64,000 bases of DNA from Chiloscyllium plagiosum (lineage: Eukaryota). The notes below the pieces were generated by a model. The model had not been told where the DNA came from, made no database searches, and saw only the letters and a list, made by a program, of their open reading frames with translations. Shown here one piece after another: positions 1 through 64,000 of the stretch; within the stretch, counting starts at the first letter, position 1, and every line of letters begins with the position of its first letter. The stretch spans positions 72,142,071 to 72,206,070 of the forward strand of contig NC_057718.1 in assembly GCF_004010195.1 (NCBI RefSeq). The letters are read 5' to 3'. The position numbers and the translations under genes are program-made.

Positions 1-330
1 GAATATACTTTCTCTGGATTCTTGTTATCTCATTCCTGAAGACTTCCCATTTTCCAGCCGTCCCTTTACCTGCGAACATCTGCCTCCAATCAGCTTTCGA
101 AAGTTCTTGCCTAATACCATCAAAATTGGCCTTTTTCCAATTCAGAACTTCAACTTTTAGATCTGGTCTATCCTTTTCCATCACTACTTTAAAATGAATA
201 GAATTATGGTCACTGGCCCCAAAATGCTCCCCCATTGACACCTCAGTCACCTGCCCTGCCTTATTTCCCAAGAGTAGGTCAAGTTTTGCATCTTCTCCAG
301 TAGGTACATCCACATACTGAATCAGAAAAT
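1..330 (-). mobile_element. CR1 LINE fragment (endonuclease/linker region), runs off the window start
   Basis: Near-identical by eye to 15085-15412 of the long CR1 copy. Confidence 0.85.
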
Positions 331-1714
331 TATGCTGACCAAGAATAAATATTTTGACTAGCTACATGTAAAAAGTTATAAACTGTTGGTTTTTAATATT
401 TTAAAATTCTAATCTTTTACACTCCCCTTTGAACACACAGACAGAGTAAAATAGATTGTGGAAAGAAGGGAAGAATTGGAAAGACTGTTCAGTAGTCTTT
501 GTTCCCAGGTACTGTCATTGAGGTTATTTTTCTGTTGGCCAGATGTTGCTTCAGTTGCCTCTCTCCAGATCATAAGAGACAAAGTAGCTGGTTCTCTTAT
601 TAATGACTCTGACTCATTAATTAAAAGTGACAGCATGCAACAACAGTTTTTTTAAAAAATGTTTTCTTCAAATTTAGTGTAACTTGACTGCAGACAACAG
701 AGATTGCTCCTGAGCTGGGAAGAACCAAACACTGTCACTTATTCCTCAATGTAACCTGTTCCTTACTTGAGAACCGATCACACACCTATTGACAGAAAAA
801 AAGTGCTGTCATTTTTAACTGGTTACTACTCCACAGACCAACCAATACAAAAATTACACCATAAATAATTCTGTAAAAATAGAATTATTCAGATTGTACT
901 GAGGATTTTTTTTGTATGATTACAATGTGCAAGTAGTCTCTTACGTGCAGAACTGAAGAAATCAAAAATGACTTGAAAGTCTGATGCAGAATAGGGAATT
1001 ACATTTGTTAGATTTTTCATTTTTTATTTTTTGTTTTCATTTATCAATTTTATGGAGTTGAGAACTGAAAGTTGAAAATGACCTTTGGACAATGTGCAGT
1101 AGCTTGTGTTTAAAAACGTGAGGGGGAAGAAAGAGTTTTCTTGTGTAGTGAGGTCAGGCCTGGAAATTAATTGCAGGTTGGTTCTTAATTTTAAAAAGGA
1201 TTCCACAAATGCTTCAACAGCAGGGGAGAGCAGTATATTTAATTAGATGTTTGGCATTAATGACGTCAGTAACTGGAAATTAGTTCCAGCAAGTCTGGGA
1301 AAGATGTTATGCTCAAACAGAAGGCTTATTGAATGATAAGTGAGACCTCATCAAGAGATGATCAGTTGGACAGGGAGAGGCAAGAGTTTAAATTGAGAAT
1401 TGGGCTGTATCCTCTGAAGAGGAATTTGGTTGTTGATGCTACAGCATGAGGATTTGAAAGATCCCAGCCTAACCCTCCCTTCCCTTTTATCAGCTTTAGA
1501 AGTTCAGAGATTTGAAACTAAGTTTATTGACCTTGTGTGAGTGAGCTGAAAATTAACATCTTCAGAAAATTCAACAAAGAAACCATCATCTGTCTGTGGA
1601 ATAACATCATGAAAATCACTTTGGTAGTGCTGCCTGTTTTGATATTTTCTCTTTATATATCCCTTTAGTCTTTGTAAAATGTTGTCCTTTTTGATTTTAA
1701 AGTCAGAAATGTCA

Positions 1715-3180
1715 AAATAAAAAATGAGCCTGAAGGCTCTGTGTCTCAATGCAGGGAGCATTTGTAATAAAATGGATAAATTAATTGTACAAACAGTTAT
1801 TAATGCATTTGATGTAATTGGGATCACAGAGACCTGGCTTGAGGGTGTCCAAGGTGGGAACTCGATATACAAGGATATTCAATCTTCAGGAAAGATGAAA
1901 GCAAAGAGATATGGGGCAGCATTACTGGTTAAGGAAGAGATGAACACAATAATATGGAAGGATATTAGCCTGGACAATGTAGAGTCTGTGGGTGGAGCTG
2001 TGGAATAGCAAGGGGAAAATAAATTATTAGTGGGAGTTGTGTACAGACCACCAAACGGTTGTTATGAGGTTGGGGATGGCATCAAACAGAAAATTATAGA
2101 TGTATGCAGTATGGGTATAGCAGTTATGATTGGTGACTTCAATCTACAAATTAGTTGGACTAACCAAATGGATAGCAAGGCAATGGAGGAGGATTCCCTG
2201 GAAAATGAGGGATTGTTTCCTTGACAAATTTGTCAAGGGACCAACTAGAGAGCAGGTCGTCCTAGATTGGGTATTGTGTAATGAGAGAGGATTAATTAGC
2301 AATCTTGTGGTGCATGATCCTGTGGGGAAAAGTGATCATAATATGGTAGAATCCTTCATTTAAGGTAGACAGTGACACAGTTACATCTGACACTAGGGTC
2401 CTGAACTTAAAGAAAGCTAACTTTGATGGTATGAGGCACGCATTAGCTAGTATAAGCTGGCCAAGGATGCTTAAGGAGTTGACAGTGGAAAGGCAATGGC
2501 AGACATTTAAAGAACACATGGATGAACTTCAACAACTGTACATCCCTGTCTGGTGTAATGGTAAAGTAGGGAAGGTGACTCAACCATAGGGAAATTGGGG
2601 ATACTGTTAATGCCAAAGAGGAAGCATATCATTTTGTCCGAAAAAGCAGCAAACCTGAGGAACTGGGAAAAATTTTCAATTCAGCAGAGGAGGATAAAAA
2701 GTTTAAATCAGAAGGGGAAAATAGAATGAGACTAAACTTGTAAAAAAAACAAAAATTTATACATCTATGGAATAGAAAAGGACTGGAGACAAATTTGGGT
2801 CCCTTACAATTAGAATCCGATGAATTCATAATTAACAAGAGATGGCAAACATGTTGAAATTGTTCTTTGGATTTGTCATCACCAAGGAGGACACAAATAA
2901 CCTTCCAGAAATGCTAGGGAGCAGAGCATCAAGCATGACGGAGGAACTGAAGAAAGCCCTATTAGTTAGGAAATGGTATTGGGCAAGTTCATGGGCTTAA
3001 AGCTGTCAGTCTCCAGGGTCTGATGCTCAGCATCCCAGAGTACTTCAGGAAGTGGCCCTAGAAATAGTGATCACTTTCCAGCATTTTATAGATTCTGGAA
3101 GAGTTCCAATGGACTGAAGAGTAACTAATGTAACTCCCTTTTTTTGGAAAAGGAGGAAGTGAGAAATGGGGAATTGTAGG
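1715..3180 (+). mobile_element. Decayed CR1-type LINE ORF2, 5' part (APE endonuclease to start of RT)
   Basis: ORF pieces carry LCLNAGSI, GITETWL, GVVYRPP, GDFN and SDH; frameshifts and stops present; interrupted by L1 at ~3181. Confidence 0.85.
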
Positions 3181-3966
3181 AATACAGAGCTTTGCTAAGC
3201 TCTGTATCTCCGTTCAGGCAAAGTAGCACTCTCTCCTCCCCAATTAAATTACTTCTATGAAACTTTGGTGTTTTAAAGAGCTTTTGAACTTGGAACTTAT
3301 ACAAATTCTGTTATAAAGTCCACTTTAATAAAGAAACATGACAAAACATAAAGGCTCTGGCAAGTCCCAGCATACGGGACACTCATTTGAGTAGGTGAAC
3401 ACTTCTGCAGCTGCAGCTGCAGCTCCCTCTACTAGCCCATTGGAGTCGTTGAATATCCAGGCCCTAGCTATAGAGTTTGCAAAGTTGCGAGAGAAGGTAG
3501 AGTCATTGATTGAAGATTCGTGCCAGACTGGATCGAGTCACAGCCGTGCTCCACAGGTATGAGGAGCAGCTGGAAAATGAGAGGCACCAAGAAAAGGAAG
3601 TTGAAAGGAGGACTGTGGCTTCAGAAACCGAGATCTGATTCTTCAAAAGAGTGAATACATCTACTGGAGAAACAGGCACTTACAGGAGCAAGTCAACGAC
3701 CTTGAAAACAGAGGTAGGCAGAAGAATGTTCATGTTGTGGGACTGCTGGAGGGAGTAGAAGGTGAACAGCCAGCGAACTACTTTGAAATCTGGCTGCCGT
3801 GATTTCTAGGCCTGGAGGCTGTGTCAGACCAAGTGAAAGTTGAAAGGGCCCAACGAGTTGCGATGTGCAGACCCAGCTCGGACCAACGCCCTCGTGTGGT
3901 AATTCATAAAAGGAAGACCTTTTATGAGGGACCTTGGTATCCAGTACATTGATGATTGATTTAATA

Positions 3967-4078
3967 ATAACTGATTTAATTAGCAATTTCCAGTTTCACT
4001 GTACCAGCCATATGTATTTAGACATGCATGGCTTAATCTTTGAGACAAACATATGCTACTGGCAGGATCAACGAGGTA
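3967..4078 (-). pseudogene. 18S rRNA 5'-end fragment (about nt 1-112), inverted inside L1 ORF1
   Basis: Reverse complement reads TACCTCGTTGATCCTGCCAGTAGCATATGTTTGTCTCAAAGATTAAGCCATGCATGTCTAA...AAATCAGTTAT, the conserved eukaryotic 18S 5' end with scattered substitutions. Confidence 0.93.
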
Positions 4079-5157
4079 GCTGAACCAAACCTGTGCCCAA
4101 GCCTCCCTGCAGAGGTCATCCTGGTACAAGGTTCAACTCTTTCACAGGTAGGTACCCGGTGGTGCTTTGCTTTAATTATGATGGGTCTGTGTTCTTTTGA
4201 CAATTCAGAAGTGGAAAAAAAAATTTGAACACTTTAAAATAGATCGGATAAGTTAAAGGATGTGGACAATAGTGGGTTTTTTTCCCTTCCTCTTTCCCTT
4301 TTTTTTTAAAGAAGATGCTGAACTTTTTTTTCTGATATTAATGAGTGATAATCTATATTTTGGGATGGGTAGACTATCTACTTTTAATTTCCTTAAGATT
4401 TTTTTAAATCACTTTTTTCCTGCTTTTCTTTCGGCCTGAGTCTGGGATGTGTCTCAAGGTGGAAGGAGATATGAAGGTATTTTTGGGATATGTAAGTGCC
4501 CCCTGTAGGAAGGGGGTAGTGCTTCTTAAGTGTTTTGTTTGGTTTAGTCTTGGGTTTTTTGTATATGTGGTTGTTAGGATGTTTAGATGTAGTAGTTTCA
4601 GTTTTTATGATTTTATTTTGTCTATGCTCAGCAGTTGATAAGTTGAATTCTTCCTTTTTGGAGATGAAATAATGTTATAGAGGGCATGGTTAATTGTATC
4701 CTCAAATTGTGTACCTGGAATATCAGAGGGATCCATTTGCCAGTTGAAAGATAAAGGTGCTTTCCAGTCTTTTACAGGAGACTCCTCTCAATGATAAAGA
4801 ACATTTGAAATTGCAACAGGGTGGGTTTGCATGGGTGTACTTCTGTTCCTTCAATATTAGGAACAGGGGAGTGGCCATACTCATTAGGAGGAATCTTTCA
4901 TTTAAGTTGCTAGGACAGATTAAAGATGAGTAGGGACGGCTTATGATTTTTAAGGCCTCATACATGGAAAAAAGTACGGTATCTTGAATGTTTATTGTCC
5001 CCCTTAAGTTTTTGATGGACGCATGCTCCAAATTGATGGTTCTTGCACCATGGCAGATTATTACAGGAGATGACTTTAATTGCCTCATGGATGCCATGGT
5101 GGATAGAATGCCTCAAGGCTCCGTAACACATTCTTCACAATCTAAACAACTAGTGGA

Positions 5158-5829
5158 AAATAAAATACAGTCCGCAGATTCCTCAAGAACAAACCACAAC
5201 AAGCAGACCAAACACAGCCAGAAACCCTAACCACCTTACCATACATCAAAGAAGTTTCAGAAATGATATCCAGACGACTAAGACCCCTCGGAATCCTAGT
5301 AGCACACAAACCCACCAACCCTCTCAAACAAAAACTAACAAACTTAAAAGACCCAGTACAACCCATGGAAAAAACCAACATCATCTACACAATTCCATGC
5401 AAGGACTGCCACAAACACTACGTAGGACAAACAGGAAGAAAGTTAGCCACCAGGATACATGAACATCAGCTACACAGATTAAAAAAAACACCATTTCGAC
5501 TGGGACAGGCTAAGCAAAGACATGCCAGAGAATTCCTAGAGGCCTGGCACTCCAATCACAACGCCATAAACAAACACATAGATCTTGATACCATCTATCA
5601 ACCCCTCAGAAAATGAACAGGAAATAACATCACCACAAACCCCAGGAACCCCACCCAGGACAAACATATAAATAGAAAGCAGGAGACAACAGCTTTGCTT
5701 CACTTGGAGGTCGCCGCTGATGATATTACCTAGCCAGGTAATGAAACGTCTGGATATCAAACCTATAGCTCAGCGAGCAAACCTACATCCTAAACCTCAA
5801 CCTGAGCTACAAACCTTCACCAACCTTGC
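5158..5829 (+). mobile_element. 5'-truncated Penelope-like element (GIY-YIG endonuclease plus 3' region) inserted in L1 ORF2
   Basis: ORF 5263-5616 NIIYTIPCKDCHKHYVGQTGRKLATRIHEH; 14-bp TSD AAACAACTAGTGGA at 5144-5157 and 5830-5843. Confidence 0.9.
5714..5753 (+). ncRNA. Minimal hammerhead ribozyme motif in the PLE 3' region
   Basis: CTGATGA-T-ATTACC-tagcca-GGTAAT-GAAA-C-GTC, with a short CCG/TGG stem I. Confidence 0.7.
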
Positions 5830-7644
5830 AAACAACTAGTGGACTTGTGTGCAGAATTGGGATTGGTGGATGTCTGGAGGTGTCTCCATCCCACAGGAAG
5901 GGACTTTACGTTCTTTTCTAAACCACACAAGTGTCATACCAGGATTGATCTTTTCCTAAACCCCTGTACTATCCTTGGATTTGGTAACATCCTGTATAAT
6001 TGTAAATATCACTATTTCGGAACATTCTGCAGTATATTTAGAGACTGAGGTTAAGGGCAATATTGCGGGCTCTTGGCACTGGCAAATGAATCCCTTTATT
6101 CTGAGGGACAGTAAGTTCATTGAATATTTCCTTAATGAATTTGAGTTATTCTCATCCATCAATTCGGATACGCCCAGTAACCTGTCTATTCTTGGGAGAC
6201 AGCTAAGGCGTATGACAGGGAGAATGATCATTTCTTACTCTGCCAATCAGAAACAACAGAAGGGGGAGCAAAGCTGCCTGCTTGAGGCACAGTAAAAGAT
6301 TGCTGAAAATACTTATTTTGACAAACCATCAGTGGTTATACTGCAGCGGGCTATGGCTATGGCTCTTTGGTCCACCTTGAATTCTGTGCTTACACAGACA
6401 GCAAGGAAGAAACTTTTCTTCATGAAACAAAAACTGTTTGAAAATGGTGACCAGCCAGACAGGTATATAGCATATCTAGCCAGGAAAAAGAGTGGTCCCT
6501 AATTCATTACCTCAATCAGGGATGGGACTAGGATGGTCACTTGTGACTCTGAAAAGATCAATGCATTTCAGAAACTCTATTTTAAATTATACCAGTCTGA
6601 GTGTTGTGAGGGTGGATGGGCTCCACTGAAGTCTTTCTTTAAGAACCTGGATCTTCCAAGTGTTAGTTCTGAACAGGAGTGTTTTCTTAATTCCCCTTTA
6701 ACAGTACAAGAGGTATAGGAGACTGTTAAACAGATGCAGAGTGGGAAGGCATCTGGCCCTGACTCTCTCCCTCGCAAGTTTTAGAAAGAATTTATGAGTG
6801 TACTGTCGAGACCAACATGTACTCATACTCACAGTCGTCTCCCACTATCCCTGAGAGAGGCTAATATCCCTTTCTTTTTCAAGAAAGGGAAGACTCCAGA
6901 AGAATGTGCCTCCTACAAGCCCATCTCACTTTTGAACTCCAATTTTAAAATTTTGTCTAAGGTTCTTGTATTAAGATTGGAAATTGTGCTGCCTTAAAGA
7001 CAACCAGACTGGTTTTATGAGAGGATCTACAGCCTTTTATGTCAAGAAATTGCTAAATATAATTCAAGCTTGTCAGCAGCAGTCGGTTCAGTGGTCTCCT
7101 TAGATGCAGAAAAGTCATTCAAACTGGTCATACCTTTTTTATACCCTTGAACAATTTGGATTGGAGGAGGTTTTTATTAGGTGGGTATTTACACTGATCC
7201 TCTGGCAGTGGCTCTCACCAAGGGTGTGAGGTCTAGTAATTTTAATATCTGTAGGAGCAGTTGGCAAGGCTGCCCTTCTCGCCATTTCAATCACCAATGT
7301 GAAAGTACCGCTGGCAGAGGTGATCCGTAGGGATCCTAATATAGCCACCCTGAAAGTAGGATCTAAATCACATAAGATCTCACTGTACGCAGATTTTTTT
7401 TGTCAAGTCCGCTGGTCTCCGCATCCCATCTGATGCAATGTATTTGGCTCCTTTTTCAGGTTAGAAGATTCATTTCTCAAAAGGGGTCTTCGGAAAATAG
7501 CTGAGGTGGAAGTTGAATCACAGTTCCCCTTCAGATGATCACCAGAGGGTTTTCTTTCTTTAGGCATCTTTGTAACTCCTTTCTTTGATCAGTTGTTTAA
7601 GGCCAATTTTGCCCATTTACTTCACAGGATTAAGCAAGATTTGG

Positions 7645-7852
7645 AGGAAGCTGGAGAAATCTGCCTTCATCCCTTGTGGTTGGAGGGTTCCTAGGCGGAA
7701 GATGAGGTACTCTTCCTCCAGGCGTCGTGTTGCCATGGTCTGGTGATGGAGGAGGCCAAGGACCTGCATGTCCTTGGCGGAGTGGGATGGAGAGTTAGTG
7801 TTCAGCCACAGGGCGGTTGGGTTGGTTGGTGCGAGTGTCCCAGAGGTGTTCT
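7645..7852 (-). mobile_element. Penelope-like element fragment inside L1 ORF2
   Basis: Similar to PLE segments at 28730-29050 and, inverted, 29815-30030. Confidence 0.6.
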
Positions 7853-9262
7853 CGGAAATTTTATTTGTCTGTGTGAGTGTTGTCTTTTATTTGTCTGGAT
7901 ATTGAGGCCCCCCAGGCAAAATGTACCCTCATCAATCTCCTGTTTTTAGATAAATTGAAGACTGTCACAGAATGTTGCCATAATCTGATTAATTATTTAT
8001 TCTGTTAGGGCTTGGAGGGCAATGTGGCAGAGGAAGGATAATATATCCAAAACATCCTTTTTTACCCCTATAGCTGATATGCCAGGTTTTCAGCCAGGGA
8101 TAATGGATCCTGGATTAATGCTCTGGGCAGCTTGGGGAATCTCCTGTTTGGACAATTTATTTGAAGGTGAAATAATGTCATTTGACCAAATAATCCATTA
8201 ATATGGTTTAGCTAGCAGAGACCTGAAAAAGGGTCAGAGATTTTATTCAAAAGGGAACCACATTTTTGACCAACCCCTGCAGATCTCTTATGGAAAAGAG
8301 GGTGCTTCATGCTAAAAGTACTATCTTCATTAGTACTGTTTATCATGTGTTTGGTGGGGGGGTGATCTTTCAGAAGACCTTGAGTGGCTTTGTGGGGTCT
8401 GGGAGAGAGAATTTAGAGGTTGAGATCTCTATGGAGGTATGGAGGGACATTTGCAAAAATGTGAGGAAGATTTTGATCTGTAATAGGACCCATGCCATAC
8501 AGCTTAAGATTTTGCATAGGATCCAGTGGCCCCAGACAGTCTCGAAATTGAAGGTCGGATTATCTTCATTACTTCCTAAGTGTAAAACAAGCATTGGTAC
8601 ACTCGCTCATTGTTTATGGTCTTGTCGCCTGCTTCTTACATACTGGAGTGCTGTGGCAGGAATTATACAGAGGATCTTGGGGGCCGATGTTAAGCTGGAC
8701 CTATCTCTTTTCTCCTGGGCCTAGCCTCTCTGGACACTTAATGGAAAAATCTTTTTAATATTCTTACTTTCTGTGCAAGGAAAGCTATCCTAATGTGTTA
8801 GATCTCTGAAACTCCCTAGATCTATTGGGTTGGCAGAGACTTATTGCGGAACATATTTCTCTGGACATTTTTATGAATATGGTACACCAGAAAATTGAAA
8901 CCTTTTTATTAGATATGGCACCCCTATCCAGAGTATTTGGATGTTCGATTTATCTACCATTTTAACTAGGGCTTTTGTGTAGCCATGACTGCCTGATCCA
9001 GTGTACTTGATGTCCTTGAAGGAAGAATTTTGAATAAATTAGTGTGTAATAATTAAGGCTTTCAGCTAATGTTTTGTTGTGCTGAGCTGCTTTCTTTATT
9101 TATTTATTTATTTATTTATTTACCTTTTTTGATCTGCCGATTTTGCACGAGTATAGTTTTTTTTCTGTTATATGCATATGTTTTCTTTTCCTCTTGGTTG
9201 TTGGTGTTGTAATTTTTTTTGTAATTTTATAAAAGATCTTTCTTTCAATAAAAATGTAATAA

Positions 9263-10045
9263 GAGTATTTGGAAAGCAGTGACCAAATCAGTCCAAGTCA
9301 GCATGGATTCACAAAAAGTGAATTCTTGCTTGAGAAATCTTAATTTTGTTTGAGGATGGGACCAGTAGAGTGGTCAAAGGTGAATCAGTGTATCTTGACT
9401 TTCAATAGTTGTTGAATAGGTTTCATACAAGATGAGCAAGTAATATTAAAGCTGATAGTATTAAATGTATTGTCTTGACGTGAATAGAGAAATAGGAAGC
9501 AGATTTGGAATAAATGGATCCTTTTCAGATTGGCAGTGACTAGTGGGATCCCACTGGGTTCAGTGCTGGGACCCCAGCTGTTCACAATATACATTAATAA
9601 TTTTAGTGAAGGAATTGAATGTCATGTCTCCAAATTTTCAGACAATACTAAACTGGGTGGCAGTGTGTGCCATGAGGAGGATGCTAAGAAGCTGTTGGGT
9701 GACTTTGACAGGCTGACTGAGTGGGCAAATACTTGGCAAATGCCATATAATGTGGATAAATGTGAGATTATCCATTAGTTAAAAACAAGAAGGCTGATCA
9801 TTATCTAAATGATGGCAGTATAGGAAAAAGGTGAGGTGCAACAACACCTGGCCTGGAACATTCGCTGAATGTTGGCATGCAAGTGCAGCAGGTGGTGAGG
9901 ATGCTGGCCTTCTTAGCAAGGGGATTGGAGTATAAGAGTAAGAGGTGTTTTGTTGCCATAATACAGGGCTTTGGTGAGGCCACACGTTGAGTATTGTATG
10001 CAGTTTGGTCTTCTAGACTGAAGAAGGACATTCTGGATATTGAAG
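9263..10045 (+). mobile_element. Decayed CR1 RT, continuation of 1715-3180
   Basis: EYLES..SQHGF, SGIPLGSVLGPQLFTIYIN, SKFSDNTKLGG (FADD-derived). Confidence 0.85.
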
Positions 10046-10774
10046 CTTAGATCATTTAAGCTATAGATCCAGTATCTAGAATTGATTATTGGCAGAGTCA
10101 GGGATTTGTTAATTAAAAAGTCTTTAGGAATATGACTGTGTGCATTTAAGAGATGTGTTCTATCCTGTTTATTTTGCAGAGAGCTGAGTCAGTGATACTA
10201 AAATGTGTCCTTCAGATGGCAGTTGGTGAACAGCTTTTGAGTTCTTCGTGTTTTTTTTGGGGGGAGACAAAAGTATCCTGAGTGGGTGGGGTCAAGGCTC
10301 ACACAGACCCAAAAAGGCTTTTAGTATTGCTTTCAGTTAGTTTTAATATTTATGCTGGCTGCTAAAAGCTGGAGCTTCTGATCGCTGGAGTGAAGTCCTG
10401 GACACTGAGGCTTCCTCTTAAACATCAAAAGGGGAGCAGATTGTTCTTGTTTTGCTTCTTCCAAACTGGAAAGAGACAACATGTGAGTATTCTAACATTT
10501 TGCTGAATTGCATTTTTGCTAAAGGATGTGTTTATGGGATGCCACGTATATTGTAACAATTGATGATTAGTGGATAAATAGGATATTATCTTGTTCAGTA
10601 TTTCAAGAGTGAGTTATGCCTTTTTTTGTATTTTAACTGTTGTAAGAATACAGTTTCTTGATTAAAGCCCAGTAGTGGACCAGTTGAATCACATCTGGAA
10701 TATAGAACTTTACACTTTCCTTTAAATATGGTGTAGGCTATCACCTTACAATACTTTGGAGAGACAGTCTGGTC

Positions 10775-10792
10775 TGGGAACTTGTCCAAGAT
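10775..10792 (+). promoter_or_regulatory. Degenerate tRNA-Pro primer-binding site
   Basis: TGGGAACTTGTCCAAGAT versus canonical TGGGGGCTCGTCCGGGAT (13/18, all mismatches transitions), directly after the 5' LTR. Confidence 0.6.
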
Positions 10793-11673
10793 CAAAACCT
10801 TTAATTTCAGATTGAGATTTGAATTATTGAATTCTAACTCAAAGATTTGTTGGTGTTCTCTTTTTGGCTGTTCATTAGTTTACATATGGAGAGCCGTTGG
10901 TAATAAAGGCTGTTTCAGAGGCTAAGTTTCCTGAGTGTGGAAGCAGTTACTTGATTTACAGAAGGCAAAGCTTTTGAAATTGGTGTAAAGCTGAAATTGG
11001 GGTAATCTGTGTTTGTGAGGAAAGGGGGGGTAATTGCAGTGATATCTGCATTTCTGGCAATTGTAAACGTTATCGGAATAATTGGAAATGGCTAAACTTC
11101 AATTAAGGCGAGAGAGGGAGAGAACTGCAGTGGAACATACAGCAAAAGAATTAAAACCGATTTGAATATGAATGGAAACAAAAGTGGTTTATAATTGAAA
11201 GCAGAAGGAAAAGAAAATGAGAATAGCCCTACCAGACAAGAGAACATCTGAATTTCAGAAGTTGAAAGTGAAGGCCAACCAAAAATGGCAGAGGTAAAGG
11301 GGAAAAGTTGGAGTGATGATGACAACAGTGATGAGCAAACCCATTGTAACCAGAAGCTTGGTGGGATCTTTTTAAATATGCCTAAGCATTGCCAGGGTTT
11401 GGCAAGAAGGACACAAAAGCCTTTTTTGGTTCGTTTGAGAAAGTGGCTAAACAAATGAAATGGCCACTGACCATATGGATATTGTTGATTCAAAAAAGAT
11501 TGGTGAGTACAGATAGTGAGATGTTTGAATCTCTATCAGAAGAGATATCTGGGGAGTATGAGAAGTGAAATAGGCACTTAAAATGGCTTATGATTTAGTG
11601 CCGGAAGCCTATAGACGATGTTTAAGGTAGCTAAGAAGGGTACCTGGTCAAATGTACATAGAATTTGAAAGGA

Positions 11674-12808
11674 TATGGGCCAGGCCAGATCCCCCAGAAA
11701 CATTTCAAGAAAGTAGCCCAAGTCCTAACTTTGCTAATTGTTTTAAGTAAGTGTAAGTAAATAAAAGTGGAATTTCCAAGAGTGATGCAGTTGGCCCAAC
11801 AACTTGATTTTAAACAAAATGTATTTGCAAGATTATGGAATGAAACACAAACAAAAGAGAACAGAATAAAGAATAACTTAACCGATCTGAAATGCAACAG
11901 ATTATCCAAACTTAATGATGCTGTTCCAAACTCATGCAATAATCCTCATAAAAATGGTAAAATCAAACACAGGAACTTGAGAGATCCCGCATGGAACATC
12001 ATCTTTCATGTAGCTGTTTCTTTGACCAGCAGCTCTGAACCCAAACCAAACGAGAGAAAAATTGAACTAGAAGAACTGGTGCTTCCCATTCTTTTAAAAC
12101 TTAAAAGTTTCTTCAGGTAGATCAACCCCAGATATTTCCAAATCTGTCTTTACTGTAATGTTAAAAGACTAAATGGGACTATCTCTCTGGATATTAATGT
12201 AATATTAAAGAGTTAAACTGCACAGAGAACATTCTGGAAGTGGCTGGGGATGACATTTATGCAACAATACAAATGACCCCCGCTCCAATTAGACAGTTAT
12301 TTGCTCCTACTCCCTTGACTATTATCAAGTTAACTTATCATTCAATCTCTTCCGAAATGCTTTCTAGTCATCCCTGAAGCTAGATATGTTGCACCTGCAT
12401 TGTCTTGGGGAATCACTAAATCAGGAACTCCTTTGCATAATGATTCCCCAGGATTAGGGCATTTACATTTGCATTATCTCTGAGGATGATCTCCTACCCC
12501 TGTACTTGGGGTAACATGTGACTCTGGTTGTCTTGAGTGGCATGTGACTGTGGGGGAGTGGCTAGTATATTAGTGAGCATGACCAACTGATCCATATAAA
12601 GTGGATTGTTTTCCTTTGTTCAGTGCTTCACTTTGTTTCGACTTCACACATCTGTGAAGAGGGTCACCTAGCTTGTACAAGCTTTAAAAAACTTTAACTA
12701 TTTGCTGAAGTTGGTGTGTATGAGTTGCATCTCATGTGTGAAGCCTCTAGACCTCCTGAAAAAAGTCCAAGGACAACATAACCTTGATGAAGCAGTAGCA
12801 TCATCACA
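11674..12808. mobile_element. Solo LTR inserted in gypsy gag (contains a second nested LTR)
   Basis: 4-bp TSD AGGA (11670-11673, 12809-12812); removal restores gag EFERIKQNSFDRW; related copy at ~57678-58145. Confidence 0.7.
12159..12778 (+). mobile_element. Solo LTR-like element nested in the previous LTR
   Basis: TGTT...AACA termini, TATAAA at ~12595, similarity to 33195-33829. Confidence 0.55.
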
Positions 12809-13094
12809 AGGATCAAACAAAATAGCTTTGATAGGTGGATAAGGGTATCAAATGATGTTCTTGCAGACTGAGTTCTTTTGGAAGAGTTCAAAAAGTCACT
12901 TCCTGAACTCGTGGAGTAGCAGAGTTAAAATTACAAGATTAGCAGTAAAAATGGAGACGATTATAAGTTAGTTCATAAATGGAAAATTTGACTTCCATCA
13001 TCAGTTTTGATTGGTCAAATGACAGAAATTGGTGGGAAAACAGAAATCCTCAGGCGAGAAGGGAAAACAAGTTCTCATTTAAAATAGTTTACTG

Positions 13095-16000
13095 TCATAG
13101 AGTCATAGATATGTACACCATGGAAACAGACCCTTCGGTCCAAACTGTCCATGCCGACCAGATATCCAAACCCAATATAGTCCCACTGGCAGCACCCGGC
13201 CCATATCCCTCCAAATCCTTCCTATTCATATACCCATCCAAATTAATCTTAAATATTGCAATTGTACCAGCCTCCACCACTTCCTCTGGCAGCTCATTCC
13301 ATACATGTACCATCCTCTGGGTGAAAAAGTTGCCCCAAAGGTCTCTCTTATATCTTTCCCCTCTACCCTAAACCTATGCCTTCTAGTTCTGGACTCCCCA
13401 ACCCCATGGAAAAAACTTTGCCAATTTACCCTATCCATGCCCCTCATAATATTGTAAACCTCCAATAGGTCACCTCTGACCCTCCAAGGGAAACAGCCCC
13501 AGCCTGTTCAGTCTCTCCCTATAGCTCATATCCTCCAACCCTGTAAATCTTTTCTGAACCCTTTCAAGTTTCACAACATCTTTCCGTTAGGAAGACCAGG
13601 ATTGCATGCAATATTCCAACAGTGACCTAACCAATGTCCTGTACAGCCACAACATGACCTCCCAACTCATGTCCTCAATACTCTGACCAATAAAGGAAAG
13701 CATACCAAACGCCTTCTTCACTATCCTATCTACCTGGGACTCCACTTTCAAGGAGCTATGAACCTGCAGTCCAAGGTCTCTTTGTTCAGCAACACTCCCT
13801 AGGACCTTACCATTAAGTGTATAAGTCCTGCTTAGATTTGCTTTCCCAAAATGCAGCACCTCTCATTTATCTGAATTAAACTCCATCTGCCACTTCTCAG
13901 CCCATTGGCCCATCTGGTCAAGATCCTGTTGTAATCTGAGGTAACCCTCTTCGCTATCCACTATGCCTCCAATTTTGGTGTCATCTGCAAACTTACTGTG
14001 CTTGTATCCAAATCATTTATGTAAATGACAAAAAGTAGAGGACCCAGCACGGATCCTTATGGCACTCTGCTAATCCAGTCTGAAAAGCAACCCTCCACCA
14101 CCACCCTCTGTCTTCTACCTTTGAGCCAGTTCTGTATCCAAATGGCTAGTTCTCCCTGTATTCCCTGATATCTAACCTTGCTAATCAGTCTCCCATGGGG
14201 AACCTTGTCGAATGCCTTACTGAAGGCCATATAGATCACATCTACCACTCTGCCTTCATTAATCCTCTTTGTTACTTCCTCAAAAAACTCAATCAAATTT
14301 GTGAGACATGATTTCCCATGCACAAAGCCATATTGACTGTCCCTAAACAGTCCTTGCCTTTCCAAATACATGTACATCCTGTTCCTCAGGATTCCCTCCA
14401 GCAACCTGCGCACCACCGACGTCAGGCTCACTGGTCTGTAGTTCTCTGGCTTGTCCTTACCACCCTTCATAAACAGTGGCATCACGTTAGCCAACCTCCA
14501 GTCTTCCGGCACCTCACCTGTGACTATCGATGATACAAATATCTCAGCAAGAGGCCCAGCAATCACTTCTCTAGCTTCTCAGAGTTCTAGGGTACGCCTG
14601 ATCAGGTCCTGGAGATTTATCCACCTTTACCCATTTCAAGACATCCAGCACTTAATCCTCTGTAATATGGACATTTTGCAAGATGTCACCATCTATTTCC
14701 CTACCGTCTATATCTTCTATATCCTTTTGCACAGTAAATACTGATGCAAAACCTATTTAGTATCTCCCCCATTTTCAACGGCTTCACACATTGCTGATAT
14801 TTGGGTGGCCCTATTCTCTCCCTAGTTACCCTTTTGTCCTTTGTGGATTTGTAAAAACTCTTAGAATTAAGGAGAATCCAATTTGCCAAAGCTATCTCAT
14901 GTCCCCTTTTTGCCCCCCTGATTTCCCTCTTAACTATACTACTTCCTTTATACTCTTCGAAGGATTCACTCAATCTGTCCTGTCTATGCCTAAAATATGC
15001 TTCCTTTTTCTTAACCAAACCCTCAATTTCTTTAGTCATCCAACATTCCCTATACCTCCCAGCCTTTCCTTTCACCCTAACAGGAATACACTTTCTCTGG
15101 ATTCTCGTTATCTCATTTCTGAAGACTTCCCATTTTCCAGCCGTCCCTTTACCTGCAAACATCTGCCTCCAATCAGCTTTTGAAAGTTCTTGCCCAATAC
15201 CATCAAAATTGGACATTCTCCAAATTAGAATTTCAACTTTTAGATCTGGTCTACCCTTTTCCATCATTATTTTAAATCTAATAGAATTATGGTCGCTGGC
15301 CCCAAAGTGCTCCCCCACTGACACCTGAGTCACCTTCCCTGCCTTATTTCCCAAGAGTAGGTCAAGTTTTGAACCTTCTCTTGTAGTTACATCCACATAC
15401 TGAATCAGAAAATTGCCTGGTACACACTTAAGAAATTCCTCTCCATCTAAACCCTTAACACTATGGTAGTCCCAGTCGATGTTTGGCAAGTTAAAATCCC
15501 CTACCATAACCATCCTATTATTCTTACAGATAGCTGAGATCTCCTTACAAGTTTGTTTCTCAGTTTCTCTCTGATTATTAGGAGGTCTCTAATACAATCC
15601 CAATAAGGTGATCATCCCTTTGTTCTTTCTCAGTTCCACCCAAATAACTTCCCTTGATGTATTTTCAGGAATATCCTCCCTCAGCACAGCTGTAATGCTA
15701 TCCCTTATCAAAAATTCCACTCCCGCTCCTCTCTTACCTCCCTTTCTATCCTTCCTGTAGCATTTGTATCCTGGAACATTAAGCTGCCAGTCCTACCCAT
15801 CCCTGAGCCATGTTTCTGTAATTGCTATGATATCCAGTCCCATGTTCCTAACCATGCCCTGAGTTCATCTGCCTTCCCTGTTAGGCCCCTTGCATTGCAA
15901 TAAATGCAGTTTAATTTATTAGTCCTACCTTATCCCTGCCTGCCCTGACTGTGTGTTTTGACTCTCTTCTATTCTCAACTGTACCAGTCTCAGATTGATC

Positions 16001-17490
16001 TCTTTCCTATCTCCCTGGGTCTCCCCCCACCCCCACCCCACCTTACTAGTTTAAATCTTCCCAAGTAGCTCTAGCAAATTTCCCTGCCAGTATATTAGTC
16101 CCCTTCCAATTTAGGTGCAATCTGTACAGGTCACTTCTACCCCAAAAGAGATTCTAATGATCCAAAAATGTGAATCCTTCTCCCATACACCAGCTCCTCA
16201 GTCATGCTCTATCCTCCTATTCCTGCCCTCATTAGGTTGTAGCACCGGGAGAAATCCACATATTACTACTCTCAAGGACCTCGTTTTTAAATTTCTAAAA
16301 TCTCCCTTCAGAATCTCAACCTTTTCCCTTCCTATGTCATTGGTCCCAGTGTAGACAATGACCTCTTGCTGGCCCCTCTTCCCCCGTGAGAACATTCTGC
16401 ACCCTCTCTGAGACATCCTTGATCCTGAAACCAGGCACACAATACAACATTTTGCTTTTTCGCTGCTCACCACAGAAATGTCTGTCTGTATCTTGGACTA
16501 GAGAATCTCCTAACACAATTGATCTCTTGCATTAGAGCCAGTCTCAATACCAGAAACTTGGCTGTTCGTGCTACGTTCCCCTGAGAATCCATCATCCCCC
16601 TACATTTTCCAAAACAGCATACATGTTTGAAATAGGTATATCCACAAAAGACTCCTGCACTAGCTGCCTACCTCTTACCTTTCCTGGAGTTAACCCATCT
16701 ATATGACTGTATCTGAGACTTCTCCCTCCCCCTTCGTATAACTGCCATCCATCACATACTGTTGCTGTTGCAAATTCCTCATTGTTTCTAACTATCTCTC
16801 CAATTGATCCATTCGATATGATCAGATTCACAGCTAACAGCATTTATGGCAGATATAATCTGCAGTAACCCTTAAACTCTCTTTAAACACCCATATCTGA
16901 CAAGAAGTACATATCACTCTATTAAAGGCCATTTTTGCTCCTTTACAATCTACAGACCCAGAAAATAACACCGTCTTATTCCTCTACAAGCACTGCCCCA
17001 GGTTAAATTAATAGGTATGGCTTATATTTTAAGTTTAATCAAGAACGTATCTCCAAAAATATATAATCAATAAAGAACCCACTCTACTCACTACTGAAAA
17101 ATTTCTGTAGGCCACACTTAAAACAACGATGAACTTATCTGATTTTGTGCTGTGAACTTCACCCAATAGTTCCTTCAAAATCAGTTGCGAATTTCACTGT
17201 TTGCTAATTTTCCCAGATGCACTCCACTATCCAGCAATACATGAATTCAAACAGCAAAGGCAGTAAATGTGCAGGTTCTCTCTCTCTTCCTGCACTGACC
17301 TCACCATGTGCTTCCTTTGTTTGTTCTTCTCCCTTTTAAAACTGCTGTTGTTTTGACTTTTTTTTCCAAAGTTCCAAAACAATGCATCAGCATATAAAAC
17401 AGTAATTGCTGCTCCTGGAATTCGAGGAAATCACCTCCAGCACCTCAAAAAAGGAGCATCTGTTACAGCCAGAAATTGTTCCCATCCTAC
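13095..17490 (-). mobile_element. Near full-length CR1 LINE (ORF1 Zn-finger plus SGNH esterase; ORF2 APE plus RT), disrupted
   Basis: ORF1 CTSC...CHKC and GTND motifs (16200-16910); ORF2 GDFN, SDH, NYRPVSLTS, SQYGF, FSKAFDKV, FADD; CTATGACTCTATGAC-type 3' tail at ~13095. Confidence 0.92.
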
Positions 17491-18497
17491 CAGTTTAAAA
17501 AATAAACCCATAAGGGAGAAGACAACTTTTTACAAAAAAGTAGAATACATGAAGTCAGTGTTGGTGGGTAGATGCATGTGGTAAAACAGAATAGGCAGGA
17601 TTGTTAAAAGTGGTGAAGGAAAGCACAGTTGAAGCAAGAGAGCTACAGAAGAATGTACAGCCTGGTCAGGGGTTGCTTGTAAAGAAAGTGCCAGGTCTCT
17701 TTAACAAATTTACCTACTCTTCCTAGTAAACAAGTAAACCTTACCCACACAAGTAAAGAAATTAAGATTTAATCAAGGATACTGGCAGGTACTTTTATCC
17801 AAAGAAAATTTCAGCTTTCACGACACCAAAGAGGACTTTATTAGTTTTTAAAAGTCGTGCCATTTGGCTATGAACATGCAAGAATCATTTAGAGCATCCA
17901 GGGGAATTTTTCAAACCACTTCAGGAGGCAGGTTTGGTGGTAAACCTGGTTAAGTGTGAGTTCACAGAAGCACAACTCACTTCCTAGGCCATCTCATCAG
18001 ACATTGGACAGATGGCCCCATTGATGCGATAACAAAGTTTATTGGGTAGATTTCTATATTAAGAGGGAAGTACTGCAATTCATGGAACTGACTGGTCTTA
18101 TCAGATTTTAGCAGTGTGGTTGCTCCACTGACTTGAGGTGCACAAAATTTCAGTGGATGGATGAGTGTCATAAGGTAATTGACAGCCTGAGAGCAGTGTT
18201 AACCACTTCCCTGTTGTTAGAACATCCAATTACGCAAAGGCATTCAAGGTGGCTATTGATGGGGGTGTCAGAACTGTACTCTTGCAAGAAGACGATGAGA
18301 GTAGACAGAAACTGATTTGGATATTTATCCAGAAAGTTTTTAATGTTCTTCAAAAGAAATATTTCACAATTGAGAAAGAGGCCATGAGCTTGATGTTTTT
18401 GCAACATTTATGTTGCTGATAACATATGCAAGACTATTATATACTCATCATTAACACCTTAACAATTTGAAAAATGTTAAGAGTAAAAATACCAGAC

Positions 18498-18779
18498 TAG
18501 ATTAGATTACATTACAGTGTGGAAACAGGCCCTTCAGCCCAACAAGTCCACAATGACCCGAAGCGCAACCCACCCATACATTTACCCCTTACCTAACACT
18601 ACGGGCAATTTAGCATAGCCAATTCACCTGACCTGCACATCTTTGGACTGTGGGAGGAAACCCACACAGACATTGGGAGAACGTGCAAACTCCACACAGT
18701 CACCTGAGGCGGGAACTGAACCCGGGTCTCCGGCGCTGTGAGGCAGCAGTGCTAACCACTGTACCACCGTGCTGCCCAC
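18498..18779 (-). mobile_element. tRNA-derived SINE (HE1/V-SINE-like)
   Basis: A/B-box-like head, family core GTGTGGAGTTTGCACGTTCTCC, (ATCTA)n tail. Confidence 0.85.
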
Positions 18780-18920
18780 TATTTAGATGGGAATCTACAG
18801 TTAGTCATTCAATTTGAAAATTTATACACCTGGTAGGATAAGAAAGTGTAATTACCAACACTTCATCATGAGTTTGATTAAAGACAGGTTTGGTGATGGA
18901 AGAAATGGACTCCTCTACTA

Positions 18921-19010
18921 TTCCTGATGAAGGGCTTTTGCCCGAAATGTCGATTTTTTCCTGCTCCTCGGATGCTGCCTGACCAGCTGTGCTTTTCCAG
19001 CACCACTCTA
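18921..19010 (+). mobile_element. Hammerhead-bearing PLE-type mini element
   Basis: CTGATGA-A-GGGC-TTTT-GCCC-GAAA-TGTC followed by the shared GGATGCTGCCTGAC...TTTTCCAGCA tail. Confidence 0.7.
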
Positions 19011-19608
19011 AACATGACTTTATTCTTAAATGTTTATTTGTTTAGAGTTAATAGAATGCATATATAATATGGAGTACTAATAATGTGAAACTACAGGCTT
19101 TAAAAAATGAAGCCATCATTGTACATTTGATGGTTAATTCTTTTTAAGGGACAAGTGTGATAGTACTGTGCCTTTTGAGATGTTCAGTCCTGATTCTCAT
19201 GTGTCACTGTGGTGAAGAAATGTCTCCTTCACAGACAGTTGGTAAACAGGTTTTGAAGTATGAGACAAAAGAATTGTGAACAGGCTAGACTCTCTCAGAC
19301 CCAGGAAGGCTTTTAAGTTTTACTTTGTTAGTTTTAAACCAATAGAAACCTTTAAGTTCCCAGCTGCTAGAGTGAAGTCTGAGACAGTGAGACTTTCTGC
19401 TAGAAACAATCTGCTCCTTGTGATTTTTTTTCTTCCAGACTGAAGAGAGCACATTGAGAATCATAACTGTTTTGCTGAATTGCATGTTTTTGCCAAAAGG
19501 GTGTGTTTAAATAAATAAATATGGTCGAGGCCATCTCCTTACAATACCTTTTTGTGGGGGTGATTGGGTTGGGTGGTGGTGTCTGGCCCGTAACAACAAA
19601 CCATTAGT

Positions 19609-20218
19609 GGGCGACATGATGGCACAGTGGTTAGCACTGCTGCCTCACAGCGCCAGATACCCGGGTTCAATTCCCACCTCAGGCGACTGACTGTGTGGAG
19701 TTTGCACGTTCTCCCCGTGTCTGCGTGGGTTTCCTCCGGGTGCTCCGGTTTCCTCCCACAGTNNNNNNNNNNNNNNNNNNNNNNNNNNNNNNNNNNNNNN
19801 NNNNNNNNNNNNNNNNNNNNNNNNNNNNNNNNNNNNNNNNNNNNNNNNNNNNNNNNNNNNNNNNNNNNNNNNNNNNNNNNNNNNNNNNNNNNNNNNNNNN
19901 NNNNNNNNNNNNNNNNNNNNNNNNNNNNNNNNNNNNNNNNNNNNNNNNNNNNNNNNNNNNNNNNNNNNNNNNNNNNNNNNNNNNNNNNNNNNNNNNNNNN
20001 NNNNNNNNNNNNNNNNNNNNNNNNNNNNNNNNNNNNNNNNNNNNNNNNNNNNNNNNNNNNNNNNAGGTGAATTGGCCATGCTAAATTGCCCGTAGTGTTA
20101 GGTAAGGGGTAAATGTAGGGGTATGGGTGGGTTGCGCTTCGGCGGGGCGGTGTGGACTTGTTGGGCCGAAGGGCCTGTTTCCACACTGTAAGCAATCTAA
20201 TCTAAAAAAAAAAAAAAA
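19609..20218 (+). mobile_element. tRNA-derived SINE (HE1/V-SINE-like) spanning an assembly gap
   Basis: Head 19609-19762 and tail 20065-20218 match the complete copy at 30650-30968. Confidence 0.85.
19763..20064. other. Assembly gap (302 N)
   Basis: Run of N. Confidence 1.
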
Positions 20219-20246
20219 TTTAGGATCTGTTTTCATTTACAAATGA

Positions 20247-20640
20247 TGTGGAGATGCTGGTGTTGGACTGGGGTGGACAAAGTTAAAAATCCCACAACAC
20301 CAGGTAATAGTCCAACAGGTTTATCTGGAAGTACAAGCTTTCAGAGCACTGCTCCTTTAAATTCTGTGTCCTAGTACCTGATATAGTAACAGATTAAAGT
20401 GTCATGCAACTGATGCAAAGTACTGAACAAACCTACATTTGTATTAATCACTTAAAATGGCTGTGTGATTAATATGTAAATTCCAGAACATTTTTCAAGT
20501 CACAGTCCCAAGATAACTTAAGTTTTTTAATATAAAACCTTATCAGCTCAGATAATACATTAATAGTGTGAGTCTGTCTGCATCCCAATCTTGAGTCAGA
20601 CTGATTTTATTTCCAAAGTAGGAGTACCATGCAAGTTGAA
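20247..20640 (-). mobile_element. Degenerate PLE terminal-repeat fragment
   Basis: 20247-20357 is reverse-complement similar to 39985-40095 (hammerhead region and tail). Confidence 0.6.
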
Positions 20641-21425
20641 CTTTCAAAATGTCCTGTGCAAAACAAGGATTAATTTACACATCAAGTATAGTGTCTCAAG
20701 CCAAACAGAAACAAAAATTAGACTCACTGGAAAGCACTAAAAAAATTGTGCACTGCTCAAGTCGGAAGATTTTTTGAGTGAAATGGAAGATTTTAATTTT
20801 ATTTAATAAATCCAGTTTGTTCGACAATAAACCTTGGCTTTCCAAATTAACATCTGTTTTCAAAACAATCACTTTCTGCTCATCATATAACACCTAACAA
20901 AAAAACATCAAATGTACCAAACATATTAAATTTGATGGCAGAATTCAGGCTTTCCTTCCCTTTGCATTCTAATTTACCAATGAAGACCATACACAGGGGC
21001 CATCAATCTATATTATGCATTGAACTTTCAGAAGAATATATGTTCCTAGACACAAATTAGTCGGATATCAAAAACAAAAACAGTTCATTCACTAAATGAC
21101 TCTTATTCTTTAGATACCGAACTTCAGTTGACTTCAAATGGTTTTTGCATCGACCTTGCCTCAAACTTCAATGAATAACAAATTCCCACAAAACAACCGT
21201 TACAGCAATGTACATGTGCCATCTAGAGCTTAGTCCACTAGACAATTTCACACTTCATATAAAAGTGGCAAGCAAAATGTTAATACCATGATGTACTGGC
21301 ACAACAGATCAAATCATCTCTCTTTTTACTGTAAAATTCATTGAAATTCTAGAAGTATCACATACATTTTGTTGTAAATTCTCAAATTGTTTCAATGTGA
21401 TTTTTTTTGTTTAAAGTTGTAAATC

Positions 21426-21431
21426 TTTATT
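21426..21431 (-). terminator. Candidate GTF2H5 polyadenylation signal (AATAAA)
   Basis: Minus-strand AATAAA about 1.2 kb downstream of the stop in repeat-free sequence; an alternative lies at 20798-20803. Confidence 0.35.
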
Positions 21432-22611
21432 CTTATCATTAGCATTCAATAAGGTTTCCCAATTGTATGAGACTGAATTATTTTTTTCAAAATGGTACAA
21501 TCCAAGCAGACTGAAATTTATCAGAAGTGGAAGGTTGATTTACAAGAATAGGTTGAAATATATATTTTGGTGCAAAGGAATTGTATATATCTGGTCAACT
21601 TATGTGCAACAATTTAAAGTAAAACTCATGAAGCGAAAGCTAAGTTCAATAGCTGCTTGGTAAGGGTCCAAATATGTTCTTTAATACATATGAATTGCCT
21701 TGGAGGGTTTTCTTGGATTTTGCTGTGAAAAGCTTGCACAGCTTTAACATTTACGGCTTTATAAAAGTCACTTACTCTACAATACACAGATTAAGAAAAA
21801 TACGTGTTCTTGCAATTATAATCTATCCTTAGGACTGTTCATTTTATCAATTTACTAAGAGCCACTTCTTATAAAAATAGGACTAATGGAATGTTCAATA
21901 AATGAAGACAGATAATCTAAAAGTGAGCTAGCAATAAATGTAGAGAAAGTTAAGGCAATAGCTCTTGAAGTACCTACCTGGGTTCCAATCTGTTTATAAT
22001 ACTAAAATAACTTAACATAAAAGGTACTCTTATGAAAATGAGAATTAATTACAATGTAAGGGACCCAAATACCTTCAAACATGGGCTAGGGATGTTTTGC
22101 AAATTGCAAATTAATGTGTATTTGAGAACATCAACAAGAGGTGGCCTCAACCAAGGTAAACAAGGAAAAGGATGAGTGTCATTTATGCTCATTCATTGAA
22201 AAGTATGCAGTGGTGGTGGGATGTAGAGACAAATGAATATTTTGGAGATTTGTTTGAATAATATGGGAATAACAATAGCTTAATGAGCACAAGTCTTCAG
22301 CAAAGTCATGCATAATATGTTGAAGTAGCAACAGAGTGTCCCCAAATGGGCTTTCCACTTTCCATTGCATGTGAGAGCATCTCTGGACTCACTTGGAGTA
22401 AAAGGCACATTAATCGTAGATCAACCTTTTAGGTCCAGTAAAAACTATCCAGTTCTTAAAAATACTTTTAAATACCAAAACAATTTTTAGCAGAAACTTT
22501 TTGTACAGCATTTTGCTCGGTTACACTCCTATTTTAACATTAGATTAACTGATAACCAGCTGTTACAAAAGAAAAAAGGAGTCTGAGCCATTTCAATAAC
22601 TCCTGACCAAT

Positions 22612-22792
22612 TTACTTCTGCATTAATGGAAATGAGTTTTGATCCATTAAGTCTCCAACTTTTTCTTGTAAGACATGGACCACCTCAGCCAGGACAAATA
22701 GATGAATTTCATCCAGGTCTTGAATTACAAATTTTTTCCCCAAAGCATTTGTATCATCCAAGTACAGCAAGAATTGTTTCATGGCTGGGTCA
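22612..22792 (-). CDS. GTF2H5: GTF2H5 (TFIIH subunit p8/TTDA/Tfb5), last coding exon
   Basis: Acceptor ATTTATAG|T at 22793/22792; encodes (C)[59 protein letters not shown]. With the 35-nt exon this gives 216 nt (71 aa), closely matching vertebrate GTF2H5. Confidence 0.97.
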
Positions 22793-22998
22793 CTATAAAT
22801 ACAAAAATTGTGAGAAATTAGATCAATATTAACAAAGTCCATTCTCAGTATGCCACAACTACCCATGTTTATTAATACATAAAAGATACGGCAACCTTAA
22901 AACAAATGATATTTCTCTGGAAAATATGCAAGTTAAACACAGACACAAATATTACATAAGCTGGTTTCCGGTCAGAGCAAAGAACAATGAAAGCCCTT

Positions 22999-23312
22999 AG
23001 GGCAGCACAATGTGGTTAGCAGTGCTGCCTAGCAGCGTCGGGGACCCGGGTTCTATTCCAGCCTCAGGCATCTGTCTGTGTGAAGTTTGCACATTCTCTG
23101 GTGTCTACGTGAGTTTCCTCACACAATCTTGTGCAGGTTAGGTGAATTGCTAAGTTGCCCATAGTGTTCAGGGATGTGGAAATTAGGTGCATTAGTCAGG
23201 GGTAAATGTAGAGTAAAAGGGTCGGGGAACGGGTTTGGGTGGGGTGCTTTTCGGAGGGTCAGTGTGAAATTGTTGGGCCAAAGGACCTGTTTCCACACTG
23301 TAGGGATTCTGT
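22999..23312 (+). mobile_element. tRNA-derived SINE (HE1/V-SINE-like), older copy in GTF2H5 intron
   Basis: Similar to the other SINE copies. Confidence 0.8.
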
Positions 23313-23908
23313 GATTTGCCATTACTAAAGACTAAAACTCATTGCTTTTCTCAATGAGGAAGAATATTACCAACTGCAATGAAACCCAGAAGTACTAAAG
23401 AAACTCAGCAAGTCTGACAGATATTGGGGATAGTAAAAGAGTTCACATTTCACCTGTAATATGACTCTTCTTCAGACTGTCCAATTGTTCTACACCCAAC
23501 TCCACATCAGAATGTGGGTTCCCTGCTGCTGCTTTGAAGTGAAACCTGAACAGACTCCATTCAACATTCCTCTCCTTCACCAAGCTTAGCTTGTTCTCTC
23601 ATTGAACAACTTCTTGAGTAATTTATTTCATTTCTTCCAAGTAAATGGTATGACTACGAGTATTTGTATGCACTCCAGCTATGCCTGGATTTGTGTGAAA
23701 TACACCTTGCTCCAGTTCTACTCAGCCTCCACAAACCCTCCACCTCCAAGTCTTCTCCAGAAATTAAATCTCTTCAAGTTTGCTTCTCATTTCTTCATTT
23801 GCTCACAGGGTCCATCTCTGACTCTTCTCTTCAAAGAGAAATAAACTGTACAGCAGAAAAAGAGGCCCTTCAGGCCACCAAAACTACACCAACACATACA
23901 GTCATTGA

Positions 23909-24150
23909 GGGGAAGGTGAGGACTGCAGATGCTGGAGATCAGAGTGTGGTGCTGGAAAAGCGCAGCCAGTCAAGCAGCATCCAAGGAGCAGGAGAATCAA
24001 CATTTCAGGCATAAGCTCTTCATCAGGAATGAGACTTGTGGGCCAAGGGGGCTGAGAGATAAATGCGAGAGGGAGGGGATGAGGCTGGAGGGTGGGGGGG
24101 GGGGGGGGGAAGGTAGCTGGGAATGTGATAAGTAGATGAAGGTAGGGGTG
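23909..24150 (-). mobile_element. PLE terminal repeat with degenerate hammerhead
   Basis: Reverse complement CTGATGAAGAGCTTATGCCTGAAATGTTGA plus the shared tail. Confidence 0.65.
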
Positions 24151-24154
24151 AATT

Positions 24155-25300
24155 CCTTGGTGAATACCTATGCAAAGTACTCTTTAAGAATTTCACCCAT
24201 TTTCTCTGACATCATGCACAACTTTTCTTCTTTTTCCTTGTGTGGGCCAAACATGTCTCTAGTTACTCTGTTGCTCCTGATATATGAGTAAAAGGCTTTG
24301 TGATTTTAGATTAGATTAGATTAGATTAGATTAGATTAGATTAGATTAGATTCTAAACAGCATGGAAACAGGCCCTTCAGCCCAACAAGTCCACACCGAC
24401 CCTCCGAAGATTAACCCATTTCCCTTTGACTAGTGCACCTAATGTTATGGGCAATTTAGCACGGCCAATCCACCAGACCTGCACATCTTTGGACTGTGGG
24501 AGGAGACCCACGCAGACACGGGGAGAATGTGCAAACTCCACACAGTCACCCGAGGCTGGAATCGAACCCGGGTCCCTGGCGCTGAGAGACTGTAGTGCTA
24601 ACCACTGAACCACCATGCCGCCCACATTTTCCTTAACCCTGTTTGCTAAAGATATTTCATGAATCCTTTTAGCTCTCTCATTTCCTCGTTTCAGATTGGT
24701 CCTACGTTACCAATATTCTTCCAAAGCTTTGTCTGTCTTCAGTCACCTAGACCTTATGTATGCTTCCTTTTACTTGTAGCTAGTCTCATAATTCCATCTG
24801 CCAATCATGGTTCCTTAATCTTGCCATTTCTATCCCTCACTTTCACAGTCTCTCCTGCACTATAATCAACCTCTCTTTAAAAGTCTCCCACATATCAAAT
24901 ATGGATTTACCTACAAACAGCTGCTCCCAATCTACATTTCCCAGGTCCTGTCGAATTGTTGTATAATTGGCCTTCCCCAATTTAGCACTCTTCCTTGAGA
25001 ACCACTCTCATACTTGACCATGCCTATTCTAAAACTTATGGAATTGTGATCATATTCCAAAGTAATCCCCTATTGAAACTTAAACCACCTGGCCAGGCTC
25101 ATTCCCCAGCACCAGGTCCAGTATGGCCCCTTCCCGAGTTGAACTATTTCCATACTGCTCTAGAAAACCCTCCTGGATGCTCCTTACAAATTGTATTCCA
25201 TCTAGACGTCTAAAACTAAGTGAATCCCAGTTAGTGTTGGGAAAAGTAAAATCTCCTATAATCACCACCCCGTTGCTCCGACATCTTTCCTTAATCAGTC
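24155..25300 (-). mobile_element. Decayed CR1 endonuclease-region fragment interrupted by a SINE
   Basis: ORF 25080-25268 VIIGDFTFP...TREGAILDLVLGN. Confidence 0.75.
24308..24625 (-). mobile_element. tRNA-derived SINE with long (ATCTA)n tail
   Basis: (AGATT)n at 24308-24352 and SINE body similar to the other copies. Confidence 0.85.
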
Positions 25301-25800
25301 CACTTTTGGATGAATATTTGGTCCAATGAGAAGTTATGGAGAAAATTTACTGGAATGTGTCGAGGGAAGGGGGATTTAAGCTCCCAAGTTAGTTGAGGGA
25401 AGCTGATCTAGTTCTCCTTGAATCAAACGAGATTGAGAAATTATTTAATAACAGTATCATAAGATTATGCCAATGCAGACAAAGTAAAGCTGTCTCATTA
25501 ATTGATTGTTCCCTGGTAGTTGCACGAAGAGCCAAGAATCTGGGCAAAAGATAACGGGTATGAGGAATGAGAATTCCTTGTTTAAAATGCAATGGGTGAT
25601 AATGACCCGGAGATCAATGTACATAGAGGTGACAGAAGTATAAAGTAGATTTCAAATGGAAGCTGAACAGGCACTTGAAAAAGGCAACCATGTAAGGTTC
25701 AGGATAAAGGGGATAAATAAGTCTGACTGGGTTGCTCTACAGAGATGCACCACAGCTTCAACAGGCCAAACAAACAAACAATCTGCAACCGTACTATATA

Positions 25801-25956
25801 CAGGGGAACCTTGATTACCCAAATATCGCTTATCCGAATTTCGGATTATCCAAACAAGATCGCAAGGTCCCGATGCTTGGCTAAACTGTGTTATCCAAAA
25901 TTTAATTATCTGAACATCCAAAAAAAAACTCCCCATCCATGGTACAGGTTCCTCTG
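25801..25956. mobile_element. Tc1/mariner (pogo/Tigger-like) MITE
   Basis: TIRs CAGGGGAACCT / AGGTTCCTCTG (1 mismatch in 11), TA on both sides, internal TTATCCGAA-type repeats. Confidence 0.7.
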
Positions 25957-26554
25957 TACCAGTGACTGTGACATGTAAAATAAAGTATACATTACTGAAA
26001 TTCACAAAATACTTAGAGGTCCTTTCCTATTTATGTAAATTTACTATTTACAAAGCTGAAACCAAGCTCCTCGCCAATTGGAATTGTGCAACAGCTTCAA
26101 ATGCCTCTATTTAATTATGGTTAGTCATATCTATAACTACAATGATTTCCTTTATAAAAAGGCTAAGAAAACACTGCAAATTCTAATACATAACCATCAT
26201 TAAATTCTGGCAGGTGAAGCTTCTTATTTGGAATGTTTCCTCCCCTTTGCAAATATTTAAATTGTTTCAGTCCCACTTGGAACATTATTCAAGTAACTAG
26301 TGAATGCCACATTTGCTGAAGTGTGATATATCACAGCAAATGTGCCTATTCCAAGAAATGCTTTTCACCTATTGAGCCAGAGATCGAGAAAAATGTAATA
26401 TTGAGTTACTAGGGAAAACCTTGAGAGCAGGAAAAAAATCATCTTTGCCAAAAAACTGACTTTTTTTGTGAAAAGGACTGAAATAGGTATGTTAATGATT
26501 AATTGTTACTTTTGACAATGTGGTTCCTTTAGGAAATGCAGAAAAAGTGCTTAC

Positions 26555-26589
26555 CATTCAATAAGAACTCCTTTTAAGACATTAACCAT
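26555..26589 (-). CDS. GTF2H5: GTF2H5 first coding exon (MVNVLKGVLIE-C); exon probably starts near 26632
   Basis: Reverse complement ATGGTTAATGTCTTAAAAGGAGTTCTTATTGAATG|GTAAGC; phase-2 junction joins the 22792 exon as TGT (Cys); candidate acceptor TTAACTTTCTGTGCAG. Confidence 0.96.
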
Positions 26590-27494
26590 TTTTCAAGAGC
26601 CTCTGATATCATCAAATTGCATACGAACTAGACTGCACAGAAAGTTAATCCTTCAGAGCTAAAGAACATCAGAGACAAAATTTAAACATTATAAAGGTGT
26701 AGTACTTGATTCCTAACAGGGAACATAAAACAGTTATTAATTCATATGTACAAAAATTACATAATACAAGACTGCAGGGTAACCACGTCCTCTCCATTCA
26801 TACTCAATGTGATGACGTTCATCATGCATCCATCTTTCACATAAATCTCCCAATCAAGCCAAATGTACACTGTACTGATTTATATATGCTATAAACAAGG
26901 CAATTCACCACAAATGGGCTTCACCAGCACACGATTTAGACCTGCGTTATTCAAATTGTTGTATGAAATACTCAAAGCACAGCTATACGGCTAGGTTTAA
27001 TTTTCATAGTTCAAGTGCATATAGCGAGCATGGTGAAAGATTCATTCATGCTTTTCTCATATGCATATTTGTTTCAGCAATAACTTTATTCATTTTATTT
27101 GCATGGGGCAGACATTTGCCAATGTCTGATTGAATGATGACAGTCGGTGCAGAGGAGTCCACTGGCGCAGCAGGGGACAACACGTGCAAAGCGGCACTAA
27201 AGGGCAGCATTTAAAGAGTGGGAGGTTAGCAGCTGATGGCCACTAAGAGGAGCTTCACCACTTCATTGATGGGTTCAGGAGAGAACTCCTCATCTCGTGA
27301 CTCACAAAGAGCATTAAAAGTATTTAGGGGTTGGTGTTATCACTGGACCAGTAATTCAGCATCCCAGGCCCATGTTCCGAAAGAAAGGGTATAAGTTGTA
27401 TAAAAAGGTATGGTGATACTTAAACTCGATAAAAACAGGAATTAAACACTGGTTTAATGATTGCCATATTGACAAACATCATATAAACATCATA

Positions 27495-28530
27495 CCATTG
27501 ACAACAGGTACAAGAGTAGGCCATTTGGCCCAGAGAAATTGCTCTGCCATTCATCATGATCACAGTATATTCTCCTCCTCGACACCGTAGCCCTGCTCGC
27601 TACCTAGATTGCGTGTCTAGAATTCCATTTATTCCTTTTAAATATATTTAGTAACCTGACCCAACCATCTTATTTGGTCGAGAATTCCACATACTCATCA
27701 CTCTGAGTGAAAGTGAATTCTCCATCTCAGTTCTAAATCTGTACTCTGACACCATGACCCCTTCTTCTAAATGCCTCCAACCAGAGGGACCATCACTGCA
27801 TCCAGTCTTATCTTCACCGGTCAGAATTTTATATGTTTCAGAGTGATCCCTTCTTATTTTCTCTCCCAAATCTAATAAGTATACCTAGTTGACCTGATCT
27901 CACCTCATGCGACAAACTTATCAGCCCAGTAATCAACCTGGTGAACCCTCAGTGAACTCCCTCTCATGACAAGTCCAAGATTTCTTCAGTAGAAAGACCA
28001 AAACAGCATTCAATACAGCAGGTGTGATCTCATGAAGCTGAAAATGTGTTGCTGGAAAAGCGCAGCAGGTCAGGCAGCATGCAAAGAGCAGGAGAATCGA
28101 CGTTTCGGGCATGAGCCCTTCTTCAGAGCTGCAGTTGCTTGTATAGAATGGTTGCTCTTGCACTCAAATACTCCTGCAGTGAAGACTAACATACTATTTG
28201 CCTTTCTAACTAATTGTTGCACCACTATACTTGCTTTCAGTGACCAGTATACAGTACAAAGATAACCAGACCTCTTTGCACATCAACATTTTCCCATTTA
28301 AATAATACCCTGCCTTTTTGTTTTTCCTATCTAAGTGCTATCTAAGTGGGATAACTTCACACTTATCCACATCATACTGCATCTGCCATGTGTTAATCCA
28401 TTAAATCAATTTGTCTAAAACCCCTTGACAAGTCCTCCTCAAAATTCACAATTCCACTCAGTTTTATGTCATCTGCAAACCTAGAAATGTTAGATTTAAC
28501 TCACTCATCACATAATTGGCATGTACATGT
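27495..28530 (-). mobile_element. Old CR1 3' fragment
   Basis: Degenerate RT C-terminus (ETYKIL; FADD-like at ~28470) and 3' UTR. Confidence 0.6.
28041..28126 (-). mobile_element. Hammerhead mini element with intact core
   Basis: Reverse complement CTGAAGA-A-GGGC-TCAT-GCCC-GAAA-C-GTC-GA; AGCTG repeated on both sides. Confidence 0.75.
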
Positions 28531-28535
28531 ATTCT

Positions 28536-30150
28536 GGGAGAAAGTGAATACTGCAAGTGCTGGAGATCAGAGTCGAGAAGTGTGACATTGGAAAAGCACT
28601 GCAGGTCAGGCATCATCTGCGCTGCTGGAGAGTTAACATTTTGGGCATAGACCCTTCATCAGTAATGTTGGGCGGGGGCGGGGGGGGGGGGGGGGGGATT
28701 CTGGGATGAGGTGGGAAGAAGGAAGAATAGGAAACTGGGGAAATAGACATTGATGCCATGTGGTTGGAAAGTCCCAAGGTGGAAGATGAAGCATTCTTTC
28801 ACCAGGCGAAAGTGAGGACTACAGATGCTAGAGCTCAGAATCGAGAGCGTAGTGCTGGAAAAACACAGCAGGTCAGACAGCATCCCAGGAGCAGGTGAAT
28901 CGACGTTTCAGGTATAAGCCCTTCACCAGGTGTCAGGTGGCTAGGATTTTTCAGTGGAGGCGGCCCAGGACTTACATGTCCTTGATGGAGTGGAGGGGGA
29001 ATTGAAGTGGTCGGCCACAGGGCGATGGGGTTGTTTGGTTCGTGTATTCCAGAGATTAGATTAAATTACCTGCAGTGTGGAAACAGGCCCTTTGGCCCAA
29101 CAAGACCCTTCGAAGAGCAACCCACCCAGATATTCTCTAAAACATTCGTGAGATGGTGTCCTGTCTCCCTAATGTACAGGAGACTACATCGAGAGCAACA
29201 GACACAGTAATGAGGTACTTGGATGTGCAGGGAAATCTCTACTGGATGTAGAAGGATCCTTTGGGGCCTTAGATGGAGGTGAGGGGGTTGGTGTGGGCGC
29301 AGTTTTACACCTCTTGTGGTGGCAAAGGGAAGGTGCTGGGAGAGGAGGGTGTGTTGATGGGGGGGGGCACCTGGACCTAATGAGGAAGTTGCGAAGGGAA
29401 TGGTCTCAGTGGAATGCTGATAGGAATGGGAGTGCAATATATCTCTGGTGGTGAGGTATGGCTTAGGTAGCAGAAATGGCAGAGGATGATGCGTTGTATC
29501 TGGGGATTGGTGAGAAGGAAAGTGAGGACCGGGGGTGGTTTCTGGGGGCTGTTGTGGTTGGAAGGGTGGAGTTCAATGGTGGAGGTGCAGGAAGTAGAGG
29601 AGACGTGCTAGAGGGAATTGTTGACCACGTGCTAGGAGAAATTGTGGTCCTTGGCATTGTTGACCACATCTCCCCCCTTACGTCCATCCAAGGTCCCAAA
29701 GAATCTTTTTGCATCCAGCAGAGATTTTCCTGAATATCCAAACATCTCACCTACTGTGTCCATTGCTCTTGATGTGGTCTCCTCTATATTGGGGAGACAG
29801 GATGCCAACTCGCAGAACATTTCAAAGAACACCTCTGGCATATGCATCAAACAACCCCACCGCCTGTGGCCAACCACTTAACTCCCCCTCCCACTCCACC
29901 ATGAACATGCAAGTCCTGGGCCTCCTACATTTCCAAATTGGAGGCACCTGACACCTGGAAGAAGAAAGCCTCATCCTCTGCCTTGGGACCCTCCAACCAC
30001 ACAGCATCAAAGTTGATTTCAGTAGTTTTCTCATCTCCCTTTCTCTCATCTAATCCCAGATCCAACCCTCCAACGGGGCACTGCCCTCTTGTACTGTCCC
30101 ACCTGTCCATCTTCCTTCCTACCTGTCCAATGGACCCTCTGCTCTGACCT
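28536..30150. mobile_element. Cluster of PLE fragments in both orientations, two degenerate hammerheads and a SINE tail fragment
   Basis: GIY-YIG-like remnants (CSRCSLLYIRET); 29660-30030 is inverted relative to 28730-29300. Confidence 0.65.
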
Positions 30151-30159
30151 AACACCTCC

Positions 30160-32220
30160 CTGTGACACCACTAGTACTACCTTCTACTCTGAAAAAGACC
30201 AACTGTTCTTGTAGATTAATGGACTCAAGCATTTTAACTAACTACTGGTGTGAGACTAACCAGAATGTAATTCAGTTTTCATCTCCCTCCTTTTTTTTCC
30301 ACAATATTGAGGTTACGTTTAACACTATGCAATCTGCTGGGACTATTTGTGAATCTGTAGAATTTTAAAAGATGTCAATCAAAATATTCACTGTTTCCAT
30401 AGCTACCTCCTTTAGTCCCCATGGATGTTGATTATCAAGTTCTGGGGGGTTCATCAGCTTTCAATCCCATTAATTTCTCCAGTATATTTTTCTGGACCAA
30501 TATCAGTTAATTCCTCTTTTTCCATTGCATTTCAGATCGCACAAATAAATTTTTAAGACCAATTTGGCATGGTAGAGAAAACAAAGCAGTCTCATTGTTA
30601 TAATGTTTTGGAATGTGACTCGAATGGTTTGTGAGGTAAGTACATGGTTTGGGCGGCACAGTGGCACAGTGGTTAGCACTGCTGCCTCACAGCGCCAGAG
30701 ACCCGGGTTCAATTCCCGCCTCAGGCGACTGACTGTGTGGAGTTTGCACGTTCTCCCCGTGTCTGCGTGGGTTTCCTCCGGGTGCTCCGGTTTCCTCCCA
30801 CCATCCAAAGATGTGCAGGGTCAGGTGAATTGGACATACTAAATTGCCCGTAGTGTTAGGTAAGGGGTAAATGTAGGGGTATGGGTGGGTTTCGCTTCGG
30901 CGGGTCGGTGTGGACTTGTTGGGCCGAAGGGCCTGTTTCCACACTGTAATCTAATCTAATCTAATCTACATTAAATTTAAAATCTCATTACCTCACTTGG
31001 TCATTGCTGCAAACTCAGATACCTGATATCCTGTTTTGTCGGTTTGCATTGGTAATTGTACTGTTGTCAATTCGTGCCTCATACCTCTCTTAGAACAATC
31101 CCTTGAGATTGGATACTACATTATCTATTCAAAAATAGAATTCTACATTATGGTTTCCCTTCTCTGAAAGGGTCTCGGAAATAGATTATTAAGTAGGCCC
31201 TTCTCATTGCATGATACCAAATCTTGAACAGCCTGTTCCCAAGTTTTTCCCTTCAAATACTGATCTAAAAAAAACACTTTGCTCATACTCCAGGAATTCA
31301 TCTGCCACCATTCCATATGGTTAGTCCAGTTTCACTTACGTTTATAGTCACACTGTTATTGCATGCATTTCTAATTTCCCAGCTTACCACTACTATTTTG
31401 AGGCCTATAGACCACATCCAATAATACTTTCTGCCATTTGTTGTTCCTTCGCTCCACCCAGACTGATCCTACATCCAGATTTTCTGAGCGAACATGCTTT
31501 CTCATAAATGCACTGATTTCATCCTCTACTAGCAACATCACATCTCCCTTGGCTTTTTAAACTGCCTTTCAAAACTATTGAATAACTTCACGTAACCCTA
31601 CAGCTATATCCTTGAAACTGTAATCATACTGTATCCATTTACAACTATTTGCACTGCGAATCTTACTGCAAATATTCTACACATTCCAATACTAAAGATT
31701 TGTCTTTTTAACACTTTGAACCTATTTGCTGCTTGCCTCTGTTTACTCTGGTTTCCACTTTCACTTCCTTTTTTCTATCTTTTACTTCTAACTTTGTTTC
31801 CCTTTCTTGCATGTTCCCACTCATGCCACCTAAACATAAAACGCTCCACGCAGGGCTAATGCATGGCCCTGCAAGGATATTGGTCCTAGGCCTGTCAAGG
31901 CGCAATCTATCCAGTTTGTAAGCTTCCATACCTAATGCCTCAGAAATCTAAAATCTTCCCTCTTGCACCAACTTTTCCATTCATAAACACACCAACATGT
32001 AGCCCTGGGAGTAACCCAAAATGACTACCTTTGAGGCAGTGTTCTTGAATTTAACTCCTAGCTCCCTATGTTTTGCTTACAGGATATCATCCACCGTTTT
32101 GGACCTGGACATGAACTATACTTTCTGGTTACTCATCTTGCCCCTTCAAAATATCCTGGAACCGCTCAGTGACATTCTTGACCAGACATGAAGGAGGCAA
32201 CATACCATTCAGGCCACAAA
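30160..32220 (-). mobile_element. Highly decayed CR1 (ORF1/endonuclease region)
   Basis: Remnants such as YKLDRLRLDRPRTNILAG resemble the CR1 esterase C-terminus at 56084-56302. Confidence 0.5.
30650..30968 (+). mobile_element. Young full-length tRNA-derived SINE (HE1/V-SINE-like)
   Basis: A box GGCACAGTGGTTAGC, B box GGTTCAATTCCC, (ATCTA)n tail; near-identical to the 37089 and 59571 copies. Confidence 0.9.
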
Positions 32221-32284
32221 CGTATGCGTTTCCCTCATGACAGAATTTCATATCACTACTGCTGTTCTCTCTTCTTCCTCACAT

Positions 32285-33180
32285 TGGGCAACAATCGCTA
32301 GAAAAGAATGTTCCCTCCCAGTCAGGGAACACTTCAGCAGTCAACGGCATTCAGCCTCTGATCTTTGGATAAGTGTCCTCGAAGGTGGACTTAGAGATAC
32401 ACAACAATGCAGAATCGCCAAGCAGAAGCTGATAGTCAAGTTCCATACCCATGAAGATGGCCTCAATAGTGATTTTGGATTCATGTCGTGCTACATGTGA
32501 CCCCACCACACTTCTGAATCTGTAAAGTCTTCCTTACTGTCTTGTTTTGACAACATCACCTTGATAATTTCATAGAATCATAGAATCTCTACAGTGTGGA
32601 AACAGGCCATTTGGCCCACGAAGTCCACACCGACCATCTGAAGAGATCCTACTCAGACCCATTTCCCTACACTGTTACTTTATATTTCCCCTGACTAATG
32701 CACCTAACCTACACATCCCTGTCCACTATGGGCAATTTAGCATGGCCACTTCGGCTAACTTGCACATCTTTGGACTGTGGGAGGAAACCGGAGCATCTGG
32801 AAGAATCCCACACAGACACTGAGAGACTGTGCAGATAGTCGTCCAAGGCTGGAATTGACCCCGGGTCCCTGGCCTGTGATGCAGCTATGTTAACCACTGA
32901 GCTACCAGTTTGTACAGTTTTGAATTATTTATTGCTTTGGTTAGACTCTTGGCATGCGACTCTTATACCTATCACATTATTCCAGTCATTTAGTTTGTCT
33001 CCAGCATCACCTTTATTCTTAATTTTTTGTAATTATTTCTCTACCTCATTTAATGAGATTATAAGTCATCCCTTCGGTGGTTATTCACCTGTTAACACTT
33101 TACTCACCATCTAACACTCTTGGTCACCTACAGAGACTTATTATCTGATACTCCACTCACACCAGTTATATGATCAATGA
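32285..33180 (+). mobile_element. PLE GIY-YIG C-terminal fragment and 3' region, interrupted by a SINE
   Basis: ECSLPVREHFS...KLIVKFHTHEDGLN matches 39020-39210. Confidence 0.7.
32573..32908 (-). mobile_element. tRNA-derived SINE
   Basis: Similar to the other SINE copies. Confidence 0.8.
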
Positions 33181-33194
33181 TCTTGCCGCTAAGA

Positions 33195-33829
33195 TATTAA
33201 AAGAGTTAATTTGTTCTACTGACCTGCAAGAAATTGAATGCCTGGGGGTAAGGCGGTGTGTCTTTGTCTTATAGGTGGAATGTGGGAGGTTTACATGGCC
33301 ATTTCCTTGCCACTCAGGGATGATTTACATTTTAATCCAGAAATCAATAAGAATATTACAGTTGGATTGTGACTACTCCCCTATAGATACAAAAACACAG
33401 TTTCCAACAGATGAGACCATAAAGGGATGATTTGCATTACATTATTTCTGGAGGTGGGCTGGAATGTAACTATGAGGGGATGGCTGAGGGTTGTCTTGTG
33501 GGTAGTTGAAACTTTATTGCTGGAACAGCACAGCAGGTCAGGCAGCATCCAGGGAACAGGAGATTCGACGTTTCGGGCACAGGCCCTTCTTCAGGAAACT
33601 TGTCTTGTGGGTAGTACTAACTGTGATGTTGAGAGTTTAGTATAAAGGACAGACTGTTTTCCTTGTTTAGAGAGAGCATTTGCCACGACCCTGTAAGCTC
33701 TCCGTTCAAGGTTTCTCCAGAAAACTTGTAATGTACTGTGCTTAATAAATTTGGTTGCTTTTTCACAGAGGTTGGTTTGTTACAGTTGCATCAAGTGTGT
33801 AAGAATCTCAAGAGTAAAACAACTTAACA
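33195..33829 (+). mobile_element. Solo LTR-like element
   Basis: TATAAA at 33641, AATAAA at ~33744, ends in AACA; patchy similarity to 12159-12778. Confidence 0.45.
33507..33599 (-). mobile_element. 93-bp hammerhead mini element with 16-bp TSD
   Basis: TSD TTGTCTTGTGGGTAGT (33491-33506, 33600-33615); reverse complement core CTGAAGA-A-GGGC-CTGT-GCCC-GAAA-C-GTC-GA. Confidence 0.85.
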
Positions 33830-34379
33830 TTGCCTGTAAACTCTTCTGTGTGGTCTTCTCTCTCACTGTGCCTGAAGGGCTGTACTCAAAGCTTATGATT
33901 TCAGATAAACCTGCTGGACTATAACCTGGTGTCATGTGACTTCTGACTTTGTCCATCACAGTGCAGTACTGGTACCTCCACATCCTCATAACACCGACAA
34001 CTCTGCACGGCACAGCCACTTGTGGTGCTACAGACTTTGCAGACCAAAAGAACATGTGCACATAGTGCATCTTTTTCAACTCAATTGAACAGGCGACAGC
34101 CATTCTATTGTTCATTTCACAGACTAATCAAAGTCAACCAAAATTCCTGGTTTGAGATTTACACAAAACTTAGTTAACTGTCAATCACCACTTTACTGGT
34201 GTATTTCCCATTGCAAAATCTGTACTAATCAGCACATTTGTTCTCATACAGTAAAATAATTGCTTCCCTACAAATTGGTATTTCTTGTGAGTTATCTTAA
34301 GGAGTGCAAAACAAAATGCATCTTTTCTCAGCAATACTCGTACAGTACTACTGAACGTAAAATTAAAACACCTCCACTA

Positions 34380-35040
34380 CAATTCTCAAAGGATCACAGA
34401 GAAGTCCTTTGCTGAATCTGACTTTCATGTTTGAATTCGGGCATCTTGAACTGCTTTTCTTTTCTTTGTCCTGGTTCAATTTCATCTGGTGAGCTCTCCA
34501 GTACTGATAAGAATGTGATATGCAATGGCTTCTTCTATCATATTACTACATCAAATATCCCAATCACTTCCACTCCAGAAAAGTCAACAGCTATCTCATT
34601 CTGTATGCTTGATGATCTTCTGAAGCAGCTGAAATTCCAAACTGCATGTTCTTCTTAAATGGCATCCATAATGTTACAAGAAAATTTCTGCTTTCATCCA
34701 ACGAGAGTAGTAAAGATTTTTGCCTTGGCAAGTTGTGACAACTTCAATCTCTTCAAGATTTTATTGAAGTTCTTCTAGGTTGTTTCACCATGTTGCAGAC
34801 CAATCTGTGTCTCTTTCTTGATTCATTCCTCCTTTTCCAGCTCTGCTTAATTTTCAGGTGGACCTGAGAGCAGCCAGATCTCTCCAGATGATAAGATGGT
34901 TTCACAAGCTCATCTACTTCAAATTATTTACCAGGGTGACATCAAAGACTTGTGAAAACATTCTATTTTAGGTTCTGTTCAGCAGTCAATGGTCTGGTAT
35001 TCAGTGAAACCAAAATTACCAGACTTTAAACTTTTTCAGC
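34380..35040 (-). mobile_element. Highly decayed Ty3/gypsy reverse transcriptase fragment
   Basis: Manual translation of the reverse complement gives LDESRNFLVTLWMPF...MQFGISAASE, resembling gypsy RT (LDEES..LTTF.TPF...MPFGISSAPE). Confidence 0.6.
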
Positions 35041-35719
35041 TGGGATGAGTGGATATTGTTCATGTGTACTTACCACGAGTACAAACAGTCTCAATTTTGC
35101 CTTCAATAGCTTCTTTTTGCTTCTTGGTGCAATGGTAATGTCCCCTCCTTTGAGCCAGGAGGCTTGGGTTCAAGTTCCACCTACTCAGAGGTGTATAACA
35201 ACATCCCTGAACAGGTTGATTAGAAAACAAACACATAGCACCACTAGGAACAAATTACTGCAGACGCTGGAATCTGTACTGAAGACAACAAATGGTGGCG
35301 ATCACAGCGCCCATAGAGAGAGAGAGCAAGCTAATATTCTGAGTCTAGATGATTCTTCATCAGAGCTGAAGTAAAGTGTAGAGGGGACAGTATTTATGCT
35401 ATAGTTGGGGGAGGAAGAGTTTGGCAGGGCAGTGAAGAAAAGATGTTGGTAGTTCAGCATACACAATCAGAATGTGAGAATGGCAGAATAATGGTGTGTC
35501 TCCTGCCAGAATTGAAAGGATACTAAGTGGGATAGGAGGAAAGGGAGGATATGATAACAACCCAAAAGAAAGGGAAGTCATCTAGATTCAGATGTTAGCT
35601 TTGTTCTCTTTCCATGGATGCTGTAAGACCCTCTGTACATAGAACCAGTATCTTCCTGACACTTATCTTGACACTCTACATCTGCAGTCGTCATTCCAAC
35701 AGTCACACCATGATGTTGC

Positions 35720-36135
35720 CTGAGATGAAAAGTCTCAGTTAAGAAGAGAGACTGGATAGGTTGAGTTTGTTTTCCTTGAAGCACAGGAGGCTGAGGGGAT
35801 ATCTGATTGAAGTATACAAAATGATAAGAGGCATAGATAGCGATCATAAGAATCTTTTCCCTGCAGCAAACATGTGTAAGACCAAAAGGCATAAGTTTAA
35901 AGTGAGAAGTGACTTACAGTACATCTGATAAAAAATATTTTCAATCAGAGGGTAATAAAAATAAAGAACCCACTGCCTGAAACAGTGGTGGAGACAGGTA
36001 CTGTTGCAACACTTAAGAAGTATCTAGCACTGAAATTGCCAGGACTAGTGTATAACATGATTAGTGTAGTTTGGTGTTTGTTAGCACATGCATGGTAGAC
36101 CGAAAAGGCCGTTTCTGTGCTGTCTGACTCTATAT
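35720..36135 (+). mobile_element. Old CR1 3' end
   Basis: RRLRGYLIEVYKMIRGID and a GACTCTAT-type tail. Confidence 0.7.
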
Positions 36136-36142
36136 AACTCCT

Positions 36143-36233
36143 TCCTGAAGAAGGGCTTATGCCCGAAACGGCGATTCTCCTGTTCCCTGGATGCTGCCTG
36201 ACCTGCTGCCCTTTTCCAGCAACACATTTTCAG
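36143..36233 (+). mobile_element. 91-bp hammerhead mini element with 15-bp TSD
   Basis: TSD CTCTATATAACTCCT (36128-36142, 36234-36248); core CTGAAGA-A-GGGC-TTAT-GCCC-GAAA-C-GGC, with the cleavage triplet mutated. Confidence 0.85.
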
Positions 36234-36296
36234 CTCTATATAACTCCTGTTATCCAAGGAAGATGAAATGGAGAAAGTTCAAATTAGCATAGATCA

Positions 36297-36358
36297 GGTC
36301 AGATCTCTAGTGGGTGTCTTCACGCCCGGTCAGATCTGTAGTGGGTGTCTTCACCCCC
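36297..36358. repeat. 31-bp tandem duplication
   Basis: GGTCAGATCT(C/G)TAGTGGGTGTCTTCAC(G/C)CCC twice. Confidence 0.9.
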
Positions 36359-36541
36359 TTCCCAAACAAACCTCAAATATACTATACAATATAAAAGAAA
36401 CATCGGTTGGAAGCGACACATGTCTCGAGACAGCACGCCAATATTAACATGATTAAGGAAAGATTAGCATCACAAAAACACGCATAACTTTTACAATTTA
36501 CAGAGGTGGAGTGGGGTGATAAAAGAGGTCAATGCACAAAC

Positions 36542-36580
36542 CTGCCGGAACAACCATTTTTTTCTCTCGCAGCGCTAAGC
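36542..36580 (-). other. GTF2H5: Candidate non-coding exon 1 of GTF2H5 (5' end uncertain)
   Basis: Donor-like CAG|GTTTGT at 36542/36541, directly downstream of the promoter motif cluster. Confidence 0.5.
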
Positions 36581-36725
36581 AATCTGGGATAACACATGCA
36601 ATTCAAACACGACCAATCAGTTAACGGCACCAGGGCCTGAGTGACATTACATTGGATGGAGTCAGAGTTGCACGTTTGAGTTCGGAGTCAAAGGAAGGTT
36701 ACCTTTGATTGGGCGGACTGCGGGG
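36545..36725. promoter_or_regulatory. Probable TATA-less housekeeping promoter, possibly bidirectional
   Basis: CCGGAA (ETS-like, 36545), CCATTTT (YY1-like, 36554), ZNF143-like TCCCAGATTGC (minus, ~36579-36589), GACCAATCAG (36611), ATTGG (36651, 36708), GGGCGG (36711); locally raised CpG in non-repeat DNA. Confidence 0.65.
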
Positions 36726-37088
36726 ATAGTCAGAAGTCTGTATTTACACTTAAGTCTCCCTGGTCCTGGACTCCTTGTAGAAATATTTTTATGTTACGTC
36801 TGCAGTTTTCCTTTCAAACTCTTGTTATCTCAATTTGAGTTGTTTTGTGATGCAAATAAACACATGAATATCTAAAATGCTGCATCACTCATTACTCAAC
36901 ACCAGGTTACAATCTAGCAGGTTTAATTGGAAGCAAACAAGCTTTCGGAGCGCCGTTCCTTCAAGTGGTTGTGGAGGACGCAATTGTAAGGCACAGAATT
37001 TATAGCAAAAATTTACAGTGTGATGTAACCGAAATTATACATTGAAAAATACCTTGATTGTCTAGGAGGTAAAAGCAATGACTGCAGA

Positions 37089-37402
37089 TTAGATTAGATT
37101 ACTTTACAGTGTGGAAACAGGCCCTTCGGCCCAACAAGTCCACACCGACCCGCCGAAGCGTAACCCACCCATACCCCTACATTTACCCCTTACCCAACAC
37201 TACGGGCAATTTAGCATGGCCAATTCACCTGACCTGCACATCTTTGGACTGTGGGAGGAAACCGGAGCACCCGGAGGAAACCACACAGACACGGGGAGAA
37301 CGTGCAAATTCCACACGTTCAGTCGCCTGAGGCGGGAATTGAACCCGGATCTCTGGCGCTGCGAGGCAGCAGTGCTAACCACTGTGCCACCGTGCCGCCC
37401 AC
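37089..37402 (-). mobile_element. Young tRNA-derived SINE inserted in a hammerhead mini element (37068-37502)
   Basis: Near-identical to the 30650 copy; the flanks rejoin to the element seen at 38139-38240. Confidence 0.88.
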
Positions 37403-39225
37403 AACAGATTCTGGATTAGTGGTGCTGGAAGAGCACTGCAGTTCAGGCAGCATCCAAGGAGCTTCGAAATCGACGTTTCGGGTAAAAGCCCTTCATCAGG
37501 AATAAAAGTCTTTCACTTCTTTCGTGTGTAAATCACAAAACGTTTTTTAAAAGTTGCATTCTAAGATTAACGAACAATTGGTGTTAGCTAGACAATATGT
37601 TGAAGGTGTTAGCCCCCTGTGTTCTCTGTCTATGCCATGATGTTTAGATTGATTCTAATCTAAAAAGTGAGATAACAGAATTTTACATGAATTCATGCAG
37701 GTTTTGAGCAAACTACAATGTAATCCTGCAAGTACCAACTGCCAACCACCAAGCAACAACTGCCAAACCTCAAACAGATCATTGTTCGTAGCAAGCTGCC
37801 TGGCTTTCAGGACAATCCCTACATCTTGTCACGGTAGGCGTTGCAAGACGTTGTCAGAGTGTGGACATTACACATGGGGACATCTCCCACCATGTATGTG
37901 GAAGGTACTCATGTGACTCAGCCAACGTTGTCTATCTTATTTTCTCTTGTCTATCTTATACGTTGCAGGCAAGGATGCCGTGAGGCATGGTACATTGGGG
38001 AAACCGAGAAAGGCTTCGGCAACGGATGACACTGCACAACAATCAACAGACAGGAGTGTTTCCTCCCAGTGGAGAGAGGAGAACTTCTTCAAGGCAGGCA
38101 TCCTTGCAAGAGGATTTGCTGTAGGGTTAAAATCAACTAGGTAAAAACAATGACTGCAGATGCTGGAAACCAGATTCTGGATTAGTGGTGCTGGAAGAGC
38201 ACAGCAGTTCAGGCAGCATCCGAGGAGCAGTAAAATTCGAGTTTGTTTCAGGACATGGTTGAAGAGCTTCAGGGCAGAGGAGATGACCTGGGGGTTGCAG
38301 TCAGTTGCACTTTACCGCAAACCCACAGACAACCTCACAATACTACACTTCTCCAGCTTCCACCCAAAACATATTAAAACAGCCATCCCCTATGGACAAG
38401 CCCTACGTGTATGCCGGATCTGCTCAGATGAGGAGGAACGTGACAGGCACCTGGAAGTACTCAGGGATGCCCTCATAAGAACGGGGTAAGTTGCTCAACT
38501 CATCGACCGCCAGTTCCGACGTGCCACAGCAAGGAACCATAATGACCTCCTCAGGAGACAGATACATGCTGCAACTGATAGGGTACCCTTTGTTGTTCAG
38601 TACTTCCCAGGAGCTGAAAAACTATGCCATGTTCTTCGTGACCTGCAACACATTATCAGTGAGGATGAGCACCTCGCCAAGTCATTCCCCACACCTCCAC
38701 TGCTTGCCTTTAAACAACCGCCAAACCTCAAACAGATCATTGTTGGTAGCAAGCTGCCCGGCTTTCAGGACAACGCCATACAACCCTGTCACGGTAGGCG
38801 CTGCAATACGTGTCAGAGTGTGGACATGGATACCACCATTACATGTGGGGATACCTCCCATCTTGCATCATGTACATGGCAGGTACCCATGTGACTCAGC
38901 CAACGTTGTCTATGTTATACATTGCAGGCAAGGATGCCCTGAGGCATGGTACATTGGGGAAACCGAGCAAAGGCTACAGCAACGGATGAATGGGCACCGC
39001 ACAATAATCAACAGACAGGAGTGTTCCCTCCCAGTTGGGGAACACTTCAGCAGTCCAGGACATTCGACCTCGGACCTTCGGGTGACCATCCTCCAAGGCG
39101 GACTTCAGGACAAACAGCAGCGAAAAGTGGCTGGGCAGAGGCCGATAGCTAAGTTCCATACCCATAGGGAGGGCCTCAACCAGGACTTTGGGTTCAGGTC
39201 ACACTATAGGTGACCACCATTTACT

Positions 39226-39582
39226 ATACACACACACAGACACTCCGACACACAGACACACACACACACACAGGCACCCCTGTACACGCACATACACACG
39301 AACACACATATTAACAGACATGCACACAGACACTCACACACACCCTTACAGACACACACACTCCCACATGCATCCTCTCAGAGACTTAGACCACTCTACA
39401 CTCACGCATACACATATACACTCCCTCTCACAGACACTCACAAGCCCCCACCCCAGACACACTCCCACACTCACACATGCACCCCCTCAAAGACTTAAGA
39501 GACTCTACACTCACATAGACATGCATATACACTCTCTCACACAGACACTCACAACCTCCCCACCCCAGACACACACACACAC
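39226..39582. repeat. Degenerate (CA)n-rich low-complexity tract
   Basis: Visible CA repeats with ~130-bp internal duplication. Confidence 0.9.
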
Positions 39583-39975
39583 AAAGTCCCAATACATATA
39601 TTTTGTGGGGTGAATTTGTACTTGCAGAGTTACATTGTGCTTTGCTCAAAAACTGCATGAATTCATGTAAAACTCTGTTATCTCACTTTTTAGATTAGAA
39701 TCAATCGAAACATCATGGCATAGACACAGAACACAGGGGGCTAACACCTTCAACATATCGTCTAGCTAACACCAGTTGTTACAGTTAACCTGAGAATGCA
39801 ACTTTTTAAAAAAGGTTTTGTAATTTACACATGAAAGAAGTGAAACTATCATGGTATTCGAACAGATAAAAGACTCAACAGACAACCAAGGTATTTTTCA
39901 ATGTATAATTTCAGTTACGTCACACTGTAAATTTGTTCTATAAATTCTGTGCCTTACAATTGTGTCCTCCACAAC

Positions 39976-40010
39976 CACCTGATGAAGGAGCGTCGCTCCG
40001 AAAGCTAGTG
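39976..40010 (+). ncRNA. Minimal hammerhead ribozyme motif in PLE terminal repeat
   Basis: CAC-CTGATGA-A-GGAGC-GTC-GCTCC-GAAA-G-CTA-GTG: stem I CAC/GTG and a perfect 5-bp stem II. Confidence 0.75.
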
Positions 40011-40612
40011 TGCTTCCAATTAAACCTGTTGGACTATAATCTGGTGTTGTGTGATTTTTAACTTTGTACACCCAGTCCAACACTGGCATCTCCAAATCAT
40101 CACTCATTACTGCTTTGGTCAGTGTGCCAAGGATATCTTTCCCCCGCACATGGGCAATTGGACAAATACAATGTTTGTTTCTAAAATACAGAGTTTGTTT
40201 CTAAGAATGTGGTCATTTTGAATTTTTGGGAACGTCAAGCAATTCCCCTCCCTCACACTCCTTTAAATCCTATGGCCTTATCCTTCTCTGCTGTACATCA
40301 ACTCCAGGGCTAATTGTTCAAATCCACCTAAACACATATACCAAAAGAAACAGGGTTAGAGACATGATAGTTGGAGCAAGCAATTACTTGGTATTCTGAT
40401 AAAAGATTCATATATTTCACTGAAGGATATGTCAGCCAAAATGTTTCACAAACAATGGTACATATGAAGTTAACAAAGTTGGCATGGGGTGCAATTAATG
40501 ACTGATAGACAGAACAAGTTACACCCCAAGATAGCTTACCTGTATAAAGGTAAAACTTGTTCTCCGCAACATTTACAATTAAGGATGGTCAGAAATTCCT
40601 GACCAATTATCC

Positions 40613-40991
40613 CTTTTTTAAAATATATTTTTTATTGAAAAAAGATTTTTTTTTAATATTACAACATACACACAACACAACAATTTACAACAGTACAAAG
40701 ACACCCACTAATTACATAACAAATAATAACTAACAACAAATTTTAAAATTCATGACAATAGTAATAGTTATGATAATAATACAGCTCAGCAAAACAAAGA
40801 TTATCGAGAGCATAAATTTATACATATTCATGTGGTTGTAATTCCTCCTCTCTGGTTACCACATTCATTAAACAGAATCACCATGGCTAGAAAAAGGCCC
40901 TTATTAATATCGCAGAAACATCTGTGCCCCAGTAGTCCAAAGAGGGCCGCCATATTTTATAGAAATTTTCCATTTTATGGTGCACCATACT
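40613..40991 (-). mobile_element. L1 3' end (ORF2 C-terminus, UTR, poly-A)
   Basis: MVHHKMENFYKIWRP...ILIRAF is homologous to 8879-8980; poly-T tracts on the plus strand. Confidence 0.8.
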
Positions 40992-41491
40992 NNNNNNNNN
41001 NNNNNNNNNNNNNNNNNNNNNNNNNNNNNNNNNNNNNNNNNNNNNNNNNNNNNNNNNNNNNNNNNNNNNNNNNNNNNNNNNNNNNNNNNNNNNNNNNNNN
41101 NNNNNNNNNNNNNNNNNNNNNNNNNNNNNNNNNNNNNNNNNNNNNNNNNNNNNNNNNNNNNNNNNNNNNNNNNNNNNNNNNNNNNNNNNNNNNNNNNNNN
41201 NNNNNNNNNNNNNNNNNNNNNNNNNNNNNNNNNNNNNNNNNNNNNNNNNNNNNNNNNNNNNNNNNNNNNNNNNNNNNNNNNNNNNNNNNNNNNNNNNNNN
41301 NNNNNNNNNNNNNNNNNNNNNNNNNNNNNNNNNNNNNNNNNNNNNNNNNNNNNNNNNNNNNNNNNNNNNNNNNNNNNNNNNNNNNNNNNNNNNNNNNNNN
41401 NNNNNNNNNNNNNNNNNNNNNNNNNNNNNNNNNNNNNNNNNNNNNNNNNNNNNNNNNNNNNNNNNNNNNNNNNNNNNNNNNNNNNNNNNNN
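40992..41491. other. Assembly gap (500 N)
   Basis: Run of N. Confidence 1.
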
Positions 41492-41599
41492 TTGACCCTC
41501 GCCCTTTGATGCCTGACTCTGGAATCCCTGAACCCAAACCCTGCCCCACTCATCCAGGCCCCAGCTTTGACCTGGCGAAATCTGCTGCTGTCCTACAGC

Positions 41600-44500
41600 C
41601 TGCAGTAACTGTGCCTCAGGATCCGAGCAGGAAGCTGGGACCCAGCCCTGCCCACTATCACCTGATTACCCAGGGCAGGTCAGAAAGTGACATGTCTGGC
41701 TTTCCCTGTCCTCATCATGCCTTCTGCCTTCTCCCAGTCAATTGTATTCCTGGAGAAGCTGGGGAGAGGAACCTCAGGTCCCATGACTACCAGGCCGGGC
41801 ATTTACCACAGCCACTGTCTCCTAGGGGAAGAGGAGTGCTCCCTATAGGGGGTGGGCCCGCAGCACCTCCTGCCTCTCCTGTACTGGAGCCTGTCCTTCC
41901 TGGAGCCCCGGGGATGCAGCAGGTTCTCCTCTTGCAACAATTCGACTGGTCCCTGTGGATGAGCCTGAGCCCCAAATTGGCTATGGGGTGGTCTGTAACA
42001 GTTTTAACCCTCACTGTGGATGGGACATTTCTATCTATCGACCCATTGGAGGTTATGGCCCAGAGGGTCGTGATCTCCAACATCCCACCCTTCATTGCCA
42101 GTGATCTTCTCTTCCTCCTTGTCCAAACTCTGGGGGAGATCTGGTCAGGTGTTCAACAGCTCCTGCTCAGTCTGAAGGACCCCTCCCTAAGAGATATTTA
42201 CTTCTGGCACCAGATGTTTATTTGCCTGGTCTCCGGAGGAGGTCACCGAGGGCTCCCTTACTCTCCTCCACGAGGGCATGGCCAACCGCACCTTTTGGAT
42301 GGCAGGTGGCGTGTGGTGCCACTTGTGCAATAATCCCAGTCAGTGGAGGGGAGGAACGTGCTTTCCTCACTTCTCCTTCCCAGACTATTTTCTCAGGCAC
42401 CTTGGTCCAGTGGGAGGACCTTTTTCTCCGAGGAGCCGGGCATTCCGGTGTCAGGAGAAAGTGGGAACCTGACCCTCCATTGCCCAATGGCCTGACCTTG
42501 GGGCATTTCTGGATGGAACACACTGAAGAAATTCCTGCTGGTGACTCTGGGGTGGGGTCACTGGGGCTTTGACTAGCCCCTACTCTCACATTGGGGGAGG
42601 CACCTGTGACCAAGACGACTGCCTGGAGGAGGGTTCGGTCTTGGTGTTGGATGCTGGAGTCCATCTCCAGGGAGCTTTTTAATTCCTCGGTGCCCCTACC
42701 TAGCTCCGCTTCATCCCCCTCGGGTAACTCCAGAACTTTGTCTTGGAGAAATGCAGTCGCCATGATAGAGCCCAGCTGGCGCTCGACCACCAGAGGTCTT
42801 TTGAACAAGTCTGCTGGTCAATTCATGCTGCGTGTCAAGCACCTGGGCTAGACCTGAACAGGCGAAGGTGTTTCAGAAACTTCCTCGGTGCACTCCTGGG
42901 GAGGGTGGGGGTATTTTGCACCCCTCTCTTGTCCTCCCAGTAAAGTAAATGTATTTTGTTTTGGTGATAGTTGTATATTACTACTGACACGAAGACTACT
43001 ATAGCCAGCCTCAACATCAACAGCAGCAGGGAGTCACAACACAGATTCCAGGCCTTCTCAGGCCATCGGGCAATGGAGGTGCTTCCTGCAAGAAACCATT
43101 ACTCACTCGGGAAACGAAGCCACCCGGCTGCTGGTGTGGCAAGGGAGGGCGATCTACATGACTCAACTCACACCCAGATCTGGCGGAGTCTCTATCTTGT
43201 TGGCCCCACATTTTAGGCTGGAGATTGTGAGGGTCAGGGAGCCTGTGCCAGGCTGTCAGCTGATGGTGTGGCTGGGGAGCGCAGGGAACTTCTATGCTCC
43301 CCTGGTCGGACCGAGGCAAACCCACGTTTACGAAAAAGTGTACACTTATCTCGCTCCATTAACGAAGGCCAGTGCGTTGTCCTCGAGGACCGGGACCACA
43401 GCCATGCCAGGCCTGGTTTGACATTGGGGAGGAGGTTGGGGAATTTGGTTAAGTCCTTCAACTTGGTGGTAATCTGGCAGAATCTCCATCCTGACTCCAT
43501 CACCTTCACCTCCGTGAGGCCTGGGGACGGAGGGTCAAGAATTGACTGCCTGTACGTTTTGTGAGCATACGCCTCCTGCATTCTGGTGACCTCCATGCGG
43601 CAGGTGCCATGCAAGGACCATCACCTGGTGTGGACAGAACACCTTCCGTTTAGCATCTGGCTTGGGTCTGCATACTGGCACACTGACAACCTGATGCTAG
43701 AGGACGAGCAGTTCTGAGATTCATTTTGTTGGTTCTGGGCTGGCTGGAGAAGGAAGGGGGGTGGTTTCCCCTCCTTGAGGCTTCGGTGGGACATGGAAAA
43801 GACTCCAATCTGTGGTTTTGGCTTCTCGCCTGACTTCTGTGCTGGCCCACATGATCTACCCGGGACTTGATCCAATTCTGTTGACAGGCTGGTCTGCTGA
43901 GTGCCTTCCTGTCTCTCGATCAGGAGAAGGTGTGCAACAGGGTTGATCACGAGTATCTGCTCAGAACTCTGCGAGCATTCAGGTTCGGGAAGCGGTTCAT
44001 TACCCAGATCTGACTTTTGTACATTGCTGCCAAGTGTATGGTTAAAGTTAACATATCCCTTCACTTCAGGAGAGGAATGTGTCAAGACTGCTCCTTGTCC
44101 GGCCAGCTGTATTTCCTGTGTAGAGCCTTTCCTGCAACTCTTGCAGAGGAGCTTGTCGGGGTTGGTTTCTGCGTGGCAAGAGCACGGGGGTAGTCCTTTC
44201 GGCTTATGCTGACGACGTACTCCTCACTTTCACTGACCTGGCTGACCTGGGGAGGATGCGCAAGTGCCAGGCGGTGTACTCTGCGGTGTCTTCCGCCAGG
44301 ATCAACTGAGCCAAATGTTCTGGACTACTGGTGGGTCTGTGGCAGTTGGACTGTCTGCCAGAGAAGTTATGGGGGTTCAACTGGAGTCCATGCATCTCCT
44401 CTGTCTGGGGGTCTACCTCAGCCCAGCTGAAGAGTCCTGGCTGACGAATTGACTGGAGCTAGAGGCCAAAGTCTCAGCTTATCTGGGCTGCTTGAGCAAA

Positions 44501-45900
44501 CTGCTCTGATGCTATCTTACCGAAGTTGAGTGCTGGTGTTAAACCAGCTGGTGGCTGCCATGCTGTGGTACTGTCTGGTCCCTTTGGTCCCTCCTCCTAG
44601 TTTTGTCGCTGACATCCAGAGAATGTCGGTTCATTTCTTCTGGGACAAAAAACGCACTGGATGGCGGCACAGGTTCTGAGTCTCCCTATTGAGGGTGGTC
44701 AATTGCTGGAGCAATTCCGCACACAGGTGATGACTTCCTGTCTTCAGATCTTGCAGCAATACCTTTACGTTGAGCCTCCTCCTAGGTGGTGCGCCCTGAA
44801 AACATTTTTTCCGCCAGATACTCAACCTCAACTACGACACACAGCCCCTATTTATCAACCGTGACAACTTGGAGGTCACTCTCAGGACGCTGCCTTGTCT
44901 TCTGCCAGAATCTGTTCACTATCTGGAACGTGGTCAACTTATGTTGCGCCTATCCTCCAGCATGAGTAGTGGCTGTCATCAGGGAGCCGTTGCTCGGCAA
45001 TCCGCAACTCTGTACTCACTGGTTTGAGTGGCTGTGGGAGGAGAGGCCCTATGGCGGTGAGGGTGATTAGAGTCGGGGATGTGCTGAGCAGCAGTGGCCT
45101 GGTCTGGACATAGCGAACAGGGCAGCGGTAGACATCCAGTTCGTGGCCACTGCCATTCGACGCCTTAAAATAGTGCCAGTTGGAAGATGCTCAGGCGTGC
45201 GGTGGAATCCCATCCACAGGTGCCCCTACCCAGATGGAATTTCACATTGGCCCCAAGGTCCCGTACCTCCCGGAGGAGCCTGTGCCCCACAACGTGAGCC
45301 ACTCAGGGTTTTAGCTTTGTTGCCTTCAGGGACATAAATCGGCTGGCCTTGTATTGACTGCTGTGGCACACCGTCACCTCTTCTTCCTTTTCCACCACCT
45401 GTATGTGCCTTGGCCTGCCAATTTGCCACTGGGAGGTGGAGATCCTCAGTGGAGGGTTCTCTACATGGGAATCCTCCCCTTTTCACTTGGGGATCTGTAG
45501 TGGAGGGTGCTACACGCAGCAGCCGCAGATTGTGGTGGTTCACGGACTCTCAGATCAACTTGGAGTCCGTGTACCATGTATGTATTGGGTATGAGTGTTT
45601 GCACTCCCTTTTTCGTTTTCTTAAGGAAAGTCTTTTATGTTTTTGGTTGCACTTCAGTCCCACGCTCCTGATCTTTGGGCACCTGGTGCGGAGGGGAGAG
45701 GTAGGTCTGAAGACCTCCTCTTGGGTCTGTTCCTGGGCCTGGCCAGGCTGGCCACAAACAGGCCTAGGCAGCAGGCCATGGAGGGGGTCGTTATGGCCGA
45801 TTGCGTGCCCCTCTTCTGCAGTTATGTTTGGGCCCAGGTATCGCTAGAGAACAAGCATGTGGTATCTACCACCACCCTTGAGGTTTCAGGGACTACTTGT
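41600..45900 (+). mobile_element. Decayed Tx1-type (L1 superclade) non-LTR retrotransposon
   Basis: ORF1-like VVISNIPPFI...SLKDPSLR; ORF2 TIASLNIN, FLQET, SRIDCLY, AYADDV (~44202-44220), ESVYHV...C; many frameshifts. Confidence 0.8.
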
Positions 45901-47637
45901 CACTGGCTGCGCGGATGTTTCCTTTCTTTCTGGTAGTGCAACATGAATAAAGATTTCTACACTTGTTCTTCACTGTGTCCTACACCTACACACACACACA
46001 TGACATGGGTGCTGGGGAAAATAAGCACTACTGCTGTTTGGAAGGAAGAAAAAAAATACCAGAAGATGTAGAAAATCCTCGGTTCAGGAGACTGACTACA
46101 AGCTGACTGGGCACATAGACAGGGGAAGAGAGTTCCCTTCAGGAAGGAGATATCCTTCCGTTTTTCTTCTTTGTTATTGTGTTTTTGGGTTTCTTTTCTT
46201 TCATTGAGCTGTATTCAGCTGCACGAGTAGCCACCACAAAAAACATAAACAGAGAATTTGGAATGTCCTCAGTTTGGGGACTGACTCCAAGCTGGCTGGC
46301 CGCATAGCTAATATGCTCCAGCGAGGAGAACTGATGTCTGTGCTGGCTAAGTTACAACCAGTACTGTTGTTTGTTTGTTGATTTGTTAGAACTGAAATGG
46401 CTGGCTAAGCGGCCAGGTGTTGGAGAGACCTGTGAGTTCCAGGATGACTTGGTGATGCGACCCGGCCTTGTGTTGTTGGTTTGGGGGTTGTGCCCTTGCG
46501 GGTAGGCCTAACTCCTATGCTTTCACAGGTGGAATCTGTTCCCATGAGTGAACATTACTTATGTATATGGATTTGCTTCTGCATGTGGATTTGCTTTCAT
46601 GTGGGGACTTTGCTCGGGTGTGGTCTTTGCCTGGGTATTGGGAATTTCTATTGTGTGAGGATTTTGTAAACTGTTACTGTAATTGATTGTGTTTGGGGTT
46701 TTTGTGTGTTTAGTTGGGTAGCTAAAGGTTAGAAGGTCGGCTGAGAACGATGAGGTGCCAGAATTGGGGAGGCCGGTCAATACATGGAGCAGTTGAGCCA
46801 GGCGGCTGACAGAGGCCTGTAAGAAGGCTGACTGGCGGAGGACAAGTCAGTACGCAGGGAAGCTGGGAGCTGATAGCCAGTGAGTAGGAAAGTTGGCCAG
46901 ACGAAAGGGTCAGTCAGTATGTGGGCCGGCCAGGTGCAGGCAGGCTGACAACCGTTGGGGAGCTGTGAGGCCAATGACCGTGCCAGAGAAAAGAGGGCCT
47001 GGGGAGGGTCAGTCAGTACAAAGTGTGGCTGAAGACCAGAAGGTCTATGACAGTCCCACATGAAAGCTAGCCAAGGGAGGTCTGATCAGTACGTGGTGTG
47101 GACCGGTGTCAGGAAGTATGTAGGGTACCTAGAGATCGGTGGATGTCAGGGAGAGTTGAGTTGTGTAATCAGTGTTTTTCATTGTTGAATGTTGTGTTTT
47201 GTACTGTTTTCTTTTATGCCTGGGTGCAGGCAATGTGTAAAGTGTTGCAGTTGTATATTGTGGGCCTCTGCCTGCTGTAAACTTTGCCCTTAGAGGCTTA
47301 AATTGAATCTTTGCTGGACTTCCATCATTGTGGTACCTTTTAAAAGGACAATGACTTATGTGAAAATTCTATATATGTTTTATGTAGTGTTGTTTATTTT
47401 GTGAGATTTGTGATGGTTGTGTCCCTGTTTCTCTATGCTGATTTTGTGGCAGGTTTAGCCCTTACTCTCTGGGTTTTTACTTTTTGGTGTTTGGACTGAG
47501 TCCCTGTGAATCAATTGCACCTTTACAAATTAATTGTATCTCTGTGAGTGGGCCTGGGCTGCTGTGGTTGGACAAGGCCTTTGCAGAGACTGAACACCTG
47601 TGTGGGTGTTGTGAGGTGCATTTGCTGTTTTCAGGAC

Positions 47638-47713
47638 TGGACTCTGCATACTGAAGTGGACTTTATTTCTGGTAATGGACTCTGCATACTGAAATGGACT
47701 CTGTTTTTGGTAA
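47638..47713. repeat. 38-bp tandem duplication
   Basis: TGGACTCTGCATACTGAARTGGACT.T.TTT.TGGTAA twice. Confidence 0.85.
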
Positions 47714-48640
47714 TTGGTAATTCGGCCTTTTTTAATCACTTGCACTGTGTCTTGTGTCCCTGGGTGTGGCAGGTCTTTCTGTGAGCTGAAAGGTTCATAG
47801 GTCGTCCCGAAAGCTGTTATCCCGACAGTCATACAGTGGGTAGGCCGTCTCAATGCCGGTCGCCCCAAGAGAAGGAGAAGGAGTCCTTGAGGTGGCCCAA
47901 AGGTGTGTCAGGGTGGACTGAGAGCCAGAAAGGGCATAGGGGGCGGCCTACCTTGTTGCTGGAAGGTGGAGGGGGGGCAGGCCATATGCTGGTTTACCAG
48001 GGGTATCTGTTTAATGTGCACTATTTTATTGTTCGGTTGATCAGACTGTCTTGTATGTATTTGTGTTGACTGTGTCCTTTTTGGTAAGATAAGGTGGGAT
48101 TTGGGGTTCGTCCGCATTTCTCTGAGAACTGGTTGTACAGTGGGGTTTGGGGTTTAGCCTTGCTGCCCCTTTCCTCTGTAAATTGCTGTTTCTTGTAAAG
48201 GAAGAGTGAAATCCGAAGCTATACTTCAAACTGTACTCTCATGCTTAAATCTTCCTACGTTGGTCTCTTGCCAGAATTTTCAAATGTTAGATACAAGAAA
48301 ACTGCAGATGCTGTAATCCAAAGTAGACAAGCAGCAAGCCAGGCAGCATCAGGAGGTGGAGAAGTCAACATTTCAGGTATAACCCTTTTTCAGGACTGGA
48401 GGTGGGGATAAGGGGAGATGCAGATAAAGGGGGTAGGGGGGAGTGGTGAGCTAGTCATAAGTGAGCACAGGTAGAGGGTACAGCCTGGTTGGTTGATGGG
48501 AGAAATGAATCCGGTTGGTAGCTTGATCAGAGGAATGGAAGGGAAAAGGAAGGGCTGGAAAGGGAGGTTATTTAAAACTGGAGAACTCAGTGTTCAGTCC
48601 TCCAGGCTGTAGGTTGTCCAGATAGAAGGTGAGGTGTTAT

Positions 48641-49843
48641 CATAGAAAAGCAGCCCCTTTGGTCCAACTCGTCTAGGCTGACCAGTTATCCGAATCTAAT
48701 CTAGTCCCATTTGCCAGCACTTGGCCCATCTCCCTTGAATCCTTCCTATTCATATTCCCATCCAGATGCCTTTTAAAAGCTGTAATTGTACCAGCCTCCA
48801 TCACTTCCTCTGGCAGCTCATTCCATACATGCACCATCGTCTGCGTAAAAGAAGTTGCCTTTAGGTCCCTTTTATATCTTTCCCCTGAAGAGGGAGATGG
48901 CATGGCGCAGATTGGCACTAGGTACACAGACATATAAGTTGGCTGCTGAGCCATCAGGTGGCCAACTTGACACACAAGATGGCTGCCAGATCATAATATG
49001 GAGAGAAATAGCAGAGCAGATACAAATACTGCCTGGGGTCACCAGAATGCCAGCACAATGCACTCACAACCCAATTGATTAGTTTAAGGTGGGTGGGGGA
49101 GAGAATACACATGAGTAATGAACATTGCCCGCCGCAGTGTCTGGCTCCAGCCAACACCTCTTATAGAAATGCCAGCAGCTTGATACAGACTCAATACGAA
49201 ATGCTAATAGCTGGACTGCAGTAATCATCCTTTTCAGGAAGAGAAATTGGCACCCATTACTATAACAATAGATTTCCATGCATACATTGAAACTCACAAT
49301 GTCTACACTGAAACTGACAATGACCACGTGGAAATTAACAAAGGCTGCGCTGGAACTGACAAAGACTGTATCAAAACTATCAATGATTCTGCAATGATTG
49401 CCATAAACAAACCATGTTCCAAAGACAATAATCTCATCACTGATCTATTGTATCACAAGATGTATAAAATTTTCTTGACACGTGCTTGGGTTGAGAGAAG
49501 ACTTGCAGCTGACCACTGTGCTGTTGGTGTCTTTCTCTCCCCAGAGCTCCAGTATTTCCTTATGCACTAAATTCTGTCATTGAACCCCCATTCTGCCTCT
49601 GAGACTGGTGGTTTTCCTCACAACACCCCTCTCACCCTAAACCTATGCTTTCTAGTTCTGGACTCCCCACCCCAGGAAAAAGACTTTGTCTGTTTGTCCT
49701 GTTCATGCCCCTCATGATTTTATAAACCTCTATAAAGTCACTCCTCAGCCTCTGATGCTCCAGGGAAAACAGCCCCAGCCTACTCTGCCTCTCTCAATAG
49801 CTCAAATCCTCCAACCCTGGCAACATCCTTGTAAATCTTTTCT
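48641..49843 (-). mobile_element. 5'-truncated CR1 inserted in the PLE
   Basis: Matches 13095-13556; 8-bp TSD GGTGTTAT (48633-48640, 49844-49851). Confidence 0.85.
48886..49625 (+). mobile_element. 740-bp solo LTR inserted in the CR1 fragment
   Basis: TG...CA termini, 4-bp TSD CCCC, TATAAAA at ~49463; removal restores CR1 ATCTTTCCCCTCTCACCC. Confidence 0.75.
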
Positions 49844-52120
49844 GGTGTTATTCCTCCAATTTGCGGCCCAATTCACTCTGGCAATGGAGGAGGCCAAGGA
49901 TGGTAATGTTGAGAGGGAATGGGAGGGTGAATTAAAGTGGACGGTGACAGAGAGGTCAGGTCAGCCTTTGCAGACCCAGCTGAGATGCTCAGCAAAACGT
50001 GCCTCTAGTTTACATTTACTCTCACCGATGCAGAGAAGACCACACATCAGGATCACCGGGCACAGTAAACTAGTTTGGAGGAGAGGCAGGAGGAGAGACC
50101 TCTGTCTCATCTTGAAGGACTGTTTGGTGTCCTGGATGGAGTTAAGGGGATTGGTGCTCCAGCAGGTTTTGCATCTTTTGCACGGGAAGGTACTGGGGGT
50201 TTTTGGCGGAGGGGGGAAATGATGTTGGCGGGGACAGTGGTGCGAACCATGGATTGGTGAAGGGAACGGTGTTTGTGGAAGGCAGAGAGGAATGGGGAGG
50301 AGATGTTTTTGGTGGTGGGTACTAGTTAGAGTTGGTAGAAGTATTTAAGGATGATGCATTGGATTTGGGGACTGGTGGGGTAGAAGGTGAGGACAAGGTG
50401 TACCCTATCTTTATTGCATTTGGGGGTTTTAGAACAGTGGAGCAGGGAATGGAGGAGATGGAGTGGAGGGCTGTCTGGATGAAAGAGTGGAGGAAAAGCA
50501 CATTGTTCAAAATAGGTGGACATCTGGGATGCTTGGGAGTGGACTATCTCCTCGTTCAAGCAGATGTGGTGGAGGCAGAGGATCTATGAAAACAGAATGG
50601 ACTCTTTGCAAAATGCAGGGTGGGAGGAGGTGTAGTCCAGGTAGGTATGAGTTCATAGTAACCGTTCGTCTGTAGACTGTGGCCAAAGATGGAAATGAAG
50701 AGGTGAAGAAAATGTTAGAAGGTGTCCAAGATAGAGCATGTGAATTTAAAGGTGGGGTGGAAGTTGTTGATAGAGTTGATCAACTAGTCCAGTTCAGACT
50801 GGATGCAGGATGCAGCACCAATGCAGTCGTTGATGTAACGGTGAAAGAATTAGGGCATAGCACCTAAGAAGAGAGACTGTTCAACATAGCTGACAAAGAG
50901 GCAGGCATAGTTAGGGTACATCTGAGTGCCAATGGCTGACCCCTGGATTTGGAGGAAATAGGAAGTATTGGAGGGAATATTATTGTGGATGAGGGTTCAG
51001 CGAGGTGGCAGAGGGCATTGTTGGAAAGGGACTGGATGGGTCTGTTGGAGAGGAAGAAGCTGAAGGTCTCTAAGGGTATCCTTGTGGGGTATGGATGTGT
51101 ATAAGGACTGCATGTTCATAGTGAAGATAAAGTGCTGGGGACCGGGGAACTGGAAGTTCCTGAAGAGGTGGTTAGTGTCATGGATGTTGGTGGGAAGTGT
51201 CTGGACCAAGGGGGAGAGAATGGAGTTGAGTAGGAACAAATGAGTTCAATTAGGCAGGAGCACTCAGAGCCGACGATGGGTCAGCCGGGGTAGTTGGGCT
51301 TGTGGATCTTGGGGAGCAGGTAGTTGGAGGCAGTGGAGGGTACATCACGTAGGCAACAAGGTCATGGACAGTGTGAGTGATTTTGACCTGATGGGCCATG
51401 GTGTGGTTGTGGTCAAAGGGTATAGGACATCGTGTCAGAGAGCTGGTGTTCGGATTGTATGACAGAGAGGTCTGTCTTCCAGACTACCACCACTCTGCCT
51501 TTCTCAGTGGGTTTGATGGTGAAACAGGGATTGGTGTGAAGGGAGTGGAGAGCTGCATGTGTGGAGGGGATGTGGTTGGAGTGGATGAGGATGGGTGGAG
51601 AAACTAACATGGCCGATGTCATATTGGCAGTCAGCAACGGAGAGATCTAGGATGGGTAAGAGGCTGGTGGAGGGCTGTCCAAGTGAAAGATGAAGGTTTG
51701 AGGCAGGAGACGGGTTCCTCGGAGGGGAGATGGGAGTTTTTGTTGAAGAAAGCAAGGAGGCGACAGAAAAAGAGCTCCACGTGTTGGTGGTTATGGAATT
51801 CGTTGAGGTGGGGGCAGAGGGCCACAAATGTGAGCCCTTTACTAAGGATGGGCAACCATTTTCAAATTGCTGCTATCAAACACAGAATGATCTGGCTGCT
51901 TGTTCATGTAAATTTCCAGCAATAACCAGAACAAAAGCGAACTCAACATCTCCATGAATTTAAGCCTTCTTCCAAAGAGGGTGTTGAAACCTATTATGTC
52001 TTGACTGGGTCCTAATGACTCCACACTTATCAGCTGTGAAACATAATAGCTGTGCCAAGACCACATCATTACCTAAGTGACTAAACCCAAAAACCTAGTC
52101 TTTTGACAGAAACTGCTGAT

Positions 52121-52680
52121 TTATTGCAAACTTTGCTGACCACAGATGTAAGACTGGTCTGTAATTGCCAGGGATTTCCCTATTACCCTTCTTGAAAAGA
52201 GGAACAGCATTCGCCTCCTTCCAATCCTCCGGTACGACTCCCGTGGAGAGTGAGGAGGCAAATATCCTCGCCAACGGCTTAGCAACCCCTTTCTCGCTTC
52301 CCGGAGCAGCCTAGGATAAATCTGGTCTGGCCCTGGGAACTTATCAATCTTAATGTTTTCCAAAATTTCCAGCACACCAACTTCTTAAATCTTGATCTGG
52401 TCAAGCTTGTATCCCAGCTCCTCAAAGCATTCATTCACAACAAGGTCCCTTTCCTTAGTGAAAATCGAAGCAAAAAACTCATTTAGGGCTTCCCCTATCT
52501 GCTCAGACTCCATGCATAAGTTCCCTCTGCTATCCCTGATTGGCCCGACCTTCTCCCTGATTCCTCAGGTATGAGTAAACTGCCTTTGGGTTCTCCTTAA
52601 TCCTTCTTACCAAGTCTTTCTTGTGCTCCCTCCTGGCTCTCCTCAGTCCATTTCCAGCAAGCCTGTAATCCTCTAAAGCT
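52121..52680 (-). mobile_element. CR1 ORF2 internal fragment
   Basis: IKENPKA, KIDKFPGPDQIYPRLLRE. Confidence 0.8.
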
Positions 52681-53091
52681 GTGTTCCTCCAACTCTGTCT
52701 TGTCCACCAAACAGGAGCCAACCTCTTGCATCCAGAAAGTTTTGCCTGAAATTCATCATCTTCAGGCATTATCAGCATTGAGGCTGCGACATCTGCTGTG
52801 CCTGAGAGGTTTCTTTGATGCTAGGCAGTGGAAGAGAACCCACGGGTTCTAACAGACTTGTGGGGTGTTCTGAAGGGTCTGGTATGTTTCACTCCTGCCC
52901 TGTTTGCAAAGTCGTTGCTTTCAGGTTCAGAATTCAGATCCATATTCAGAATTGCCTCTTTGTACGGCTTGGGACCATATTTCATGTCGACCATGCCTCT
53001 TACCCATGCAGGGCTATCCCCATGGTTTCGACACCAAAATTCATCTCTGGAATTAAACTTTCTTGCTAAGAGGACTGTAGTGTCCGGTTTA

Positions 53092-56000
53092 CATACAACA
53101 TAGAACATTACAGCGCACTGCAGGCCCTTCGGCCCTCGAAGTTGCACTGACCTGTGGAACCAATCTGAAGCCTACACTATTCCATCTTCATCCATATGTC
53201 TATCCAATGACCATTTAAATACCCTTGAAGTTGGCAAGTATACGACTGTTGCAGGCAGTGCGTTTCATGCCCTTACTACTCCCTGAGTAAAGAAACTACC
53301 TCTGACATCTGACGTATCTCTATCACCCCTCAATTTAAAGCTATGTCCTCTCGTGCCAGCCATCACCATTCGAGGAAAGAGCCTCTCACTGTCCACTCTA
53401 TGTAACTCTCAGATTATTTTATATGTCTCTGTTAAGTCACTTCTCAAACTTCTCTTTTACAAAAACGCCTCAAGTCCCTCAGTCTTTCCTTGTAAGACTT
53501 TCCTGCCATACCAGACAACATCCTAGTAAATCTCCTCTGAACCCCCTCCAAAGTTTCCACATCCTTCCTATAATGTGGTGACCAGAAGTGTATGCAAAAC
53601 TCCAAGTGCAGCCGCACCAGAGTTATGTACAGCTGCAACATGACCTCATGACTCTGAAACTCAATCCCTCCAATAGCTAACACATCATATGCCTTGATGC
53701 TAGGCAGTGGAAGAGAACCCACGGGTTCTAACAGACTTGTGGGGTGTTCTGAAGGGTCTGATATGTTTCACTCCTGCCCTGTTTGCAAAGTCGTTGCCAC
53801 CTGGGTGGCAACTTTTAGGGATCTATGTACACAGATCCCGAGATCTCTCTGCTCATCTACACTACCAAGAATCTTAACATTAGCCCAATACACTTTATTC
53901 CTGTTGTCCCTTCAAAAGTGAATCACCTCACACTTTCTCGCATTAAACTCCATTTGCCACCTCTCAGCCCAGCTCTGCATCTTATCTATGTCCTTCTGTA
54001 ACCTGCAACATCCATCAGCTCTATCCACAACTCCACCGACCGTAGTGTCATCCGTAAATTTACTAACCCATCCTATTAGGCCCTCATCTCGGTCACTTAT
54101 AAAAATGATAAACAGCAGTGGTCCCAAAACAGATCCTTGCAGTACACTACTAGTAACTGAACTCCAGGATGAACATTTCCCATCAACCACCACTGTCTTG
54201 TTTCAGCTAACCAATTTCAGATCCAAACTGCTAAGTCACCCTCAATCCCATGCCTCTGAATTTTGTGCAATAGCCTACCGTGGAGAAACTTATCAAACAC
54301 CTTACTGAAATCCATATAGAACACATCAACTGCTTTACCCTCACCCACCTGCTTGGTCACCATCTCAAAGAACTCAATAAGGTTTGTGAGGCACGACCTG
54401 CCCTTCACAAAATCATGTTGACTTTCCCTATCAACTTATTCCTCTCTAGATGATTATAAATCCTATCACTTATAACCTTTTCCAACACTTTACCCACAAC
54501 CGAAGTAAGGCTCACTGGTCTATAATTACCAGGGTTGTCTCTACTCCCCTTCTTGAACAAGGGGACAACATTCCCTATGGCACTGTTATGGCACTGTCCC
54601 TGTAGACAATGACAACATAACGATCAAAGCCAAAGGCTGTGCAGTCTCCTCCCTGGCTTCCCAGAGAATTCTAGTATAAATCCCATCCAGCCCAGGAAAC
54701 TTATCTATTTTCACAATTTTCAGAATTGCTAACACCACCTCCTTGCTACCATCAATCCCATCTAGTCTAGTAGCCTGTATCTCAGTATTCCCCTCAACAA
54801 CATTGTCTTTTTCCAATGTGAATACTGACAAAAAATATTCATTCAATGCTTCCCCATCTCCTCGCACTCCAGGCACAACATCCCATGTTTATGCTTGATT
54901 GGCCTTAATCTTTGTCTCGTATTCTTTTACTCCTGATATTTCTATAGAACTCTTTAGGGTTTTCCTTGATCCTACCTGCCAACAACTTCTCATGCCCCCT
55001 CCTGGCTCTTCTTAGTTCACTGTTTCTTGGCTAACTTGTAACTCTCAAGTGCCCTAACTGAGCCTTCATGTCTCATCTTAACTTAAGCCTTCTTCTTTCT
55101 CTTGACAAGAGACTCGGCTTCTTTGGTAAACTATGGCTCCCTTGCTTGACCACTTCCTCCCTGCCTGACAGGTGCATACTTATCAAGGACACGCATTAGC
55201 TGTTCCTTGAATAAGCTCCATATTTCAATTGTGCCCATCCCCCGCAGTTTCCTTGCCCATCCTACGCATCTTAAATCTTGCCTAATCGCATCATAATTGC
55301 CTTTCCCCCAGGAATAGCTCTTGCGCTATGTTATATCCCTATCCCTTTTCATCGCCAAAGTAATCATAACCGAATTCTGGTCACCATCACCAAAGTGCTC
55401 ACCTACCTCCAAATCTAAATCCAAATCCAAATGGCTGGGTTCATTACCCAGTATCAAAGCCAATGTGGCCTCGCTCCTTATTGGCTTGTCTACATACTGT
55501 GTCAGGAAACAATCCTGCACATATTGGACAAAAACTGACCCATCTAAAGTACTCAAACTATAGTATATCCAGCCAATATTTGGAAATTTAAAGTCCCCAG
55601 AATTATCTTTGCTATCCTTTCCTCTACATCTCTGGAACTATTCAGAGGCCTATAGAAAACTCCCAACAGGGTGACCTCTCTTTTCCTGTTTCTAACCTCA
55701 GCCCATACTATCTCAGTAGACGAGTCCTGAAACGTCCTTTCTGCTACCATAATACTGTCCTTGACTAACAATGCCGCACCTCCCCTGTTTTACCATCTTC
55801 TCTGTTCTCACTGAAACATCTAAATCCTGAAACCTACAACCATTCCTGTCTCTGCTCTATCCATGTCTCTGAAACGGCCACAACATCGAAGTCCCAGGTA
55901 CCAACGCATGCTGCAAGTTCACCCACCTTATTCCGGATGCTCCTGGCATTGAAGTAGACACACTTCAAACCACCTTCCTGCTTGCCAGTACACTCTTGCG

Positions 56001-56304
56001 ACCTTGAAACCATATTTCTGACTCACTGCTCCCAAACTTCTGGACACTGGAACTACAATTTAGGTTCCCATCCTCCTGCTGAATTAGTTTAATCCCTCCT
56101 GAAAAGCATTAGCAAATTTTCCACCCAGGATATTGGTACCCCTCTGTTTCAGGAGTAGACCATCCTGTTTGTAGAGGTCCCACGTACCCCAGAAGGAGCC
56201 CCAAATATCTAGGAATCCCAAACCCTCCATCCTGCACCATTCCTGTAGCCACGTCTTCAACTCCTCTCTCTCCCTATTCCTCGCCTCACTAGCACGTGAC
56301 ACAT
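53092..56304 (-). mobile_element. CR1 LINE (end of ORF1 esterase through ORF2 and 3' tail), disrupted
   Basis: GVFYRP, YMDFSKVFDK, QGSVLGP, FTDD; 6-bp TSD GGTTTA (53086-53091, 56305-56310). Confidence 0.9.
53694..53797 (+). repeat. 104-bp copy of 52815-52918 inserted in CR1
   Basis: Direct repeat with one mismatch, offset 879 bp. Confidence 0.95.
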
Positions 56305-57677
56305 GGTTTATTGTTCATGATGTCCTTTTACCCACCCCACCCCCAGGTCTGGAATGATCAGGTTTAACAATGGTACAAAATCTCCTCCCCATTAACAACT
56401 CTGTTGGAGTGGTCCTTGATGTTGCATAGAGGTGGGTCTATAATCAAACAGGAAGTGGGACAGTTTGGTATTGAGTGAAGCTGCAGGCTGTTTCTTTAAG
56501 CCTGCCTTCAAAGTTTGGACTGCTTTTTCTGCCAGACTACTGAATGATGGATGGTATAGAGCTGTCCTTATATGCTAAATACTATCTAACTTTAGGAAAT
56601 TGTCAAATTCCTTGCTGTTAAATAATAGTCTTTGACCAACACTTTCAGGCTCACAACTTTTCAATCATCATCCCTGTGTTTGATGAATGAAAACTATGCA
56701 TATCCAACCACTTTGAATGGGCATCCACAATGACTAAAAAACATACAGGCAATGAAAGGATTGGCACAGTTGATGAGTAACTGAATGCAGGATTTACCTG
56801 GCCATTCCCACAAATGTGAGGGAGCTGCTGGTGGCAATCTTTGTCGCTGTTGACATCTAGGCACTGCCATGTCATTCTGGGTATGTTGGCGTCCAATCCT
56901 GGCCAGCAGACGTCTTGCCAATATCTTCATTTTGGAAACCTGGTGGATCTTTGCTTGCCATAATAATATGTAATTCTCTATGGTGATCTGGTCTTACTGG
57001 GTCCAGAAAGATTTCCATTCTGGCTGTGATGGCCTTTTTGTTACCCCTATCACCACCAACTGTTTTAGTTTTGCCCAGACAGGATCGTCTTGTGTCCACA
57101 GTCTGATAATGTCACCGGTGACCAGAAGAGTATCCCGAACATTTAAAACCAGAATGGACTGTTCTAGTGGTGACACGATTAGAGGTGTATCTGCCAGTGG
57201 GAGGAGGCTCAAGGCATCTGTCTTTGCCGTTTGGCTTCCTGGTCAGTATTCCAATTTGTAAATGTAAGCACTCAGAATAAGAGCCCACTGCTGAATTTGA
57301 CCTGAATCTCTGGTTGGCAGAGCTCTGTCCTCCTTAAGTAATCCTCACAGGGGTTTCTGGCCTGTCACTATTATAAATTTATATCTGTAAAGGTATTGGT
57401 GAAACTTCCTCACATCAAACCTTCCTTTTCTATCGAAGCATATCTATGTTTGGCATCAGCCAAAGTCTGGGTGTTCTTCTCAGCTGGGCCACCGGTGAGC
57501 CAACATTACCCGAATACTATATGAGGAGGCATCGTATGTGAGGACTACATTTCATTTGGGATCATGGTGCCCCAATACCTTAGACAACAATAGTTGCTTC
57601 TTCAATAGCCTATAAAGCTATCTTGGCTATGAGACCATTTCCAAACTGACCATTTTTCAATAGCTGATTTAGGGTCT

Positions 57678-58145
57678 AATATGAACCAGGCTAGACCCTC
57701 TCAAAACATTTCAAGAAGGTAGCCCAGACCCTGACTTTTCTAGTTGTTTTAATCAGATGTAAAGTAGATATTCCAGGAGGGATGCAGCTGGTCAAAACCC
57801 CTTGGTTTTAAACAAAATAATTTATTTACAGAGACCGAGTGAAACACAAACAAAAGAGAACAGAATACAGAACAACTTAACTTATCCAAAAACCCAACAA
57901 GCTATCCCAGCTTAATGATGCTGTTCCAAATTCCTGCAATAATCCCCATAAACATCCCCTTGGCAAAACAAAGGTAAAGTTAAACACAGGGTCTTACAGA
58001 GAGAGAGAAATTCAGCATGGAACACCTTCTTCCATGTAACTGTTTCTTTTGGATTCCCAGCTAACAACTGAACAGCAACTCTGAACAGCCAGACTGCTTG
58101 CTAAAACCAAATTAAAACCAAACTAGAGGAAAGCTGAGCAAGGAG
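57678..58145. mobile_element. LTR-type repeat, same family as 11674-12120
   Basis: Shared AAACATTTCAAGAA.GTAGCCCA and GAAACACAAACAAAAGAGAACAGAATA. Confidence 0.7.
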
Positions 58146-58761
58146 AAATAACTAGCAAATAAGTGAGGATGACAGTAAAATCTCAAACAAAACTTCTGAG
58201 AAATTGCACATATCAAGCCAAAGTTAAGCCATCTGATCCACTAATTCAAATTTCAGAGCCTGAAGAAAGAACCAAGTCAGCCTGTTGACAACCTTTTAAT
58301 GATATTGAGAAATGTAGTCAAAGTGCAAAATCAAAGAAGCAGATGAAAGGCTGACAGATAGCTTGTGTAAGAGATTAAAGTGTTATAAAAGAGTTTGAAG
58401 TTCAGAATTAGTATTTTGTTACAAAAGATCTTTAGAAATTTTACTTAGACGTGAAGAGGTGTGATGTTTCTTTTTAAAGAAAGAGGATGTCATCATAGAA
58501 TGGTTTTGGAATGTAGGATGTCACTCAGATGACTGTGCCTATGCCAGCACTCTGAGGGATGAATTTACTGAGTGCCAATCCTTCGCCTATTCTCTCAAGC
58601 TCAGCATTCTTCTTTTTCAGATACTGTAAAATTGCGACGAGTCAAATTTGGATAAGACAGGACTGTGATTGCATCATAGCTGTCAGCTATTCCCGCCAGC
58701 AGAATAAGAAATCCGATTGAGTGATGCCTAAGCTAAGACAAAACTCACAATTAATTCCAGA

Positions 58762-60886
58762 TTAGAACATAGAACACAGAAAATTACAATGCAGTACAGG
58801 CCCTTCGGCCCTCAAAGTCGCACCGACCTGTGAAATCAATCTGAGCCCATCTAACTGACACTACTCCATTATCATCCATATGTTTATCCAATGACCATTT
58901 AAATGCCCTTAAATTTGGCAAGTCGACTACTGTTACAGGCAGGCCATTCCACGCCCTCACTACTCTCTGAGTAAAGAACCTACCTCTGACATTTGTATAT
59001 ATATCACTCTCAGTTTAAAACCATGTTCCCTCATGCTAGCCATCACCATCTGAGGAAAAAGGTCTCATTGTCCACCCTATCTAATCCTCTGAACATCTTG
59101 TATGTCTCTATTAAGTCACCTCTCAACCTTCTTCTTTCCAGCAAAAACACCCTCACTTCCCTCAGCCTTTCCACATAAGATCTTCCCTCCATACCGGGCA
59201 ACATCCTGGTCAATCTCCTCTGAACCTGTTCCAATGCTTCTACATGCTTCCTGTCTTGTGGTGACCAGAACTGTATGCAATACTCCTGATGTGACAGCAC
59301 CAGAGTTTTGTACAGCTGCAACATGACTTCATGGCTCTGAAACTCAATCCCTCTTCCAATAAAACCTAACACACTGTATGCCTTCTTAACAACCCTATCA
59401 ACCTGGGTGGCAACTTTCAGGGATCTATGTACCTGGACACTGAGATCTCTCTGCTCATCTGCTCTACCAAGAATCTTACCATTAGCCCAGTAATCCTGTT
59501 ACTCCTTCCAAAGTGAATCATCTCACACCTTTTCCCATTAAACTGCATTTGCCACTTCTCAGCCCAGCTTTGCACTGCTGCCTCACAGCGCCTGAGATCC
59601 GGGTTCAATTCCCGCCTCAGGCGACTGACTGTGTGGAGTTTGCACGTTCTCCCCGTGTCTGCGTGGGTTTCCTCCGGGTGCTCCGGTTTCCTCCCACAGT
59701 CCAAAGATGTGCAGGTCAGGTGAATTGGCCATGCTAAATTGCCCATAGTGTTAGGTAAGGAGTAAATGTAGGGGTATGGGTGGGTTGCGCTTCGGCGGGT
59801 CGGTGTGGACTTGTTGGGCCGAAGGGCCTGTTTCCACACTGTAATGTAATGTAATGTAATCTAATCTAATCTTATCTATGTCCATCCGCAACCTGCAACA
59901 TCCTTTGGCACTGGCTACAACTCCACCGACCTTAGTGTCATCTGCAAATTTACTATGCCATCATTTTACGCCCCATCTCGGTCATTTATAAAAATGACAA
60001 ATAGCACTTGCCCCAAAACAGATCCTTGCAGTACACCACTAGTAACTGAACTCCAGGATGAACATTTTCCATCAACCACTACCTTTTTTCAGCAAGCCAA
60101 TTATTGTTCCAAACCACTAAATCACCATTAATCCCATGTCTCCGTATTTTGTGCAATAGCCTACTGAAATCCATATGCACCACATCAGCCGCTTTATCAT
60201 CACCCACCTGTATGGTCACCTTCTCAAAGAACTCAATATGATTTGTGAGGCACAACCTACCCTTCACAAAACCGTGTTGACTATCCCTAATCAAATTCTT
60301 CCTTTCTAGATGATTATAACTCTTATCTCTTATAATCCTTTCCAATACTTCACCCACAACCAAAGTAAGGCTCACTGGTCTATAATTACCAGGGTTGTCT
60401 CTGCTCCCCTTCTTGAACAAGAGGACAATATCTGCTATCCTCCAGTCTTCTAGCACTATTCCTGTAGACAATGACAACATAACGATCAAAGCCAAAGGCT
60501 GTGCAGTCTCCTCCCTGGCTTTCCAGAGAATCCTAGGATAAAACCCATCTGGTCCTGTGGACTTAACTATTTTCATACTTTGCAGAATTGCTAATACCTT
60601 CTCCTTATGAACCTCAATCTCACCTAGTCTAATAACCTGTATCTCAGTGTTCTCCTCAACAACATTATCTTTTTCCAGTGTGAATACTGACAAAAAATAT
60701 TCATTAGCGCCACTCCTATCTCTTCGAACTCCACGCACAATTTCCCACGATTGTCCTTGAAAGGTCTACTCTTACTCTAGTCATTCTTTTATTCCTGACA
60801 TACCTATAGAAAGCTTGAGGGTTTTCATTGATCCTCCCTGCCAAAGACTTTTCATGTCCCCTCCTCGCTCTTCTTAGCTCTCTCTC
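58762..60886 (-). mobile_element. 5'-truncated CR1 LINE interrupted by a SINE
   Basis: ORF 60079-60738 NYRPVSLT, SQHGF; same family as 53092-56304. Confidence 0.9.
59571..59870 (+). mobile_element. Young, slightly 5'-truncated tRNA-derived SINE
   Basis: Near-identical to the 30650 copy. Confidence 0.9.
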
Positions 60887-61029
60887 AAGCTGGTCTCTTT
60901 TACAGACTGTGCCAATGGTCTACAATGTTTTTCAGCATAGGATACATTTTTAAAATTGAATAACAAATTTATTATGCATGATGTATAAATCTAAAGTGAG
61001 CATCTATAATTATTCATTTGTTCCGTATT

Positions 61030-62168
61030 CACTAAGTCTCACTGTAACATTTATGGTTGCACATTATCTGCCAGTGCTTTGAAACTTGGATTGTAGTTTG
61101 AGACTGCTGTTCATACACAGTCTATCAAATAGCTGTCTGTGAGGCAGGTGCAATACTTGGTCTTAATTATCCACATTTTAAATGACACTGTCTCACAGAC
61201 ATCCATAAAACCAAAATAGGCTTTCACTTTAAGAGCACAGGATGGTAGGAGTGGGCAATTTTCTCTGTTTATGAGTTTGAGAGTAACAAATTGTTGTCCA
61301 AAGATCAAAAATCTGACTTCTAGCTCAAATCATTTTGCATGGTAATTATTTCCATATCTAACTTCACTGTTTTGACAATCTAACACCTGATAGATTTTGT
61401 AGCCAACCCACCAATGTCTACTTGAAAGAATGGATTCTAAACAAATATTTGTTCCACTGCATCTAATTTATGAAAATCACCTTTTTAATCCCTCTACTAA
61501 CTTCCTCAGATGTGCACAGATGTTTTGTGAGTAAAACTATTTTTCTTTGTCATTGATTTGTTGTTATGGTATTTTTTTCCAGACTCAAGGAAGTGTTGCA
61601 GCATTTTATTTTTAAAATCAGAGGACCATAGACATAGTTTCACTTTAAGTGCATTCAGAGCACTCATCATGTGTACTAAGTCTCTGTTCCTTCCCTGGAG
61701 TTCACGGTTCAGCTCATTCAATTCAGAATTGATGTCTGTCATGAACCCAAAGATGAGCCACCACACATTGTCTGACAGCTCGCTGCATACTTCAGTTCTT
61801 GATTTAGGAGAACCATAATTTCAGGCACCAGATCTAAAAATATTTGCAGGATCTTCCCTCACCTTAACAAACTCACACTAATCTGGATGATTAGTTCACC
61901 AGAAGCATCATTGCGTTCATTGAGCAAGGATTCAAACAAGTGGTGCTGAAGGACTCTTGCTCAAAACTATTTCACATTATTTACAAAAACTTTCATTACA
62001 TGGCAAGTGTGTATAAGTTTCTCTCTCTCATGCTTGCTGTTGGATTAAACAGTGGTAAATCAGAAAAGAGGGGAAATCAGGATCATTCCTCGAAAATGCT
62101 CACATTTAAACCAAGCAAATCAGTTGTGGTGGAAACCAATTACTTGATTGGAACATTTTTCTCAAGCT
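61030..62168 (-). mobile_element. hAT (Charlie/SPIN-like) transposase fossil
   Basis: FMTDINSELNELNRELQG...ALKVKLCLW and a degenerate dimerisation domain (CETVSFKMWIIKTKY...LTD); stops and frameshifts. Confidence 0.75.
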
Positions 62169-62169
62169 T

Positions 62170-64000
62170 AGAGTCATAGAGATGTACAGCATGGAAACAG
62201 ACCCTTCGGTCCAACCCGTCCATGCCGACCAGATATCCCAACCCAATCTAGTCCCACCTGCCAGCACCTGGCCCATATCCCTCCAAACCCTTCCTATTCA
62301 TATACTCATCCAAATGCCTTTTACATGTTGCAATTGTACCAGCTTCCACCACTTCCTCTGGCAGCTCGTTCCATACACGTGCCACCCTCTGAGTGAAAAG
62401 GTTGCCCCATAGGTCTCTTTTATATCTTTCCCCTCTTACCCTAACCCTATGCCCTCTCATTCTGGGCTCCCCAACCCCAGGGAAAAGACCTTGTCTACTT
62501 ATTGTTTTCCATGCCCCTCATAATTTTGTAAACCAATATAAGGTCACCCTCAGCCTCCGATGCTCCAGGGAAAACAGCCCCACCCAGTTCAGCCTCTCCC
62601 TACAGCTCAAATTCTCCAACTCTGGCAACATCCTTGTAAATCTTTTCTGAACCCTTTCAAGTTTCACAACGTCTTTCCGATAGGAAGGAGACCAGAATTG
62701 CACGCAATATTCCAACAGTGGCTTAACCAATGTCCTGTACAGCTGCAACATGACCTCCCAACTCCTGTAGGAGAAAGTCAGGACTGCAGATGCTGGAGAT
62801 CAGAGCTGAAAATGTGTTGCTGGAAAAGCGCAGCAGGTCAGGCAGGCTCATGCCCAAAATGTCGATTCTCCTGCTCCTTGGATGCTGCCTTACCTGCTGC
62901 GCTTTTCCAGCAATACATTTTCAGCTCCCAACTCCTGTACTCAATACTCTGACCAATAAAAGAAAGCATACCAAATGCCTTCTTCACTATCCTATCTACC
63001 TGCGACTCCACTTTCAAGGAGCTATGAACCTGCATTCCAAGGTCTCTTTGTTCAGCAGCATTCCCTAGGACCTTACCATTAAGTGTATAAGTCCTGCTAA
63101 GATTTGCTTTCCCAAAATGTAGCACCTCGCATTTATCTGAATTAAACTCCATCTGCCACGTCTCAGCCCATTGACCCATCTGATCAAGATCCTGTTTTAA
63201 TCTGAGGTACCCTTCTTCGCTGTCCACTACACCTTCAATTTTGGTGTCATCTGCAAACTTACTAACTGTACCTGTTATGCTTGCATCCAAATCATTTATG
63301 TAAATGATAAAAGTACCCAGCACCAATCCTTGTGGCACTCCACTGGTCACAGGCCTCCACTCTGAAAAACAACCCCCCACCGCCACCCTTTGTCCTCTAC
63401 CTTTGAGCCAGTTCTGTTTCCAAATGGCTAGTTCTCCCTATATTCCATGAAATCTAACCTTGCTAACCAGTCTCCCATGGGTAACCTTGTCGAACGCCTT
63501 ACTGATGTCCACATAGATCACACCTACCACTCTGCCCTCATCAATTCTCTTTGTTACTTCTTCAAAAAACTCAATCAAGTTTGTGAGACATGATTTCCCA
63601 TGCTCAAAGCCATGTTGACTATCCCTAATCAGTCCTTGCCTTTCCAAATACATGTACATCCTGTCCCTCAGGAATCCCTCCAACAACTTGCCCACTACCG
63701 ACGTCAGGTTCTCTGGCCTATAATTCCCTGGTTTGTCTTTACTGCCCTTCTTAAACAGTGGCATCACGTTAGCCAACCTCCAGTCTCCCGGCACCTCACC
63801 TGTGACTATCGATGATACAAATATCTCAGCAAGAGGCCCAGCAATCACTTCTCTAACTTCCCACAGAGTTCTAGGGTACACCTGATCAGGTCCAGGGGAT
63901 TTATCCATCTTGATGCGTTTCAAGACACCCAGCACTTCCTCCTCTGAATTATGGACATTTTGCAATGTGTCACCATCTATTTCCCTACATTCTATATCTT
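62170..64000 (-). mobile_element. CR1 LINE 3' half, runs off the window end
   Basis: RT ORFs 63438-63965 and 62838-63386 (SGVPQG, SKFADDTK); same family as 13095-17490. Confidence 0.92.
62770..62924. mobile_element. Inverted-dimer PLE mini element with 15-bp TSD
   Basis: TSD CTCCCAACTCCTGTA (62755-62769, 62925-62939); internal inverted repeat of the mini-element tail. Confidence 0.85.

What the first reader, a model, noticed from the sequence alone, without database searches (positions are those of the whole stretch)
33491..36248. ~90-bp ribozyme-only retroposons: minimal hammerhead plus fixed tail, inserted with 15-16-bp TSDs
Seen: the inserts 33507-33599 (16-bp TSD) and 36143-36233 (15-bp TSD) have no ORF, no pol III boxes and no poly-A. 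Each is CTGA(A/T)GA-A-GGGC-loop-GCCC-GAAA-C-G(T/G)C plus a ~55-nt tail. Similar units lie at 18921, 28041 and 62770, and longer versions at 23909, 28536, 28808, 37068 and 48290. The short copies start 0-5 nt upstream of the CUGA core, and three end at ...CATTTTCAG(CT). The stem II loop varies (TTTT, TCAT, CTGT, TTAT) while the GGGC/GCCC pairing holds, as expected if the source elements conserve the structure. Established: PLE terminal repeats carry minimal hammerheads, and non-autonomous ribozyme retroelements (retrozymes) exist. Inference: this may be a discrete ultra-short non-autonomous family mobilised by PLE RT/GIY-YIG, rather than random truncation products. I cannot confirm whether it is already catalogued.
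Basis: partly seen in the sequence, partly recalled or inferred. Interest (0 to 1): 0.7.

Follow-up and report, generated by a model that had tools for sequence, protein, structure and literature searches.

The report
Shark Penelope hammerhead end stubs
These ~90-base inserts are real, recent insertions of the ribozyme-bearing end piece of a known jumping gene (a Penelope-like element) in a shark genome; they are likely dead-end copies of the front of that element's RNA rather than a self-propagating ribozyme family, and matter mainly as records of how such elements copy themselves.

Summary
Both inserts and their 16- and 15-bp TSDs are real; contigs of a related species appear to lack both. 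They are the terminal repeat (minimal hammerhead plus tail) of Penelope-like elements (PLEs): the same module ends a decayed RT/GIY-YIG element at 48290-51553. But they are not one self-copying family: the stubs come from several subfamilies, one insertion (62770) holds both end types, the 5' ends lie about 30 nt before the ribozyme cut, stem II shows no covariation, and 36143 has a damaged cleavage triplet. Long copies carry TATA-like and initiator-like motifs placing a predicted transcription start at the pile-up, so the stubs are likely run-off cDNAs of the uncut RNA's front (inferred; no start was mapped). This scan reported the same in many other shark windows. Known kind of element, modest mechanistic interest.

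The parts
33491..33506 (.). TSD, first copy (16 bp)
   Evidence: exact repeat of 33600-33615
33507..33599 (-). 93-bp PLE end stub: 5 nt, minimal hammerhead core 33594-33567 (predicted cut between 33567 and 33566), tail ending at the short 3' site
   Evidence: organism B contigs begin at 33600 and run on elsewhere (records 1 and 9), suggestive of an empty site
33600..33615 (.). TSD, second copy (16 bp)
36128..36142 (.). TSD, first copy (15 bp); its last 5 nt match the parent's upstream sequence at 4 of 5
36143..36233 (+). 91-bp PLE end stub: core 36145-36172, cleavage triplet changed at 36171 (G where 99% of family depth has T), tail ending at the short 3' site
   Evidence: table 3; empty site inferred in organism B (records 8 and 16)
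36234..36248 (.). TSD, second copy (15 bp); first 4 nt equal the element's continuation
28036..28126 (-). stub of the same subfamily as 36143 (92%), starts at CUGA, short 3' end, no TSD found
18920..19009 (+). stub of another subfamily, starts 4 nt before CUGA, no TSD found
62755..62939 (.). head-to-head insertion 62770-62924 with 15-bp TSD (62755-62769/62925-62939): minus arm with long tail, plus arm with short 3' end
   Evidence: paralogous empty site at 13659-13673
28804..28930 (-). long-tailed stub starting at the hammerhead, inserted in an older PLE ORF; ~10-bp duplication overlapping its 5' start
37068..37503 (-). long-tailed stub starting 4 nt before CUGA, tail split by a dispersed repeat (about 37086-37404; SINE label recalled)
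23908..24150 (-). copy with about 125 nt of upstream UTR, TATA-like TTTATCT 33 nt before an initiator-like TCATTC, hammerhead at 24026, long tail
28536..28700 (-). older copy, hammerhead at 28662, long tail; 5' limit unclear (35 nt or continuous with the PLE ORF upstream)
48290..51553 (-). decayed PLE: RT 51553-50652, CxxC linker, GIY-YIG-type region about 50080-49850, interrupted 49844-48640, ORF end, 3' UTR with TATA-like and initiator-like motifs, hammerhead at 48393, tail

Best explanation
The inserts are the terminal repeat (minimal type I hammerhead plus tail) of endonuclease-bearing Penelope-like retrotransposons of a shark, inserted with 15-16-bp target duplications, and are likely dead-end run-off copies of the uncut front of the element's RNA, whose start is predicted to lie about 4 nt before the hammerhead core. 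Shown: identity with the end of an RT/GIY-YIG element, the TSDs, two 3' end classes about 35 nt apart, 5' pile-up at 0 to -5, retention of the core upstream of the cut site. Inferred: (1) a TATA-like/initiator-like promoter in the parent's pLTR starts the RNA at about -4; (2) the PLE protein nicks both strands 15-16 nt apart and primes reverse transcription internally at one of two sites about 90 and 125 nt from that start, helped by 2-4 nt of pairing with the target; (3) the enzyme runs off the RNA 5' end, giving a 90- or 125-nt cDNA; priming from both nicks gives head-to-head units such as 62770; (4) the stub lacks the TATA-like motif and the sequence downstream of the priming site, so it would not move again. 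PLE by-product: about 0.85; run-off at a transcription start as the cause of the pile-up: about 0.6.
For: PLE link: RT, linker and GIY-YIG region upstream of the same module at 48393; neighbouring PLE fragments match shark proteins at 67-86%. Insertions: TSDs; organism B contigs of 1025 nt stop at 36127, the base before the first TSD copy, and a contig of the same depth (9.69 in X12, 5.19 in X13) covers 36366, whereas organism A contigs run into the insert; empty paralog for 62770. Two 3' ends: 321 raw reads continue past 36237 with the long tail (agreement 0.91); contig loose ends pile up at 23908/23912 (611, 441) and 23941 (494); 62770 has both. 5' pile-up: 6 of 12 units in a 6-nt window, P<=5e-5 under geometric truncation for a window that far upstream, 5e-6 under log-uniform lengths; 527 contigs leave the reference at 24031 (-5); 10 of the 15 shown fold-back joints enter at 36141-36144. 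Parent exists: 125 raw reads join the 36143-type core to one shared upstream sequence (agreement 0.79). Promoter-like motifs: TTTATCT 31-33 nt before YCAKTC in 2 long copies and in that read consensus; TATAAA about 32-35 nt before an initiator-like A in two other PLE families (39979, 5717). Priming: TSDs begin with 4 and 3 nt equal to the element's continuation (36234, 62925). Literature: two internal RT start sites that define the PLE tail, both strands cut and extended, uncut RNA as main substrate, RNA needed about 55 nt beyond the start sites (PMC11167929); inverted pLTR plus tail with TSD (PMC3846280, PMC8557442).
Against: No transcription start was mapped; the promoter pattern was written after seeing the sequences and after reading the idea in scan notes. 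A cap-derived extra G is seen in at most 1 of 6 stubs (33599), and that G could be templated since it completes stem I. The 24031 pile-up and the 17-fold fall of read depth upstream of CUGA are mixed with other subfamilies' UTRs and with edge loss on a diverged reference; only 12 of 518 loose-end rows were shown. The tree does not reject a single short-end clade (p-AU 0.064) and the label is somewhat clustered (24-25 of 500 shuffles as low). In hammerhead families from other animals the 5' extents are spread from 1 to 300 nt, with no pile-up at 0 to -5. Frangieh et al. report priming without homology to the target, unlike the 2-4 nt seen here. D. virilis Penelope has an internal promoter (PMC2377424), so loss of the promoter in stubs is not certain. 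That the tail leads into the ORF start could not be shown.
Confidence: 0.7

Rival explanations
1. A discrete, self-propagating non-autonomous family of about 90 bp: stubs are transcribed from an internal promoter or by read-through and re-mobilised by PLE protein in trans.
For: Fixed ends and long TSDs; very high family depth; single short-end clade not rejected, p-AU 0.064; internal promoter in D. virilis Penelope; putative non-autonomous PLE derivatives are reported in Chlamydomonas (PMC8557442).
Against: Stubs carry tails of at least three subfamilies (81-92% alike); the long-tailed arm of 62770 is 97-100% identical to the short stubs over the shared part; one insertion has both ends; cleavage would remove the core; copies decay in core and stem II; none of 200 bootstrap trees put the short-end copies on one branch.
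Confidence: 0.1
2. Ordinary 5' truncation of longer PLE templates, with ends enriched at the hammerhead edge because the enzyme pauses there or anneals to the target by microhomology, and no role for a transcription start.
For: PLE insertions are known to be heavily 5'-truncated; 5' junction microhomology at 36143 (4 of 5 nt) and 28930 (about 9 nt); spread of 5' extents in other animals; an extra G in at most 1 of 6 stubs.
Against: The pile-up is far from smooth models; stem I would already be opened when the enzyme reaches -4 (inference); promoter-like motifs sit at the matching spacing in three families.
Confidence: 0.17
3. Monomers of a circular-RNA retrozyme whose ends are made by hammerhead cleavage and ligation.
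For: Same ribozyme type; retrozymes are related to pLTRs (10.64898/2026.07.22.740005); one window copy (38236) is joined to other sequence within 2 nt of the predicted cut.
Against: No tandem copies in the window; 5' ends lie about 30 nt before the cut; 3' ends do not lead back to the upstream side of the core; the hammerhead is minimal, not canonical.
Confidence: 0.03

Closest known systems
5'-truncated and inverted-pLTR-plus-tail insertions of EN+ Penelope-like elements (Arkhipova et al. 2013, PMC3846280; Craig et al. 2021, PMC8557442; passages read)
   Same: pLTR with hammerhead, optional 30-40-bp tail on one end, head-to-head inverted copy, TSD, RT plus C-terminal GIY-YIG parent with a CxxC linker (Neptune/Nematis-like by the description in PMC8557442)
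   Different: Insertions are reduced to 90-125 bp, TSDs are 15-16 bp (8-10 bp in the Adineta passages), and 5' ends pile up at the hammerhead edge
Minimal hammerheads (min-HHR) of metazoan PLEs (Cervera and de la Pena 2014, PMC4209133; first two of four parts read)
   Same: Type I core, extra nucleotide between 9 and 10.1, G10.1-C11.1, palindromic 15.2-16.2, no helix III, mostly single motifs attributed to truncated PLEs
   Different: Helix II is 4 bp; sharks are not mentioned in the parts read; ends and TSDs of single motifs were not analysed there
Poseidon PLE of Anolis, in vitro (Frangieh et al. 2024, PMC11167929; main text read)
   Same: Two internal RT start sites defining the tail; both strands cut and extended; uncut RNA as template
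   Different: Priming there is without target homology; run-off stubs ending at the RNA start are not described in the text read
Metazoan non-LTR retrozymes (Cervera and de la Pena 2020, PMC7229834, passages; Li et al. 2026, 10.64898/2026.07.22.740005, first three of five parts)
   Same: Non-coding, type I hammerhead, related to pLTRs, long TSDs when present; Li et al. also count solo monomers
   Different: Retrozymes are tandem repeats (mostly 150-450 bp) with canonical hammerheads and circular RNAs; these are single 90-bp stubs with minimal hammerheads whose ends do not match the cut

Membership tests
EN+ Penelope-like element (truncated copy) | Module is the 3' terminal repeat of an element with PLE-type RT and GIY-YIG endonuclease | tested here: met
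   48290-51553: RT about 30% to PLE-type proteins, CxxC linker, endonuclease region, UTR, hammerhead, tail; a related subfamily (65-70% in the module), decayed
EN+ Penelope-like element (truncated copy) | Optional 30-40-bp tail at one end | tested here: met
   Short and long 3' ends about 35 nt apart
EN+ Penelope-like element (truncated copy) | Inverted 5'-truncated copy at the 5' end, unit flanked by a TSD | tested here: met
   62770-62924 with 15-bp TSD and empty paralog; fold-back joints in contigs
EN+ Penelope-like element (truncated copy) | Clade placement (Neptune) by RT phylogeny | not tested
   Only the CxxC linker was noted; no RT tree built
Minimal type I hammerhead | Conserved core, extra nucleotide before helix II, palindromic 15.2-16.2 | tested here: met
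   33594 and 28126 intact; 36145 changed at 16.1
Minimal type I hammerhead | Helices I and II supported by covariation | tested here: inconclusive
   Window copies: no both-side change in helix II, one in helix I, no excess over shuffles. Other-animal groups with the same core: helix I pairs 27, 25, 23, 19 of 28 against shuffled 20.2, 14.0, 11.1, 10.4, groups not independent
Minimal type I hammerhead | Self-cleavage | not testable with these tools
   Needs an assay; monomer folds form helix II but not the active core
Non-LTR retrozyme | Tandem repeats with at least two consecutive hammerheads | tested here: not met
   All window copies are single or head-to-head; not testable genome-wide
Non-LTR retrozyme | Unit defined by cleavage sites, canonical type I hammerhead | tested here: not met
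   5' ends about 30 nt before the cut; no helix III
Non-LTR retrozyme | Circular RNA | not testable with these tools
   Only a poly-A single-cell run was laid
Self-propagating non-autonomous family (SINE-like) | Short copies descend from short masters (one clade, private mutations) | tested here: inconclusive
   2 changes on the tree, 0% of bootstrap trees with one branch, but p-AU 0.064; several subfamily tails argue against
Self-propagating non-autonomous family (SINE-like) | Promoter inside the copied unit | tested here: inconclusive
   TATA-like motif lies outside the stubs; no pol III boxes by eye; a downstream pol II element cannot be excluded

The most novel reading that the evidence does not exclude
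Run-off stubs that begin at the transcription start keep an internal pol II promoter (as D. virilis Penelope has) and some have become masters: a 90-125-bp, ribozyme-bearing, PLE-dependent retroposon class, among the shortest mobile elements, present at very high copy in sharks, whose hammerhead would cut only when two RNAs or the PLE protein come together.
Probability: 0.1. Interest if true: 0.75.

Novelty: new member of a known kind. Interest (0 to 1): 0.3.

Why it matters
As a family it is ordinary: truncated PLE ends with a described ribozyme motif. Its use is as a large natural record of the poorly understood PLE insertion cycle: two priming sites, both-strand priming, 15-16-nt nick stagger, short primer-template pairing, uncut template and a predicted run-off at the RNA start are all testable by counting junctions in a shark assembly plus one CAGE experiment. 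One literature search for Penelope + strong-stop + hammerhead found nothing, which is weak evidence that the run-off reading is not in print.

Tried and rejected
No genome is held, so no genome-wide end histogram. Rfam: 0 matches. Tail pattern: 0 hits in viral and metagenome contigs; core pattern: 0 hits in prokaryote genomes; the core pattern found 120 metagenome loci from what appear to be other animals, none with the shark tail pattern. Stem II covariation rejected for the window copies; placing one gap differently in the oldest copy (48393) would give a single T-A swap. Fold z-scores of six units are -1.95 to 0.08, no support for a fold beyond helix II. No RNA holder was listed for the stretch; X22 laid nothing; X21 shows both strands with a 1.3-1.8-fold excess in one direction that would be element-sense, from a poly-A library, so uninformative on short RNAs or starts; no 'many molecules begin or end' places were listed. 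The empty-site joints themselves were not among the 15 of 813 joints shown, so absence in organism B is inferred from contig limits and depths. Protein searches did not identify an ORF start after the tail (the two hits are unrelated repeats). Ribozyme-cut 5' ends, retrozyme monomers and chance TSDs were considered and rejected. Dfam/Repbase could not be searched; searches for a published shark family (listings only) showed none, which does not prove it is uncatalogued. Supplements of the bioRxiv preprint (its one cartilaginous-fish species and family table) could not be seen and may bear on this.

Full report
Observation. The two inserts exist at the stated coordinates with perfect 16- and 15-bp flanking repeats; 11 of 3000 random placements gave a repeat of 15 or more. 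BLASTN with the two inserts finds 12 related units in the window, besides a few hits of 27 nt or less at E>0.1 that I left out. Read-laying supports real, recent insertion. Organism A (another sample) has contigs running from flank into the 36143 insert. In two samples of organism B (33 differences in a 1349-nt flank contig) a 1025-nt contig stops at 36127, the base before the first TSD copy, while a contig of identical depth covers 36366; contigs of 225 and 177 nt start at 33600 and run on for 64 and 22 more letters. Summed contig depth on the inserts is about 1e5 times that of unique flank; the tool warns that this is no copy number, but the family is clearly very abundant.

Host and parent. 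PLE fragments in the window match shark proteins (86% over 96 aa to one named for Chiloscyllium punctatum), so the host is likely a shark of that group. The module (hammerhead plus tail) terminates a decayed element on the minus strand: RT 51553-50652, CxxC linker, GIY-YIG-type region, an interruption, ORF end, 3' UTR, hammerhead at 48393. That copy is an older relative (65-70% in the module). For the 36143 subfamily itself, 125 raw reads join the core to one shared upstream sequence and 321 continue into the long tail, so longer parents exist.

The ribozyme. The motif fits the minimal hammerhead of Cervera and de la Pena 2014. The predicted cut lies 28 nt after the C of CUGA, so the inserts begin about 30 nt upstream of it and were copied from uncut RNA; cutting a stub transcript would remove its core. 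At 36171 the copy has G where 99% of family depth has T, changing the cleavage triplet. In the 12-row alignment helix II is 89.7% paired with no both-side change, helix I 69.4% with one, neither above shuffles: loops vary between subfamilies, but this is conservation, not covariation, and old copies decay. Across 28 groups of the same core from other animals (128 units in 120 loci; one of 29 groups lacked flanks) helix I pairs covary (27, 25, 23, 19 of 28 against 20.2, 14.0, 11.1, 10.4 shuffled; groups not independent), which supports the motif class, already known. Rfam has no match.

3' ends. There are two classes about 35 nt apart. The insertion at 62770-62924 carries one of each under a single 15-bp TSD, with an empty paralog at 13659-13673. 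This is the PLE tail, which Frangieh et al. tie to two internal RT start sites and to extension of both cut strands. At 36234 and 62925 the TSD begins with 4 and 3 nt equal to the element's continuation; at 33600 3 nt probably do (continuation inferred from other subfamilies). This suggests short primer-template pairing, unlike the in vitro report.

5' ends. Relative to CUGA the 12 units start at -5, -4, -4, -2, -1, 0, +9, +27, +49, about -35, about -125 and beyond -2000. Six in a 6-nt window that far upstream has P<=5e-5 under geometric truncation and 5e-6 under log-uniform lengths; a cluster anywhere is less rare for short means (0.17 at mean 20). Contig data agree but are confounded: 527 contigs leave the 24026 reference at -5 against 206 at -39, and raw-read depth falls from 755 to 43 within about 25 nt upstream of the core, but other subfamilies' UTRs and edge loss contribute. 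In other animals' families the extents are spread, so the pile-up is not universal.

Why there? Long copies have TTTATCT 31-33 nt before an initiator-like YCAKTC whose A is at -4; two other PLE families in the window have TATAAA about 32-35 nt before an initiator-like A upstream of their hammerheads. The motif labels are from my own knowledge, the pattern was post hoc, and I first met the transcription-start idea in scan notes. TATA-plus-initiator pLTRs are reported in Adineta. If the RNA starts at -4, internal priming at the first copy of the start sites gives 90- or 125-nt run-off cDNAs. A cap-derived G is seen in at most 1 of 6 stubs, so that support is lacking here, and I could not show that the tail leads into the ORF start.

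Family or by-product? The four named short copies are 81-92% alike with different subfamily tails; the long-tailed arm of 62770 is 97-100% identical to two of them over the shared part; the tree of 11 rows (62845rv left out as too short) needs 2 changes and no bootstrap tree had one branch, though one clade is not rejected (p-AU 0.064). Stubs lack the TATA-like motif and the downstream RNA that the Anolis protein needs. By-product is the better reading; an internal promoter, as in D. virilis, keeps self-propagation at about 0.1. They fail retrozyme criteria (tandem units, canonical ribozyme, ends at the cut).

Papers seen: PMC11167929 main text and start of methods; PMC4209133 parts 1-2 of 4; 10.64898/2026.07.22.740005 parts 1-3 of 5; passages of PMC8557442, PMC3846280, PMC2377424, PMC7229834; others as search listings only. 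No supplements were read.

Verdict. Observation largely right, interpretation partly. New shark members of a known kind; interest 0.3. The scan has noted the same in this and other shark-like genomes many times; those notes are leads, not support.

Noticed in passing
window 38071-38290 (-): A copy lacking the core: other sequence is joined within about 2 nt of the predicted cleavage site (junction 38240-38238, 3-nt ambiguity), and the tail runs on about 70 nt past the long end to an ATG at 38101. Could record a ribozyme cut plus ligation or a template switch, and could show the ORF start; protein searches did not confirm.
   Followed up: partly
window 38292-40100 (+) and 36891-37738 (-): A second PLE family (RT end and GIY-YIG 70% to shark proteins, CA-rich UTR, TATAAA, hammerhead at 39979 with 5-bp helix II) with an inverted partial copy; short pieces of its end at 33888-33988 and 20243-20357 also start near the hammerhead.
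   Followed up: partly
window 5164-5830 (+): Third PLE family: GIY-YIG fragment (Pfam PF01541, E 2e-4, just under the cut-off), TATA-like motif and a hammerhead at 5717 with a 7-bp helix II.
   Followed up: partly
window 28500-30100: Nested PLE pieces in both orientations, with a long-tailed stub inserted at a site that resembles its own first 9 nt.
   Followed up: partly
L003, L018, L046: Short (about 130-160 bp) hammerhead stubs with 9-14-bp flanking repeats also occur in metagenome contigs that appear to be animal DNA; several loci (L016, L019, L052) are head-to-head pairs.
   Followed up: partly
window 14057-15588, 59043-60765, 62838-63437: LINE-type RT and endonuclease fragments (Pfam RVT_1, Exo_endo_phos); one is the target of the 62770 insertion.
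   Followed up: no
window 19700-20060 and 40990-41500 (approximate): Two assembly gaps, 802 N in all.
   Followed up: no
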